Source of the DNA: Terriglobia bacterium
Lineage (GTDB): Bacteria > Acidobacteriota > Terriglobia > Bryobacterales > Bryobacteraceae
Assembly (NCBI GenBank): GCA_963732025.1
Contig: CAVSXU010000004.1
Span: 145,528 to 209,527 of the forward strand
DNA length: 64,000 bases
Direction: 5' to 3'
Below, in pieces: positions 1 to 64,000 of this stretch. Numbering within the stretch: position 1 is the stretch's first letter; the number at the start of each line of letters is the position of its first letter. The notes beneath the pieces are model-generated. The model searched no databases. It was not told the DNA's origin and saw only the letters and a program-made list of their open reading frames with translations. The position numbers and the translations under genes are program-made.

Positions 1-991
1 AAGACGAAACGAAACCGCTCAGCGTCACCGTTCGCAACGTGCCGGTGCCGGTTTCGGTGGTCGACCTCAAGGGCAACTCGGTGCCAGGGCTGACGCCTTT
101 CGATTTCCGGCTGTTCGACAACGGCAAGGGACAAAAAATCACGGAGGATCTGGCGCAGCACCCGCTATCGATCGTCGTCGTCATTCAGGCGAATCGCGAT
201 GTCGAGAAGATTCTGCCGCAGATCATGAGGCAGGCGAGCGCTCTGGAGAGCCTGGTGCTGGGAGCGGACGGCGAAGTGGCCGTGCTGGCTTTCGACCATC
301 GTATGCAGGAGCTCACCGGATTTCACTTCCGACGAATCGCAGATCGACATCGCATTCAGAAAACTGAGAGCTGGAAGTTACACCGCGGCGTCTGAACGAC
401 GCGACGCTCAAAGCGATCGACATGCTGAAGAATCGACCGACGGATCGCCGGCGCGTGATTCTGCAGATCGCGGAGAATCGCGACAAGGGCAGTTCCAGCC
501 GTCCGCGCGAAGTCCTGACAGAAGCCGAGGTCAACAACGTCGTCATCTATTCGATGAACGTTTCGCAGTTGCTGGCGGCGTTAACCTCGAAAGCCACAAC
601 CGAATCGCCCGGATAATCGTCCGCCGGGAGGGAGCCTGGGTTGCGCCGGGCGTGACAAGCACCGCTACAACCGAATCGCAGATGAACATGGGCAACTGGG
701 TGCCGGCTCTGAAGGACGTCTTCGACGCCGCTAAAGGCGTGTTCGTCAAGGATCCTCTGGATGTCTACACGCAGTACACGGGCGGCCGCCAGTGCGGATT
801 CAAGAGCGACAAGGCGCTGGCGAACTGCGTCGCGCAGATTGGCGAAGAGCTGCACAGCCAGTATTTGCTTTCCTATCACCCCGAGCAACTGGATGAGCCG
901 GGTTTTCATCGCATCGTGGTGGAGGTGCTGAAGCCGGGGTTACAAAGTGCGCGCGCGCGAAGGATATTGGATCGCTGGCCAGCCTCAGTGA
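1..991 (+). pseudogene. VWA-domain protein, acidobacterial VWFA-related type (TIGR03436-like); 5' end outside window; frame broken at least 3 times
   Basis: ORF pieces 39-395, 422-616, 652-~945 and a fourth frame ending TGA 989-991 read as one protein: ...SIVVVIQANRD..., ...RRVILQIAENRDKGS..., ...HRIVVEVLKPGLQ, then VRAREGYWIAGQPQ*. Confidence 0.6.
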
Positions 992-1030
992 GCAGCCCGA
1001 ATAAGCCAGCCCGAATAAGCCAGAATACAG

Positions 1031-1928
1031 ATGGAAAAACGGCGGCTCGGCAAGACCGGGATGGACGTAAGTGTGCTCGGATTCGGCGGCGCCGAGATCG
1101 GGTTTGAGAAAGCCGAACAATCCGTGGTCGATGCGCTGCTGAATTCCGCGCTCGACGCGGGGCTGAACGTGATCGACACCGCCGCGATTTATCCGGCGAG
1201 CGAGGCGAAGATCGGAGCCGCAGTCGGGTCGCGCCGCAACGAATTCTATCCTGTTCACCAAGTGCGGCAATCCGATGTCGAATGACGATGAGTATTGGAA
1301 TGCGGCGATGCTGACGGCGTCGATCGACCGCAGCCTTGCCGATCTTCGAACGGATCACGTCGATCTGATGCAACTCCATAGTTGCAGCGCCGAAGTTCTG
1401 GCACGCGGCGAAGCGATTGGGGCGCTGCAGAAAGCTCGCGATGCGGGGAAGACGCGGTACATCGGCTATAGCGGTGACAACGGGAACGCTGTTTATGCGA
1501 TCGAATCCGGTGCGTTCGATACGCTGCAAACGTCGGTCAATATCGCCGACCAGAGTGCGATCGACATGACGCTGCCCAAGGCTCACGCGCAGGGCATGGG
1601 CGTCATCGTGAAACGGCCTATCGCGAACGCTGCGTGGAAGACCGGCGCGAAACCGGTGAGCTCTTATCATCATGTGTATTGGGATCGATTGCAGGAATTG
1701 AAATACGATTTTCTTTCGGGCGATTTGGAGGAATCCATCGCTATTGCGTTGCGTTTCACGCTGGCGCAGTTGGGAGTGACGACGGCGATCGTCGGCACGA
1801 CGAAGCCGGATCGTTGGAAGGCGAACGCGAAGCTGCTGGAAGCGGGACCGCTCAGCCCTTCTGCCGTCCAAGAAATTCGTGCTCGATGGAAGGCACTCGC
1901 GGGCGCGGATTGGGTGGGGCAAACTTAG
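1031..1928 (+). pseudogene. aldo/keto reductase, one frameshift near 1250-1260
   Basis: MEKRRLGKTGMDVSVLGFGGAEIG... (1031-1285) continues in the next frame as ...ILFTKCGN...DHVDLMQLHS...RYIGYSGDN (1275-1928). Confidence 0.8.
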
Positions 1929-1980
1929 CGATTGGCCGCGAATGAACGCGAATTGGATTGGAGCCAAGTGCCCAGAGCGG

Positions 1981-2508
1981 TTACTCCAGGACGTAGTCGC
2001 GAATTCTCTCGCCAGTTGCGGTGTAGATCGTGCCCTGCAGATGATCCACGATGATCGTCATCGCCTCTGACAACTCAGGCTCATTGATGCGCGGATGCGC
2101 GGTATGACAAGTCGCATGGCTCGATGCCTGCGAGCATCCTTTCCAGAAACGCGCGAGCTTGTAAGCATCAGGATTGGATAGGTCAAAAAGGTTAATCTGC
2201 CCGGGTGAGAAGTCTGAGATCAGCGTGTCCGTGGGGCTACGTTTGCGGGTACGTCGCGGCGTGAGATCGGGCGCACTCGTCACGCCAACAAACTCGATCA
2301 GCCACCTGGCTGCGGTTCTCTGTCCCTCCCATATGGCGTCGGTAGCGCAACGCCAGTAAGTTCTCGCCGTTGGATTGGGGAGCGGTGGATCAATGGTGGC
2401 AGTCACGCCGAGAATCGATTTCTCCATGTTCAGGCGAGCAATCGCCGCCCGCACACGATAGGGAATGTGTTCGTGCCGCCACGTTTGCTGATCGGCAATA
2501 TCCGACAT
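1981..2508 (-). CDS. hypothetical protein (175 aa)
   Basis: Intact ORF with non-repetitive composition; no motif recognised. Confidence 0.45.
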   Translation of the reverse strand: MSDIADQQTWRHEHIPYRVRAAIARLNMEKSILGVTATIDPPLPNPTARTYWRCATDAIWEGQRTAARWLIEFVGVTSAPDLTPRRTRKRSPTDTLISDFSPGQINLFDLSNPDAYKLARFWKGCSQASSHATCHTAHPRINEPELSEAMTIIVDHLQGTIYTATGERIRDYVLE

Positions 2509-2518
2509 ATGACGGCAG

Positions 2519-2883
2519 TTACCGCGAGTGCGCCGTCGGCTCGACCAGCGCGCTCATCGATCCTTTCGACCTCGGCATGCGCGGATCGGCGCCATAGCCG
2601 TGAATCTGGTCGCGGCCGAACTCGGCCTGGTCGCGCTCGCAGGTCATGACGATGGTTCGACCCGTGGTGTCCACTTCGACGGCGTGATGAAAAGCCGTCT
2701 CCGGCGGCAGCATAAACAGCTTCCCGAGCATCTCGATCACGTAGTCGTAGGTATGGTCGTCATCGTCAACAGGACGACGTTGAACAGCGGCGAGAGGCGC
2801 TCGTCGTCGATTGTGTTGCCGGCGGGTTCAATCGCGGGGGCGATTGTGGGGCGGGGAGTCATCGCTGTATTGGAAACACTCAT
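2519..2883 (-). pseudogene. clpS: ClpS-like Clp protease adaptor, frameshift near 2767
   Basis: ATG at 2883 gives ...LSPLFNVVLL. One base out of frame it continues DDDDHTYDYVIEMLGKLF...AFHHAVEVDTTGRTIV (ORF 2519-2740), the conserved ClpS core. Confidence 0.7.
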
Positions 2884-2906
2884 TACGATGGTAAAATGAA
2901 GTGAAA

Positions 2907-3264
2907 GGGGGCGCAACGGATTCGACGGGATTGTATCTGTCGTGGTGAAGTCGTGCCGGGTTCCGAGCTCCCGTAAAACGATCGGAAAACAACAACTGCC
3001 AATAATCAGCAGTTTGCTTACGCTGCTTAATTAATTAGGTAGCCGCCCTGGGCCGATGGGCCTGCACTTGGTTTGAGGGCGTCATTTTGCAGGATAGGTC
3101 CAAAGCTTCCGTCCGGAGCCGAAAGCCGAGATCAATCGGGCTAAGCCGCCTCTCTCTTGCCGGTTTCCGCATGAGGCGGACGAAAAATAACGAACCGGAA
3201 ACGCACGTAGTCTTTTCGCGGTAGACTTTCTCGGACGCGGGTTCAACTCCCGCCGCCTCCACCA
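2907..3264 (+). ncRNA. ssrA: tmRNA (transfer-messenger RNA)
   Basis: 5' GGGGGCGCAACGGATTCGACGGG, 3' tRNA-like end GGACGCGGGTTCAACTCCCGCCGCCTCCACCA, internal tag ORF GCC AAT AAT CAG CAG TTT GCT TAC GCT GCT TAA = ANNQQFAYAA*. Confidence 0.95.
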
Positions 3265-3266
3265 TT
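3238..3266. repeat. attL: 29-bp direct repeat formed by the tmRNA 3' end
   Basis: CGGGTTCAACTCCCGCCGCCTCCACCATT is identical to 16164-16192. Confidence 0.9.
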
Positions 3267-3270
3267 CTAT

Positions 3271-4524
3271 CTAGCCTGTTTTCTTAGACTTAATCAACTT
3301 CAGGTGGGTGTTCTTGCTAACATTTGATAACATCCCGCCGCCGCGGCTCTCGGAGATCACTTTGCCGAGGCTGTTGTTCCAAACTTCCGCGGCCGCGGCT
3401 TCGTCGGCTGGTAGGGCATGACTGTAGATCGAAAGCGTCACGTTTGCGTTTTTGTGGCCGAGGCGTTTCGCGACCGTCGGGATGGGCGTCCCCTGGCTAA
3501 GTAGGTGGCTGGCATGGGTGTGCCTGAGAGAGTGCAGGCCGACATCTGAAAGACCAATTTCCCGCGCCAACTCCGTGACGCGAACACTCACTTTGTCGGG
3601 CCGGTAGTATTCACCGTCGGGGCGGCTGAAGATCAAATCGTGCGGCGCATAGGTGCGGCCGTAAAGCTTCCGGTCGGCTTCCTGTTGAACCCTCCAATCT
3701 TCCAGACTGTCAATCGCCTGCTGAGGCACACGAAAGTTTCGTGGTCTTCCCGATTTCGTTGACTTGATGCGCAACCCTGCGCGGGTTTCTTCCAGACTCT
3801 TGTTCACGATCAGCATCCCGGTAGTGACATCGAGGTCCGACCATGTGAGTGCCAGCAACTCTCCGCGACGGCAACCAGTGGCCGAAGCCAGCATGAGCAA
3901 GGGGTAGAGCCGCGTTCCCGACGCAGCCTGCAACAGCGTAAGCAACTCACTCTCATCCAGCGACCGCGCTTCTTTGCGCTCCAGTTCTGGAATCTGGCAG
4001 TCACCATCGAAGGGATTACTAGCGACCAGTTTCCGCGCGACGGCTTTCTTGAAACACCCGGCTACAAGAAATGCGATCTCTCGAACGGTTTTGATCGCGA
4101 GCGGCTTCCCTTGCGGCTGCGCGTCCGTCTTACGGCCACCGCTACGTTCGAGGGCAAGTAGCATATCGTCGATTTCCGCGACGCCGATCTTATCAAGTGG
4201 AAGGTCTCCGATGTGTCGCTGGGCATACCTTCCCAACTCGATATAACGTTCCAGGGTCTTGGGGCTGCATTTGGATTTGTAGTTTTGAATCCAGGAATCA
4301 AAGAACTCCGCGAATCTAGGCGTGGCCTGCTCGCTGACGGGCGTGGGCGTCTGCTGATGCCCTTCGATCGCGGTTCTCAAGGCTTCTTCCGCTTCCGCTT
4401 TCGTCGCGAAGCCGCGCTTCATTTTTTGAATGCGTTTGCCGTTTTCATCGCGCCCGGCAAAGAACGAATAACCGAACGTCGGCTTGCCGCGTACGGGGGT
4501 ATATCTGACAGTGGTGCCCTTCAT
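3271..4524 (-). CDS. int: tyrosine-type site-specific integrase
   Basis: 417 aa. C-terminal catalytic region ...GCRRGELLAL..., HSLRHTHASHLL, LGHKNANVTLSIYSH (R..HxxR..Y pattern); sits adjacent to attL. Confidence 0.9.
   Translation of the reverse strand: MKGTTVRYTPVRGKPTFGYSFFAGRDENGKRIQKMKRGFATKAEAEEALRTAIEGHQQTPTPVSEQATPRFAEFFDSWIQNYKSKCSPKTLERYIELGRYAQRHIGDLPLDKIGVAEIDDMLLALERSGGRKTDAQPQGKPLAIKTVREIAFLVAGCFKKAVARKLVASNPFDGDCQIPELERKEARSLDESELLTLLQAASGTRLYPLLMLASATGCRRGELLALTWSDLDVTTGMLIVNKSLEETRAGLRIKSTKSGRPRNFRVPQQAIDSLEDWRVQQEADRKLYGRTYAPHDLIFSRPDGEYYRPDKVSVRVTELAREIGLSDVGLHSLRHTHASHLLSQGTPIPTVAKRLGHKNANVTLSIYSHALPADEAAAAEVWNNSLGKVISESRGGGMLSNVSKNTHLKLIKSKKTG
3316..3339. repeat. 24-bp repeat near the left end of the element (candidate integrase arm-type site)
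   Basis: GCTAACATTTGATAACATCCCGCC matches 16046-16069 at 23 of 24 positions, same orientation. Confidence 0.5.
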
Positions 4525-5027
4525 GTTTTCTTCCTCTTTTTGGTTTTAGGTGTTTCGGATGTTGGTTTGGAGATGGCTTGGGCGTTGACGGCTTGGATGG
4601 CTTCCATCATGCGCCGCTGTTCACTGAAGCCATAAGCCCAGCGTTCGAGAACGGGTTGAAGAACGTGCTTCAGTGGGCCGCGCAGGTGTTCCCATTGGGG
4701 TTTGCGCAGGACTTCGAGAACCGCGAGTGTGACGTGGGATTCTTCTTCGCTATCGACGCTGAACCAAAGGGGACGCTCGATGCCGCGCTCAAATTCGCTG
4801 AGCGCGCGAAAGTCTGAGGCGCGGGTATAGCCAGCTTCTTCCGCCCATTTAGCGAGCCGCTCCAACGTAGCGCCGCGCGGCGGACCGTAGCTTTCCCACC
4901 TACCAATCGTCTGAACGGCAACGTTGAGCTTTGCCGCGAGTTCGGCTTGAGTCAGTGCTAAGCGCGAGCGCATTTCGATCAACGCGAGAGAAGCGGCGTC
5001 TTTGGATCTTGACGGGGGACGTGGCAT
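4521..5027 (-). CDS. XRE-family HTH regulator (cI-like repressor candidate)
   Basis: HTH LALTQAELAAKLNVAVQTIGRWES; divergent from the xis-like gene; ATGA overlap with int. Confidence 0.75.
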   Translation of the reverse strand: MPRPPSRSKDAASLALIEMRSRLALTQAELAAKLNVAVQTIGRWESYGPPRGATLERLAKWAEEAGYTRASDFRALSEFERGIERPLWFSVDSEEESHVTLAVLEVLRKPQWEHLRGPLKHVLQPVLERWAYGFSEQRRMMEAIQAVNAQAISKPTSETPKTKKRKKT

Positions 5028-5028
5028 G

Positions 5029-5076
5029 TGATAACTTGCGATAACGGTATAACGATTTGAATAAAGAGTGTATCAC
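5029..5076. promoter_or_regulatory. divergent switch region with GATAAC-type repeats (candidate operators)
   Basis: GTGATAACttgcGATAACggTATAAC at 5029-5054, and a partial inverted copy GTGTATCAC at 5068-5076, between the divergent cI-like and xis-like genes. Confidence 0.35.
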
Positions 5077-5097
5077 AGCTTAAAGCGAGGTAACACA

Positions 5098-5355
5098 ATG
5101 CCGCCACTAACCAAGGTGAAACCGAAGCGCGCATACAAGCGCAATCACCCCAACGTCAAAGTGAAATCCAGAGAACGGGCAACGCTGTCGCCGCGTGAAT
5201 CGACGAAGATTACTGGCATTGGCCTGAACCGCACTTATGAGCTACTCAAAAAGCGCGAGATGCCCTCCATCGTAGTAGCGAATCGCTTCTACATCCCAAG
5301 GCAGGCGTTGATGGTGTGGCTCAATAGTTGCGGTAAGACGACAACAGCAGCCTAA
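5098..5355 (+). CDS. excisionase/AlpA-like HTH DNA-binding protein
   Basis: GAGG 8 nt upstream of ATG 5098; motif LSPRESTKITGIGLNRTYELLKKREMPSIVVANRFYIPRQAL. Confidence 0.65.
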   Translation: MPPLTKVKPKRAYKRNHPNVKVKSRERATLSPRESTKITGIGLNRTYELLKKREMPSIVVANRFYIPRQALMVWLNSCGKTTTAA

Positions 5356-5440
5356 AAAAGGGAATCGCGCCGCGTGAGTCTTACCGGGCGGGCAAGCGCG
5401 GCGCGAAGTTGACTACATCACGATCACGAACACGATCACT

Positions 5441-6859
5441 ATGAGTACAACACAGACGAACCGCCGCCCGCCAGATCCCATCGAAGAATTGCCCGCCAGC
5501 GTAGAAACCGAGCGATTGGTGCTCGGGGCGTTGCTGCTCGACTCCGAGCGGTACCTGCCCGCCGTGCGCGCGCTTTATCCCGGTGACTTCATTCTGGAAA
5601 AACACAGGCGCATTTTCCTGCGGGCCATGGAACTCGATCAGCGCGGCGAGAGAGTAGATCGCGTCACGATTCAGGACGAGCTGACAAAGCACGGCCAGCT
5701 CGATTCGGTGGATGGCCCGGCGTATCTCGTTTCGCTCGACGACGGCCTGCCCGAGATCGCGAACATCGCGAGCTACATTCGCATTGTCCAGGACAAGTCG
5801 CTTCGGCGGCGCGTGATCCGTGAAGCATCCGCGCTCGCCAATCGCGCTCAGTTGCAAACCGAGAACACCCTCGACGTGATCGCGGCGGGCGCGGAGCTAT
5901 TTCACAATCTGAAAAGCGAGCGGCGCGAGGGGGCGCAACGCATCGAGTCGCTGCCGTCAGTGTGGAGCTACGAGGTCGAGTATGAATGGATCGTGCCGGG
6001 ATTCCTCGCGAAGGGCACAGTGAATCTGCTGACCGGCGAGAGTGGAGACGGCAAATCAACGGTGGCGCTCAAACTGGCGGGGTGTGTCGCGCGAGGCGAG
6101 CCGTTCCTGGGACGCCCGACCATGCAGCGCGAGGTCGTCTACCTCGACCGGGAAAATCCGATCTCAGTGGTTAAGGACCGGCTCAAGCGGTTGCACATTC
6201 CAGAAACCCCCGAGCTGCACGTGTGGGGAGGATGGATTGAAGTTTTCCCAGAGGGGCCGGATTCCCCCGAAGTGCTCCGCTTCGTCAAGCAGTATCAACC
6301 GCTGATCGTGTTCGACAACAAAGTGACTTTTCATTCCGACGGCGACGAGCAGGACGCGGGAGATACTCGCCGTCACATGGTTCTGTACCGCAGGCTGGCG
6401 GTTCTAGGTGGAACCGTGCTCTTGCTCCACAATTCCGGCAAGAGCGAAGGCTCTCGCCAGTATCGCGGATCGAGCGATATCAAAGCCTCGGTGGATGCGG
6501 CGTATTTGCTGGAGCGCACCGACGGCAGCGATTCCGGCGCTGCGCTGGGTTCGCTGCGCCTGAAGCCATTCAAGAACCGGCTGACGCCCGGCGAGTCGAT
6601 CCGCTTCGAGTATGCGAATGGCGACTTCTCGGTCGCCGATGTGCCGCCGCCGTCGCATTTTGAAGTGCTCGAAGGTATCCTCAGGCTCCATCCTTCGAGC
6701 ACGCAAGCGCAGTTAATCAACTTGGTGAAGCCTTACGGAATCGCGAAGGGGCGCTTACCTGATCTGCTGCTCCAGGGTCACAACAGCGGACGCTTCGAGT
6801 TCCAGTCGGGCAAGAAGGGAGCGAAGCGATGGTCACTTCGAGAACCCGATTTAGTGTGA
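5441..6859 (+). CDS. replication protein: DnaB N-terminal domain fused to a RepA-like AAA ATPase
   Basis: N-terminus LPASVETERLVLGALLLDSE...IVQDKSLRRRVI (DnaB_N-like); Walker A at LLTGESGDGKST. Confidence 0.75.
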   Translation: MSTTQTNRRPPDPIEELPASVETERLVLGALLLDSERYLPAVRALYPGDFILEKHRRIFLRAMELDQRGERVDRVTIQDELTKHGQLDSVDGPAYLVSLDDGLPEIANIASYIRIVQDKSLRRRVIREASALANRAQLQTENTLDVIAAGAELFHNLKSERREGAQRIESLPSVWSYEVEYEWIVPGFLAKGTVNLLTGESGDGKSTVALKLAGCVARGEPFLGRPTMQREVVYLDRENPISVVKDRLKRLHIPETPELHVWGGWIEVFPEGPDSPEVLRFVKQYQPLIVFDNKVTFHSDGDEQDAGDTRRHMVLYRRLAVLGGTVLLLHNSGKSEGSRQYRGSSDIKASVDAAYLLERTDGSDSGAALGSLRLKPFKNRLTPGESIRFEYANGDFSVADVPPPSHFEVLEGILRLHPSSTQAQLINLVKPYGIAKGRLPDLLLQGHNSGRFEFQSGKKGAKRWSLREPDLV

Positions 6860-7043
6860 GCGTCCCGGAATTCCGGGATGCATCCCGGCGCGTCGGGACG
6901 CACAGCGAAAAGACCGTCCCAAAGAGCGTCCCGGAGGGGTCAAAAAAATGAAGGCCTCGGGACGCTTAAACGCCCACAAACTACGGCACTTAACCTAAGC
7001 GTCCCGGAATTTCCTCTCCCTATAGAGAGAAAAATCGGGACGC
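6860..7043. promoter_or_regulatory. iteron array, candidate replication origin of the element
   Basis: GCGTCCCGGA at 6860, 6926 and 6999 alternates with the inverted TCGGGACGC at 6893, 6957 and 7035 (spacing about 31-42 bp). Palindrome TTCCGGGATGCATCCCGG at 6871-6888. Confidence 0.55.
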
Positions 7044-7184
7044 ATGCGTTTTGGGAAGGGGAAAGGCGGGTTATGAACGGAGCCGACAGAAGTCTGGTCC
7101 GCGATCTGCTGTCGCCGAAATCCGCACAGCTGTAGTCAGAAACGAAGGCGGCTGCGCCAGATAAATGGACGTTATCATGCGTAG

Positions 7185-7940
7185 ATGCACGAGTTGATCC
7201 AAGCCTTCCCGGACGTGAATGTTCTTCTTGAACTGGAGCCCGAGATATTGGGATCGAAGTTGCTGTTCTTGACGCGGAAGCGTTTTGACACAGCCAAGTT
7301 CCATCCACCGAATCTGAACGCGGAGCCTTGGCACGGGTCTGTATACCCCGGCCAAGTGTTACCTTGGCCGCGAGAGAAGCAGACTGCGGTCACTGAGGCG
7401 CTGGCCGAGTCTTGGGCATGGCTTGAGGCGCAAGGTCTTGCAATCCCACCCGGAGATGGTAGCGGGCAGAACGGCTGGAGGATGTTAAGTCGGCGGGCCC
7501 GGAGGTTTGAAAGCGAACCGGAGTTCGCCAATTACACCGTCGCGCGAATGCTTCGGCGAGAATCATTGCACTCGAAAATCGCCGATAAGGTTTGGTCAGC
7601 GTTCATGCGGGGAGAATTCGACGTAGCAGCCTTTCAAGCAATGAAAGCGGTTGAGGTGTCGGTACGCGAAGCATCTGGAGCAGGGAACAGTCTTGTCGGC
7701 GTGCCTCTGATGCGCGAGGCTTTTGCACCAGACAAAGGCGCTCTAACTGATACTGCGGTTGAACGCGGTGAGCAGGTCGCGCGCATGGAACTCTTCGCCG
7801 GTGCGATCGGCTCTTACAAAAATCCTCACTCACACCGAGACGTATATCTCATCGATCCGGCTGAAGCGGTCGAGATCATCTTGCTTGCGAATCATCTGCT
7901 GCGTATCGTGGACTTTCGGGTCAACATGAGCGCTTGGTGA
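7185..7940 (+). CDS. TIGR02391-family (Abi C-terminal-like) protein
   Basis: C-terminal half: LHSKIADKVWSAFMRGEFDVAAFQAMKAVEVSVRE...ELFAGAIGSYKNPHSHRDV...LLANHLLRIVD. Confidence 0.7.
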   Translation: MHELIQAFPDVNVLLELEPEILGSKLLFLTRKRFDTAKFHPPNLNAEPWHGSVYPGQVLPWPREKQTAVTEALAESWAWLEAQGLAIPPGDGSGQNGWRMLSRRARRFESEPEFANYTVARMLRRESLHSKIADKVWSAFMRGEFDVAAFQAMKAVEVSVREASGAGNSLVGVPLMREAFAPDKGALTDTAVERGEQVARMELFAGAIGSYKNPHSHRDVYLIDPAEAVEIILLANHLLRIVDFRVNMSAW

Positions 7941-8177
7941 TCTCCGCGTGCCGCCTTAGCGGGCTTCGGACGCGTCCTGGTGCGCTGTAGCGCGATGGAG
8001 GGGGCACGTGGAAGGATTTTTGCTTCGACCACCCCTCGCGGGCGGCGGCCCGCACAGGAAAACGACTCACCGTCCTCAAAAAGGTGATTTCCGCCCGGCG
8101 ACCAGTTTCCGATAACCCCACATATCGTTCCCAACCCTCCAGGACACCGAGACCGAGCGGTGTCCTTCGGCGCGACA

Positions 8178-8789
8178 TCAGTCCGTATCGGTAATTGCGA
8201 GTATCGATAATCTGCGGAGTCGCCGGTCAAACAGAACGACGGTCATGTCCCAAGCGATTCCCTTGAACCAGGGCGTCCAGCCCTGGAAACTCTCCAGCAG
8301 GGACACTTCTCCGAACCGCAAGCCAAAGATGTCATCGCAAACTTGTAGCGCCAGATCTTTATCCCCACGACCGTCTCCCACTGCGACAGTGTAAGCACCT
8401 CCGTTGTAAAGAGCGTGTGCGAGCCTTCCATCGATCAGAAAGGGGTCACCCATTGCAAGACCGGTCTCAGCTTTCGACTCAGGGATTTGTACTTGGGGTA
8501 GCGCTTCACGGATAGCCGGATGCACGATGAGCGTATCAATTAAGCGTTCATCGGAGAGGCGATTCCGTGAAGCGAACCAATCGAACACCAACTCCGGTCC
8601 GACTGCGAATACTGCAAAATGTGCTCCACCGTTACTGTGGGACTTCCGAACGCGCTCGATGAATTGATCGACAGCATCTGACTCTAACTCCACTCGACTG
8701 AGGCTGATCCTACTGCACATCAGCCGCACTTCATCAAACCCTGGTCGAGGCTGGTTCCAATCTGGTTCCAGAGGCGGAGACTCGGACAT
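8178..8789 (-). CDS. hypothetical protein (203 aa), accessory gene of the element
   Basis: Intact ORF convergent with the TIGR02391 gene; no motif recognised. Confidence 0.5.
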   Translation of the reverse strand: MSESPPLEPDWNQPRPGFDEVRLMCSRISLSRVELESDAVDQFIERVRKSHSNGGAHFAVFAVGPELVFDWFASRNRLSDERLIDTLIVHPAIREALPQVQIPESKAETGLAMGDPFLIDGRLAHALYNGGAYTVAVGDGRGDKDLALQVCDDIFGLRFGEVSLLESFQGWTPWFKGIAWDMTVVLFDRRLRRLSILAITDTD

Positions 8790-8886
8790 ATCGATATTCT
8801 AGCGGCGATTGTGGACGAAAAACGGCGTTAGCGGAACTGGCCCCGCACTCTGCCTCCGCTTGCCTTGATCGGGCCACAATAGCTTC

Positions 8887-9171
8887 ATGGCTCGCGTTGC
8901 TTCCACCATCGAAGACGCCCGACTGCTGAAGGAACGCGCTCTGGCGAAATTGCGCGTGCTGCAATCCGACGCGCTCGAAGGCAAGTTGCTCGACCGCGAT
9001 CAGGTGCGCGCGCAGTGGGCGCAGTGCTTCGCTTCGTTGCGCGACCGCGCGCTGGGCATGGCCGACCGCATCGCGAGCCGTGGCGCGAATCGCACGCCCG
9101 CCGAGCTGCGCAGCATCGTCGATCTCGAAGTTAAAGACTTACTCGAAGCGGTAAGCCGTGGCGATTTTTGA
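8887..9171 (+). CDS. short terminase small-subunit-like protein (resembles the Nu1 C-terminal region only)
   Basis: 94 aa coiled-coil-like ...LLKERALAKLRVLQSDALEGKLLDRDQV...; its stop overlaps the terL start. Confidence 0.45.
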   Translation: MARVASTIEDARLLKERALAKLRVLQSDALEGKLLDRDQVRAQWAQCFASLRDRALGMADRIASRGANRTPAELRSIVDLEVKDLLEAVSRGDF

Positions 9172-18049: not shown

Positions 18050-18541
18050 ATGTGGGGAAAAACAATCGAACAAGATGGCAGGCGCGTCACCATGCCAGAG
18101 ATGACCTCGAGACAGCCGCCTCAACCAGCCCCGCAAACACTATCGCAGAAGGCAGGGATGACCGCCACGATCGGCCAGACGATGCGACTTAAAGGGGAAG
18201 TGCTCAGTGATGAGGAACTATACCTCGACGGCGACCTCGAGGGCACAATCGAAGTACGTAATCTCTTGACAATTGGCCCTAACGGCAAAGTAACGGCGAA
18301 CGTGAAAGCGAAGGAACTCATTGTCCACGGCTCGATTCGAGGAAATGTCGAAGCCACTGGCCGGATCGCAATCATGACTGGAGCCAGCATCGTAGGCGAC
18401 GTCAAAACTGCGGGCATCGTGATCGAAGACGGTGCGTACTTCAAGGGCGGCATCGACATTATTCAACCGGAGCACAAGGTTGCGGAGCCGAGAGCGAGTG
18501 CTCCTCAGCCGGCAACGGCTTCCCAAGTGGCGGGCGGGTAG
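18050..18541 (+). CDS. bactofilin (polymer-forming cytoskeletal protein, DUF583)
   Basis: ...LKGEVLSDEELYLDGDLEGTIEV...VTANVKAKELIVHGSIRGNVEATGRIAIMTGASIVGDVKTAGIVIEDGAYFKG. Confidence 0.8.
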   Translation: MWGKTIEQDGRRVTMPEMTSRQPPQPAPQTLSQKAGMTATIGQTMRLKGEVLSDEELYLDGDLEGTIEVRNLLTIGPNGKVTANVKAKELIVHGSIRGNVEATGRIAIMTGASIVGDVKTAGIVIEDGAYFKGGIDIIQPEHKVAEPRASAPQPATASQVAGG

Positions 18542-18690
18542 GAGTTGCGATTTCGTGGACGCGGGAACAATTGCCGATTCCACACTCGCCAGGCGGAGCG
18601 TGACGAGCGCGGAAAACTCCGTCTCAAGGCGCGTCTTCCCGGATCTTCTTTCGAAAAAGATCGAGTTCCCTGATCATCGAGGAGTAATTC

Positions 18691-19032
18691 ATGATCTTAA
18701 CGCATCATCCCCTCAGGCTTGTTTTACTCGTTGTCTTCGCCGTTCCCAGTGCGTTGCTGTGCACGGTCACCATCGTCTCCGCAGTGCTTCGGACAATGCG
18801 ACTCCCGGTGTGCCCGAATTGTCTCTGGGGCAGCGCTCGTCCTTCGCAACGAGTTGGTTTCGTCGACCACGCCAGAAGTGCGATTTGCTTGTTCCCGTTC
18901 AGATGTGAGCACTGCCTGAAGCGTTTTTATGCATTCGATCGAGCCAGGAAAGAGCTAAAGCACATGCGCCACAGAAAGGCGCGTCCTCATCCGCACACCT
19001 ATGTAAAGGCGCGTCCTCATGCGCACACCTAA
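18691..19032 (+). CDS. hypothetical membrane-anchored Cys-motif protein (113 aa)
   Basis: N-terminal hydrophobic segment; CPNC...CEHC pattern; His/Lys/Arg-rich tail. Confidence 0.4.
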   Translation: MILTHHPLRLVLLVVFAVPSALLCTVTIVSAVLRTMRLPVCPNCLWGSARPSQRVGFVDHARSAICLFPFRCEHCLKRFYAFDRARKELKHMRHRKARPHPHTYVKARPHAHT

Positions 19033-19083
19033 TGTAAAGTAGCTCTGCGGTTGTCATTCTAGGGCTCGCTAACTAATCTGCTT

Positions 19084-19210
19084 GGAAGCGGGACGGGAAA
19101 CCGGGAAGACGGACTTTTCTCGTATTCCAACTTCCTCACGGACAAATAGATCTGGCATCTTCCAGCCCTCAAAGAAGCTGAGAAGTCTCCAGACTGTCCC
19201 GGATCCCCCC
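19084..19210. repeat. second copy of the GGGACAGACGG-type MITE-like unit
   Basis: Roughly 80 percent identical by eye to 17513-17620 over about 110 bp (GGAAACCGGGAAGACGGACTTTTCTCGTATTCCAACTTCCTCACGG...). Confidence 0.75.
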
Positions 19211-19269
19211 TTAGGCGTATTGTCAAACCGCTCGAATTTCGTGTCATACTCGACTCCGTTGCGATCGGA

Positions 19270-20016
19270 ATGGGTATGAAAACAGCCATTGCGTTGATCG
19301 TTGCCGGCCTGCTCCCAGGGGCCGCATCTGCTTCCACCTCCTTCCTCTCCTTTACGGGAGCCCTTTCCAGTCCGGAAGATGTATTCGAAGTTACATTTTC
19401 GTTGTCCGCCACTGCCGACATTGAAATCGATACCTGGGGATTCGGCGGAGGCACGAACGCTGCCGGCGCCCTTATCCTGGCGGGCGGATTCGACCCCATG
19501 ATCTCGCTGTTTTCGGGCCCGCGGGCGACCGCGACCATTTACACGATTGCGGGAATTTCGGCTGCCGATGCGGATACGCTTTTTAATCCGCCGTTCTCGT
19601 TTGTGGGGAACTGTCCGCCCGCCGGGATGGTCACCATCGGGACAGGAAGCGGGAGCTCGGTTTGCGGCGACGATCTGATGCAGATTCCTGGACTGGCGGC
19701 GGCCGTCTACACTCTCGTTTTGAGCGATGCCAATTATATCCCCAACGCGGTGAATCCCGGGCCGCCGACCTTCTCCAATCTATCCGATGGCTTTTCCGAT
19801 TTGACCGGAGGCGTTTTCCAGACCTGCAATTTCACCTCCGACCAGCCTGCTGGGGTGTGCATGACGCCCAACGCCAACTACGCGGTGGACATCGTAGATC
19901 AATCCGGAGCGGCGCTTACTGACTCCCCCGAGCCTCGCACATTGGTGCTGCTTATCGCCGGTCTTACCACTCTCGCGTTTCTAAAGTTCCATCCTCGAAA
20001 AGGAGAATCGAAATGA
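19270..20016 (+). CDS. PEP-CTERM sorting-domain protein
   Basis: Signal peptide; C-terminal SPEPRTLVLLIAGLTTLAFLKFHPRK. Confidence 0.8.
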   Translation: MGMKTAIALIVAGLLPGAASASTSFLSFTGALSSPEDVFEVTFSLSATADIEIDTWGFGGGTNAAGALILAGGFDPMISLFSGPRATATIYTIAGISAADADTLFNPPFSFVGNCPPAGMVTIGTGSGSSVCGDDLMQIPGLAAAVYTLVLSDANYIPNAVNPGPPTFSNLSDGFSDLTGGVFQTCNFTSDQPAGVCMTPNANYAVDIVDQSGAALTDSPEPRTLVLLIAGLTTLAFLKFHPRKGESK

Positions 20017-20570
20017 GATTTGTCAAGACTACGCTGATGGGAATCGCGGGAGTCGCTCTCGCGGTATTGCTGCTGGTCCCCAAAGCGGCGCACGCCGTGG
20101 TCGCAACGCTGGTCCAGGTGGCGAATACAACGAGCAATCCGGTGCCGAACGCCGATGTGAATGGGCCCGGACAAGAAGTATTTCAGACTCAAATATGCAT
20201 CTCGACCCAAAGCAGCGGTTGTTTCAGCTCCCCTACTTCCTTTGTTGTTCCGGCATCGACATCAGATGGGGCCTCCGTGAAGCGGCTAGTCTTGACCACA
20301 GTCACCGGGAACTGTAGCTCTAACCAACAGCCCGGGACAAGTTTACTGGAATCCTTTATTGCTATCTCTGCTGGGGGCACGTCGCTCCTTTACACCTCCC
20401 CGCTCCAAATGAGCCCCGGCAGTTTTAGTGCCGTCAATAATTTCCAGTACGCCATCATGGGCCCAGCGCCCCTGTACGCGGACCCCGGCACAACTGTAGG
20501 TGCCTTTTTGACCGCAGCAGATAGTTCGGTTTGCACCTACGATTTGGCAGGCTATTACGTCACGCACTAA
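20013..20570 (+). CDS. secreted hypothetical protein (185 aa)
   Basis: ATGA overlap with the upstream gene; signal peptide MRFVKTTLMGIAGVALAVLLLVPKAAHA. Confidence 0.55.
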   Translation: MRFVKTTLMGIAGVALAVLLLVPKAAHAVVATLVQVANTTSNPVPNADVNGPGQEVFQTQICISTQSSGCFSSPTSFVVPASTSDGASVKRLVLTTVTGNCSSNQQPGTSLLESFIAISAGGTSLLYTSPLQMSPGSFSAVNNFQYAIMGPAPLYADPGTTVGAFLTAADSSVCTYDLAGYYVTH

Positions 20571-20680
20571 CTTCATCAAGAAAGCACAGAACTGGGAGTT
20601 GAGGAAGGCGGGGCTGTACGTTTGTGTTCGAATCTCGTTGCCGACCCGCGGGTCGCTTCGACGGATGACCAGCTGATTTT

Positions 20681-20698
20681 CCGCCGCCTCCACCATTT
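20681..20698. repeat. degenerate copy of the tmRNA 3' end (att remnant candidate)
   Basis: CCGCCGCCTCCACCATTT matches the last 17 nt of the att core; a shorter copy CGCCTCCACCATTT lies at 20875-20888. Confidence 0.4.
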
Positions 20699-20984
20699 CT
20701 TTAGGCTTCGCTGGCGCGGCTCTAATGGTATACCTGGGGGATATCCGATCGTTTTGCGGCATTCAAGTTCGCTAGTAGAACGGGGCTCAGTCGCATCGAA
20801 GCGAACTCGCCGCCACTTCTCCGACCATTCTCCTCATAGTGCGCTCATCGCACCGCCCCCAGCGGACTATTGACGCCTCCACCATTTCCTGCATAGTATT
20901 TTCGCCAATCATGGCTTCCCGGCCCAGTACTCGAACGTACTACTCCCGACGATCCAGTGCGCCACGCCGCCCTGACGGAGACAA

Positions 20985-21545
20985 TTGTCCCTCAAGGAGA
21001 AGCAACCAGGAATGAAACAAATTCTTTTGGCGTCGCTGTTGATTGCCGGCGCAGGTTTGACGAAAGCCGGCGTGATCGAAACGCTCAGCATCGACTTGTC
21101 GCCGTATCATGCGGGCTCCGTGCTCTCTGGCTCAGCATTTCTGGCGGGCCCGCTTCAGGTGGGCGATTCGACTCCGATCACCCTGACGTTTTCCGATCCT
21201 TCCGACTACAGCCCAACGTCGTTGACGACGACCCTTTCCGTCACCTCCGGAGGCATCGGTGAAGCCGAACGCTTCTCTTTGCTCACGTTCACCGATCTCT
21301 CCAATAATTCCACCATCGATCTGATGGTGAAGGCGCCCGCGCAGTGCGTTGTGAGTGGTTCCAATCCAACTGGAGTCCCCTGCGTGGCGAACGGCCTGTG
21401 GCAGGATCATGATCCGGCTCGCTTCTCCGGGAGCTACACGGTCACTGCGGCCGATGTTCCCGTTCCCGAGCCATCCTATGGATTTCTCATGCTGGGTTTG
21501 TCGGCGGCCTTCGGCATCGGACGGAAATTGATTCGCACTCGGTAG
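20985..21545 (+). CDS. PEP-CTERM sorting-domain protein
   Basis: Signal peptide; C-terminal VPVPEPSYGFLMLGLSAAFGIGRKLIRTR. Confidence 0.8.
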   Translation: MSLKEKQPGMKQILLASLLIAGAGLTKAGVIETLSIDLSPYHAGSVLSGSAFLAGPLQVGDSTPITLTFSDPSDYSPTSLTTTLSVTSGGIGEAERFSLLTFTDLSNNSTIDLMVKAPAQCVVSGSNPTGVPCVANGLWQDHDPARFSGSYTVTAADVPVPEPSYGFLMLGLSAAFGIGRKLIRTR

Positions 21546-21547
21546 CG

Positions 21548-22864
21548 CTAGCGAATTCCAAGCGACGCGCGAAGCTCGATAAACTTCGGCAGCACCCACG
21601 ATTCGAGCAGCACGTCGCCCGGAGTCCACGGCATCGGCCACAATTCCAGCAGCGGTCGCGCCTCGTCTCTTTTTCCTGCCGCGATTAGCGCCGAAGCGTA
21701 CAACACCCGCAACTGCGCATCCGAGGCCGGCGCCGTATTGTCGAATCGCGCCTTCAGCGATTCGACGTCGTGCGGCAATTGGAACTTGCCGGTCCAGATA
21801 TCCGTCTGTTGCGCCACCAGCTGCGGATTCGGAACCGCAGCCAACTTTGCGAAGGCCTGGTCGCGCCGTGCCTTCGAATACAACCCCGTCGCATACAACC
21901 ACGACGCCTCGCGCCAAGCGACCAGCGGATCCTTCTGATTCCGCCGGAAGTCCAGGTAGCGAGCCATCAGCGCATCACTGCCTTTTACATCCGCCTGATC
22001 CGCCGGCCGAGCCAGCCAATGCGAGTACGCCGCCTTCAACAGATCGCCGCCTGCTGCCAACGCCGGATTGGATTGATGCGCATCGAGGAAATACTTCTCC
22101 GCCTCGGCGAACTTTCCGTGCATGAAATAAACTTCGCCGAGCGAATCCAGCGAATTCCCCTTCTGACCTGGCTGCTGGCCATACTCATCGAACGTTTTGC
22201 GCGCGCCATCCAGATCGCCCGCGAGTCCTTGCGCATATCCCAGCGAGTTCATCACGCCGGGATTCGTCGGCTCCAGTTGCAACAGTTCGCGATAGTGCCC
22301 GGCAGCTTCCCGGAAATGGCGCGCATTCATCTCGATCGCCGCCAGCGCCGCGAGCAATGTGGTGTCGGATGGCATCAGCCGCAGCATCGCCTCCATCGCC
22401 TTGCCTCTGGCACCCTCGTCACGCTTTGCGTTCGCCGAAAACAGCTCGAGCCGTGCGCGGTCCAGTTCGGATCGAAGGGATGTTCTGGCGAGCGCCTTTG
22501 CCGCGACCTCGATCGCGTGCTCCCGTTCACCACCCTGTTGGAGTCTCTCGGCCCAGGCGAGCCACGCGGTTCCGAAATCGGGGTCCAGAGTGACGGCGCG
22601 TTCGAATTCGCCGCGGCCCCAAGCCTCGACGGCTTCCGCGTTGGACGACGGGAATGATCGAGCGGCGGGATCAATGCGTTTCGCGGCTGCATTCATCGAC
22701 GCCAACACATCGCCGTTCTCGGGTGCTTCCACGGCAATCTTGTGACGCGCCGCATCCTCTGCTTCAATCTGGAAATGCAGTTGGCCCGCGCTTCCTGTGA
22801 AATATCCCTGGACGATGCGGGTAGCCCGCGTCAGATAGGCGTCGCTCAGATTGGGAGTCCGCAA
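21548..22864 (-). CDS. TPR-repeat protein; true start probably upstream (frame open to about 23062)
   Basis: TPR-like repeats throughout. Upstream in frame is a lipoprotein-like LRVFLGAALAWALLLSSC without ATG/GTG/TTG. Confidence 0.65.
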   Translation of the reverse strand: MRTPNLSDAYLTRATRIVQGYFTGSAGQLHFQIEAEDAARHKIAVEAPENGDVLASMNAAAKRIDPAARSFPSSNAEAVEAWGRGEFERAVTLDPDFGTAWLAWAERLQQGGEREHAIEVAAKALARTSLRSELDRARLELFSANAKRDEGARGKAMEAMLRLMPSDTTLLAALAAIEMNARHFREAAGHYRELLQLEPTNPGVMNSLGYAQGLAGDLDGARKTFDEYGQQPGQKGNSLDSLGEVYFMHGKFAEAEKYFLDAHQSNPALAAGGDLLKAAYSHWLARPADQADVKGSDALMARYLDFRRNQKDPLVAWREASWLYATGLYSKARRDQAFAKLAAVPNPQLVAQQTDIWTGKFQLPHDVESLKARFDNTAPASDAQLRVLYASALIAAGKRDEARPLLELWPMPWTPGDVLLESWVLPKFIELRASLGIR

Positions 22865-23058
22865 TGCGATCGAACTGGTGAGTCCCGTGACATTTTGCGC
22901 CAGGATGTTGGCGGCGGTCGACGAGACCCAATCGAGCGAAGCATCGCCCGTCAGGTTTTCGATCGGCAGAAAAGCGATTCGCTGAACCGACGATTCCGGC
23001 GCTCGCGAGCAAGACGAAAGCAGCAGCGCCCATGCGAGCGCTGCGCCCAGGAAAACTC

Positions 23059-23838
23059 TCAGAGGACTTTCTGCTCCATCGTCATGAGCTTCATGAAATC
23101 CTCGTTGGCGCGCAGCGAGGCGAACTCGGGTTCCTTCTGGAACTTTTCGCGTTCCTTGAATCCCTCTTCAATCGACTTGCGGATGTACAGCAACGCGCGC
23201 TCGGTCTGGCCTGCCTTAGCGTAAGTCCTCGCCAAATAATAGTGATACTTGGCGCGTTCGTCCACGCTGCGTTCCTGCAGCAGGACGCCATTGGTGCCGC
23301 GATGCTCGAAGACTTCAGGATCTAACTGGAGCGCCTTCTGATAGGTATCGAACGCCTCCGTGTAATTCTTGCGCGCGAAGTACGCCGTGCCCAGGTTGCT
23401 CAGCATGGACGCCGATTGCGGCGAAATTGCCAGGGCCTTTTTATATTGATTGATGGCACGGCGATAAGATTTAGTCGCGTAGAAAATCGTCCCGAGATTG
23501 TTGATGGCCTCCGCGTAATGCGGATTCAGCTTGGTGGAACGCTCGTACCACTTCTTGGCATTTTCCAGATCCAGCAACTGGTGATAAGCGATGCCGGTCT
23601 TGTTGGCGATCACCGCCGAATCCTTCGGGCCAAGCTGATAGGTTTCCACGGCCTCGCGATACATCTTGCGAGCCATGTAAATATCGCCGCGGATTTCCGG
23701 AGTGAGCGACCGCGCCGTCATCTCCGGCGTAGTCTTGTCCGGTGAAGCGATCCGGAATCCGTTCGCCGTTTGAGGCTGCGGCGTCTGGAAAGTCAGGACC
23801 GTTACGATGAAACTTGAAACCCCAATTATGGAAACCAT
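23059..23838 (-). CDS. TPR-repeat protein
   Basis: 259 aa with repeated AxxxYxxAlxlnP-type TPR units (NPHYAEAINNLG, SPQSASMLSNLG). Confidence 0.75.
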   Translation of the reverse strand: MVSIIGVSSFIVTVLTFQTPQPQTANGFRIASPDKTTPEMTARSLTPEIRGDIYMARKMYREAVETYQLGPKDSAVIANKTGIAYHQLLDLENAKKWYERSTKLNPHYAEAINNLGTIFYATKSYRRAINQYKKALAISPQSASMLSNLGTAYFARKNYTEAFDTYQKALQLDPEVFEHRGTNGVLLQERSVDERAKYHYYLARTYAKAGQTERALLYIRKSIEEGFKEREKFQKEPEFASLRANEDFMKLMTMEQKVL

Positions 23839-24059
23839 CCTCGGCCTCCTAACACCTTGATTAATACTCTATCACCGCGCCGCGCGAAATGGAGTCGGGC
23901 TTTCCACCTAGAACGTGGCGCACGATTCATCGTGCCGGCGGGCACTTCAGTGTCCGCTTCACGAGCGCAGCCTGAAGGCCGCGCCAGCACGATAAATCGC
24001 TCGCCACAAAGGCATTCCGAGTCCGAGCACGACGCGACGCACTCTGCGAATATATTTGC

Positions 24060-24416
24060 ATGAGCACCAAAACCACCGTGGTACTCGCTCTCACCGCCGG
24101 ATTTGTTGGCGGAATCGCTTCTCAACGCCTCTTTCCCCCGCCGGTTCATGCGCAAGATCAGGCGCCGGTGTCGCAGGAAATCCGGGCGCACAGATTCGTA
24201 CTTGTCGATGAAGCTGGCGTCAACCGCGGTGTCTTCGGATTTAACAAACAGGGCGAGCCCCGCATCAATGTGATGGATCCGAAGGGCTATGTATATGGGG
24301 TGCAGTTGAACGGGTTTGACCGCCCCAAGATGCTCCCCGATGCAACCTGCGCCACCTGTCCGCGCAAAGGGGCGAAGAACGATCCAGCGGCTGACAGTAG
24401 CGCGATCACGCACTGA
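24060..24416 (+). CDS. hypothetical protein with N-terminal TM segment (118 aa)
   Basis: MSTKTTVVLALTAGFVGGIASQRLF... Confidence 0.45.
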   Translation: MSTKTTVVLALTAGFVGGIASQRLFPPPVHAQDQAPVSQEIRAHRFVLVDEAGVNRGVFGFNKQGEPRINVMDPKGYVYGVQLNGFDRPKMLPDATCATCPRKGAKNDPAADSSAITH

Positions 24417-24424
24417 GTTCGCAG

Positions 24425-26940
24425 CTACTTGAAAATATCCTTGAGCCGCCCGAAGAATCCCTTCTTCTCTCCCGTGGCAGCGGGCTTCGGCGCCGAACCG
24501 GGTGTGACCGGAATACTCCGCGCGTCTCTGGCCGTCGGTGCGGGCGATTGCGCGATCCCAGGCCGCCGATTATCCACCGTCTCGATCTTTGCCGGAGGCT
24601 GAGTCGGCTCCCACCCCGCGACAATGGTTCGTCCACCGCCATGCAGCGTGCACACATCGACGGGTTGCGTTCCGGCGATGAACATCTGGCTGCGAATCTT
24701 CGGGCAACTGGTGGTCGCCAGCAGGCCCGTTTCGGCGTCGATCTCGGTCGTGACGATTCCCTCGGGCGCGTCGAATCCGTGCACGTTGTGATACTCGCGA
24801 TGCTGGTGCGCGCGCTTCATGAACTCGGCCCAGATCGGCAGAGCGCTGTGCGCGCCTTCCAGCTTGAAGTCGCGATTGTCGTCGAACCCCACCCACACCA
24901 CGCAGATCAGTTTCGAAGTGAACCCGGCAAACCAGCCATCGCGCGACGTTCCGGTTTTGCCGGCGGCCGGCAGATTGAATCCGTATCCATGAACGCCGGC
25001 GCCGGTACCTGACCGCAGGACTTCTTCCATCATGTTCTCGACCAGGTACGCGACGCGCGGATCGATGGCCTGCTTCACTTCCTGCTTCGATTGGAAAATC
25101 GTATCGCCGCCTGCCGTCGCGGATGTTCTTGATGAAGCTGGTCTTCAGCAGATCTCCGCCATTGGGAAAACCGTGTAGGCGCCCGCGATTTCGAGCGGCG
25201 TCACTTCATAGGCGCCCAGCGCGATCGACGGCGTCGGCTTGATATCCACGTTCAATCCCGCCGCGCGCGCCATCGCGCGACTTTGTCGTAGCCCACCATC
25301 TCCGCGACTTTCACCGCCGGAATGTTCAGCGAATGCGCCAGCGCATACCACGCCGGAACTTCGGTTCCCTGATATTTCGGCGTATGTCAGCCGGCTCGTA
25401 GGGCTTGTCGTCGAACCAGAACGTGGTCGGTTCATCCATGATGAGCGTTGCCGGCGTGATCACGTTACTGCCGCCAGTGAGCGCCGTGTTGAACGCCGCC
25501 GCGTACACGAACGGCTTGAACGACGATCCCGGCTGCCGCTTCGCCATCGCGTGATCAACTGGCTGATGCCGTAGCTGCGCCCGCCCACCAGCGCCTTCAC
25601 CTCGCCGGTTTCCGCATCCAGGCACACCAGCGCGACCTGCGCCAGCGGCATCTCGTCGGTGCCGTATTTCTTGGACCGGCGCTTCCACTGCTTGTCGGTT
25701 TCCTCGATCCTGCTGCGGACCGCTTCCACGGCGTCGCGCTGCAGATTCATGTCGAGCGTCGTGTAGACCCGATAGGAGTTGTTCTGGAAATCGCGATCCT
25801 GAAAACGGTTCTGCAGCGTGTCGTTCACCAGATCGACGAAGTACGGCGCATCGCTCGATTCGGCCACTTCGCGAGTCACCTTGAGCGGCGACGCGGCCGC
25901 TTCCTGATACTGCTGCTCGGTGATGAAGCCGTTCTCGCGCATGGCCTTGAGCACGATGTTCCGGCGGGCCTTGGCGCGATCCGGATACCGGAACGGATTG
26001 CGCCCCATCGGCGACTGCATCATCCCCGCCAGCAACGCGGCTTCGGCGAGCTGACCTTGCTCAAGTCCTTGCCCAGGTAAACCTCGGCGCCCTTCGCGAA
26101 TCCCTGAATGCTGAAGCTGCCCTGATGCCCCAGGTCGATCGCGTTGGCGTAATACTCGAAGATCTGCTGCTTGGTAAGCTTCTGCTCCAGGTGCAGCGTG
26201 ATCAGCGTCTCGGGGATTTTGCGGCGCCAGCCCGCGCTCCGGACCCAGCCACAGCGTTCGCGCCAGTTGCTGCGTCAGGGTCGACGCGCCCTGGCTCGCT
26301 TTCCGGTCCTTGATATCCACCCACAGCGCGCGCATGATGCCGATCGGATCGAAGCCGGCATGCTGGAAGAAGTGCTTGTCCTCGGCCGCCAGCACCGCGT
26401 TCACCATCACCTTCGGAATGTCGTCGAAATGGACGATCCGGCGCTTCTCGCGCTTGCGGTCGAACAGATTGGTGATCAGTTCGGGCTCCAGCAGGAACTC
26501 GTTGCGCTCGGTCTGATCGCGCAGCGAAATGATCTGCGCGACTTGGCCGCGCTCGATCTTGATCACCGCGCCTTCGGAGTCGAACGCCTCCGGCCCGGGA
26601 TTGATCTCGATCGCGTCGGGCCGCACGTGATACCAGCCCAACCGGTTGCTCGACGATTCCGAATATCCCGCGCGCCGCAGATAGTCGGCGATCTCGCTCG
26701 CCTTGATTTCTTCGCCCACCGACACCGGCTGCGGGGCGGCGTAGAGCAGGGAAGTGTTGGCGAACGGCCCGCGCGAAGCTTTTCTTCGGTGATCCGCGCG
26801 TACGTGCGGTAGTAATACGTGAAGACACCAATCCCCGCCGTCACCGTAAGGACGAACGCCAGCAGGAACGCCTTCCCCCAGGAGCTTAGGAGAAAGCGAG
26901 TGAACCGGGCCTTCTTGGGAATTCGAAGCTTAAGCGCCAC
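24425..26940 (-). pseudogene. penicillin-binding protein 1A (glycosyltransferase/transpeptidase), at least 5 frame breaks
   Basis: Pieces 26563-26940 (TM anchor), 25460-26725 (AAEDKHFFQHAGFD, GASTLTQQLAR), 25326-25688 (SSFKPFVYAAA), 25145-25435, 24425-25078 (KTGTS) are collinear. Confidence 0.8.
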
Positions 26941-26982
26941 AGGATATTTGAAGAAGCGACATTTGAAAAAGCCTCGAGCTCG

Positions 26983-27389
26983 TCATTTTTTGGTTTCTTC
27001 CAGCGAAAATAGCTCTTTCCACATGTCTTCGTGGGGCTCCCAATCCGGCATCTGATGGCCGGTGATTTGCAGCTCGGCGACGCTCAGCGTCCCATGGCCG
27101 TACGGGCAAATGTATTCCGTGTGCGGCGCGCCCAACAGAACGTGATTCCAGGATCCCGCTGGATCGGCATGCGCAACCGGCGCAGGCACGTCCGGCAGCG
27201 ATAACGCTGATCCCATACGATGACCCAGGCGATGCCGACAGCAATCAGTCCAAACGCGAACATCGTCAGGTAATGAGCGAGATCGAAGGGTCTGGCGCGT
27301 GAAAAGCTGCGCTGAATCAGAGTCCAGAACGGATAGAGGAGACCGGCCGCCAACACCAGTTTCCCGACCAGATAGGCCCAGTACTTCAT
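26983..27389 (-). pseudogene. small membrane protein with C-terminal zinc-ribbon-like region, one frameshift
   Basis: ORF 27084-27389 (two TM segments, CRTC) continues in ORF 26983-27216 (...EYICPYGHG...). Confidence 0.45.
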
Positions 27390-27445
27390 GTCTAGTTGGA
27401 CACCGTTGGTTCCTTAAGGTTCCTGCTTTCTATACTCCCATATTT

Positions 27446-27491
27446 GTGTGGCGCACGCTTCAGCGTGCCGTGTCGAGACTCATGTCGACAC
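27446..27491. repeat. REP-like element, GTGGCGCACGC/TGTCGACAC family
   Basis: GTGTGGCGCACGCTTCAGCGTGCCGTGTCGAGACTCATGTCGACAC. Confidence 0.8.
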
Positions 27492-27558
27492 GTTTTGTTC
27501 GCGGAGCAGTTTTTTCTGAACCGTGACTGAAGGAAGCGGGCTTCGTGAGCTCGAATCG

Positions 27559-29424
27559 CTAATTCCCCACAGCGATATACAGCGTCTGCGTGCCCACCGC
27601 GCTACCCTGCGACAGCGTCACTTTTGCCAAATCATCTGCCGGGATGTTCGGAACTACGATATTGAACTGATACAGTCCCACCGAGCCCGGCGCCAGCCCC
27701 GCATATTGCTTGGTCGCTTGAACGCCGTCGATGTTAATGACGGCGAACGTCGCCAGTGAGGAGCTTGGAGGCGCGATTTGGCCAGCCGGCGTAAACGGCG
27801 ACACGTCTCCGAATCCGATGCCGTACAAAGTGATGACGTCGCCCGGTTTGGCGCGCGCGGTGGTAATTCCAGGGATCGCCGACGGCGGAGCCACGAAAGT
27901 CTTTCCATCCAGAAACAACGCCCCGATATACTGCTTCCCGCCGATGACCAACTGCGAGGGAGCATAAAAGCTCGGCTGATTCTGCACCACATTGACGTTG
28001 AACGACCCGCTTATGCCCGCCGAATTCTGCACGAACACCGCCTGCTGTCCGGCGCCCAGGCCCGACGGAAGCAGCGCGTTCACCTGACCGGGACTGACAT
28101 ACTCCACGAATGCCGGTATCCCGCCGACCGTCACCGTCGTGCGATTGAGCGACGTAGGCGCGGTCGAGCCGGTGAAGTCGCTGGCCGTCCACAGCCGGGC
28201 GTCCGCTGAAAGATTCGAGCCGTAAATCTCGATCCACGAACCCGGTGAAACCGTGGATAATCCGCCGAACCCGCTGGCCGTCACGATTCCGCCTGCTTTG
28301 ATCGCGGGCACGCCCGGACTCACCACCACCGCCGACGGAGTCAGCTTGCGAATCACATAATTCTGGCTGTCGCTGACATACAGGTTGCCGGAAGGGTCAA
28401 CGAATACGGACGAAGGAAAATTGAGCGACGCGGCCGTCGCGGGACCGCCATCGCCCGTATAGGCTTGGCCGCCTGTGCCGGCGATCGTCACGATCTTGCC
28501 ATTCGGCAGCACCATCCGAATCCGCTGATTGAAGGTATCGGCGATGTAGAGGCTGCCCGCCGCATCCACGGCGATTCCCTCGGGATGGTTGAGCGACGCG
28601 TTTAGCGCCTGTCCGCCGTCGCCCTTAAACCCGGCGATGCCGTTGCCCGCGACAGTGTGCATCACACCGTCCAGCGTCACCATGCGAATCCGATCGTTGA
28701 AAGTGTCGGCGATGTAGACGTTCCCGACCGCGTCCACCGCTACGCCCTGTGGATTGTGCATCTCGGCGTTGATGGCCTGCCCGCCGTCGCCCGCGAAATC
28801 GGAGAACGTGTTCCCCGCGAAGGTGTTGATCCCGTTGGCGGTGGTCACGATCCGGATTTTATTGTTCGCGGCGTCGGCGATGTAGAGATTCCCCTTCGAG
28901 TCCAACGCCAACCCCGCAGGCGTATTGAGTTGCGCGTTCGTGGCCGTGCCGGTGTCGCCATTCAGTCCCGCGCCCTGCGCGTTGTTGCCGGCATAGGTCG
29001 AAATGATACCCGCAGTGGTGATTTTGCGGATCACTTGATTGCGCGTATCCGAGAAGTAAACGTTGCCCGAGCCATCCACCACAATTCCCGACGGATTGAA
29101 GAGAAGCGCCGCCGATGCAGCCTTTCCGTCGCCGTCATATCCCGCCGTGCCCGTGCCGGCGAGCGTACTGATGGAACTGGCGCTCGCCAGCCGGATGCGA
29201 TTGTTCACCTGATCCGCGATATACACGTTTCCGTTTGCAAATACCGCTGCATAGGGCAGGAAAAGCTGCGCGGATGTCGGCGTGCCGCCGTCCCCGGCGA
29301 ACCCGGACGAGCCGCTGCCGGCGACTGTCGAGATCGTATACGTGGGAGCGGTCTGGGCTCCGGCCGATTGCGCCCACATCAGGGCCACCGAACACAAAAA
29401 TATGGTTTTATACACTTGAATCAT
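27559..29424 (-). CDS. NHL-repeat protein with Solibacter-type C-terminal domain (TIGR03437-like)
   Basis: Repeated GDGGxAxxAxLxxPxGvavDxxGNlYIAD; C-terminal ...QYAGLAPGSVGLYQFNIVVP... Confidence 0.8.
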   Translation of the reverse strand: MIQVYKTIFLCSVALMWAQSAGAQTAPTYTISTVAGSGSSGFAGDGGTPTSAQLFLPYAAVFANGNVYIADQVNNRIRLASASSISTLAGTGTAGYDGDGKAASAALLFNPSGIVVDGSGNVYFSDTRNQVIRKITTAGIISTYAGNNAQGAGLNGDTGTATNAQLNTPAGLALDSKGNLYIADAANNKIRIVTTANGINTFAGNTFSDFAGDGGQAINAEMHNPQGVAVDAVGNVYIADTFNDRIRMVTLDGVMHTVAGNGIAGFKGDGGQALNASLNHPEGIAVDAAGSLYIADTFNQRIRMVLPNGKIVTIAGTGGQAYTGDGGPATAASLNFPSSVFVDPSGNLYVSDSQNYVIRKLTPSAVVVSPGVPAIKAGGIVTASGFGGLSTVSPGSWIEIYGSNLSADARLWTASDFTGSTAPTSLNRTTVTVGGIPAFVEYVSPGQVNALLPSGLGAGQQAVFVQNSAGISGSFNVNVVQNQPSFYAPSQLVIGGKQYIGALFLDGKTFVAPPSAIPGITTARAKPGDVITLYGIGFGDVSPFTPAGQIAPPSSSLATFAVINIDGVQATKQYAGLAPGSVGLYQFNIVVPNIPADDLAKVTLSQGSAVGTQTLYIAVGN

Positions 29425-29454
29425 TTGGACGAATCCCGGAGACGCGGGGTTTCG

Positions 29455-31618
29455 TTACTTCAGGTTCCGATCAAAGAAGTCTAACATGCTGGCGTTCATC
29501 TGTCGCGCCGCAGCCCCGCTCACGCCGTGCGATTTCTGCGGATACAGCATGAATTCGAACTGCTTCCCCGCCAGTTGCAGAGCATCGGTCATCTGCAGCG
29601 TGTTCTGGAAAAGAACGTTGTCGTCCTCAAAGTTATGGACGATCATCAGCTTTGCTTTCAGATTCTTAGCCTTCGGAGGCAGCGCCGTCGCCCGATAGCC
29701 TTCGCCGTTTTCCGTCGGCAACCCCATGTAGCGCTCGGTGTAAATCGTGTCGTAATTCATGCATATTCGTCACCGGCGCTCCAGCTATCCCGCATTTGAA
29801 CACGTCCGGAGCGTTCAGGACCGCGTTCAGCGTCATGAAACCCCCATAGCTCCAGCCATGAATTCCGACCCGATCCGCATCCACATAGCCCAACGAAATC
29901 AGATATTTGACCCCAGCAACCTGATCCGTCAGTTCAGTAGTTCCCAGCGAACGAAAGACCGGCGTCTCGAACGCGTGGCCGCGGCCTTGTCCGCCTCGAT
30001 TCTCCGCCTGCCACACCACGTAACCGTGATGCGCGTAAGCCTGGTCGATCGAAACGCCCGACCACGAATTGTGAACCGGCAGCGCTACTCCGGGCCCTCC
30101 ATACACACTGACGATCGCCGGATACTTCTTGCCCGGCTGAAATCCTGCGGGCTTGATCACCTTCCCGTACAGCAGCGTTCCATCCGGTCCCTTGAAGCTG
30201 ACGATCTCCGTCGGCAGGATCTCGAACTCCTCCATCTGTCGACGATCGGCCTCGCGATACACACCCAATTCGGCGCCGTCGCCGGAATGCAGAGTCGTGC
30301 GCGGCGGCTGCGTCAAGGTCGAATACGTATCGAGATAGAAACTCCCGCCCGGTCCCATCGAAATGCTGTGCGAGCCCGGCGCGGTATCCAGCCGCTTCTT
30401 GTCGCCGCCATCCAGCTTCACGCTGAAAAAATGCGTCTCGAGCGAGCTGCCTTCGCTCGACGTGTAAAACACGCGATTGTTCTTTGCATCCACGCCTGCG
30501 ACACTGCGAACCTCCCACGGTCCTTTGGTGGCCTGCTTCAATTCCTTGCCATCGTTCGAGTAGACGTAAATGTGTCGGAAGCCATCGCGCTCGCTGGTCC
30601 ACAGGAATCGTTTTCCATCTTTCAGGAAATCGATATCGCCCTTCAAGTTGATCCAGTGCGGATCGGATTCCTTGAACACCGTCGTCGCCGTGCCCGATTC
30701 CACGCCGATCGACAACATCTCCAGCCGGTTCTGCACGCGATTCATGCGCAGCACGTAAATGCTCTTGGAATCCGGCATCCACCCGGCGCGCGCGATCAGA
30801 TACGCATTGCGAGTGTCGCCCACCTCCAGCCATTTCGTATTCCCGCCCGTCGCCGGCACCACGCCCAATCGAACGTCGGCATTATTCTCGCCCACCTGTG
30901 GATAGCGCTCTGGTTCATACAAGGCCCGCACACGCAGAACATCTTCGTGCGGATACAGCGGCTCACGAGCCGTATCGAACTGCATGTAGACGATCGATTT
31001 CGAATCGGGCGACCACCAGAAGGCCGTGCTCAAATCCAATTCCTCGGGATAAACCCAATCGAGCGTACCGTTGCGCAGCGTTTCGCTGCCGCCCTTGGTC
31101 AGCCGAGTCTCTTTGAGAGTCGCGACATCCACCGCATACAGATCGTATCCGCGCCGGAATGCGACCGACTTCGCATCGGGCGATAACTTGGCCTCGCGCT
31201 CTATTTCTGGAGTCTTCGTGAGCTGATCCCACTTGCCATCGTCGACATGAATGAGAAAAATATCGCCGCCTGTCGCGTACAGCAATTCTTTGCCACTCTG
31301 CGACCACTGCATGCCGCCCGCGCTGGCACGCCGATTCGTCCAATCGACCGGCCCATCTTCCACCGGACCCCTCACCGCCGCCGCATCCATAGCTTCGGTC
31401 GATACGAGATCCTTCGAGGTTTTCGTTGCAGGATTGTAGATCGCCAGCGATCGACCCTGGCGAGTCACGAATGTTTTCCCGTCAGGCGCCCAAGTAGCCG
31501 CTCCGCCGCCGCGTCCACCACCACCGCCGCGCCCTTCGTTCATCGATTCGAGCGTGATCGGTTTCTTTTGCGCGAACAGACTCGCGGAGAGCAGCGTGAA
31601 CAGAAGAACTTTTCGCAT
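29455..31618 (-). pseudogene. dipeptidyl-peptidase IV (S9B), one frameshift near 29700-29760
   Basis: 650-aa ORF with DPP-IV N-terminal propeller region and GWSYGG. The C-terminal 100 aa (ORF 29455-29760: ...MIVHNFEDDNVLFQN...) lie in another frame. Confidence 0.8.
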
Positions 31619-31644
31619 CTACTGAAATTGTACCGGACCGGGAC

Positions 31645-31683
31645 GTGGCGCACGCGCTCTAACTCGAAGAGTGCGTGCGCCAC
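31645..31683. repeat. REP-like hairpin, GTGGCGCACGC family
   Basis: GTGGCGCACGCGCTCTAACTCGAAGAGTGCGTGCGCCAC. Confidence 0.75.
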
Positions 31684-31714
31684 ATCGGAATGGTATGCTC
31701 GCGGTAGGTCATAG

Positions 31715-32572
31715 ATGAATTTCCGGGCAGCCTGGTGGCGATTCGGTATCGCGGTGGCAGTTGTCAGCGTGCTTGTCACCAGCGTGCGCGCCTTCCAACG
31801 ACCCTTTCGCGTTTACCAGAGCATGGAGGGTTACGACGATATTCCCCTGCCATCCGATTTTCAGGTTCCGGGGGAATTTGTGTTCGCGCGGCTGATGTAT
31901 CCCAATCATCCGCAAGCTCGCTTCGGCGGGCGACGGTGGGGGCAATACGGCGACTGGCGCGAAGGCTACACCAGTTGGACGCAGGATTATCCGCGTGCCG
32001 ACCGTCATTTCATCATGGCTCTGCGGCGCCTGACTCGATTGAATGCGCGATCGGTGGAACAGCCGGTGAATCTGGAAGATGGCGATGACATCTTCAACTG
32101 GCCTTGGCTCGCCGCAGGTGAGATGGGCGATTGGAAGTTGACGCCGGAGATGGCGGCCAAGCTTCGCGAGTATTTGCTGCGCGGCGGATTTTTGATGCTC
32201 GACGATTTCTGGGGTCCGGAGGAATGGGCTCGTTTCGACGAGAGCATGAAGCTGGTGTTCCCAGAGCGCGAGAGCAATGAAATCGACGACGCCGACCCGG
32301 TATTTCACGCGGTTTACGATTTGAACGACCGCATCCAGGTCCTCGGGCAATGGGGCTTGCGCGGCGGCGGGATGAGTTATCGTGTGCAGGGCACGCACGC
32401 GGAATGGAAGGGCATTTACGACGACAAAAAGCGGTTGGTGGTCGTGATGGATTTCAATTCGGATGTGGGCGATTCCTGGGAGTGGGCGGATTCGCCTACT
32501 TATCCCGAGGCTTTTTCAGCATTGGGGATGCGGATTGGCGTTAATTACGTTGTGTATTCGATGACGCATTAG
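31715..32572 (+). CDS. DUF4159-domain protein
   Basis: 285 aa: ...FVFARLMY...WTQDYPRADRHF...FNWPWLAAGEMGDWKLT...LREYLLRGGFLMLDDFWG... Confidence 0.65.
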   Translation: MNFRAAWWRFGIAVAVVSVLVTSVRAFQRPFRVYQSMEGYDDIPLPSDFQVPGEFVFARLMYPNHPQARFGGRRWGQYGDWREGYTSWTQDYPRADRHFIMALRRLTRLNARSVEQPVNLEDGDDIFNWPWLAAGEMGDWKLTPEMAAKLREYLLRGGFLMLDDFWGPEEWARFDESMKLVFPERESNEIDDADPVFHAVYDLNDRIQVLGQWGLRGGGMSYRVQGTHAEWKGIYDDKKRLVVVMDFNSDVGDSWEWADSPTYPEAFSALGMRIGVNYVVYSMTH

Positions 32573-32579
32573 GCGTGTC

Positions 32580-32724
32580 GTGAGGGCGGGGAATCGGCAG
32601 GCGGAATCACCTGCCCCACACGAAGACGCGCGCGCTCTTTACGGTCGCCCCGCAACTGCCGGGTGTGGGGAGGAAGAACTGGCCGACGTGGGCGTCGGTC
32701 GCGGACCTGGAGGTCCGCCCCACA
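32580..32724. repeat. cluster of GTGGGG-plus-hairpin REP-like units upstream of cas10
   Basis: GGCAGGCGGAATCACCTGCCCCACA; GCCGACGTGGGCGTCGG; GCGGACCTGGAGGTCCGCCCCACA. Confidence 0.65.
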
Positions 32725-32782
32725 AATACAAACACTCCCCGACCGTTACGCCTCAACTCAAGCCTTCAGGCGTGATACGCTG

Positions 32783-34258
32783 ATGGTTTCGCCTCTCTCG
32801 ATGTCGATCCAAATATTCCTCCAAGGCAAACTCCTCGGCATCGACGAGTTTCTGTTCGCACAATCCGAGCAGGACTACGACCAGGTCTTCACGGGCCGCT
32901 CGCACTGGATCAGCTTGCTGAGCGAGATCCTGCCGCGGGCGCTGCTGGCCGAACTAGGGCTGGCGAAGATACTTTTGGGATCGAGCGGGGGCGGACAGTT
33001 TCTATTGGTGCTGCCGCAGGAATCGCGGGATCAGGCGGAGGCTTTTCTGACCGCGGCGGCCAACGAGATCGCGGCGCTGAGCGATGGATCGCTCAAGCTG
33101 CTGTGGAGCGTCACGGAAAACCTCGGCGACTGGAGCGATGTGCGGCGACGGCTCACGGATGCGATGGATCATCGCCGCGGGACGCCGCTGGATCGCGGAT
33201 TCGAGGAGCAGGCTCCGCTGGATGCGGGGGCTCACGATTATTTCGCGGGTCATCTGGGGATGCGATTGCGCGATGCGGAATCCGCGTCGTGGTCGCCGGA
33301 AACGCCGGGTCGTATTTTGATCGGCGAAGGCAAGCATGTGTGGAATTTGAGCGGATCGTCGGCGGAGTCGCTGCCGTTCGCGCGGCATGCAGCGCCGAGC
33401 AACGCGGGAACCGAGCCGGCGTTGACGGCCGATCTGGCGGCGCGGGCGGTCGGGCTGAAAACGTGGGGCGTACTGCGCGGCGATGTCGACAATTTCGGGA
33501 TTCGGATTCGGCGTGCGCAGACCATTGAGGAACACATCCAGTTGTCGGTGATGTTCAAACAGTTCTTCGCGGGCGAATTGGAAGTGCTGTGCTCGATGCC
33601 GGAATTCTGGCGCAAGGTCACGGTGATTTATTCGGGCGGCGACGATTTTGCGGTGTATGGCGCTTGGGATGCGCTGGTGGGGCTGGCTCGCGAACTGGAG
33701 CGGCTGTTCCATCGATTTGCGGAATCGAATCTAAAGGATTTCGTGGGGCCGGAGGGCAAGACGATCACGATGGCGCTGGCGCTCGCGCCGGCTGCTGACG
33801 CGTCACTGGGCGCGGTGTTCGAAGAAGCCGGGCAGCGCCTGGAGGCAGCGAAATCGTCAGACAAGGATTGCATCTGGCTGCTGGGGCGGACGCTCGAATG
33901 GAAGCAGTTCGCGGAGGCAGCGGAGTTGAAGGATTCGCTGATGCGGATGATTGGGGAGTTCCACTGTTCGCCGCAATATCTGCGCGACTTGTGCGGGATT
34001 TATCGCGAAACGCAATCGAAGATGTCGCGGCGGCAGGCTCGGCGAAGCGGAGGCGAGCGGCCGTGGCGGTATCATCGGCGTATCCGGCGCATTCTGGGGG
34101 CAGCACGTCCGGCCGCACCCAAAGAACGCGAGCGTAATGAGTTTCAGAAAGCGCGGACGTCGCTGATCGCGGACCTGATCGGTCGCAGTGCGGTGACGGT
34201 GAAGTTGCGGCCCGCTGGACGGGTGGCGCTAGAATGGGCGAGGCTCTCGGCTGAATAA
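32783..34258 (+). CDS. cas10: minimal Cas10 (Csm1-like) lacking an HD domain, GGDD cyclase motif intact
   Basis: 491 aa from ATG 32783. Palm1-like: LGIDEFLF...GRSHWISLLSE...GSSGGGQFLLVLP. Palm2: WGVLRGDVDNFG...VIYSGGDDFAVYGAWD (GGDD at 33635-33646). ...KDCIWLLGRTLEWKQF. Confidence 0.85.
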   Translation: MVSPLSMSIQIFLQGKLLGIDEFLFAQSEQDYDQVFTGRSHWISLLSEILPRALLAELGLAKILLGSSGGGQFLLVLPQESRDQAEAFLTAAANEIAALSDGSLKLLWSVTENLGDWSDVRRRLTDAMDHRRGTPLDRGFEEQAPLDAGAHDYFAGHLGMRLRDAESASWSPETPGRILIGEGKHVWNLSGSSAESLPFARHAAPSNAGTEPALTADLAARAVGLKTWGVLRGDVDNFGIRIRRAQTIEEHIQLSVMFKQFFAGELEVLCSMPEFWRKVTVIYSGGDDFAVYGAWDALVGLARELERLFHRFAESNLKDFVGPEGKTITMALALAPAADASLGAVFEEAGQRLEAAKSSDKDCIWLLGRTLEWKQFAEAAELKDSLMRMIGEFHCSPQYLRDLCGIYRETQSKMSRRQARRSGGERPWRYHRRIRRILGAARPAAPKERERNEFQKARTSLIADLIGRSAVTVKLRPAGRVALEWARLSAE

Positions 34259-34300
34259 CACCTGGGTAACACCAGGCAGAGCAGGGCAAGAGGGGATTGT

Positions 34301-35090
34301 ATGGAAGACGAAGTCCAAGAAAAATCATCGGGCGGCGGCACGCTGAGCGAGGCGTTGGCGGGGGCTTTGAAGTTGGAGGTCCCGAAGGCGGAAGCTCCTA
34401 ACGGAAGCTCCAAACCGGAAGCGGCGACCGAATCCAGCTCGACAGAAGCTGCTGCGACGGAAACGGCGAAGCCCGACGAGGCCGCGAAAGCGGATGCTCC
34501 GAAGCAGGAATCGCAAAAGGCGCAGGGCGGGCAGCGGCAACAGGGGCGTCCGCAGGGACAGCCTCGCGAGGCGCGTCCTCCTCGTCCGCAGGGTCAAGGT
34601 GGAGGGCCGGGCGGCGAACGGCGACCGGAGAATCGTGGCGGGGAACATCGCGGCGGCGATCGTGGGGAACGGCGAGGGCCCGGCGGGCGGACATGGCGGC
34701 GAACGTCGCGAAGGTGGGCGTCCGGGCGGAAGGCCGTTCGACGGGCCGCCGGCGGATATCGAACTCGAGAAGCTGATCTCCGACAGTTTGTATCTCGACA
34801 ATCAGGCGCACGCGGTCGTGGTGCGAATGCGCGATATGGATTCGGGCACGAAGAGTCAATTGCGGCGTTTGTACAATGCGGTTCGGCGAGCGGTGCGAGC
34901 GCCGGAGAACGAGCGTCAACATCATTTCGTGATGCTGCGGGCGCGGCTGGCGTACACGATCGCTCGGCATTCGCTGCGCAGCCTGGATGCGCTGGAGCGG
35001 TTGCTGCTGCAGGTCACCAGAAGAAACGACGCGCGCGGTTACGAGCGCTTCAAAGATCTGTTCGAGGCGATCGTCGCCTACAACGAGTAA
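34301..35090 (+). pseudogene. csm2: Csm2-like small subunit with long low-complexity N-terminal extension; apparent frameshift near 34685
   Basis: C-terminal domain ...SQLRRLYNAVRR...MLRARLAYTIARH...FKDLFEAIVAYNE (frame of ORF 34494-35090). The N-terminal E/A/K then G/R/Q/P-rich region lies in the frame of ORF 34301. Confidence 0.7.
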
Positions 35091-35097
35091 AGGAACC

Positions 35098-35931
35098 ATG
35101 AGCTCACATACCGCTCAGACGCAACTTCAATTGGTCGGCAAGCTGATTTTTTCGGGCGATCTGCACTGCGAAACCGGACTGCATATCGGCGCGGGCAAGG
35201 GATCGCTCGAGATCGGCGGCGCGGATAATCCGGTCGTCAAAGACGCCTTCGGGCTTCCTTATATTCCGGGCAGCTCGCTGCGCGGCAAGGTTCGATCGCT
35301 GCTGGAGAACGCGATGGGCCTGACGACTCCGGCGGAGCTGGTGTATCTGTCGAAGCGCCGCGGCCAGGAGGTTCGGATTCACCAGAGCGATCGTCCGGAT
35401 GACGAAATCTGCCTGCTGTTCGGACGTTCGCCCGGCCGGGTCGAGAAGGTCGAAGGCGGAGAGACGGGCGAGAATCGCGCGGCGAGCCCGGCTCGGCTGA
35501 CGATTTACGACGCACCGCTGGATCAGGAGAGCATCACGGCGCAGATGCGCGAGAATCTGGACGACGAGATCACGGAGGTCAAGAGCGAGAACGCGATCGA
35601 CCGGATCACGTCGCAGGCGAATCCGCGGACGTTGGAACGCGTGCCTGCGGGGGCGCGGTTCAAGGTCCGCATGGTGCTGGATGTTTTGTGCGAGGAGGAC
35701 AAGGCGCTGGCGGCTCGGGTAGTCGAAGGGCTGCGGCTGCTGGAAGATGACGCGCTGGGCGGCGGCGGATCGCGCGGCAGCGGTCGGGTGCGGTTCGGCA
35801 ATTTGAAATTGATCTGGCGCAATCGCGAGTTTTATTCGGCGGGCGGCGATGAGGCGGAATTGGCGTCGGGCGCGGATCTGGCGGCGGTGCAGAAGCTGGC
35901 GGCGGACGGGTTCGGGGAGAAGTTGAGTTAG
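35098..35931 (+). CDS. csm3: Csm3 (Cas7-group RAMP)
   Basis: LHIGAGKGSLEIGGADNPVVKDAFGLPYIPGSSLRGKVRSLLE...ENAIDRITSQANPRTLERVPAG...GGGGSRGSGRVRF. Confidence 0.9.
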   Translation: MSSHTAQTQLQLVGKLIFSGDLHCETGLHIGAGKGSLEIGGADNPVVKDAFGLPYIPGSSLRGKVRSLLENAMGLTTPAELVYLSKRRGQEVRIHQSDRPDDEICLLFGRSPGRVEKVEGGETGENRAASPARLTIYDAPLDQESITAQMRENLDDEITEVKSENAIDRITSQANPRTLERVPAGARFKVRMVLDVLCEEDKALAARVVEGLRLLEDDALGGGGSRGSGRVRFGNLKLIWRNREFYSAGGDEAELASGADLAAVQKLAADGFGEKLS

Positions 35932-35945
35932 ATAGCGTCAAGACT

Positions 35946-35994
35946 TGTGCGACACTGAAGTGTCGACACTGCACGCTGGACGTGCGCGCGCCAC
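35946..35994. repeat. REP-like element between csm3 and csm4
   Basis: TGTGCGACACTGAAGTGTCGACACTGCACGCTGGACGTGCGCGCGCCACA. Confidence 0.6.
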
Positions 35995-36017
35995 ATTTCC
36001 AATGCTGATTCAATCTA

Positions 36018-36998
36018 TTGCCCACCGCGCCTTGGCGCATCGGACCCGACTCGGGCGATCGCGATCGCGTGGATCGCATCTATCACAGCGACTCGCTGTA
36101 TTCGGCTGTGTCTGGTGCGATGGTCCAACTCGGGTATATCGAGGAATGGATCGCCGCGACGGCGCTGGCGGACGAGCCTGCGGTGCGGTTCAGCTCGTGT
36201 TTTCCATTTCAGGGCGAGACTCGATTCATTGTTCCGCCGAGAAGTTTGTGGCCGCCGCCGGCGTCATCCAAAGTTCGATGGCGAGGCGCGAAGTTTGTGC
36301 CGCTGAGCGTTGTGAACGACCTATTGAACTCTAAAACGCTTTCGGAAGAAGGCTGGACGGTCGATCCCGCGAGCGAGTGCCTGATCAAGATCGGCGAACC
36401 GGGGCCGTTTCGAGTGGCAGTGCGATCGAGCGCGGCGGTCGATCGGTTCGGTTCCGGTGTAGCGCCGCATTCGACAGCCTGTATCGAGTTCGCGCCAGGG
36501 GCGGGACTCTGGGCGTCGGCGGAATTCTCGAACGACGCGGCGCGCGAGCAGTGGAGCACGAAGCTAAAGGGCGCGTTGCGGCTGTTGGCCGATTCCGGAT
36601 TCGGCGGCGAGCGATCGCGAGGTTGGGGCCGAGCGGAGGTTTCCTTCTCCGACGACGTGCTTCCGTTTACGTCGGTAACGGCGTCGGCAACTGACGCCGC
36701 AAGCGATCCCTCTGGATGGTGGATGCTATCGCTATTTCATCCCGCTGCAGGCGACGATATCGATTGGAAGCGGGGCAGCTACGCTCTGACTACGCGGGGC
36801 GGACGCGTCGAGAGTTCCGCGAGCTGGGGCGACGCGAAGAAACCGACGCGCATGATCGCGGAAGGCTCGGTGATTGTGGCGGGAAGCGCGCCACTCGGGT
36901 CGGCCGCGAATGTGGCTCCAGATGATTTTCCGCATCCTGTCTATCGCGCCGGGTTCGCGTTTGCCATACCGATTCCGTGGAGGCAGGCGGCGTTATGA
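36018..36998 (+). CDS. csm4: Csm4-like (Cas5-group RAMP)
   Basis: TTG start. ...PWRIGPDSG...IYHSDSLYSAVSGAM...; G-rich loop SGFGGERSRGWGRAEVSF. Confidence 0.8.
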   Translation: MPTAPWRIGPDSGDRDRVDRIYHSDSLYSAVSGAMVQLGYIEEWIAATALADEPAVRFSSCFPFQGETRFIVPPRSLWPPPASSKVRWRGAKFVPLSVVNDLLNSKTLSEEGWTVDPASECLIKIGEPGPFRVAVRSSAAVDRFGSGVAPHSTACIEFAPGAGLWASAEFSNDAAREQWSTKLKGALRLLADSGFGGERSRGWGRAEVSFSDDVLPFTSVTASATDAASDPSGWWMLSLFHPAAGDDIDWKRGSYALTTRGGRVESSASWGDAKKPTRMIAEGSVIVAGSAPLGSAANVAPDDFPHPVYRAGFAFAIPIPWRQAAL

Positions 36999-38117
36999 CA
37001 GGCACCGGTATGAGATATCGCCTCACGTGCCTCACGCCTACGCTGATCGGAGACGGGCAAAGGCTCGCGCCGATCGATTACATGGTGTGGAAGGACCACG
37101 TCAATGTGCTCGACCAGCGGCGGATTTTTAAGCTGCTGGCGAAGGGTCCTCGGCTGGAGGGATATCTCGCGCAGTTGAAAAAAGCCGAGCGGCTGGATTT
37201 CGCGGATTGGGGCGGGTTCGCGCAGAATTTCGCGGGCCGCCGGATTCCGTTCGAACACGCGAGCTCGATTCCGCTTTGGGAGCGCGCGAAACCCGAGCAG
37301 CTTTTCATTCCGACGTTCGCGGTGTCGCCGTCGGGTCCTTATATTCCGGGCACCGCGATCAAAGGCGCGCTGCGGACGGGCGCAGTTCACGATCGCTGGA
37401 GCGAGGCGACGATGCGCGATCTGGCGAATCGGCTGGCGAATGACGATCGTCCTCCGCGGAATCCGGCGGCGCGCGCCGAGGAAGCGGTGCTGGGCGGCGG
37501 TGGATCGAATCGGATGCGCAGGGTAGCGGCGGGAGATTCCGCATCGTCGACGCATCAGGGCATGAAGGTGTATCTGATGCGCGTTGCGACTTTGGTTGCG
37601 AAGGGTCCTGAGAAGTTTGAGGTCGGGTGGAAGTCCGGGCGCGGTTCGGTGGACACTCGGCGGATTGAAGATAGTACGCCGATGTTCATCGAGATGGCCT
37701 CGCCGGGCGCTTCGTTCGAGGGCGTGTGGCAGGAGAAGTCGGTCAGCGATCGCGCGAAGCTGTTCAACGCCGCGAATAAGTTTGCCTCGGCTCAGTTGGC
37801 GAAGCACAAGCAGTATGCGGCGTCGACGGGGTTGAGCCGCGCTGACGGAGACGGTTGGGCGGCTGGAAACGAAGGTTGAAGAAATCGGGCGCGGCCAGAA
37901 CGCGTGCGTCGTTTCGATCGGCTGGGGTGGTGGATTGGTCGGCAAGTCTTCCTATTTGGAGACGACGGACGAGTCGTATCGCCAGATCATGAAGACGGAT
38001 GCGTTTTATCGGGATGCGCTGCGGACGGGGATGCCGTTTCCGAAGACTCGCAAGGTTATTTTCGAAGGCGGAAAGCCCGCGAGTTTGCCGGGTTGGGTTT
38101 TGATCGAGACGGTGTAG
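36995..38117 (+). pseudogene. csm5: Csm5-like (Cas7-group RAMP), apparent frameshift near 37840
   Basis: ATGA overlap with csm4. ...LTPTLIGDGQRLAPIDYMVW...PYIPGTAIKGALRT.... C-terminus ...VVSIGWGGGLVGKSSYL...PGWVLIETV lies in the frame of ORF 37935-38117. Confidence 0.75.
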
Positions 38118-38160
38118 GGCCGGCAAGAATGCCGGCTGCAGCCAGAATAGGCTGCCCCAC
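38118..38160. repeat. two tandem GC hairpins plus CCCCAC, downstream of csm5
   Basis: GGCCGGCAAGAATGCCGGC and GCAGCCAGAATAGGCTGC followed by CCCACA; no U-tract. Confidence 0.5.
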
Positions 38161-38164
38161 ATCA

Positions 38165-38650
38165 CTACAGGCGCATTTCGTTGGTTGGCTTGAAACCTAG
38201 TGATTCATACAACGCGCGCCCATCGGGACTCGCGTGAAGAATCACGGTGCCGACCTGATTGGCCTCGCACCATCCCAAGGCGGTTGTCATCAGGGCACGA
38301 CCTATTCCTTGGCGGCGATGCGCAGGTTCCGTATAGACATTCAGAATATTGCCGCGCCAGCGGCTGCCTGCGCCGAGCATGTGGGGCGGCCAGTCCATCA
38401 GCCAGAGCCCCAGTCCCGCTGCGATGGAGGAATCGGGCGCCAGTGCGAACCACGCGAGGTACTCGCCGGCTTCCATTTTTCCTTGCAGCCAGAGGCGGAA
38501 GCTCGCGGCCATGGCTCGCAGGACTGCGTCGTCGGCATAACCCATGTCCATGAACATCGCTTGGCGGTGATGGACAATTGCATCCAGGTCGGTGGACGTG
38601 GTGGTGGCTTGGCGGATCACCATTTTCCGAGGATACAAAATGTGGCGCAC
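38165..38650 (-). CDS. GNAT-family N-acetyltransferase
   Basis: ...VYTEPAHRRQGIGRALMTTALGWCE...LHASPDGRALYESLGF. Confidence 0.8.
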   Translation of the reverse strand: MRHILYPRKMVIRQATTTSTDLDAIVHHRQAMFMDMGYADDAVLRAMAASFRLWLQGKMEAGEYLAWFALAPDSSIAAGLGLWLMDWPPHMLGAGSRWRGNILNVYTEPAHRRQGIGRALMTTALGWCEANQVGTVILHASPDGRALYESLGFKPTNEMRL

Positions 38651-38751
38651 GCTTCAGCGTGCTGCTGTCGGCTTCAGCCGACAGTCCGGATGAGTTTGCA
38701 CGTGGACACGGTGAACTGAAGTTCACAGCTGCTCGCTGAAGCGCACGCCAC
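38641..38751. repeat. 110-bp REP-like inverted repeat with nested hairpins
   Basis: TGTGGCGCACGCTTCAGCG...CGCTGAAGCGCACGCCACG; inner hairpins CTGTCGGCTTCAGCCGACAG and GTGAACTGAAGTTCAC. Confidence 0.75.
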
Positions 38752-38804
38752 GAAAGGAACTCTGATGGACGAGATGGCAGGCGGAAACGCCTGCCCCACG
38801 AAAA

Positions 38805-40109
38805 CTAGCCGACGACTTCGAGGATCAACTCGCGCTCATCCGGCGGAGCGCCAGCGATGCGGAACGCGTCTTCGACCAACTGCGAGGCTTCCTCGACGTT
38901 GTCCTCGGCAGTGTAGTACAAGCGGCACAATACGCCGCCCGCGTCCACCTTCTGGCCGACCTTCACTTCGAGAATCACGCCGACTGCCGGGTCGATTCCA
39001 TCTTCCTTGGTATCGCGGCCCGCGCCGATCATCGCCGAAGCCTGGCCGATGTATTCGGCATCGATCGCGCTGACGTAGCCTGCGCGCGGAGATGAAATCT
39101 CGCGAGCACCAGTCGCGTTCGGCAGCAGCTCGAAGCGATCCATCACTTGCGGATTTCCGCCCTGCGCGGCGATCACGTCCTTGAACTTGCGATAGCCAGA
39201 TCCGTCGAGCAGCTTCTTCTGCGCGATCTCGCGCGCTTCTTCGAGCGTGGGGCAGATCTTGCCCAGATAGATCATGCGCGATGCGAGTTCCAGCGAAAGC
39301 CGCGTCAGATCGGTAGGTCCGACGTTCTGCAGCGTCTGCGAAACTTCCATCACTTCGAGCGCATTGCCGATCGCAAAACCAAGCGGCTGATTCATATCGG
39401 TGATCAGGGCCTGGACACGCTTGTCCATGCGGCGGCCGATCCCGACCATCATCTGCGCGAGCCTGCGCGCGTCCACCTGGCGCTTCATGAATGCGCCCGT
39501 GCCCACCTTCACATCGAGCACCAGCGCGTCGAGTCCGACGGCCAGTTTTTTCGACATGATCGACGACGCGATCAGCGGGATCGATTCGACAGTAGCGGTT
39601 GAATCGCGCAGCGAGTAGAGTTTTCCATCGGCGGGCGCGATCTGCGGTGTCTGCCCGATGAAGGCGAGCTTATGCTGCAGGAGCTGCTCGCGAAATTCGT
39701 CAATCGTGAGATTAGTGCGGAAGCCCGGAATCGATTCCAGCTTGTCGAGCGTGCCGCCAGTGTGGCCGAGCGCGCGCCCCGAAATCATCGGGACAACGAC
39801 GCCGGCCGCGGCCGCAATCGGAGCCGCAATCAAACTGGTTTTGTCGCCAACGCCGCCGGTGGAATGCTTATCCACTTTCACACCGGGCACGGCGGACAGG
39901 TCCACGTGTTCGCCGGACAGCAGCATACGCTCAGTCAAGGCGCTGACTTCGCGGTCCGTCATACCGGAGAAAAACACGGCCATCAAAAACGCGGAAATCT
40001 GATAATCCGGTATGCTTCCGTTGGTATAACCGTCAACGAGGAGAGCAATTTCCTCGGTGGACAGCTCTTCGCCGTCCCTCTTGCGATGGATCAGGTCGAC
40101 AGTACGCAT
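38805..40109 (-). CDS. deoA: thymidine/pyrimidine-nucleoside phosphorylase
   Basis: 434 aa: MRTVDLIHRKRDGEELSTEEI...ISAFLMAVFFSGMT...DKHSTGGVGDKTSL. Confidence 0.9.
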   Translation of the reverse strand: MRTVDLIHRKRDGEELSTEEIALLVDGYTNGSIPDYQISAFLMAVFFSGMTDREVSALTERMLLSGEHVDLSAVPGVKVDKHSTGGVGDKTSLIAAPIAAAAGVVVPMISGRALGHTGGTLDKLESIPGFRTNLTIDEFREQLLQHKLAFIGQTPQIAPADGKLYSLRDSTATVESIPLIASSIMSKKLAVGLDALVLDVKVGTGAFMKRQVDARRLAQMMVGIGRRMDKRVQALITDMNQPLGFAIGNALEVMEVSQTLQNVGPTDLTRLSLELASRMIYLGKICPTLEEAREIAQKKLLDGSGYRKFKDVIAAQGGNPQVMDRFELLPNATGAREISSPRAGYVSAIDAEYIGQASAMIGAGRDTKEDGIDPAVGVILEVKVGQKVDAGGVLCRLYYTAEDNVEEASQLVEDAFRIAGAPPDERELILEVVG

Positions 40110-40168
40110 GAAGAACTGAGGGTACCACCTTATTTGCTTGAAAGTAAAGGCGAAGCGTTATTGCGATC

Positions 40169-40705
40169 TTATCGGGAATTGCGCGCGAGGCTCACCGCTC
40201 GGACTGAATAGTCGAGTCCGCTCCATGCGGCAAGTCCCACGACCAGCCACTTCAAGGGTAGCAGCGTTACGCTGTCTTCGTACCCTGCCAAATGGATCAG
40301 CATCGCGAGGATGAAAAGAATCTGCGCGGCGGTACTAGCCTTGCCCCAAATCGACGGCGGGAAGCTGCGGATTTTCGTGAACGCGAAGGCCGCGCCGACC
40401 ATCAGCAAAATCAGCACATCGCGTCCGAGAACGATTGCAGCGATCCACCAGTCGATGGTGCCCATCAGCGCCATGGTGACGAAGAGTCCGCTGAGCATCA
40501 GCTTGTCGGCGACGGGATCGATGTAGGCGCCGAGCCGCGATTCGGCGTGGAGTTTGCGGGCGAGGTAGCCGTCGAATGCGTCGGTCCAGCCGGTGACGAA
40601 GGCGATCGCAAGGGCGAGTTTGTTTTGGTGGTGCCAGAGGAGGTAGAAGAGGTAGGGGGCGATGACGAGTCGCAGGGAGCTTAGGATGTTGGGGATGAGC
40701 TTCAC
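40169..40705 (-). CDS. CDP-alcohol phosphatidyltransferase family protein
   Basis: Multi-TM; motif DAFDGYLARKL...G...DPVADK. Confidence 0.8.
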   Translation of the reverse strand: MKLIPNILSSLRLVIAPYLFYLLWHHQNKLALAIAFVTGWTDAFDGYLARKLHAESRLGAYIDPVADKLMLSGLFVTMALMGTIDWWIAAIVLGRDVLILLMVGAAFAFTKIRSFPPSIWGKASTAAQILFILAMLIHLAGYEDSVTLLPLKWLVVGLAAWSGLDYSVRAVSLARNSR

Positions 40706-40815
40706 GCGGATCTCTTATGATCGCGCATGAATGCTCGCAACGATGGGTGTGGCTCCGGCGTTTTGAGCCATCCAACCCAGCAGCGGGCAAATGGAGCGCG
40801 CTCGTCAGCACATCC

Positions 40816-42213
40816 TCACTCCCGCGACATAGAATAATCCTCGCAAATATTCCCCTCAACAGAATTCGCAGCCAACGACACCCCCGGCCCGGCCGCCACG
40901 CATCGCGACTTCATTTTGTGCCCGGAAATCCTGTTCCCCCGAATCACATTCCCGCGAGTCTCCACCATCCGCGCAACGCCGCGCCCCAGATAGATCCCGC
41001 TCTCCAGCATCTTCGGCTCATCAGGCTTATACAAGCATCCGTACTTGGCACCGCTCTCATTGCATTCCGAAGTGTTGATGTGCAGGAACGTGTTACCCGT
41101 CACGCGATTGTTGCTGCCCATCAGAAACAGCGCCCCGTACTTGGTTCCGTCGATGACGTTGTTGGCAATCTCCACGTTCACCGGCTCGGCGTTCGGATCC
41201 GTATTATTCATCACGATTCCGAAATGCCCCGATGGATAACCATCCGCCGGCCGCCGGCTCACGCACTGATTCTCGCGAACCACGCCGTCATGAAATCCGT
41301 CCAGGTCAATGCACTTCCCGTTCACGTCCTCAAACTTGTTGCGAGCATAAAGCGACCGGTCGACATTCCCCGCCGTATCCATCGTGACCGGTGTGCCGCC
41401 GTTTTCGATATCGACGACATCGACGGGAAACCCAATGTTCGCCCCGGTATTGTCCACCACGCGTACCCGCGTCGCATGCCCCACCTCGATCGCATCCCGC
41501 CCGATGGTATCCAGCCGATTGTTCGCGAAAACGCCGTCGTGCAATCGCGGCGACGTGAACAGCGAGTGCGTCCAGATGCCGTTCCCGCCAATGCGCCGCA
41601 GCGTGCAGTCGCGAACCTCGAAGTCCGACGATCCTTCTTCGATCACGATCCCGCCCGTCGTGTTATTGCGTCCCGCCGCGTTGTGCGATCCGGAATCCTC
41701 CACCACTACTTTCGTGATTCGAATGCCTGAGGAGCGGCTGGCAAGAATCGCGAACCCGCCGATCGATCGGAAATGCAGGTCGGTGAGTTCGAGTCCATCC
41801 ACCTGATCGAACAGAACGCCGTTGTTGTGATAAAAGATGCGGAACGCATTTTCGGGCGGCGCCATTTCCAGCGGTTTGAGCATCGCCGGGCTATTCCCTT
41901 GAAACTGTACGCCGCGCAGAGCGACGCGGTGCACGTTTTCTCCGACAATGATGGCGCGGCCTACGAAGTTATCCGACGCTTTGATTTCCGTGCTGGGCCC
42001 GACGATTTCAAGATCGTGCGCCCCGGGAGCCAGGCGAAGCTCCGAAGCAACTTCAATAACTCCAGAGGGCAATCGAATGGTGCCGGTAACCTGCGTAGCC
42101 AGCATCCTCCGCACCCGCTTCTCTGCCGAACCACCGCAACCGGTGAGCAAGATGGCGGTCAGTGCGATCAACGACGTGGCGCACGCACTCGTGCGTGCCG
42201 TGTCGACACTCAT
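40816..42213 (-). CDS. right-handed parallel beta-helix repeat lipoprotein
   Basis: Lipobox LTGCGG; repeated short beta-helix-like units (NN...G.., HDGV). The first 13 codons (MSVDTARTSACAT) lie inside a REP element. Confidence 0.65.
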   Translation of the reverse strand: MSVDTARTSACATSLIALTAILLTGCGGSAEKRVRRMLATQVTGTIRLPSGVIEVASELRLAPGAHDLEIVGPSTEIKASDNFVGRAIIVGENVHRVALRGVQFQGNSPAMLKPLEMAPPENAFRIFYHNNGVLFDQVDGLELTDLHFRSIGGFAILASRSSGIRITKVVVEDSGSHNAAGRNNTTGGIVIEEGSSDFEVRDCTLRRIGGNGIWTHSLFTSPRLHDGVFANNRLDTIGRDAIEVGHATRVRVVDNTGANIGFPVDVVDIENGGTPVTMDTAGNVDRSLYARNKFEDVNGKCIDLDGFHDGVVRENQCVSRRPADGYPSGHFGIVMNNTDPNAEPVNVEIANNVIDGTKYGALFLMGSNNRVTGNTFLHINTSECNESGAKYGCLYKPDEPKMLESGIYLGRGVARMVETRGNVIRGNRISGHKMKSRCVAAGPGVSLAANSVEGNICEDYSMSRE

Positions 42214-42221
42214 GTCGACAC
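42176..42221. repeat. REP-like element, GTGGCGCACGC/TGTCGACAC family
   Basis: GTGGCGCACGCACTCGTGCGTGCCGTGTCGACACTCATGTCGACAC. Confidence 0.8.
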
Positions 42222-42256
42222 CCTCCGCCCACTCAAGAAATTTCGCGGACAGCCCA

Positions 42257-44322
42257 CTAATTCCCCGGCTTCTTCAACCACTCCCCGATCCATTCCAGAA
42301 ATTGCCCGTACCACAGCACGCTGTTCTGCGGCTTCAGAATCCAGTGCCCCTCATCCGGAAACAGCACCAATTTCGAGGGCACCTTCTGCAACTGCAGCGT
42401 GGTGAAAAGCTGCATCCCCTGGTCCACCGGCACCCGATAATCCAACTCCCCATGCATCACCAGCGTCGGCGTCTTAAAATCCTTCGCATAAAAACTGGGC
42501 GACCACTTGGAGTACATCTCCGGGTTATCCCACGGCATCCCCTTGAACTCCCACAGCGGGAACCACAACTCCTCGGTCACGCCGGCCATGCTCCGCAGAT
42601 CGTAAACGCCCGCGTGCGAAATCAGCGCCTTGAACCGATTCGTGTGCCCGAGCAGCCAATCCACCATGTATCCGCCATACGATCCGCCCGCCGCCGCCAT
42701 GCGCTCGGAATCCGCATACGGCAGCGCCACCACATGATCCACAATCGCCATGATGTCGTCGTAAGCCTTGCCGCCCCAGTCGCCATTGATGTCGTCGATG
42801 AACTTCTGCCCGTAGCCGGTCGAGCCGCGTGGATTCGGCATCACCACCAGGTATCCCGCCGAAGCGAACACCTGCGGGTTCCACCGATAACTCCACGTCT
42901 CGCCCCACGCGCCCTGCGGTCCGCCGTGAATCAGGAACAGCACCGGATACTTCTTCGATTCCGAAAAGTCTGGCGGCTTCACCACGAACGCCGAGATGCG
43001 CGTGTGATCCGAACTCTCCGCCGAAATCTCTTCGAGCGGAGTGATGGCCGCCGAACTCAACACAGAATCGTTCAAATGCGTCAATGCGACCGGAGTCCCG
43101 CCCTTCGACGATACGCGATAGATTTCCGTCGGATGGGACCCGCTCTGGTCGCGTATAGATCATGAAGCTGCCGTCCGAATTGAATTGCACATCGTCCAGC
43201 GCTGAACGCCCCGGAGAAAATGTTCGTGCGACCCGCCGCCGGTAACTTGGATCATCCGCAAGCCGGTGCGCCCGCGATCTTCCACCGTGTAAAACAGCCG
43301 CGTCGAATCCGGTGTCCAGGTCAACGATTCCACCCAGCTGTCCAGACTCTCGGTCAGGTTGTTGATCTTGTCGCCCAGCGCGATCGTAAACCATCAGCCG
43401 CCACCGGTCGCTCTCATAACCCGCGCGCGCCTGCGAGCGAAACGCCAATATACTTTCCGTCCGGCGAATAAAGCGGAGCGTTATCAGCGCCTGGGCTGGT
43501 CGATGATTTTCTTCGGACTCGCCGCCGCCGAAATCGGCACGGTGTAAATGTCGGAATTCGTGCTGGTGGCCGGCGTCGGATCCAGGTTCATGCTGAACGC
43601 GACTTCGGCCGAATCCGGCGAGATCGCGTAATCGTCCGGTCCGCCGAGCGAAAACGGCGGAACGTCGCGATCCCCCGGCGTCAGATCCTTCATCTCGCTG
43701 CCGTCGGCGTTCATCGAGAAGATGTGCTGCCGGCGTTTGCCCTCCCAATGCGTCCAATGGCGATACAGCAGGGAAGTGATCATGCGAGCCTTGACTCTTG
43801 TTCCTTCGCCTCGGCATCGATCTTGGACTTGTTGCACGCGTCGTCAGCGCCGCATTCCGGATAGACGCCCGACGTGAACACGATCTTCTTGCCGTCAGGC
43901 GAAACCAGAATGCCGTCCGCTTCGGTCGATAGATGCGTGATCTGTTTCGCGCCCGCGCCATCGGGATTCATGCGCCAGACCTGCGACGATCCATCGTGTG
44001 CCGAGCCGTCGCGATTCGAAACATAGTAGATCGTCTTCGAATCGGGCGACCAGCGAGGACGTTCGTTGTCGGTGCCGTCGCTGCGTAATCTGGCGCGGGT
44101 ACCCGCCGTTCAGATCGACCACGTAAATCTGCTTCGGCTTCGTGTTCTGGTCGACATCGACAGTCTGAACGGTGAATGCGACAGTCTTCCCGTCGGGCGA
44201 CAGCACGGTTCGCTGACGCGGGCGAGCCGCAGCATCGCCTGGACATCGAACGGCTGCTTCTGAGCGAAGCCACTAGCCGCCCAAAACGTAGCGGCACTAA
44301 AGGTTGCAAGCGCTATGCGCAT
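42257..44322 (-). pseudogene. S9-family serine peptidase (beta-propeller plus alpha/beta hydrolase), at least 4 frame breaks
   Basis: The C-terminal 275 aa are intact (GGSYGG, HGELDYRVP). The N-terminal propeller is split over ORFs 43484-43837, 43780-43971, 43895-44206 and 44110-44322 (signal peptide). Confidence 0.75.
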
Positions 44323-44343
44323 ATATCAGTCATTCTATCGGGT

Positions 44344-45130
44344 ATGGACAGCAAAGCAGCAGCATTCCGCGCGATGCATCGGCCGACGCTGGCGTTGCCC
44401 AACGCCTGGGACGGCGCCAGCGCCCGCATTTTCGAAGAAGCCGGATTTCCGGCGATCGGCACCACGAGCGCCGGCGTTGCCTTCGCGCTAGGCTATCCCG
44501 ATGGCGAGCGCCTGACGCGTGACGAGATGCTCGAAGTGGTGGCGCGCATTGCGAGGATCGTGAAGCTTCCAGTGACGGCCGATGTCGAGGCGGGCTACGG
44601 CGACCCGGTGGAGACCGCTCGGCAAGTGTGGGCCGCGGGGGCAGTCGGAATGAACCTGGAGGACATCGTCGGCGATGAACTGAACGATCTCGCAAATCAG
44701 CAAGCGGCGATCCGCGGAATCCGCGCCGCGGTTCCCAACATCGTCCTCAACGCCAGGACCGACATTTTCCTGAATGCGATCGGCGATGAAGCGACGCGCT
44801 TCGATCGAACGGTGGAACGCTTGAATGCCTACGCGGATGCAGGAGCCGATTGCTTATTCGCACCAGGTGTGCGCGATCGCGAGACGATCGGAAAATTGGT
44901 GAAAGCCGTGCACGGACCGCTGAACATTCTCGCAACAGCAGGCTCACCGGACATCGCAGAAATGAAGACGCTAGGCGTCGCCGCGAGTAAGCGTAGGCTC
45001 GGGGCCAATGCGAGCAACGCTAGGGCTGGTAGATCGAATCGCGAGAGAACTCCGTGATCAGGGAACGTACGCAGCGATGCTAGACGGAGCGATCCCCTAC
45101 GCGGAAGTAAATCGACTGTTGGGTGCGTAA
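44344..45130 (+). pseudogene. isocitrate lyase/PEP mutase family protein, frameshift near 44985
   Basis: MDSKAAAFRAMHRP...PNAWDGASARIFEEAGFPAIGTTSAG...VTADVEAGYG. The C-terminus continues in another frame (...IARELRDQGTYAAMLDGAIPYAEVNRLLGA*). Confidence 0.75.
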
Positions 45131-45235
45131 TGTGGGGTGGACCGCCAGATCTGATGTGTGGGGTGGACCGCCAGATCTGATGTGTGGGGTGGACCGCCAG
45201 GCCTTGTGGGGTGGACCGCCAGGTCTGCAAGCCGA
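45131..45235. repeat. tandem repeat, 4 copies of a 22-26 bp TGTGGGGTGGACCGCCAG unit
   Basis: Copies start at 45131, 45157, 45183 and 45205; no unique spacers. Confidence 0.85.
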
Positions 45236-45264
45236 CGTCCTTGTCGGCTTTCTGGCCGCCCACT

Positions 45265-45534
45265 CTAATCCTTCTTCGACCGACTCCGAATCATCACCGC
45301 CAGCGCAGTCATCGCGACCCCAATCAAGGCGCCCACCGCCATCAATCCAACAATATCGACATTACGAATCTGTTCAAACCGGGGATTGCGAGCGATGTTG
45401 GAAAACTCAATGGCCGCGAACACCAGCGGCATAACGATCGCCACGCCGGCGCGTCTGCGTTTGGGAGCATCATTTGGTTGCATAGAGAAGGCTAAAACTA
45501 TATCACGCGACCAGCCATATAGCGCGCCAGCCAA
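45265..45534 (-). CDS. small membrane protein (89 aa)
   Basis: Two predicted TM segments (VMPLVFAAIEF, IVGLMAVGALIGVAMTALAVMI). Confidence 0.45.
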   Translation of the reverse strand: MAGALYGWSRDIVLAFSMQPNDAPKRRRAGVAIVMPLVFAAIEFSNIARNPRFEQIRNVDIVGLMAVGALIGVAMTALAVMIRSRSKKD

Positions 45535-46901
45535 GCCAGCGCCTCCGCCTCCGTGGAAAACTCGCCGTCGGATTGCGCCTCATAAGCCGCGCGCGTAACT
45601 TCGCCGATGTGCGCTCCCTCACGATTTTCAAAATAAGGTAGCACATGCCTCCCCAAGATAATCGGCGCCTGCGGCTTATCGCCAACCGATTGCGCCGCCG
45701 CCATATCGCGAATCCGAGCCGCCGCATCCGGCAGTCCCGCCGGCTTCGGAGGACGACCCGATGCATCGGCTTCAATCACGCGAACAAGTTGCGCAATGCT
45801 AGCTGGCGCCAGCCGACTAGCCAGCCGCCGAACCGCCCGCGGAGTGACCTCGGCTCCAATACTCGTATGCACCATGTGATCTTCGACCAATCTCACCACC
45901 TGTTCCACAATCGAATTCTTAATCCCGATACGCATCAAGAATTGCCGGGCAATCGGCCCACCCCCCGATTCGTGCCCCCAAGCCGTCCACCGCTGTTTGC
46001 CTTCGCGCTCGCGGAGTTGGGTGGTGGCGGGCTTGGCGAAATCGTGTGCCAGCGCGGCAAACAATAATACGGCTCTGTCGTCGCCGTGCACTTCGTCGCG
46101 CTCGGCGATTCGCGCGGCTTCGTTTAAAACCAACATGGTATGAACGTCGACGTCGCCTTCGGGATGCCAATCCGGGTCTTGCGGGACTCCCCGCAGCGCG
46201 GCAATTTCCGGGAAATGGACCAGCCAACCGGTCTCGCTGAGGTAGCCTGCAATGCGGCCGGGCTTTCGCGATTTAATCGCCCACTTCAGGAACTCTTCGG
46301 CGATTCGCTCACGTGGAAGCGTTGCATATTCGTTGCTGATTGCTTGCGAAAGTCTTGCGGTTTCAAAATCGAGGTCCAAATCGAATCGACAGGCGAATTG
46401 CATGCCTCGCAGCACGCGTAGCGGGTCTTCAGAAAAGGCTGCGCTGGTCGCGCGAAGGATTCGATTCTTGAGATCCTCCTGTCCGGCAAAGTAATCAAAC
46501 AAAACGTGTTCCACGGGATCGAAGGCCATCGCGTTGATGGTGAAGTCGCGGCGGCTCGCGGCTTCTTCGGGCGTGATGGAGGGATCGAACGTTGTCCGAA
46601 AATCGCGATGACCGGGTCCGGTCTTGCTGTCGCGGCGCGGAACGCTGAAATCGCAAGTGCCACCGTCGGGCGATTGGAATTTTACTACGCCGAAGGACTT
46701 GCCGACGAGGTCTACTCGTCCGTGCGCTTTGAGAAAATCAACCAGCGCGTCGTAGGCGATGCCGTAGACTTCGATGTCGATGTCTTTGGGATCGTGTCCG
46801 AGCAGCGCGTCGCGCACGGCTCCTCCGGCGATGAGAGCGCGGTGTCCGGAGGCGTGCAGCTCGCGCACGATACGGTCGAGCGCGGGCGAGAGGTCGAGCA
46901 T
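45498..46901 (-). CDS. cca: CCA-adding tRNA nucleotidyltransferase with HD domain
   Basis: ...ALIAGGAVRDALLGHDPKDIDIEV...RRDFTINAMA...; HD region LAHDFAKP. Confidence 0.8.
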   Translation of the reverse strand: MLDLSPALDRIVRELHASGHRALIAGGAVRDALLGHDPKDIDIEVYGIAYDALVDFLKAHGRVDLVGKSFGVVKFQSPDGGTCDFSVPRRDSKTGPGHRDFRTTFDPSITPEEAASRRDFTINAMAFDPVEHVLFDYFAGQEDLKNRILRATSAAFSEDPLRVLRGMQFACRFDLDLDFETARLSQAISNEYATLPRERIAEEFLKWAIKSRKPGRIAGYLSETGWLVHFPEIAALRGVPQDPDWHPEGDVDVHTMLVLNEAARIAERDEVHGDDRAVLLFAALAHDFAKPATTQLREREGKQRWTAWGHESGGGPIARQFLMRIGIKNSIVEQVVRLVEDHMVHTSIGAEVTPRAVRRLASRLAPASIAQLVRVIEADASGRPPKPAGLPDAAARIRDMAAAQSVGDKPQAPIILGRHVLPYFENREGAHIGEVTRAAYEAQSDGEFSTEAEALAWLARYMAGRVI

Positions 46902-47453
46902 TCAGGCGCGGGGCGCGAGTGGCCCTTCGGGAAGAAAATCGTCGTCCAGAATTTGATCGGCCGTGTAAGGGCCGTTTGACGGAAAGACTTTCGACGAGAG
47001 GTGGGTTTCTCGAACGACGCCATCGACTGCTTTTCCGTAAATTGCCGTCAATTTTTCCATCGGAACGCGACGAAGACTTGGGGAGTCGTCCAGCACGAGT
47101 GCAAGTTCCATGCGCTGCTCTCCAATCTTTGCCAACCACGAAGAATTCTCTCGGCCGTCCGGCTGCACTTGCCACTTGAGTAGAAGCATTAGCAGAACCG
47201 TAGATCGGGATCTCACTTCGCGATGATCGCGCAGACCCATATCGTGGATCTCCTCCGCGACGTGTTCCAGGTCGACTTCATCGAAGCGGCGCTGGCGGAT
47301 CAGCTCGGCCGTCTCTTGCGTCCAGCGGTAGAAATCCTTGTTGTGTTGCGCTTCGCTGCTTGGCGCTTCGGCCTTCCCCCGTTCGACCCTCTCCATCTGT
47401 TGCTTGCTCATGGCGGCCCTAGTAAATGTCTCAACACACGTTCTAGCGCGCAC
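46902..47453 (-). CDS. DUF29-domain protein (start probably the internal M near 47411)
   Basis: ...DFYRWTQETAELIRQRRFDEVDLEHVAEEIHDMG... Confidence 0.7.
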   Translation of the reverse strand: MRARTCVETFTRAAMSKQQMERVERGKAEAPSSEAQHNKDFYRWTQETAELIRQRRFDEVDLEHVAEEIHDMGLRDHREVRSRSTVLLMLLLKWQVQPDGRENSSWLAKIGEQRMELALVLDDSPSLRRVPMEKLTAIYGKAVDGVVRETHLSSKVFPSNGPYTADQILDDDFLPEGPLAPRA

Positions 47454-47612
47454 CCTTACGGATGCGCCTCAATGAATCCTCGCCGTCCCGTCTTTGAGGC
47501 GCGCCCGTCAGGGCGCGCGCAACGTCGAGCTAACGAAATCACAAGTTCATTATTACTCAGTCGAGTACGTGTGATAACCCCCATGCTTGCGGATGGTGCT
47601 TGACCACATCGG

Positions 47613-48448
47613 CTAGGAAGCTGCGCGATAGCTGCCTAAGACTCGCAGGAAATCGGCCAGCTCAGCCAAGTGGCCCAGCGCATTTTTCACCGGCCGCTCG
47701 TCGCGATGACCGAGCACATCCAGGTAGAACATATACTCCCACGGCCGTCCGCGCCGCGGGCGCGATTCGATCTTCGCCAGGTTGAGGTCGCGCAGAGCCA
47801 GCGCGCTCAGGGCTCGGAACAGCGCGCCGGGGACGTTGCGAGTCGAAAAGACCAGCGAGGTTTTCCACGGCTGGCGCTGCGTTCCGGCGGGTTGCCGCGG
47901 CTTGGCGCCCTTCGGTTCCAGCAGGAAGAAGCGCGTGAAGTTTCGACGGTCGTCTTCGATTTCACGCTTCAGAATGGTCCCGCCATAGATCTTTGCCGCC
48001 AGTTCGGACGCGATCGCGGCGGCGTCAGCGGGACGCTGCTCCATCACCATCTTCACGCTGCCGGCGGTGTCGTAGTGCGGTACGCTGGCGATCTTTTTGT
48101 GCTTCGCGAAGAAATCCAGACACTGGTTCAGCGCCACCGGATGTGAGAACACCGTCGCACGGCTGAAAACGTCACGCCCGGCGCCGCGATCAGGTTGTGC
48201 ACGATCCGGACGTTGGTTTCCGCCGTGATATCGAAATCGTATTTCAGCAGCAGATCGTAGTTTTCGTGTACCGATCCGGCTAGCGTGTTTTCGATCGGCA
48301 ATGCCGCGGCGTCGACTTTGCCGGAGCGCAGCGCCGCGAAAACTTCGTCGAAGCGGCGGCGAGGTTCGGGAATGGCGCGCGGCCCCAGCAGTTGACGGAT
48401 CGCCTGTTGGCTGAAGGCGCCGAGCTCGCCCTGGAATGCGATCTTCAT
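47613..48448 (-). pseudogene. pheA: prephenate dehydratase, frameshift near 48140
   Basis: MKIAFQGELGAFSQQA...ALPIENTLAGSV (ORF 48128-48493), then ...VFSHPVALNQC...ESRPRRGRPWEYMFYLD (ORF 47613-). Confidence 0.85.
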
Positions 48449-48471
48449 GACCTTCTTGCCGGATTTCAATT

Positions 48472-49041
48472 TCATTTGGATTTCCCATCCCAACGGCGGG
48501 CATCGGACGACGGCAGACCAATCAGGTCCAGCATGCGATCCACGCTATGGTCGACAATCTCCGCGACGGTTTGCGGTTGATGATAGAACGCCGGGACCGG
48601 CGGCGCCAGAATCGCGCCCATTTCGGCCAGCGCGGTCATGGATCGCAAATGTCCCAGGTGCAGCGGCGATTCGCGAACCATCAGCACCAGCCGGCGGCGT
48701 TCCTTCAACGTGACGTCGGCGGCCCGAACCATCAGGTTGGAACTGATTCCCGCGGCGATCGACGACATCGTATGGATGGAACACGGCGCGACGGCCATCG
48801 CATCCACTAGAAACGAACCGCTGGCGAGCCTGCAACCGATGTCTTCGACCGGGTACCAGCAGGTTGCCAGCGCGCGGAAATCGGCGACCGATTTCCCCAT
48901 TTCGAGGAAGGCGGTGCGTTCTCCGGATCGGGAAACGATCAAGTGCGTTTCGACGTTCTCCCGGCCGCGCAGCTTTTCCAACAGACGCCAGCCGTAAATA
49001 GAACCGCTTGCGCCAGTAATTCCGACGATTATGCGCAACAA
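48472..49041 (-). CDS. ubiX: flavin prenyltransferase UbiX
   Basis: MLRIIVGITGASGSIYGWRLLEKL...MAVAPCSIHTMSSIAAG... Confidence 0.9.
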   Translation of the reverse strand: MLRIIVGITGASGSIYGWRLLEKLRGRENVETHLIVSRSGERTAFLEMGKSVADFRALATCWYPVEDIGCRLASGSFLVDAMAVAPCSIHTMSSIAAGISSNLMVRAADVTLKERRRLVLMVRESPLHLGHLRSMTALAEMGAILAPPVPAFYHQPQTVAEIVDHSVDRMLDLIGLPSSDARRWDGKSK

Positions 49042-49243
49042 ACCTCCTCTATGTCGCGATTAGCGCGAGCCCGTGAAATGCCAGCTTGTGGAAATTTTTG
49101 TTCTGAATTCCGAACAAGATTCATCAATCACATCTTGCCGAACGGCCGGTCGACCTCTATAATCCATAGGAAGGTAAGGGGTTGAATCCCAACGAGAGGG
49201 CGAAACGCTGGCTTGTCTCACCTGGAGCTCTAACATTTCTATC

Positions 49244-50029
49244 ATGTCTATGATGGAGGAAGCCGGTCATAAACTCAAGAGGATACGGGAACGGCTGCGC
49301 CTAAAATACAGGGATGTCGAGATCGCCAGCAGCGAGATCGCCGTGCGGCGCCAAAACGACGAGTTCGTCGTCGCCCTCAGCCGCCTCGCCGACATCGAAA
49401 ACAAGGGTACCATGCCTTCGATGTACCGGCTGTACAGCTTGTGCGCGATCTACTGCCTTGAGCTGACGGAAGTCCTTTCCTGGTATGGAGTTTCCTCGGC
49501 CACCCTGCCGGCCGATTCAGAAGCCGTTCGGGGCAGCCGCACCCAGTTGATCGGATTCCGGCCGGAGGACGGCGAAATCCAGGCGCCGATCTCTCTAGAT
49601 CCCGGCCTGGATCTGAGCAAGACCGTATTCCTGAGCCGGCTGATTCAGAAATGGGGCAAGCTGCCCCTAATGCTGCTGAATAATCTGGATTTGCGCAACT
49701 TTCGTTACGGATTCATCGGCACGGACGACTGGTCCATGCATCCGATCATCTCGCCCGGAGCTGTGGTGGTGATCGACGACACTCGACGCAAAATCGCAAC
49801 GTCGGGATGGACCAGCGAGTTCGACCGGCCCATTTATTTCCTGGAACACCGCGATGGATACTTGTGCGGATGGTGTACGCTGCGCGACGGCCAGTTGACC
49901 GTTCAACATCACGCCGCGTCCGGTTGCGATCCAGTGACCTTCGCCCATCCGGCCGATATCGAAGTGATCGGCCAGGTCACACAGGTCGCGATGACCCTGG
50001 GCGTCACCCCGCCCCGGAATTCTTCGTGA
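49244..50029 (+). CDS. XRE-type HTH regulator with S24/LexA-like C-terminal domain
   Basis: N-terminal HTH (KLKRIRERLRLKYRDV...LADIENKGTMPSMYRLYSL); C-terminal ISPGAVVVIDD... Confidence 0.6.
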   Translation: MSMMEEAGHKLKRIRERLRLKYRDVEIASSEIAVRRQNDEFVVALSRLADIENKGTMPSMYRLYSLCAIYCLELTEVLSWYGVSSATLPADSEAVRGSRTQLIGFRPEDGEIQAPISLDPGLDLSKTVFLSRLIQKWGKLPLMLLNNLDLRNFRYGFIGTDDWSMHPIISPGAVVVIDDTRRKIATSGWTSEFDRPIYFLEHRDGYLCGWCTLRDGQLTVQHHAASGCDPVTFAHPADIEVIGQVTQVAMTLGVTPPRNSS

Positions 50030-50453
50030 TCTCGAGCAACGCCTCAAAATCGGCGCAGAACAGATCGCGTTCCAGGTCGCCCGCGGCATCGGGCACATAC
50101 GTCCTGTAAATCCTGGAACGCAGCCAGCGCTCGGCCACGGCGGAGGGCGGGTTTTGCGGCGCTTCCGCAGCGTCGTCCAGGCATCGGGTCAAGTCGTCCA
50201 GCTTCGCTTTGATGGGGAGGCCCATCCACTCGACGAACATCTGTTCGTGGCTTTCACGCATCGCTTTAAAGCTTTCATCGCGCCCGAACACCGTGCTCAA
50301 CCCATGGTGCCGGTAGATTCCTGAATTCAAATCGCGCAGAGAGGCGAGGTAGCCCAGCCGGCCCATCGTCGTTGGGATGCGCGAGAGGGTGTTTTTCCAG
50401 AGATCGGCAGTGGCGTTGGGCTCGAAAACGCCTATGGGTTTGAATCTCGGCAT
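50004..50453 (-). CDS. hypothetical protein (149 aa)
   Basis: Intact ORF convergent with, and overlapping, the regulator gene. Confidence 0.45.
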   Translation of the reverse strand: MPRFKPIGVFEPNATADLWKNTLSRIPTTMGRLGYLASLRDLNSGIYRHHGLSTVFGRDESFKAMRESHEQMFVEWMGLPIKAKLDDLTRCLDDAAEAPQNPPSAVAERWLRSRIYRTYVPDAAGDLERDLFCADFEALLEITKNSGAG

Positions 50454-50704
50454 CCCGTTTCTAGCTATTGTACGTCAAGCTCCAAGTACTTCTTTCGCCA
50501 AGCGAAGGGGAGGGAAAGCCCAATCTACAAAAGGGAAAACGGGGACGATGCGGAGAGTTGTTCTGTTTTCCGAAAACTTCTCATGGTGCTAGGGTATACC
50601 AGCCTATTCCGGCATAAGCTATCCCGAGGGTCAGGGGTAAGTGACCCTCGGTCCCAGCGGTTCACAAGTCATTGGTTCACAAGTCATTAAGGAGCGTTCG
50701 AAAA

Positions 50705-50842
50705 ATGATGAAAAAAATTGGATTGCTAATCGGTCTAGCCGTGATTTCCATGGGCGTGGCTCAAAAGTCGCCCAGCCTGGACAGTCCCCAGCCGAGTTGC
50801 CTCCCCTGTTGCCCCACGCATGATGGCTGGGTGCAGTGCTGA
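50705..50842 (+). CDS. small secreted Cys-rich peptide (45 aa), not in the ORF track
   Basis: AAGGAG 10 nt upstream of ATG. MMKKIGLLIGLAVISMGVAQKSPSLDSPQPSCLPCCPTHDGWVQC*. Confidence 0.45.
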   Translation: MMKKIGLLIGLAVISMGVAQKSPSLDSPQPSCLPCCPTHDGWVQC

Positions 50843-51087
50843 CGCTAGCGTAACTAGCGCGATCGCAACTGACGCAAGCTGCAAGATAACCGCCCGTCGG
50901 AGACTCGCCCAGGCGCGGGGCAGGCTTCTGCCCCTGACGCCTCGGCGAGTTCTGCTGTTTCCGTTTTAGAGAGCCGTCTAGAAGGCGACTCGCCGCCACG
51001 CGTGGCGGCCCCACGAAGCGAAACCAACTCCCTTTTTCCCGCTGCTTTTGCCGTCGTTCCAGTGTAAACTCACTTAGTTCCCCTGAC

Positions 51088-51858
51088 ATGCACCTGCACT
51101 GGCTCGATGTCGCGTGGTATTTGAACCCCGTTGGCGCAGTTGTGCTCGCCATTCACCTTATCCGAAGCCGCCTCATCGGAACCTATCCTTTTTTCTTTTT
51201 GTATCTACTAGCGGGCGCAGTTGTTGACTTAACGCTGCTATCTCTCAAGTCCTATCCAAACGCTTACGGTTGGACCTACCTGGCGAGCCAACCGGTCAAG
51301 GTTTTGCTGGCGGTTTTCGTGATTCTGGAGCTTTACCGAGTGGCGCTGGCGCAACGGCCGGCGCTGGCTCGTTTTGGGCGAAATACGGTCGGCTATATTC
51401 TGGCCGCTGCGGCAACCGCGTCGCTCTGCTTCCTGATGCTGGACTCGACCGTGCCCGAGGGCCGTTCGCCGATTCTGCACCGGTTGAATTCCTTCGAACG
51501 GACCATGGATCTCTGGATGCTATTGTTTCTGATCGTGATTCGAGCATTTATGACCTGGTTCCCGGTGCGAATCACGCGCAACGGAGCCTTGTATATTGGG
51601 GGTTTTGCGGTCTATTTCCTGTCGCGCGCGACGGGTTTATTGCTCACCAACATCGCGCCTCGATTTCGCGATGGCTTCGATCTGGCGATGCTGGGAGTAT
51701 CGCTTGCCTGCCTGATCATGTGGATATTGTGGATACGGAGGGACGGCGAGGATGCGACGATCCTCACCGGTCCGCGGCGCGATCCGGCGTCGATCGCCGA
51801 GGCGATGGGGAAACTGGACGCGATTAATGCGCGATTGACCGAGCTCTCCCGCCCATGA
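51088..51858 (+). CDS. integral membrane protein (256 aa)
   Basis: About 7 hydrophobic segments. Confidence 0.55.
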   Translation: MHLHWLDVAWYLNPVGAVVLAIHLIRSRLIGTYPFFFLYLLAGAVVDLTLLSLKSYPNAYGWTYLASQPVKVLLAVFVILELYRVALAQRPALARFGRNTVGYILAAAATASLCFLMLDSTVPEGRSPILHRLNSFERTMDLWMLLFLIVIRAFMTWFPVRITRNGALYIGGFAVYFLSRATGLLLTNIAPRFRDGFDLAMLGVSLACLIMWILWIRRDGEDATILTGPRRDPASIAEAMGKLDAINARLTELSRP

Positions 51859-51891
51859 ATCGCGCATATAGAGCATATTTCGCATTGCGTT

Positions 51892-52530
51892 GTGCTTCAA
51901 TATCCGGTATTATCAGTCAACGATTTTTTCGTGGAGGTAACTCGAATGAGCTGGGCTCTCACTGGCGGTGTTATGGCCGGGCTGATGGCAACTGGCTTCG
52001 CCGCTTTGTTATTAGCGGTGTGGGTAGCAACGCGCTTGCGATGTTATCGAAGTGCGGGTGGCGAACTGAATCGCGGGATCACGACGCTGGAGATGGCCGA
52101 TCCGCCGCGCGGGCTTGGTCTGCTTGGGGTGCGTGGTTTCGTGGAGGGATTGTTAGGCGATACGGATGTCGATTTTTTGGTGGGGCAGGCAGGCTATCGG
52201 CGGGAAATCGGCAGAACGCTGCGGCGGGAACGAACGAGGATCTTTCGTCTTTATTTAGTGGAACTGGCCAGGGAATTTCACCAGACGCATGCGCGGGCAC
52301 GCGAAGCCGTCGCGAATTCGAGCGAGGAGTGTTCCGGCGTGGTCGAACAGTTAATGCGCCAGGAGTGGTCGTTCTGGCGGGCGATGATTCGCATCGAACT
52401 TAGTCTGGCAGCTGCGCAAATCAATGCCCGGCGTTTCGGAAAGGCGCGGCGAAGTGCCTTGGAGCTTCTAATGGAAACGATGGATGCGATGCGACTGGAT
52501 CTGGCTCGCGGCGGGGCGTTACCTCACTAG
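51892..52530 (+). CDS. hypothetical membrane-anchored protein (212 aa)
   Basis: One N-terminal TM segment, then a helical Arg/Glu-rich region. Confidence 0.45.
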   Translation: MLQYPVLSVNDFFVEVTRMSWALTGGVMAGLMATGFAALLLAVWVATRLRCYRSAGGELNRGITTLEMADPPRGLGLLGVRGFVEGLLGDTDVDFLVGQAGYRREIGRTLRRERTRIFRLYLVELAREFHQTHARAREAVANSSEECSGVVEQLMRQEWSFWRAMIRIELSLAAAQINARRFGKARRSALELLMETMDAMRLDLARGGALPH

Positions 52531-52538
52531 GGTTGCTG

Positions 52539-52697
52539 TGTGGCGCACGCACTCTTGCGTGCCGTGTCGACACTCATGTCGACACGAGCTTTGTCAAGCG
52601 CTGGAAAGAGAATCATAACGATCCGGGTGGGAGGCGCCCAGGAAAAACTTGTGTCGACATGAGTGTCGACACGGCACGCAAGAGTGCGTGCGCCACA
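52539..52697. repeat. 160-bp MITE-like element with near-perfect 47-bp terminal inverted repeats
   Basis: Left arm TGTGGCGCACGCACTCTTGCGTGCCGTGTCGACACTCATGTCGACAC (52539-52585); right arm is its reverse complement (52651-52697). Confidence 0.85.
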
Positions 52698-52708
52698 AGG
52701 ACCTCCTT

Positions 52709-53425
52709 CTATAGTTTTCGCAGGAGGGCTTTGGCCTCGCGAAGCTGCTCGAACTGCTTTTCGGCGTCCTTGAAGGCTCGCGTGTGCACGCAACGGCGCG
52801 CGCCCGTATGCTCGGCCGGATGACGCAGATGCAGCATTTCGTGAAACAACACGTATTCCACGGCGAGCGCGCGGCACTCGGCGCGATCCAGAATCCGGCT
52901 GAGCACGATCGCGTTGTGCGGAGGATCGTAATGCCCCAGCAGGGTGCGTGACGCGTTCGGACTCCAGCCGAGGCGCGGCCGCGCCATCAGCCCGTGGAAG
53001 TAGCGAAAGTTGAGCTCCTCGAACATCTGGTCCAGATCGTAAGCATCGCCTTGCGCGGAATCGACACGTTTGCGGCCGCGGATCTGGCGAACCAGATCCA
53101 GGTTGCGGCGCACATCGCGGCGGTTCAGATAGCGGCGGTAGCGATCGTAGCTGGCGGCGGGAACCGGCCGGCGGAATAGTTTCGAAAGCAGGATTTCCGC
53201 CAGCGCTTCGATGACAGGTTCGGGCGCGCCGGCCAGCGTGTCGGCCAGGCGCACGGCGAGCCGTCCATTCTCCAGTCGAATTTGCGCGTTGGCGTTGGCG
53301 TAGGCTGGAATTCGACGTCGATCGCGGGGAGCGGAGTGCGCGGGCCGCATTTGCACGAAGACGCGCGCGTAGATTTGCGCGGACGCCGTCTCCACTTCCA
53401 TTGTTCCCGAATGTAACATAGACAA
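52709..53425 (-). CDS. SprT-like / DUF45 zinc metallopeptidase-like protein
   Basis: ...VEYVLFHEMLHLRHPAEHTGARRCVHTRAFKDAEKQF. Confidence 0.65.
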   Translation of the reverse strand: MSMLHSGTMEVETASAQIYARVFVQMRPAHSAPRDRRRIPAYANANAQIRLENGRLAVRLADTLAGAPEPVIEALAEILLSKLFRRPVPAASYDRYRRYLNRRDVRRNLDLVRQIRGRKRVDSAQGDAYDLDQMFEELNFRYFHGLMARPRLGWSPNASRTLLGHYDPPHNAIVLSRILDRAECRALAVEYVLFHEMLHLRHPAEHTGARRCVHTRAFKDAEKQFEQLREAKALLRKL

Positions 53426-53481
53426 TGGCTCTTCCAGTTACACACGAAGTCACATCGCATCGAAATCAGGAGGAAGAAGAT

Positions 53482-54471
53482 TTGCCTGGAGCTAAGATCA
53501 GCGCGCTCGGCTGCTACGTGCCGCCCGGTGTGCTGACGAATCAGGATCTGGAAAAGATGGTGGAGACCAACAACCAATGGATTCTCGAGCCGGACGGGCA
53601 TTGTCGAGCGCCACATCGCCGCGCCGGAAATCGCGACGTCCGATATGGCGGTCGAGGCGGCGAAAATCGCGCTGGAGCAGCGCGGCATCGACGGCAGCGA
53701 GCTCGGACGCGATCATCGTGTGCACGGTGACGCCGGACATGATGTTTCCCTCCACCGCGTGCCTGGTGCAGGATCGGCTCGGCGCGAAGGGCGCCTGGGG
53801 ATTCGATCTGGTCGCGGCCTGCTCGGGCTTCATTTACGGCCTGACCACGGCCGCGCACTTGGTGATGGCGGGAACGCATAAGAAGGTGCTGGTGATCGGC
53901 GCCGACACCATGTCGCGCATCATCGATTACACCGATCGCGCACCTGCATCCTGTTCGGCGACGGCGCGGGCGCGATGCTGGTGGAGCCGACGGACGCGAA
54001 GGCGAGGGATTCATCGGATTCCTGAATGAGATCGACGGGTCGGGCGGCGATTATCTGAAGATGCCGGCGGGCGGAAGCCGGATGCCGTCGAGCGCGGAGA
54101 CGGTGGCGAATCGCGAGCATTTCGTCAAGCAGGATGGCCAGCAGGTATTCAAGTACGCGGTGCGCAAGATGTATGAATGCTCGCGCGACCTGCTGGCGAA
54201 GCACGGGTTGACGGCGAAGGACGTGAAGGTGATGATTCCGCATCAGGCCAATCGGCGCATCATCACGGCGGCGGCGGAGCGGCTGGGGATGACCGAGGAT
54301 CAGGTGATCATCAACATCGACCAGTACGGCAACACGACGGCGGGCACGATTCCGCTGGCGACGCGCGATGCGATTGAGCAGGGCAAGTTGAAGAAGGGCG
54401 ATATCGTGATGTTCGCGGCGGTGGGGGCGGGGTTTACGGTCGGGGCGAATTTGTGGCGCTGGGCGTATTGA
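53482..54471 (+). pseudogene. fabH: beta-ketoacyl-ACP synthase III, at least 3 frame breaks
   Basis: AGGAGG then TTG 53482. [31 protein letters not shown]; ...[12 protein letters not shown]...; ...HQANRRII...[11 protein letters not shown]...; the pieces lie in three frames. Confidence 0.85.
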
Positions 54472-54564
54472 GGGTCGTGGCAGGGCTCGCGTTCATTTCG
54501 CACCCTCCCCCAAACGTTAGGCGATAACACAGTTTATCGTCTAGTATCCACGGGCGAGCAAGGG

Positions 54565-55095
54565 CTACCGTTGACTCGTCCTGTTGGACCGGAATGCGAG
54601 GTAACGCAGCGTGCGCTTAGCCTCCTGGACTTTGCCAGATGCTGCACGAGCGAAGTGGTCTCTTGCCACTTTCTGATCTCTGGCGACGCCCTTCCCTCGC
54701 CAGTACATCTTGCCAATCCAAAAGTTGGATCGCTGGTGCCCTTTGCTTGCGGCCCTTTCAAACCATGTAAGCGCTTCAGCGAAATCACCTTCGACGTAGG
54801 CAATCTCGCCCAGACTGTACATCGCCTGTGGATCGCCTTGGCGCGCCGACTTCTTGTACCAATGGACTGCGGTCTGTACATCCGCTTCGACCCCAATGCC
54901 ATTGAGATAGAACCAGCCCATTGCTAAAACCGCGTCGTGCACTCCTGCCTGGGCGACAATGTAGTTCAGCCGAAATGCTTCACCTTCATCTTTGTCCAAA
55001 AGGGCGAGCGAATCAATGTAATGTCGCAAGGGCGTGGAAAAGCCAGCTCTTTTCGCTTCCCTCTTGCGGGGTCTGCCCTGATTGAAACCTGCCAC
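54565..55095 (-). CDS. Sel1-like (SLR) repeat protein
   Basis: ...[44 protein letters not shown]...[23 protein letters not shown]. Confidence 0.75.
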
Positions 55096-55153
55096 CGGCG
55101 CACCTATTGGAGAAGTCTACAATGAATGTGATCAGCCTCGGTATGTGGGTCCC

Positions 55154-55330
55154 GAGGATCAGGTGAGCATCAACATCGAGCACTATGGCAACACGACTGC
55201 GGGCACGATTCCGCTGGCAACTCGCGATGCGATTGCGCAGGGAAAGTTGAAGAAGGGCGATATCGTGATTTTCGCTACGGTCGGGGCGGGGCTTACGGTC
55301 GGGGTGAATTTGTGGCGGTGGGCTTATTGA
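55154..55330 (+). pseudogene. orphan duplicate of the fabH 3' end
   Basis: [58 protein letters not shown] compared with fabH ...[58 protein letters not shown]. Confidence 0.85.
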
Positions 55331-55419
55331 GGGTCGTGTTCATTTCGCGGTTTCGCCAAGTGTTAGGCGACCTACATAACTTTATCGCTTAATAACAAAC
55401 CAGCGGATGCACATTCTCG

Positions 55420-55767
55420 TCAAAGAAGGTCGGCGATGGGAGGGAATGTCAGCAAGAAGCTCAAACCCAACAAGATCAGTGCAACGGTATTGACACGCCC
55501 CCCGGGGACCGTCCTGTTGCGCCAGCGCCATTCCAAAATCCCCCAGGTGAACAGCCAGATCAAAACGGCCGCCGTAGTTACGCCTGAGAGCGGCCCGGTC
55601 GGTTTATAGAAAATAAGACCTCTTGCGATATGCGCCGACTTATCACCAGCGAGGGCCAGCACTGCCAGAGCGAAGGCGCCGACACCAGCCGCAAGAATGG
55701 CGGCTGCGCCGGAACCGTTCGTCAGGGTCGGCGTTTTGGAAGAATCGTCAAGATTTGAACTATCCAT
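55420..55767 (-). CDS. small membrane protein (115 aa)
   Basis: Three hydrophobic segments; overlaps the upstream gene's stop. Confidence 0.5.
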   Translation of the reverse strand: MDSSNLDDSSKTPTLTNGSGAAAILAAGVGAFALAVLALAGDKSAHIARGLIFYKPTGPLSGVTTAAVLIWLFTWGILEWRWRNRTVPGGRVNTVALILLGLSFLLTFPPIADLL

Positions 55768-56335
55768 TCTTCTTTTCCTGGCTCAGTTGAATCGTTTGAC
55801 CTCCGCGAACCGGCGCCTCCTTGGTGATCATCGCGCCGAAGAAGCCCGCGATGCCCGCCGCAACAAACGAAGCCGCGGTAAAACAGAGCACCGCGGCGCG
55901 AAGCTGTCGATGATTTCCGAGGTCGCGGCCGTACTTAATGAAAACGAACGCGACCATGGTGATGGAGATCGGCGCGAACCAGGCGACATGCTCCTTCCAC
56001 TCCATCCCCAGCGAGTGCCAGCCGATGGTGGTGGGACTCGACATCAGCAGCCGTTGCGGAAACATCGAGAGATCGACTGTTCCCGGCGCGGGCACCGCGC
56101 GATACCACGGGTAGATGACGTAAGCTCCGGTCAGCACCGTGGCCCATGCAAGCACGACCATCGTAATCAGGTAATACTTCAGGAAGCGCTCTTGGCCTGC
56201 TGTGAATTCGGATGGAGCGCGTGAAGTGGTGAAGCGATACAGCTCCACCAGCGCACCGGAGCACGCCAGAAGATAGAGAGCCCCAAATCCCATGCCGTGT
56301 AGCAGCGTCCAAAATCCGCGCGCAGTAATTTCCAT
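55760..56335 (-). CDS. membrane protein (191 aa)
   Basis: 4-5 hydrophobic segments; forms an operon with 55420-55767. Confidence 0.5.
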   Translation of the reverse strand: MEITARGFWTLLHGMGFGALYLLACSGALVELYRFTTSRAPSEFTAGQERFLKYYLITMVVLAWATVLTGAYVIYPWYRAVPAPGTVDLSMFPQRLLMSSPTTIGWHSLGMEWKEHVAWFAPISITMVAFVFIKYGRDLGNHRQLRAAVLCFTAASFVAAGIAGFFGAMITKEAPVRGGQTIQLSQEKKNG

Positions 56336-56383
56336 TTGCCTCCCTGGGGGATCAGCCGTGAAGTCGATCGCAGCCGCCGGCCG

Positions 56384-57254
56384 CTAGAATCCCGTTGCGT
56401 TCATCGGTCCTCGCACCCAGGTGGTGGTGCCCGCGTCGGGTTTATTCTTGTCCTTCCCCCATGTCCAGTACATGCCCATATAGGCGTAGGTTTCCGTCTG
56501 GCCGGCGACGGAGTGGCCGTAGCAAAACAAGAACTGCTCGCCTGGGTGGTGCTTGAAGTGATAATAGCCGCCTATGTCGATCACCGTCGAGGCTTCGGTC
56601 TGCGGTGTAGCGTAGCCCTCGCGCCCATGGGCAACAATCTCGGCTCCTAACTCCAGTCGCTCGCCGAACGTGTATTTCACCAGGAATGAGCCATACAGGA
56701 AGTTGCGGTACTGGGTTTGGGGGACGATCGTTTCGCCCGCGCCGCCGTCCAGGAGCCAGTGTCCGATATTCTTTTGCAGCCAGAGGGGAACTTTATACCA
56801 AACCTTTCCCACGCCGAGTCCCTTGTCGTAGTTTCCGGTCGGTATTTCGAACATAATAAAGGTGCCGATCTGTGGAACGTACTTCGATTCCTTGATGAAG
56901 GCGATCTTGGCGCCCAATTCCATGTCGGTGAGACCGAAGGCTCGCGGTCCCGTTCCGCCAGGCAGGTAAATGGGATTGTTCGACGGGAAGGATACCCCCG
57001 GAGGGAAGTATGGCGTGCAGTTGCACTCTGGGAATGGCGCCCCAGTTGAACTCTAAGGCCGGCCCAGTCGAGTTGATTTCCGCCGGCGTGCCATCGACAC
57101 TTCCGAAGATATAGAACTCGTAGTGATGCAGATCGACCGGAACCGGATCGTCGGTTTGAAACGGAGGTCCCTGCGCCCGCAGTGTTGAAGCGGCGGGGGC
57201 GAGGATGATGATGAGGAGGAGGAACGGCATTCGCCTCGAGCATTTGCCGTTCAT
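56384..57254 (-). pseudogene. outer-membrane transporter-like protein (MetA-pathway/phenol-degradation OMP-like), at least 2 frame breaks
   Basis: Signal peptide plus GPPFQTDDPVPVDLHHYEFYIF (ORF 56793-57254) and a C-terminal beta-barrel-like part ending ...NATGF (ORF 56384-56923). Confidence 0.55.
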
Positions 57255-57404
57255 CCTTCGTGTCCTTCCAGAACTACAACAAAAAAATCACGAAGTTCTT
57301 TTTGGGAAACCAAATGACCACCTCGAAGTGTGCGGGAGCGCACACCATTTTACAGGGGTTGAAGGGGATCCGCGCCGCGCAGCCGACAATCTTTCCTGTG
57401 GCTT

Positions 57405-57655
57405 TTATCGCGCCGCCCGATTCCGTCCCAGCGCCTCGTGCAACAACATCTTGATGTATGTCTGATACTTCAGGCCTCTAGCCTCTGCCTGCCGCCTCGC
57501 AAGAGCGAGTTCGTCGTTTCCCAGACGGATAGTGATCTGGCGCGATCCGGATGCCAGAACCGCTTGGGCTTTGCGATTGATAGCGCGCGATCCCGGTAGA
57601 CGTCCGCGGCGAAAGCCTTTTCTGCTTCGATTGTGCCGCTACTGGTTTTCCTCAT
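57405..57655 (-). pseudogene. brnA: BrnA-like antitoxin, frameshift near 57575
   Basis: MRKTSSGTIEAEKAF..., then in another frame ...SRQITIRLGNDELALARRQAEARGLKYQTYIKMLLHEAL...*. Confidence 0.6.
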
Positions 57656-57938
57656 TGCGTTTCCTCCGGTACGCGGCCCTGGTTTTTCGATTCGCGTCAA
57701 AAGCTGTTACCGGACGCCTGAGCCTTCCGCGGGGCGTCCCCGCCACGAATAAAATGCGGCCAGCATTGGTGTGCCCCAGATCAAGCACGCGTTCCTCTCC
57801 GCTACGTGCGTCCGTTCTCGTCTCGATGTGGACGGGATCATTTGACAGAACCTCCTCGACTTCGGTCGGTTCAACGCGATGCGCGGCTAAGCGTCCTTCA
57901 TTATGCTCGCCCCAGTCAAACCGGCGTCCCGTCGCCAT
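57639..57938 (-). CDS. brnT: BrnT-family (DUF497) toxin
   Basis: FDWGEHNEGRLAAHRVEPTEVEEVLSNDPVHIE...RILFVAGTPRGRLRRPVTAFDA. Confidence 0.7.
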   Translation of the reverse strand: MATGRRFDWGEHNEGRLAAHRVEPTEVEEVLSNDPVHIETRTDARSGEERVLDLGHTNAGRILFVAGTPRGRLRRPVTAFDANRKTRAAYRRKRNEENQ

Positions 57939-58023
57939 GTATGTACATTATACCGACACTCAGAAGGGCAGACTCCTGCCGAACCGAAGGCTTCGTCCAG
58001 GGTCGGTCGCCAACCGACACTAA

Positions 58024-58803
58024 TCAATTCTCTGTTGGGACTCTTTCGATGTGATCGATCACGACTATCTCAAGCGGCGCCTTGCGCGGTTCCAGTTTGA
58101 GTCCTAATTGCTCCTGAATCGCAATCGATAGCTCCGGGAATTTCTGCGGCTCGGCGGACGTCGCCGCGTCTTCGGCCCAATCCAACTTCAGGTCGTAGAA
58201 CGCAGTCAGGCCGGTCATATCGAGCACCGGCTGGTCCATTCGCCTCCCCAGGAAATCCGCGAATCCTGCCATGTTGATGCACGTACCTTCGTAGTGCGTG
58301 TTCCGACTATTGCTGCTGTGCGAGTCGCTATCCGGCACTTCCTTGGCCTTGATCCCGCCCTTCATGACGACCAATCCGAATACCGGGAATGTCTTTTCAG
58401 TGCGGTGGGTCGCCAACTTGAATCGATCCTGCAGCATCTTCTGCATCATGGCCGTGAGCGCCGCAGCGTATTTTTCCCGGTCGTCAGGCAGCGCCTCGGG
58501 GAACTTCGCGATCACATCGAACCGCTCCGACGCGAGCCAGTCCGGCCCTTCCACCTGGTAATCCCTCAGGTCGTAGGCTCGTATGATCAGGTTCTTCAGG
58601 CTGACATTCGTGGCCGTCATGCGGCCGCGATCGGTATGGGTCCTGGAACTGTTGTTCGCAGCTTTGCTCGGTTTGACGGACACCACTTCGAATTCCTGCG
58701 CGAAAGCGGTGAACGCGCCCGCGATGAAGAGAGGACACACGAAGATGACTCGCATACATGCAATAGACGGATTCTCGAGCGTAAGGTTGGCCATTATCTT
58801 CAC
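58024..58803 (-). CDS. TIGR03435-family protein (soil-bacteria periplasmic protein)
   Basis: [10 protein letters not shown]...[12 protein letters not shown]...ERFDVIAK...[29 protein letters not shown]. Confidence 0.85.
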
Positions 58804-58850
58804 TCCGCTCCCATGAGAGCGAATCGCATGCGTCTGTTAATCTTAAATAT

Positions 58851-59694
58851 ATGACGGCCCAAGGACCGCTCGACAACCTGGAACAGTGGGACGATTTCGT
58901 CCAGCAGCGTTACGACCCCAACAAGAAGACGGACGAGTTTCGCGATTACGAAAACACGACGCCGGGCGTGCGCGAGTTTTATCGCCTGAATCACACGCAT
59001 CAGACTCGCGATTTCGTGCTCCAGAAGCAGAAAGAATACGCGCCGCTGAACAAGCGCAAGATGGCGATTTGGGAAGCGCTCGAGTACCTGAATACGCTGG
59101 TCGACGATAGCGATCCCGACACGGACCTCAGCCAGATCGAGCACAATCTGCAAACCGCCGAGGCGATTCGTCGCGACGGTCATCCGGATTGGTTTCAGCT
59201 TGCCGGACTGGTTCACGATCTCGGCAAGGTGATGTGCCTATGGGGCGAACCGCAGTGGGCCGTGGTCGGCGACACGTTTCCGACGGGCTGCGCGTACTCG
59301 GACAAGATCGTGTTCCACGAATTCTTCGCGGCGAATCCGGATTCGACGAATCCGGCCTATCAGACCGCGAACGGGATTTACGAACAGGGCGGGGGACTCG
59401 ATCAGGTGGACATGTCGTGGGGACACGACGAGTATTTCTATCACATCGCCAAGCCGTATCTTGCCGGAGCCGGCGCTGTACATGATCCGCTATCACTCGT
59501 TTTATCCGGCGCATCGCGAGGGCGCGTACGATCACCTGATGAACGATCACGATCGCGAGATGTTCCAGTGGGTGAAGGCGTTCAATCCGTACGATCTGTA
59601 TTCGAAGAGCGCGGCGAAACCGGACGCGAAAGAGCTGCGCCCGTATTATCAGGGATTGATCGACCGCTATTTCCCGAAACAAGTGGCGTTTTGA
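58851..59694 (+). pseudogene. myo-inositol oxygenase, frameshift near 59465
   Basis: ...[25 protein letters not shown]...GLVHDLGKV...[15 protein letters not shown], then the frame of ORF 59461-59694 (...[17 protein letters not shown]...). Confidence 0.85.
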
Positions 59695-59720
59695 TCGTCC
59701 GAGTGAACGAAAGACTTTTA

Positions 59721-59800
59721 GCCACGAATTCACACGAATACACACGAATACGAAACCGAATTCTGATTCGTGTTCATTCGTGTTCATTCGTGGCCAAAGC
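59721..59800. repeat. palindromic CACGAAT-type REP element
   Basis: CCACGAATTCACACGAATACACACGAATACG...CGTGTTCATTCGTGTTCATTCGTGG. Confidence 0.75.
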
Positions 59801-59827
59801 GCCTTTGGCTTCGGCTCAAGGTGCAGC

Positions 59828-60637
59828 TTGAAGCGGATTCCTGGCCGGCATTTCCTCAAGAATCTGGTGGAGCGCAGGACTCTGGTCGCGCAACTCGTTC
59901 GCCGCGATTTCCAGCAGCGCTACGTTGGGTCGGCAGCAGGATGGCTGTGGGGTGCGATTCACCCGCTGGTGCTGCTCGCCAGCTACTACTTCGTTTTCCA
60001 GGTCTGCCTGAAGATGAAGCTGCCTGCCGGCGAAGTGACCAACAACTACCTGATGTACCTGTTCTGCGGATTCCTGCCGTGGCTGCTATTTCAGGATACG
60101 GTGGTGCGCTCGGCGGGTTCGCTGATCGACCATGCGAATCTGATCACGAAGACTGTGTTTCCGGCTGAAGTGGTGCCCGTCTCGATTTTCCTGTCGTCGT
60201 TGATTCATCACTTGATCGCGCTGGTGCTGGTGATCGCGATCGCTGCGATTTTTCTCAAGGCGGTGACGTTCAAGATCCTGCTGTTCCCGGTCTACATGTT
60301 TTTCATCGGACTGCTGGCGGTAGGCGTGGGATGGTTCGTGTCGAGTCTGCACGTCTATCTGCGCGATACCGCGCAGGTTCTTACCGTGGCCATGACGTTA
60401 TGGTTCTGGATGACGCCCATCATGATTACGCAGGGCCAGATCCCCAAGCCTTTCGACAAGCTGGTGCAATTGAATCCGATGTCGTGGATCGTGCACGGCT
60501 ATCGCTATCGTCTGTTGTCGCCGCTGTGGCCGTCGTGGGAAGAACTGGCGGTGCTGGCGGCGTATTCGTGCACGGTGTTCGTGCTCGGCGGCTTGTTTTT
60601 CCGGCACCTGAAGCGCGGATTCGCCGACGTGCTGTAG
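59828..60637 (+). CDS. ABC-2 type transporter permease (polysaccharide export, Wzm/TagG-like); start uncertain (59780 or TTG 59828)
   Basis: ...[25 protein letters not shown]...; six TM segments. Confidence 0.75.
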
Positions 60638-60676
60638 TCGTCGGCAGTCGCAAACGGCGCTACAATAATGAAGCGC

Positions 60677-60754
60677 GCGCCCGTAGCTCAGTTTGGATAG
60701 AGCGCTTGCCTCCGGAGCAAGAGGTCGTAAGTTCGAATCTTACCGGGCGTACCA
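60677..60754 (+). tRNA. tRNA-Arg (anticodon CCG)
   Basis: GCGCCCGTAGCTCAGTTTGGATAGAGCGCTTGCCTCCGGAGCAAGAGGTCGTAAGTTCGAATCTTACCGGGCGTACCA; anticodon loop CUCCGGA. Confidence 0.9.
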
Positions 60755-60779
60755 TTTCCTTTGTGGCTTTGCGGTCAAC

Positions 60780-61031
60780 ATGAACGAGTTCGACCGGCTT
60801 CGTGAAATTATCGATACCTTGCCGCCGCAGCAAGTCCATGCCCTCCTAGCCCTTCTTTCTCGCCCTCAGCCCATCAGTAACGACGAGTTCGTGCGTGTTC
60901 TCGCGGATGCTCCAGATGAAGACATAGACGAGGAGACGATTGCCAGACTCCTCGCATCCGAAGCGGAACATGGCGAAACGATCTCTCACGACGAGCTAAA
61001 GCGGCGACTGGGCCTTTGCCAAGAGACCTAG
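60780..61031 (+). CDS. antitoxin-like small protein (RelB/Phd-type position)
   Basis: 83 aa, acidic, directly upstream of and overlapping the RelE/ParE-like gene. Confidence 0.5.
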   Translation: MNEFDRLREIIDTLPPQQVHALLALLSRPQPISNDEFVRVLADAPDEDIDEETIARLLASEAEHGETISHDELKRRLGLCQET

Positions 61032-61267
61032 TCTATCGACCGGCAGCGTAGCGCGAACTGAGTCGGATGGACAAAGCCGACGCTGCGCGCATCATTCGCG
61101 CGTTGGAAGCTTTCGCCGATTTCGGGCGCGGGCATGTCAAAGCGCTCAAGGGCGGAATGAAGGGTCAGTACCGTCTTCGAGTCGGCAAGTTGCGCGCGTT
61201 TTTCCGCTTGGAAGAACAAAATGGAATCGTCATCACCCACGTCGATAATCGCGGCCAAGCCTATTGA
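61016..61267 (+). pseudogene. RelE/ParE-family toxin with in-frame TAG at codon 12
   Basis: TTG 61016 MPRDLVYRPAA, TAG (61049-61051), then RELSRMDKADAARIIRALE...GQYRLRVGKLRAFFRLEEQNGIVITHVDNRGQAY. Confidence 0.6.
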
Positions 61268-61313
61268 TCGATAACTCGAAGCGCTCGCGCCATAGTTGTG
61301 ATAGCTTCTCCGT

Positions 61314-62207
61314 ATGCTGCTGCCGATCAGCCTGGCTAAGTTCGTCGTAGTTCTGTCGCTGATCCAATCCGACCCATCGCCAGCCGTTCCCCAGTGGCAG
61401 ATCGCGGCGGGAGGCAAGATGGCGTTCGAAGTCGCCTCCGTCAAACCGAGCCAGGGCGAGTTTCATCCGCCCAACTTTCCCTTGGACAACGGGGACGCTT
61501 ACGCGGCGACCGGTGGAAGGTTCTCCGCCGCCTTCGCGCTTCCGACCTATATTCAATTCGCCTATAAACATCGGTTCACGCAGGAGCAAATGCAAACGAT
61601 GCTCGCTCATCTTCCTAAATGGGTAGCGACCGATCGCTTCGACATTGAAGCGAAAGCTCCCGGCAATCCGACCAAGGACCAGATGCGTCTGATGATGCAA
61701 TCTCTACTGGCCGAACGCTTCCAGTTGGTAGTTCACTTTGAAACCCAAAGGGTCCCTGTGCTCGCGCTCACTCTGCTCAAGCCTGGCAAGACTGGGCCGA
61801 AGCTTCGTTCACATGCCGATGGTCCGCCGTGCGATGCGTCGCCACCGGCTGATACGTTTCCGCCTCGTTGCGATGTGTACGCAATGACGAGGAGGCCTGG
61901 CGGGGCGGCCAGACTCGGTTCGCGAAATACGACGATGGACTTGCTCGCATCGTTACTCCCATCGGAGGGGACACTGGGCCGGCCCGTGTTGAATCAAACG
62001 GGCCTCGACGGCCGTTTCGATTTCACACTCGAATGGACGCCGGAACCGAGTGGACCTTCTCCGTCCGACGGGGCGCCCCCGCTGGATCCCCAGGGGCCGA
62101 CGTTTCTGCAAGCGTTGCACGATCAGCTCGGATTGAAACTGGAATCGACAATTGGACCGGTACGGATCATGATCGTTGATCGTGTCGAGCGTCCTTCTGA
62201 GAATTAA
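61314..62207 (+). CDS. TIGR03435-family protein
   Basis: FEVASVKPS...YIQFAY...DRFDIEAKAP...DQLGLKLESTIGPVRIMIVDRVERPSEN. Confidence 0.85.
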   Translation: MLLPISLAKFVVVLSLIQSDPSPAVPQWQIAAGGKMAFEVASVKPSQGEFHPPNFPLDNGDAYAATGGRFSAAFALPTYIQFAYKHRFTQEQMQTMLAHLPKWVATDRFDIEAKAPGNPTKDQMRLMMQSLLAERFQLVVHFETQRVPVLALTLLKPGKTGPKLRSHADGPPCDASPPADTFPPRCDVYAMTRRPGGAARLGSRNTTMDLLASLLPSEGTLGRPVLNQTGLDGRFDFTLEWTPEPSGPSPSDGAPPLDPQGPTFLQALHDQLGLKLESTIGPVRIMIVDRVERPSEN

Positions 62208-62356
62208 CGTGGCGCGGGCCGCCAGGCCTGCAGAGCCGAGAGTCGTCTCGGCTTTTCCGCAGTGGAGCCGTTTGGCCCGAAGAGAAGAGCCGAAATGATC
62301 CTCGGCTCTCCATGCCTGGCGACCCGCGCCACCGACGATTGTGATAGCGTCTCTCT

Positions 62357-62764
62357 ATGTTGCTGCCGATCCTCTTGTTTCATGCGCTGGCTCAAGCGGG
62401 CGCGTCCAAGCCGACGTTGGACTACGCGTTCTTTCGCGATCGCGTGCAGCCGATCTTCCTGAACAAACGGCCGGGCCACGCGCGCTGCATCGCCTGTCAT
62501 GAAAACGGAACGCCGAAGTTGGAGGCGCTATCGCCCGGTGCGACCACTTGGAACGAAGAGCAATCGCGCAAAAATTTCGAAGCCTGGAAGATCGCTGTGG
62601 TGCCGGGGAGTCCCTTGACCAGCCCGCTGCTGGTTCATCCCTTGGCGAACGCTGCCGGCGGCGATCATTTTCATGCCGGCGGCAAGCACTGGAAATCGCA
62701 GAACGATCCGGAATGGCAGACATTAGCCGCGTGGGTTCGCGGCGATAAAGGCGGGGCCAAATGA
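62357..62764 (+). CDS. small secreted c-type cytochrome-like protein
   Basis: Signal peptide; single CIACH heme-binding motif. Confidence 0.55.
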   Translation: MLLPILLFHALAQAGASKPTLDYAFFRDRVQPIFLNKRPGHARCIACHENGTPKLEALSPGATTWNEEQSRKNFEAWKIAVVPGSPLTSPLLVHPLANAAGGDHFHAGGKHWKSQNDPEWQTLAAWVRGDKGGAK

Positions 62765-63786
62765 ATCGCTTCACAACGAATCGCTTAACGACGGTCTGGA
62801 TTTTCGGTTTCGCGTTGACGATGTGCGCGGCGGATAAGCCTCGCGTCCTGCAAACCAACGCAGCCGGAGATAACGTTCACGTGATCGACCCGGCCACCAA
62901 CAAGGTTGTCGGGGTGATCGAAGGAATCGAAGTGCCGCACGGCGTCGCGATCGCGCCGGACGGAAGCCGAATTTACGTCACCGATGAGCCGATGAAGACG
63001 CTGGACGTCGTCGATGCGAAGAGCCTCAAGGTGATCAAGCGGATTCCGCTCAGCGGCCATCCGAATAATCTCGACGTGTCGAAGGACGGCTCGCACGTCT
63101 ATGTTGCGATCGTGCAGGCGCCGGGCGCGGTCGATCTCATCGATACCGCGACGCTGACGAACGTGAAAACCATTCCGGTCACGGGCGGGATTCATAACGT
63201 CTACGTCACGCCCGACGGGAAATACGCCGTCGCGGGATCGATTCCGACGAGCACGATCAACGTGATCGACACTTCCAGTAACACCGTCGCGTGGACGCTC
63301 AAGATGAGCAGCGGGATCCGGCCGATGGCGTTCACGAAGAATCCCGACGGGTCGACGAAAGAGATCATCGTACAGCTCTCCAATTTCCACGGGTTCGCCG
63401 TCGTCGATTTCGCGACGCGCAAGGAGATCAACCGCGTCACGCTGCCCGATCCTCCCGGTCAGGAAAAAGAAATGCAGGGAATCCAGGGCGCGCCCGCGCA
63501 CGGCTTGGCGATTTCGGACGGCGGCAAGGTGCTGTGGGTCACCAGCAAATACTACGCTTACGTCGCGACCTACTCGCTGCCGGATTTGAAATTGCTGAAG
63601 GTGATTCCGGTGGGCAGCCATCCCGAATGGCTCACGATTCCGCCGGATGGCAAGAATATCTACGTCGCCACCGCGGGCGATGACGCGACGGTGGTGATCG
63701 ACATCAAGACGCAGAAAGTGGTCGCGAAAATTCCGGTGGGGTTCGTGCCCAAGCGCAACACCAGCGGAATGCTGCAGACCAACTGA
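62761..63786 (+). CDS. YVTN-family beta-propeller repeat protein
   Basis: Repeated ...P.G.A..PDG..vYVt......v.viD units; ATGA overlap with the cytochrome gene. Confidence 0.75.
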   Translation: MNRFTTNRLTTVWIFGFALTMCAADKPRVLQTNAAGDNVHVIDPATNKVVGVIEGIEVPHGVAIAPDGSRIYVTDEPMKTLDVVDAKSLKVIKRIPLSGHPNNLDVSKDGSHVYVAIVQAPGAVDLIDTATLTNVKTIPVTGGIHNVYVTPDGKYAVAGSIPTSTINVIDTSSNTVAWTLKMSSGIRPMAFTKNPDGSTKEIIVQLSNFHGFAVVDFATRKEINRVTLPDPPGQEKEMQGIQGAPAHGLAISDGGKVLWVTSKYYAYVATYSLPDLKLLKVIPVGSHPEWLTIPPDGKNIYVATAGDDATVVIDIKTQKVVAKIPVGFVPKRNTSGMLQTN

Positions 63787-63850
63787 TGAATGTGGGGCCG
63801 GAACTTCTGCCGGCAACCAGCCTTCAGGCTGGTTTCTTCACGTTGAACAG

Positions 63851-63958
63851 AGCCGCCTGAGATGAAAACAGGGACAGGCTACCCTGTCCCCTAGTGACCC
63901 GAGGCCACGAATGAATAAGATAACGGCGTGGACAGGGCGGCCTGTCCCTGTTTTCATC
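63851..63958. repeat. MITE-like inverted repeat (GGGACAGG type)
   Basis: GATGAAAACAGGGACAGG...CCTGTCCCTGTTTTCATC termini. Confidence 0.7.
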
Positions 63959-64000
63959 GACTGCAGGCCAAGCGGCCCGCGCCCCACATCACTTCGCGAA

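Follow-up and report, generated by a model that had tools for sequence, protein, structure and literature searches.

A Lys-variant Ymh HEPN gene and an unrelated orphan gene side by side in the cargo slot of a satellite-like island of an acidobacterium

Introduction

Do two genes that lie next to each other between the replication and packaging modules of a phage-related island act together, or do they only share a place of insertion? The question is raised by a locus in a 64,000-nt stretch of DNA from a Terriglobia bacterium (Bryobacteraceae; assembly GCA_963732025.1, contig CAVSXU010000004.1, positions 145,528 to 209,527), referred to here as the window. A first-pass annotation, made from the sequence alone, had read two convergent genes in an accessory slot, one with a TIGR02391-type C-terminal domain (gene 1) and one that matched nothing recognisable (gene 2), and had proposed that they form a two-gene defence or superinfection-exclusion cassette. 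Both open reading frames were recovered (Table 1), and both can be taken as genuine genes because they have many database relatives with many invariant columns: a large protein collection yielded 2728 relatives of gene 1 and 205 of gene 2, with dozens of invariant columns in each alignment. The reading that we favour, with a probability of about 0.6, is that gene 1 is a stand-alone HEPN abortive-infection or exclusion RNase, that gene 2 is unrelated to it, and that the two are independent, horizontally acquired single-gene passengers.

Table 1. Coordinates of the features discussed, in positions of the window.
Feature	Position	Strand	Description
tmRNA gene (ssrA)	2836-3264		
Satellite-like island	3238-16192		12.9 kb; at the 3' end of ssrA; exact 29-nt direct repeats at both ends
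Direct repeats	3238-3266 and 16164-16192		29 nt, exact
Replication gene	5441-6859		DnaB_N/AAA_25
Variable segment	5921-8952		C-terminal part of replication gene, origin, both cargo genes, 5' end of terS
Repeat-rich stretch (origin)	6860-7043		Visible in the sequence
Gene 1	7185-7940	+	251 aa; N-terminal domain and Ymh/TIGR02391 HEPN domain; contains ...ELFAGAIGSYKNPHSHRDV...
N-terminal domain of gene 1	7185-7562	+	aa 1-126; mostly helical; invariant basic S-R-R-A-x-x-F at aa 102-108
HEPN (Ymh) domain of gene 1	7563-7907	+	aa 127-241; E157-x3-R161
Variant catalytic motif	7818-7835	+	K212-N-P-H-S-H217; Lys where canonical HEPN has Arg
Spacer between convergent genes	7941-8177		237 bp
Gene 2	8178-8789	-	203 aa; conserved; Maf1-like alpha/beta fold (model); resembles DUF6183 C-terminus; stand-alone elsewhere
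Divergent spacer, gene 2 to terS	8790-8886		97 bp
terS	8887-9171		94 aa; phrog_57
terL	9158-10987		GpA-type (Pfam)

The Host Element and Its Cargo Slot

The early part of the island holds a tyrosine integrase, a cI-like HTH_3 protein, an HTH_17 protein, the DnaB_N/AAA_25 replication protein, and genes 1 and 2, and is followed by TerS, a GpA-type TerL, a portal protein, a protease-capsid fusion, a head-tail adaptor, a head-decoration protein, and an XRE regulator. Pfam and PHROGs searches of the island's open reading frames (3238-16192) revealed neither tail nor lysis genes. Capsid-forming satellites (cfPICIs) are defined by their gene content (PMC10085698), and by the same yardstick the island is cfPICI-like, with an integrase, a regulator, a replication gene, terS, terL, portal, capsid/protease, and head-tail adaptor present, and tail and lysis genes absent. 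By its gene content, the element appears to be a tail-less, capsid-encoding satellite-like island at ssrA.

The genome contains a sibling island on another contig (L209), which allowed the slot to be delimited. The two TerL proteins are 88% identical, and over the entire packaging and head module the DNA of the two islands is 82-85% identical. By blastn, the two islands are similar at 5417-5920 (75%) and again at 8953-15486 (82-85%), with nothing aligned at 5921-8952. The sibling's replication protein is of the DnaB_N+DUF3987 type, and the space between its replication gene and terS spans 0.9 kb with a single 70-aa open reading frame. More distant relatives differ at the same place. Two IMG/VR relatives with TerL identities of about 70% (L048 and L049) carry one and three unrelated unknown genes in the slot, respectively, and an island from a further Bryobacteraceae genome (G279, locus L210; TerL 67%, TerS 75%) has a 335-aa TIR_2 protein directly upstream of terS (PF13676, 6.9e-11; PADLOC spbK, 3.1e-15). 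A metagenome scan with terL added just one close relative, a short one. Each of the four related islands thus carries different genes between rep and terS, and because related elements hold different accessory genes at the same backbone position, the slot is an exchangeable cargo position in the middle of the island. The first-pass annotation had placed an accessory slot between the replication and packaging modules, and the two genes do lie inside the only segment that is not common to the sibling. Its expectation that satellites hold anti-phage cargo at such a position is borne out by the TIR/SpbK-like, abortive-infection-type gene of the G279 island.

The GC content of gene 1 (56%) and gene 2 (54%) compares with 62-66% in the packaging genes. 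A promoter scan of the slot returned no promoter and no full sigma-70 match; a TAGAAT hexamer on the minus strand (8796-8801), 6 nt ahead of the gene-2 ATG, might serve as a promoter element. An intrinsic-terminator scan found none between the two genes (7941-8177).

Domains and Catalytic Motif of Gene 1

Residues 127-241 of gene 1 match the Pfam family Hypoth_Ymh (PF09509; E 7.8e-26, 90.7 bits, cut-off 25), and the protein also matches TIGR02391 (E 1.7e-20, 73.4 bits, cut-off 39.45). Both scores exceed the curated cut-offs, which confirms the TIGR02391-type C-terminal domain of the first-pass annotation. Its accompanying label, Abi-C-like, is right at the level of the HEPN superfamily and wrong at the level of the family: the Pfam Abi_C profile (PF14355, AbiA C-terminal type) is absent from the gene-1 matches at E<=0.01, and at E<=5 too. 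The N-terminal sequence of about 130 aa that had gone unrecognised corresponds to aa 1-126, for which there is no Pfam match, and a search of this domain in 28 family members (gene 1 and 27 relatives) gave no Pfam match at E<=5 in any of them. As far as sequence comparison can tell, it appears to be a new, previously undescribed domain. Gene 1 has no match in PHROGs, and a PDB sequence-profile search with the gene-1 family retrieved no relatives. The AlphaFold (AF2) model is good for each domain (pLDDT 84.8) and leaves the domain arrangement uncertain (pTM 0.57), and for this reason Foldseek matches of the whole model are weak, consisting of winged-helix-like and HEPN pieces only, all at E>0.5.

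Ymh was placed in the HEPN superfamily by Anantharaman et al. (2013; PMC3710099), who listed Rx4-6H as conserved in Ymh, predicted the family to be a metal-independent RNase, and described Ymh solos and fusions in restriction-modification and Abi contexts. The Ex3[KR] and Rx4-6H features of HEPN domains are described in the same work (PMC3710099). Gene 1 retains most of this pattern: E157, N213, and H217 are invariant in its family and R161 is nearly so, giving the motif His, the polar residue after the basic residue, and the upstream Ex3[KR]. The exception is the canonical Arg of R-x4-6-H, which is replaced by Lys throughout the gene-1 subfamily. In an alignment with a canonical Ymh paralogue encoded at another place in this genome, K212 occupies the position of the Arg in RNPHAH. 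The octapeptide Y-K-N-P-x-S-H-R is identical in all full-length gene-1 relatives examined, bar one that reads K-S-P-R-G-H-R, and its conservation spans identities from 82% down to 35%, across Acidobacteriota, Burkholderia phage KS9, Rhizobium and Methylococcus plasmids, and IMG/VR contigs. Because the motif is near-identical in relatives down to 35% identity, the proteins form a subfamily of their own in which the Lys variant is fixed and strongly constrained, and the site is not one in decay.

The same substitution has a consequence for function: with Lys standing in for the catalytic Arg across the subfamily, RNase activity is not assured. Gene 1 could instead be a HEPN protein with altered catalysis that binds RNA or other nucleic acids and in this way regulates the life cycle of the satellite or phage, for instance in helper-phage interference. 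This would agree with the Lys found across the subfamily, with the invariant basic stretch of the N-terminal domain and the faint winged-helix-like fold matches, and with the observation that HEPN domains without the motif can be binding domains (PMC3710099). However, the conserved His, polar Asn, and Ex3R make up an active-site pattern and not decay; gene 1 is missing from the four related satellites and so lies outside the satellite core programme; and plasmids and defence islands without nearby phage genes also harbour homologues. We regard a purely regulatory role as unlikely.

Genomic Settings and Probable Role of Gene 1

Relatives of gene 1 are found in a variety of settings, many of them mobile or defensive. 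One lies in an island of Lamassu, TIR, and ubiquitin-like genes, with AbiEii directly upstream; another lies in an island with QatB, a Schlafen-like gene, AbiEii, and a helicase; a third has a HEPN neighbour together with a resolvase and an integrase. Some overlap tyrosine recombinases, some adjoin toxin-antitoxin (TA) pairs, one is in a ThiF/JAB/helicase cluster on a Rhizobium plasmid, and one is in the moron region past the lysis genes of the temperate phage KS9. Two relatives lie among housekeeping genes. No shared neighbour, and no small upstream or downstream partner, recurs across the gene-1 loci. The distribution is patchy: gene 1 was found in 7 of 400 sampled Acidobacteriota genomes (E<=1e-30) and is absent from a genome of the same genus.

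A PADLOC profile check of both proteins, as suggested by the first-pass annotation, was informative for one of them only. For gene 1 the best match was PD-Lambda-3_B, a weak one (E 1.3e-4) confined to the C-terminal HEPN part; at 19.4 bits, no validated defence-system model matches gene 1 well. Neither gene 2 nor the flanking genes had any PADLOC match. PD-lambda-3 has been reported as an abortive-infection system (PMC13190303) and has a nuclease partner (PMC10952713).

The Ymh match above cut-offs, the constrained motif, the solo homologues in defence or mobile settings, and the patchy distribution are the reasons for reading gene 1 as a defence gene. The suggestion that it is anti-phage-type cargo is therefore upheld, given that its HEPN family is one of predicted defence RNases (PMC3710099) and its homologues reside in defence islands, on plasmids, and in a temperate phage. 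Most likely, gene 1 is a stand-alone sensor-plus-RNase protein of abortive infection or exclusion, in which both the RNase activity and the phage trigger are what we infer from these properties. The HEPN domain would dimerise and build a metal-independent RNase site from E157-x3-R161 and K212-N-x3-H217. The N-terminal domain would either hold this site off or sense a cue from an infecting phage. Once activated, the enzyme would cut cellular RNA, phage RNA, or both, and the infected cell would stop making phage, by abortive infection or superinfection exclusion. The population of hosts carrying the satellite might thereby be shielded from phages that the satellite cannot exploit.

The settings of the relatives also bear on another possibility, that gene 1 encodes a toxin for addiction or stabilisation, which would retain an island, plasmid, or prophage in the cell while its N-terminal domain or some host factor held it in check. 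Homologues on plasmids, in a prophage, on islands, and beside TA pairs would suit such a toxin, as would the locus with an AbiEii nucleotidyltransferase directly upstream, which recalls MNT-HEPN toxin-antitoxin pairs. Against it, there is no conserved antitoxin-like partner and none in the window, and most gene-1 homologues are solo. A search for a HEPN-MNT or AbiE-type pair found no nucleotidyltransferase or antitoxin gene adjoining gene 1 in the window; the AbiEii neighbours occur only at other loci. We consider an addiction function quite unlikely, and the stand-alone abortive-infection or exclusion protein remains our preferred reading of gene 1.

Do the Two Genes Form a Cassette?

A functional pair might be expected to travel together, and the first-pass annotation itself had named a lack of co-occurrence as the outcome that would speak against its cassette. 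Relatives of gene 2 were located at 24 genome loci in other species, mostly with 10 kb per side and a few ended by the contig end, and no gene-1 relative was present at any of them (0/24). Nor was there a gene-1 relative beside gene 2 in five further metagenome contexts and a Bacillus plasmid. Conversely, the surroundings of gene-1 relatives contained no gene-2 relative on nine metagenome or genome contigs, on eight contigs from IMG/VR, in phage KS9, and on two plasmids, nor within ±1.5 kb in seven genomes of the phylum. This amounts to about 30 gene-2 places without gene 1 and about 27 gene-1 places without gene 2, a sample of a few dozen places in which neighbour annotation came partly from crude ORF calls. 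Among the 400 sampled Acidobacteriota genomes, the 7 with gene 1 (E<=1e-30) stand beside 0 with gene 2 (E<=1e-15).

A single defence or superinfection-exclusion unit made up of the convergent genes, such as an effector with its sensor or a toxin with its immunity protein, could still be imagined from their adjacency in the cargo slot, their shared low GC, and the rarity of both. The pair was, however, never together in the approximately 57 other places or in the 400 sampled genomes. Being convergent, the genes are therefore not co-transcribed. Homologues of gene 1 are solo or have quite different partners (AbiEii, a tyrosine recombinase, KS9 gp30), and homologues of gene 2 lie among housekeeping genes and transposases. 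We reject the cassette because the pair never co-occurs in the places examined, and hold a joint function to be most improbable; the proposed two-gene system gives way to two independent passengers.

Gene 2, a Conserved Orphan

Gene 2 belongs to a family of 734 clusters at 50% identity. Nearly all are proteins of about 200 aa that stand alone; in rare cases a GNAT or SnoaL domain is fused to the N-terminus. Among 113 diverse members, the conserved core comprises G54, W71, G-G-A-Y (130-133), R158, W171, W174-F175, W180-D181, D188, and a C-terminal T-D-x-D. The first-pass annotation had found nothing that it recognised in this protein, and this proved nearly correct: the sole profile match is to DUF6183 (PF19681), at 27.3 bits against a cut-off of 26.6, covering just the last 37 of 360 model positions (324-360). 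All 31 family members tested match these same C-terminal 37 positions (W..WF..AWD...FD......TDTD).

The neighbourhoods of gene 2 offer little by way of function. No conserved neighbour emerged when the ORFs of the 24 loci were clustered all against all, or when Pfam families were counted for 84 neighbours from 21 of them; the neighbours at the 21 loci are housekeeping genes and transposases, with nothing enriched. Gene-2 relatives were absent from phage genomes and IMG/VR, and gene 2 had no match in PHROGs or NCBIfam. The suggestion that gene 2 is a defence gene accordingly finds no support, with nothing in PADLOC or PHROGs and with housekeeping genes and transposases as its neighbours. A literature search on TIGR02391, DUF6183, and Maf1-like prokaryotic proteins found no papers. 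Gene 2 is a conserved cytoplasmic orphan passenger, a solitary chromosomal gene elsewhere, and unrelated to gene 1. As a guess held with low confidence, it might be a moron that binds proteins or acts as a regulator.

The AlphaFold (AF2) model of gene 2 is confident (pLDDT 92.4, pTM 0.90) and has one set of structural neighbours. Foldseek matched it to Maf1 (3nr5; E 8.4e-4, probability 1.00, TM 0.41/0.50, 10% identity), and human, citrus, and yeast Maf1 are the only neighbours, filling most of the top ranks, with noise below them. Maf1 is the eukaryotic repressor of RNA polymerase III. It is tempting to picture gene 2 as a member of a widespread prokaryotic family with a Maf1 fold that would bind and throttle RNA polymerase, and thus as a transcription brake borne by a mobile element, a scenario that starts from a predicted model and that we consider very unlikely. 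A PDB sequence-profile search with the gene-2 family found no relatives and did not retrieve Maf1. The Maf1 profile PF09174 had no match in the genome at E<=10, which is a weak test, as control genomes could not give a match either. Against viral structures, Foldseek returned nothing at E<=0.001; there was one borderline Pandoravirus protein (E 1.7e-3), and the rest was noise.

Another thought is that the island carries gene 2 by chance, either as an orphan that gives immunity to a secreted polymorphic toxin or as an enzyme that handles small molecules. Its small size, its conservation, and its solitary, cytoplasmic nature would fit either role, and a T6SS Tdi1-type immunity gene is found about 0.8 kb away from one of the relatives; the rare GNAT and SnoaL fusions and a conserved acidic cluster (D181, D188, D201, and D203, the last two in the C-terminal T-D-x-D) point in the same direction. 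Yet the 84 neighbours, drawn from 21 of the 24 loci, show no enrichment of toxin genes or immunity arrays, and Foldseek found no fold match to known immunity families. We give this reading a slim chance, and continue to regard gene 2 as an orphan passenger.

Two narrower roles were considered for gene 2 and rejected: SUKH-type immunity, as there are no such fold matches, and that of an antitoxin.

Significance

Overall, and with moderate confidence, the locus combines an ordinary defence-type cargo gene with an unrelated orphan gene. It offers two modest leads, the Ymh subfamily with its Lys variant and the likeness of the gene-2 fold to Maf1. The defence-hotspot logic described for satellites of Proteobacteria and Firmicutes also applies to a satellite-like island of soil Acidobacteriota. 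Gene 1 represents a cross-phylum subfamily, present on phages, plasmids, and satellites, that joins an apparently new N-terminal domain to a Ymh HEPN domain with a strictly conserved Lys-for-Arg variant of the active site; it is a candidate for a new single-gene abortive-infection system and offers a natural way to ask whether the RNase site of a HEPN protein can work with Lys. The gene-2 family, well folded in its model and comprising hundreds of clusters, provides in its Maf1-like model a lead and not a finding; if true, the likeness could point to the evolutionary origin of Maf1. The locus also advises caution, in that adjacency in a cargo slot need not mean functional linkage.

Comparison With Known Systems

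The slot resembles the hotspots of P4, PICI, and cfPICI elements (de Sousa et al., 2023; PMC10085698) in its fixed backbone position, at which related elements carry differing accessory genes, defence types included, here TIR/SpbK-like in the G279 island and HEPN in the present one. It differs from those hotspots in three respects: the host is an acidobacterium, the unit of exchange also spans the C-terminus of the replication gene and the origin, and just one of the two cargo genes looks defensive (PMC10085698).

Gene 1 is closest to the Ymh/TIGR02391 family (PF09509), whose model matches its C-terminal 115 aa with Ex3R, the polar residue, and the His kept, and its occurrence as a solo gene, in mobile elements and defence settings, agrees with the description of Ymh (PMC3710099). 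Unlike canonical Ymh, the whole gene-1 subfamily has Lys for the Arg of Rx4-6H, and the fusion partners of Ymh that Pfam recognises (paraMORC, AbiJ-NTD1, and AbiTii) were not detected in its N-terminal domain. A full-length counterpart is gp29 of Burkholderia phage KS9 (YP_003090206, "TIGR02391 family protein"), 49% identical over 97% of the protein, which shares the YKNPHSHR motif and is likewise non-structural cargo of a temperate mobile element; in contrast to gene 1, gp29 belongs to a complete tailed phage, where it is placed past the lysis genes and overlaps gp30, a small gene upstream of it. The two-gene PD-lambda-3 system of E. coli is a looser parallel. Its component B matches the HEPN part of gene 1, whereas its nuclease partner has no counterpart here, so that the likeness extends to just one component and is partial. 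For gene 2, the comparison with DUF6183 (PF19681) is confined to the last tenth of the 360-position model, and that with eukaryotic Maf1 (PDB 3nr5, 5u4z, and 6tut) is a fold-level resemblance of the predicted model only, with no similarity at the level of sequence.

Related Islands and the Cargo Slot

The genome holds a second tail-less island, a sibling of the window's island: the TerL proteins are 88% identical, and identity across the head module is 82–85%. This sibling encodes a serine recombinase and a replication protein of DnaB_N+DUF3987 composition, and its slot before terS is almost empty. In a related island from the same bacterial family, a TIR_2/SpbK-like gene lies immediately 5′ of terS, a position equivalent to the cargo slot of the window's island. 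The 94-aa TerS of the latter (window 8887–9171) aligns only to positions 85–173 of 199 of the phrog_57 small-terminase model, and it therefore lacks the N-terminal part. The degenerate third copy of the att repeat may have been left behind by an earlier insertion in tandem.

Coordinates of features in the window and in compared loci
Feature	Location	Remarks
Third copy of the 29-nt att repeat, degenerate (76%)	window 20669–20697	4.5 kb past attR
TAGAAT with the 6 nt that separate it from the gene-2 ATG	window 8790–8801	minus strand
Sibling tail-less island	L209 = G000:C6:2250500–2269500	same genome, other contig
TIR_2/SpbK-like protein, 335 aa	L210:9458–10465 (G279:C1)	related island
Locus with the distant Ymh paralogue, 234 aa	L031 = G000:C7:654526–657897	same genome
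Gene-1 relative with XerC/D-like tyrosine recombinase gene	L043:8001–9733; L044; L224:6–1705	L224, Methylococcus plasmid
AbiEii-type nucleotidyltransferase (467 aa) with gene-1 relative	L025:8580–10765
Locus with a gene-1 relative, 55% identity	L223 = Rhizobium phaseoli pRphaN831c 8913–19650	conjugative plasmid

Gene-2 Start Region

The transcript of gene 2, encoding the 203-aa conserved protein, may be leaderless, because TAGAAT lies so close to the ATG and no Shine-Dalgarno sequence precedes this codon (window 8790–8801, minus strand). A generic promoter scan made no call at TAGAAT.

Partners and Settings of Gene-1 Relatives

The Ymh paralogue at L031 carries the canonical motif RNPHAH, and its N-terminal region differs from that of gene 1. 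At three loci (L043, L044, and L224), the XerC/D-like recombinase gene overlaps the stop codon of the gene-1 relative by 4 nt, and the pair may constitute a small mobile two-gene unit. The relative on the R. phaseoli plasmid has a giant helicase-like gene (DUF3320) on one side and a ThiF/Mov34-JAB/helicase cluster on the other, in a region that is probably a defence island. The island around L025 also has Lamassu, MC3/CTD7, ubiquitin-like, and TIR genes; here the AbiEii-type gene, whose product has a weak WYL-like match in its C-terminal part (PADLOC E 1.2e-5), lies 18 nt 5′ of the gene-1 relative, an arrangement reminiscent of MNT-HEPN pairs.

Follow-up and report, generated by a model that had tools for sequence, protein, structure and literature searches.

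What does a complete type III-A (Csm) effector set do in a stretch of DNA that holds no CRISPR array? The question is raised by the five-gene operon cas10-csm2-csm3-csm4-csm5 at 32783–38117 (plus strand) of a 64-kb window, by which we mean the whole stretch of Terriglobia DNA analysed here. No repeat-spacer array was found anywhere in the window and, by PADLOC, there was no match to cas6, cas1/2, CARF, SAVED or other Cas families among the 70 other open reading frames, in agreement with the original prediction, which offered a trans-fed module and a domesticated one as alternatives. An Rfam scan of the window returned one tRNA and a tmRNA, and nothing else.

The genes themselves are what they were taken to be, given that all five products exceed the NCBIfam III-A cut-offs: the Csm1 profile TIGR02578 scores 179.2 bits (trusted cut-off 170), TIGR01870 (Csm2) 42.5 (30.6) on the frame-0 part, TIGR02582 (Csm3) 206.8 (90), TIGR01903 (Csm4) 133.9 (55) and TIGR01899 (Csm5) 48.3 (38.3), the last on an N-terminal fragment only. 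The cas10/csm1 gene (32783–34258, plus strand) encodes 491 aa with matches to Pfam Cas10-Cmr2_palm2 (5e-20) and Csm1_B; homologues indicate that the true start is probably the ATG at 32801, which would give 485 aa. From N- to C-terminus it comprises Palm1, a linker that is shortened and free of CxxC pairs, Palm2 and D4. An HD domain is lacking, and the protein begins at Palm1, as had been proposed: its N-terminus aligns with residues 273–349 (Palm1) of the 813-aa Csm1 8wfx_A, residues 213–316 align with Palm2 of the same protein, and the homologues share the start.

The Palm2 cyclase/polymerase motif GGDD is encoded exactly where it had been reported, at 33635–33646 (plus strand, GGCGGCGACGAT), so the description of this Cas10 as cyclase-competent stands at the level of the motif. 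The motif is unchanged in 15 of 15 close homologues and found in 78 of 80 GTDB loci. Almost every member of the main Bryobacterales clade retains it, which suggests a continuing role for signalling in that clade. Among 24 deep cluster representatives, 9 have an altered GGDD, while TENLGxW, GKTISMALA, RPWRxHRR and LRPxGRVALEWARL are conserved; GGDD was lost repeatedly in deep branches. The Csm3 active site is more constant. The csm3 gene (35098–35931, plus strand) encodes the 277-aa Cas7 backbone RNase, in which the catalytic Asp43 noted previously is present (codon 35224–35226, within IGGADNPV); IGG[AS]DNPV is retained in 148 of 151 Csm3 sequences across loci, and the Asp persists even in the P0149 clade (L089, L090), which lacks GGDD. 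As the most conserved catalytic feature, it points to RNA cleavage as central.

The remaining subunits are Cas5-like Csm4 (36018–36998, plus strand; 326 aa, TTG start, Pfam Csm4_C 1e-11), Csm5 (36995–38117, plus strand), whose gene overlaps csm4 in an ATGA, and Csm2 or Cas11 (34301–35090, plus strand; Pfam Csm2_III-A 5e-10). Csm2 consists of two parts, an N-terminal low-complexity extension of about 150 aa (Ala/Glu/Pro-rich, then Arg/Gly-rich) and a nearly invariant Csm2 domain; in the 44 relatives that have it, the Arg/Gly/Pro/Glu-rich extension measures 50–214 aa (median 125 aa) and is conserved in composition, not in sequence. This low-complexity tail was absent from the original prediction. 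Cas11 is almost unchanged between deep clades. In defence systems Cas11 generally diverges fast, and near-invariance is atypical for such a system.

Two of the genes are broken in frame, which had been missed before. An extra C at 34684 interrupts csm2, and one extra base at about 37835 interrupts csm5; deleting base 34684 restores a 262-aa open reading frame, and deleting base 37835 one of 373 aa. Downstream of the second break, the C-terminal 80 codons of csm5 (37875–38114) are read in another frame, the C-terminus GWGGG...PKTRK lying in frame 3. Related loci have unbroken copies, with a 265-aa csm2 in L001, the 97%-identical strain that served as reference for dN/dS and frame breaks, and a 366-aa csm5 in L002. 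Compared with L001, the window has at least 8 frame breaks within 19 kb, and flanking genes for a PBP, a DPP-IV and a 135-aa protein are broken at the same rate as the operon; the equal rate in these housekeeping genes indicates assembly indels at homopolymers. The dN/dS against L001 is 0–0.05 for each csm gene, including the portion of csm5 past the break, where the 80 codons carry 13 synonymous and 0 non-synonymous changes (flanking deoA and NHL, 0.06–0.07). Because the flanks break equally often and dN/dS stays this low even past the breaks, both frameshifts in the operon are probably assembly errors. All five subunits are under strong purifying selection.

The surroundings offer no link to CRISPR. 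Upstream lies a DUF4159 gene (31715–32572, plus strand), and downstream a convergent GNAT acetyltransferase gene (38165–38650, minus strand) followed by deoA (38805–40109, minus strand); the DUF4159 and GNAT genes are outside the system, as suspected, and upstream genes vary from locus to locus. The operon end had been placed at 38165, which is the end of the GNAT gene; the real end is 38117. The 210-nt spacer before cas10 (32573–32782) contains one copy of a dispersed 18-nt motif (32707–32724, minus strand), and the earlier label 'REP-like' is fair because this 18-mer recurs at 45131–45222, where it forms the core of a 26-nt tandem repeat (45131–45230). The motif is scattered in other loci too, without a tie to cas10, and a simple scan of the spacer found no sigma-70-like promoter. 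The 86-nt csm3–csm4 spacer (35932–36017) is lineage-specific, with a palindrome (GTGTCGACAC) and many indels relative to L001; in L002 the two genes are separated by 2 nt. Around 173 related loci (2.25 Mb, up to 10 kb away) there are no CRISPR arrays, and all k-mer matches are coding or tandem repeats; for several carrier contigs of multi-Mb length, the scan covered 21 kb each. The 268 flanking proteins of 25 sampled relatives include no Cas1, Cas2, Cas6 or CARF protein, and the loci compared share no non-coding element and yielded no candidate for a non-CRISPR guide.

By similarity, the operon is a member of a discrete clade set apart from canonical Csm1. More than 120 Cas10 clusters at 77–93% identity (477–524 aa, one of 460 aa) and about 24 full-length 50%-identity clusters, down to roughly 27–40% identity, all begin at the QIFLQGKL Palm1 strand, and canonical Csm1 proteins of 760–800 aa match only at E ~1e-28 or weaker. 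The original prediction had named a truncated fragment of a longer gene as the finding that would overturn it; we reject that idea for the 491-aa protein, as the homologues are uniformly short (430–530 aa) with the same start. Matches occur in 261 GTDB species genomes, and the 80 GTDB matches listed are all, except one mislabelled bin, named Acidobacteriota, mostly Bryobacterales/Bryobacteraceae or Terriglobia; the more than 170 related loci come from soil Acidobacteria. Of 106 evaluable loci, 102 have the full set of five genes; four relatives (L035, L037, L046, L059) are left with cas10-csm2-csm3 only. Two paralogous operons with 59% identity occur together in one MAG (L019, L072). Csm protein divergence is equal to or below that of the neighbouring LepB, ManC and CobA-like proteins, synteny between loci is partial, and no relatives were found on plasmids or viral contigs. 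Inheritance appears to be chromosomal and largely vertical within Bryobacterales, at core-gene-like rates.

Could the operon simply be decaying, a set of pseudogenes left after loss of array and cas6? The breaks at 34684 and ~37835 and the four three-gene loci would fit; so would an in-frame TAA in the csm5 of L001, which lies some 40 nt from the csm5 frameshift seen here and could reflect real decay of the gene in this sublineage. The low dN/dS of all five genes, the purely synonymous changes past the csm5 break, the high share of complete loci and the equally broken flanking genes make this a very improbable account. A Csm scaffold acting as a regulated nucleotide cyclase or RNA-sensing platform for a partner ATPase, with Csm3 cleavage secondary, is unlikely too, though less remote. 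It draws on an AAA_22 ATPase gene found directly after csm5 in 47 of 87 evaluable loci, including a distant clade (L084, L085, L093, L094; Cas10 identity 37–40%) and both paralogous operons of the one MAG. The protein is TIGR03015-like, of the XrtA-associated type (292 bits, below the 324.5 cut-off), and the next gene in several divergent loci encodes a secreted, small proline-rich repeat protein. Such a complex might act in envelope or exopolysaccharide biology, or be part of a new defence pathway. The window, however, lacks the ATPase gene, as do ~46% of loci; the main-clade copies have a conserved promoter-like element of their own, lepB/manC synteny could explain part of the linkage, and the primacy of the Csm3 Asp argues for RNA cleavage as central.

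An ordinary split III-A system is a serious contender, even if we would not bet on it: crRNAs would come in trans from a distant array, processed by another locus' Cas6 or a host RNase, with CARF/SAVED effectors elsewhere. Every crRNA-binding subunit is intact, as are the Csm3 RNase Asp and GGDD; array-less III-G, which apparently borrows its crRNAs, is a precedent (PMC12669027), and trans sharing of crRNA processing or effectors has been discussed for 133 effector-less loci (PMC11229360). Against this stand the absence of an array from all 173 loci and of cas6, cas1, cas2 or CARF from the vicinity of all 25 sampled, together with at least 261 species genomes that carry the operon at core-gene-like rates and in partial synteny. 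CRISPR arrays and type I partners usually have a patchy distribution. The near-invariant Cas11 and the repeated GGDD loss in deep branches also speak against it. Because of the 173 array-less loci, the core-like rate, the lack of mobile copies and that GGDD loss, we lean to the domesticated, array-independent option: a fixed, CRISPR-independent Csm ribonucleoprotein, derived from type III-A, functional and uncoupled from CRISPR (probability roughly 45%). With no array, cas6 or adaptation genes within ~10 kb and housekeeping-like slow evolution, it may work without CRISPR. Several observations run against this preferred reading, among them that the crRNA-holding subunits (Csm4/Csm5 ends, Csm3/Csm2 length) are conserved, as a crRNA-guided complex requires, and that GGDD is kept in the main clade, yet no receptor was found; a structure prediction reached a pLDDT of only 39.

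For a CRISPR-independent complex we propose that, on a non-CRISPR RNA, Cas10 and Csm4 would nucleate a filament of Csm3 and Csm2 with Csm5 as its cap, on the model of type IV-B complexes, which load such RNAs. Csm3 would cut bound complementary transcripts at 6-nt intervals as the conserved output, the Arg/Gly tail of Csm2 could add non-specific RNA affinity and, in lineages with GGDD, this one included, target binding may also trigger synthesis of a nucleotide signal by Cas10, with a receptor encoded away from the operon. In about half of the genomes, not this one, the AAA_22 ATPase is a likely partner. The original prediction called the output unclear, and that still holds; the leads are now the invariant Csm3 Asp and the often-linked ATPase.

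Canonical III-A Csm systems (S. thermophilus, S. epidermidis, T. onnurineus, L. lactis; for example PDB 8wfx, 9g9a, 7uzw, 6mur and 6ifn) have the identical five subunits and gene order, Palm1 and Palm2 with GGDD and the catalytic Csm3 Asp, and the proteins here pass the III-A equivalog cut-offs. Unlike them, the family has an HD-less Cas10 of ~485 aa (750–810 aa in canonical systems), a shortened Palm1–Palm2 linker without Cys pairs, a Csm2 tail of 50–214 aa, no array, cas6, cas1/2 or csm6 near any locus examined, and core-gene-like rates with mostly vertical inheritance in one bacterial order. The 'minimal CRISPR polymerase' mCpol is a reduced Cas10-type Palm cyclase outside CRISPR, a single Palm domain without Csm2–5, whereas here a two-Palm Cas10 sits within a full Csm operon. 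Type IV-B (Csf) forms array-less, Cas6-less Cascade-like complexes on non-CRISPR RNAs and is likewise a class 1 stand-alone effector operon that has lost array, cas6 and adaptation genes, but Csf and Csm are unrelated at the subtype level, and IV-B modules are found mostly on plasmids, in contrast to the chromosomal location of this family. HD-less Cas10 with a kept cyclase motif is shared with the signalling Cmr systems of V. metoecus, with NucC (PMC8682760), and B. fragilis, with CorA and SAM-AMP (PMC10600005), and implies output via a nucleotide signal and/or the backbone RNase; those systems are III-B and array-adjacent with the effector in the locus, whereas this operon has no linked array or recognisable receptor. 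HD-less, cyclase-positive, effector-less type III loci are not rare (133 of 1113; PMC11229360). Subtype III-G of Sulfolobales, array-less and thought to borrow crRNAs, is similarly a type III effector module without adaptation module or array in the locus, a product of reductive evolution, but with its cyclase inactivated, HD apparently active, Cas7 Asp not conserved and Csx26 in place of Cas11 (PMC12669027) it is the opposite of the clade described here on all four counts.

Five consecutive genes on the forward strand (window 32783-38117) encode products that each score above the cut-off of a Csm family profile: Cas10/Csm1 with TIGR02578 (179.2 bits, cut-off 170; Pfam Cas10-Cmr2_palm2 and Csm1_B also match), Csm2, the small subunit and III-A signature, with TIGR01870 (42.5 bits, cut-off 30.6), Csm3 with TIGR02582 (206.8 bits, cut-off 90), Csm4 with TIGR01903 (133.9 bits, cut-off 55) and the N-terminal part of Csm5 with TIGR01899 (48.3 bits, cut-off 38.3). 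Judged by these signature genes, the operon is a type III-A effector module, and the profile scores bear out the III-A-like character of Cas10 and Csm4 put forward in the original prediction. Both active-site motifs it named were recovered, namely an intact GGDD (codons at 33635-33646) and the catalytic aspartate of Csm3 (Asp43 of IGGADNPV, 35224-35226), as were its overlapping gene junctions, with csm4 and csm5 sharing ATGA. The operon had been drawn to 38165, where the convergent GNAT gene ends; the true end is 38117. The 86-nt spacer between csm3 and csm4 is lineage-specific and holds one copy of the palindrome GTGTCGACAC, which occurs four times in the window (35960, 42200, 52564 and 52663; 0.11 expected), the last two copies bracketing an 87-nt unit at 52564-52673.

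An N-terminal HD nuclease is found in ~65% of III-A Cas10 proteins and is not obligatory. The window's Cas10 has the other domains expected of the subtype, that is, Palm1, Palm2 with GGDD and a C-terminal D4. In an alignment made with a 15-homologue profile, residues 11-85 correspond to Palm1 (residues 273-349) and residues 213-316 to Palm2 (residues 544-666) of the 813-aa Csm1 8wfx_A, so that the N-terminus coincides with the end of the canonical Csm1 HD domain. The Palm1-Palm2 linker is ~125 aa long, compared with ~190 aa, and direct reading of the sequence finds no CxxC pairs in it; hence the zinc-finger insert appears to have been lost. This Palm1/linker/Palm2 architecture is predicted from the alignment, and an AlphaFold2 model from a shallow 15-sequence alignment reached a pLDDT of 39, too low for use. 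The absence of an HD domain ahead of Palm1, as originally proposed, agrees with the 8wfx_A alignment, with the gap of 210 nt that separates cas10 from the stop codon of the DUF4159 gene (32572), as first estimated, and with the length of the homologues, which are all 430-530 aa. Homologues also share the N-terminal motif MS[VI]QIFLQGKL, and the real start is therefore likely to be the ATG at 32801, giving a protein of 485 aa. Given this uniformity in length and start, a truncated or mis-started Cas10 is ruled out, and the 491-aa protein first described is not a fragment of a longer gene.

In the window, csm2 and csm5 are each spread over two reading frames. The nearest of the related loci gathered from databases (L-numbers) is L001, on a 489-kb contig with 97% nucleotide identity to the window (ENA ERZ26871208 contig_166802_np1212). 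Relative to it, window csm2 has one extra C at 34684, inside a C run, and csm5 has one extra base at ~37835, beside a G run; removal of these bases restores ORFs of 262 aa (Csm2) and 373 aa (Csm5). At least eight frame breaks in 19 kb separate the window from L001, so the two breaks in the 5.3 kb of the operon correspond to the background error rate of the assembly. Across 24425-31618 the window assembly is indel-prone relative to L001: a penicillin-binding protein gene (24428-26940) has at least four frame switches, and a 135-aa gene (26986-27389) and a DPP-IV peptidase gene (29458-31618) are each split once. Between window and L001, dN/dS is 0.038 for cas10, 0 for the csm2 domain, 0.051 for csm3, 0.027 for csm4 and 0.045 for the N-terminal part of csm5; over the 80 csm5 codons past the break it is 0, with 13 synonymous and 0 non-synonymous changes. 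The flanking deoA and NHL genes give 0.06 and 0.07. These values, together with the background break rate, indicate that the csm genes are under purifying selection and that the csm2 and csm5 breaks are most probably assembly artefacts; pseudogenisation was rejected on the same grounds. The csm5 of L001 has an in-frame TAA of its own (L001 15092-15097, ~window 37872), which is followed after 6 nt by a GTG and lies ~40 nt past the window frameshift, in the same poorly conserved csm5 linker. Two different disruptions in strains that are 97% identical could be coincidental errors or mean that csm5 is truly split.

More than 120 Cas10 clusters at 77-93% identity emerged when 5.8 billion proteins were searched; all but one are 477-524 aa long, and those with a named source are from Bryobacteraceae. 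An exhaustive search of 50%-identity representatives gave ~24 full-length clusters (433-530 aa) with identities as low as ~27-40%, and canonical Csm1 proteins of 760-800 aa surface only at E ~1e-28 or weaker. The short Cas10 proteins thus form a clade of their own and are not truncations. Relatives are encoded in 261 GTDB species-representative genomes, and the 80 that were listed all bear Acidobacteriota names apart from one mislabelled bin; most are Bryobacterales/Bryobacteraceae or Terriglobia. A metagenome scan, in which GGDD counts are biased by the inclusion of that motif in the search pattern, added 80 further loci, and look-ups of deep representatives yielded an extra clade at 37-40% Cas10 identity. 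PSCyt/PSD1/DUF1501 genes on the 191-kb contig of that clade (locus L084) suggest that its host is not an acidobacterium.

Among 173 loci, 106 were evaluable for gene order, and 102 of these carry the complete set of five in a constant order. Four loci (L035, L037, L046 and L059) have cas10-csm2-csm3 only, followed by unrelated genes, and may represent decayed or rearranged operons. The MAG MFD05513.bin.2.190 holds two paralogous whole operons with 59% Cas10 identity (L019 on CAWEXX010000001.1 and L072 on CAWEXX010000003.1), both trailed by the AAA_22 gene described below. A phage or plasmid origin was rejected, since viral contigs and plasmids contain no relatives. The operon's neighbours vary, yet recur as blocks across loci: genes for a GSDH-type dehydrogenase, a hydrolase and a response regulator precede it, and lepB and manC follow it. 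In genome pairs with 72-78% identical Cas10, Csm3 is 83-85% identical and syntenic housekeeping proteins are 64-77% identical, and the Csm2 domain hardly changes even from one deep clade to another. Neighbour blocks, divergence and Csm2 invariance together indicate a long-resident, largely vertical cluster under strong constraint, which is not the pattern of a defence island.

The two predicted activities differ in how strictly they are kept. The Csm3 motif IGG[AS]DNPV is present in 148/151 family sequences, and with it the aspartate that is predicted to cleave target RNA in III-A complexes. The cyclase site is kept by ~92-97% of Cas10 proteins generally (PMC11229360, PMC12669027). In this family, GGDD is invariant in close relatives and present in 78 of the 80 GTDB loci, and it is altered in 9 of 24 deep representatives (GGQD, GVAG, GADD, GGDE, GGDN, SNDG, GASD, GLGE and GIEG). 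These nine still conserve TENLGxW, GKTISMALA, RPWRxHRR and LRPxGRVALEWARL, and the clade with GIEG (L089 and L090) still has the Csm3 aspartate. Because the Csm3 aspartate is kept and GGDD is variable, the family seems to have kept RNA binding and cleavage along the Csm3 backbone as its shared output, with Cas10 signalling apparently retained in the window's clade and dispensable elsewhere.

Window Csm2 begins with a low-complexity extension of ~150 aa that is rich in Ala/Glu/Pro at first and in Arg/Gly closer to the Csm2 domain. Such an extension is found in 44/47 sequences (median 125 aa, range about 30-214), and it is the composition that is conserved (Arg 10-29%, Gly 10-27%, Pro 9-22%, Glu 7-20%), not the sequence. 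A second recurrent element is an AAA_22 ATPase gene (290-315 aa) directly after csm5 on the same strand, absent from the window and present in 47 of 87 evaluable loci (among loci L004-L140, for example L015 15389-16261, L072 15630-16541 and L084 15255-16145), also in the distant clade with 37-40% Cas10 identity (L084, L085, L093 and L094). Its product scores 292 bits on TIGR03015 (XrtA/PEP-CTERM-associated), below the 324.5 cut-off, and is weakly similar to MuB. In the main clade, a conserved extended -10-like element, TG(G/T)TACTATCGA(A/T)(A/G)AGTA (TGnTACTAT), lies ~60-130 nt upstream of the AAA_22 start, and a purine-rich leader that contains a GAGGG...CCCTC hairpin comes next (L008, L011, L014, L015, L018-L022, L029, L031, L034, L041 and L043). 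The two are probably the AAA_22 promoter and 5'UTR. The linkage of the gene to the operon is suggestive. In divergent clades, small ORFs just past AAA_22 have hydrophobic N-termini, look secreted and carry tandem proline-rich repeats (NLGPTLPPSPWDDPSDN, YGPLPPPPLEDPPS and HSPFPPPDDPPGVRLA; L072 17009-17533, L084 16296-16700, L095 17353-17862, L098 7744-8193 and L126 ~19459-19617).

The array-less and Cas6-less state of the operon, a central claim of the original prediction, stands for the 64 kb and extends to the flanks examined in its relatives. Tandem Repeats Finder (TRF), a direct-repeat search and a k-mer periodicity scan found only tandem or coding repeats in the window, and the k-mer scan found no CRISPR array at the 173 loci including the window (2.25 Mb), all signals again being tandem or coding repeats. 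PADLOC on the 70 other window ORFs returned no cas6, cas1/cas2 or CARF/SAVED effector and a single match, PD-T4-6. Among 268 flanking proteins from 25 diverse related loci it returned no Cas1, Cas2, Cas6, Csm6 or CARF protein, the matches being to generic helicase and other defence-like families; the PADLOC scans covered ORFs from a lower limit of 90-130 aa up to 650 aa, and one scan of the relatives was judged from the best 25 of 64 matched families. The Pfam gene context of L001, L002 and L084 likewise has no Csm6/Csx1/CARF/SAVED effector. Overall, array, cas6 and adaptation genes are absent within 10 kb at all loci examined, and a complete III-A system with array, cas6, cas1/2 and Csm6 is not present in the sequence available. 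A CAP12/PCTIR-type TIR-domain gene ~1.2 kb upstream of cas10 (L002/L027 7944-8753, reverse strand) is found in one lineage only, and its position is probably coincidental.

No local guide source emerged from the flanks. Rfam finds a tmRNA and one tRNA in the window and no RNA family adjoining the operon, and all-vs-all blastn of the flanks, which rejected a conserved ncRNA beside the operon, recovered only a REP element and the probable AAA_22 promoter/5'UTR. The gaps upstream of cas10 in related loci are often ~20-130 nt, behind differing neighbours. The REP-like sequence reported upstream of cas10 is confirmed as a dispersed REP-like element and not a CRISPR repeat: the 18-mer TGTGGGG[CT]GGACC[TG]CCAG occurs once, inverted, at 32707-32724, in four tandem copies with a 26-nt period at 45131-45230, and at scattered, unrelated sites in six related loci. 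It was rejected as a solo repeat or guide because of this dispersal and because, among relatives, it lies upstream of cas10 in L001 and L020 only. The tandem repeats of the window were correctly described as lacking spacers; the cluster at 17456-17790, in a stretch of lower GC (0.53), consists of GGGAAACCGG x6, a 31-nt unit x3 at 17597-17713 and a 27-nt unit x2. In the region 2836-~17000, a probable prophage is integrated beside the tmRNA gene (2836-3264), with an integrase-type ORF from 3271, and Pfam matches among the window ORFs include a lambda-type portal, terminase gpA ATPase and nuclease, and a phage capsid protein.

The best reading, at a probability of roughly 45%, is in our view a Csm ribonucleoprotein that has become independent of CRISPR. 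The complex would assemble on non-CRISPR RNA, with the Arg/Gly tail of Csm2 lending general RNA affinity, and Csm3 would cut complementary transcripts; in lineages with GGDD, a nucleotide signal would also be sent to an unlinked receptor. A split system fed in trans, with both crRNAs and Cas6 supplied by a CRISPR locus far away, is a real possibility that we hold more tentatively; the same idea has been put forward for III-G and for further type III loci that lack arrays, and the surroundings that are free of CRISPR components concern the nearest 10 kb of each locus.

Two further explanations carry less weight. One gives the AAA_22 ATPase the central part, with signalling or scaffolding as the role of the system; it would draw on the recurrence of that gene after csm5, and we regard it as improbable; the window has no AAA_22 gene. 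That the operon is a decaying remnant, as its split csm2 and csm5 frames might suggest, is contradicted by the dN/dS values and scarcely credible. 

Returning to the CRISPR-independent ribonucleoprotein, its fullest form would be a domesticated, near-core Bryobacterales III-A complex without array or Cas6, with outliers in other soil and aquatic bacteria, that takes up RNAs of the host or of another non-CRISPR source and serves RNA surveillance or regulation through Csm3 cleavage and optional Cas10 signalling, aided by an Arg/Gly-tailed Cas11 and an ExeA/MuB-like AAA_22 partner. As a whole, this composite is less likely than not.

What is described here is a Csm clade fixed in an abundant soil order, with housekeeping-like evolution, no array, cas6 or adaptation genes within ~10 kb and a remodelled Cas10 and Cas11. 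It would supply a Cas10 reduced by nature to ~485 aa, without HD, as material for mechanistic studies and tool development, and it makes testable the question of what acts as guide for a class 1 complex after the loss of CRISPR. Neither the 2025 classification (PMC12669027) nor the 2024 type III survey (PMC11229360) mentions Acidobacteria or such a variant, which is not proof of novelty. Cas10 proteins without HD make up 61% of type III loci, and 133/1113 loci are HD-less, cyclase-positive and effector-less (PMC11229360); hence, HD loss or effector absence alone is not novel. The unusual feature is the combination of a reduced-Cas10 clade, a tailed Cas11, order-wide core-like conservation, CRISPR-free surroundings and a recurrent AAA_22 gene. 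If the domesticated reading is true, the clade would parallel type IV-B within type III and rank as a new variant at subtype level; it would show that exaptation for a CRISPR-independent role, already proposed for type IV-B, can also happen to type III effectors. If distant arrays feed the complex, it would still stand out as a subtype-level III-A variant with unusual conservation, one that the 2025 classification (PMC12669027) does not list. Subtype III-G has an inactive cyclase, an active HD domain, Csx26 in place of Cas11 and a Cas7 without the catalytic aspartate (PMC12669027), whereas the window operon is its opposite, with GGDD present, HD absent, and both Csm2 and the Csm3 aspartate present.
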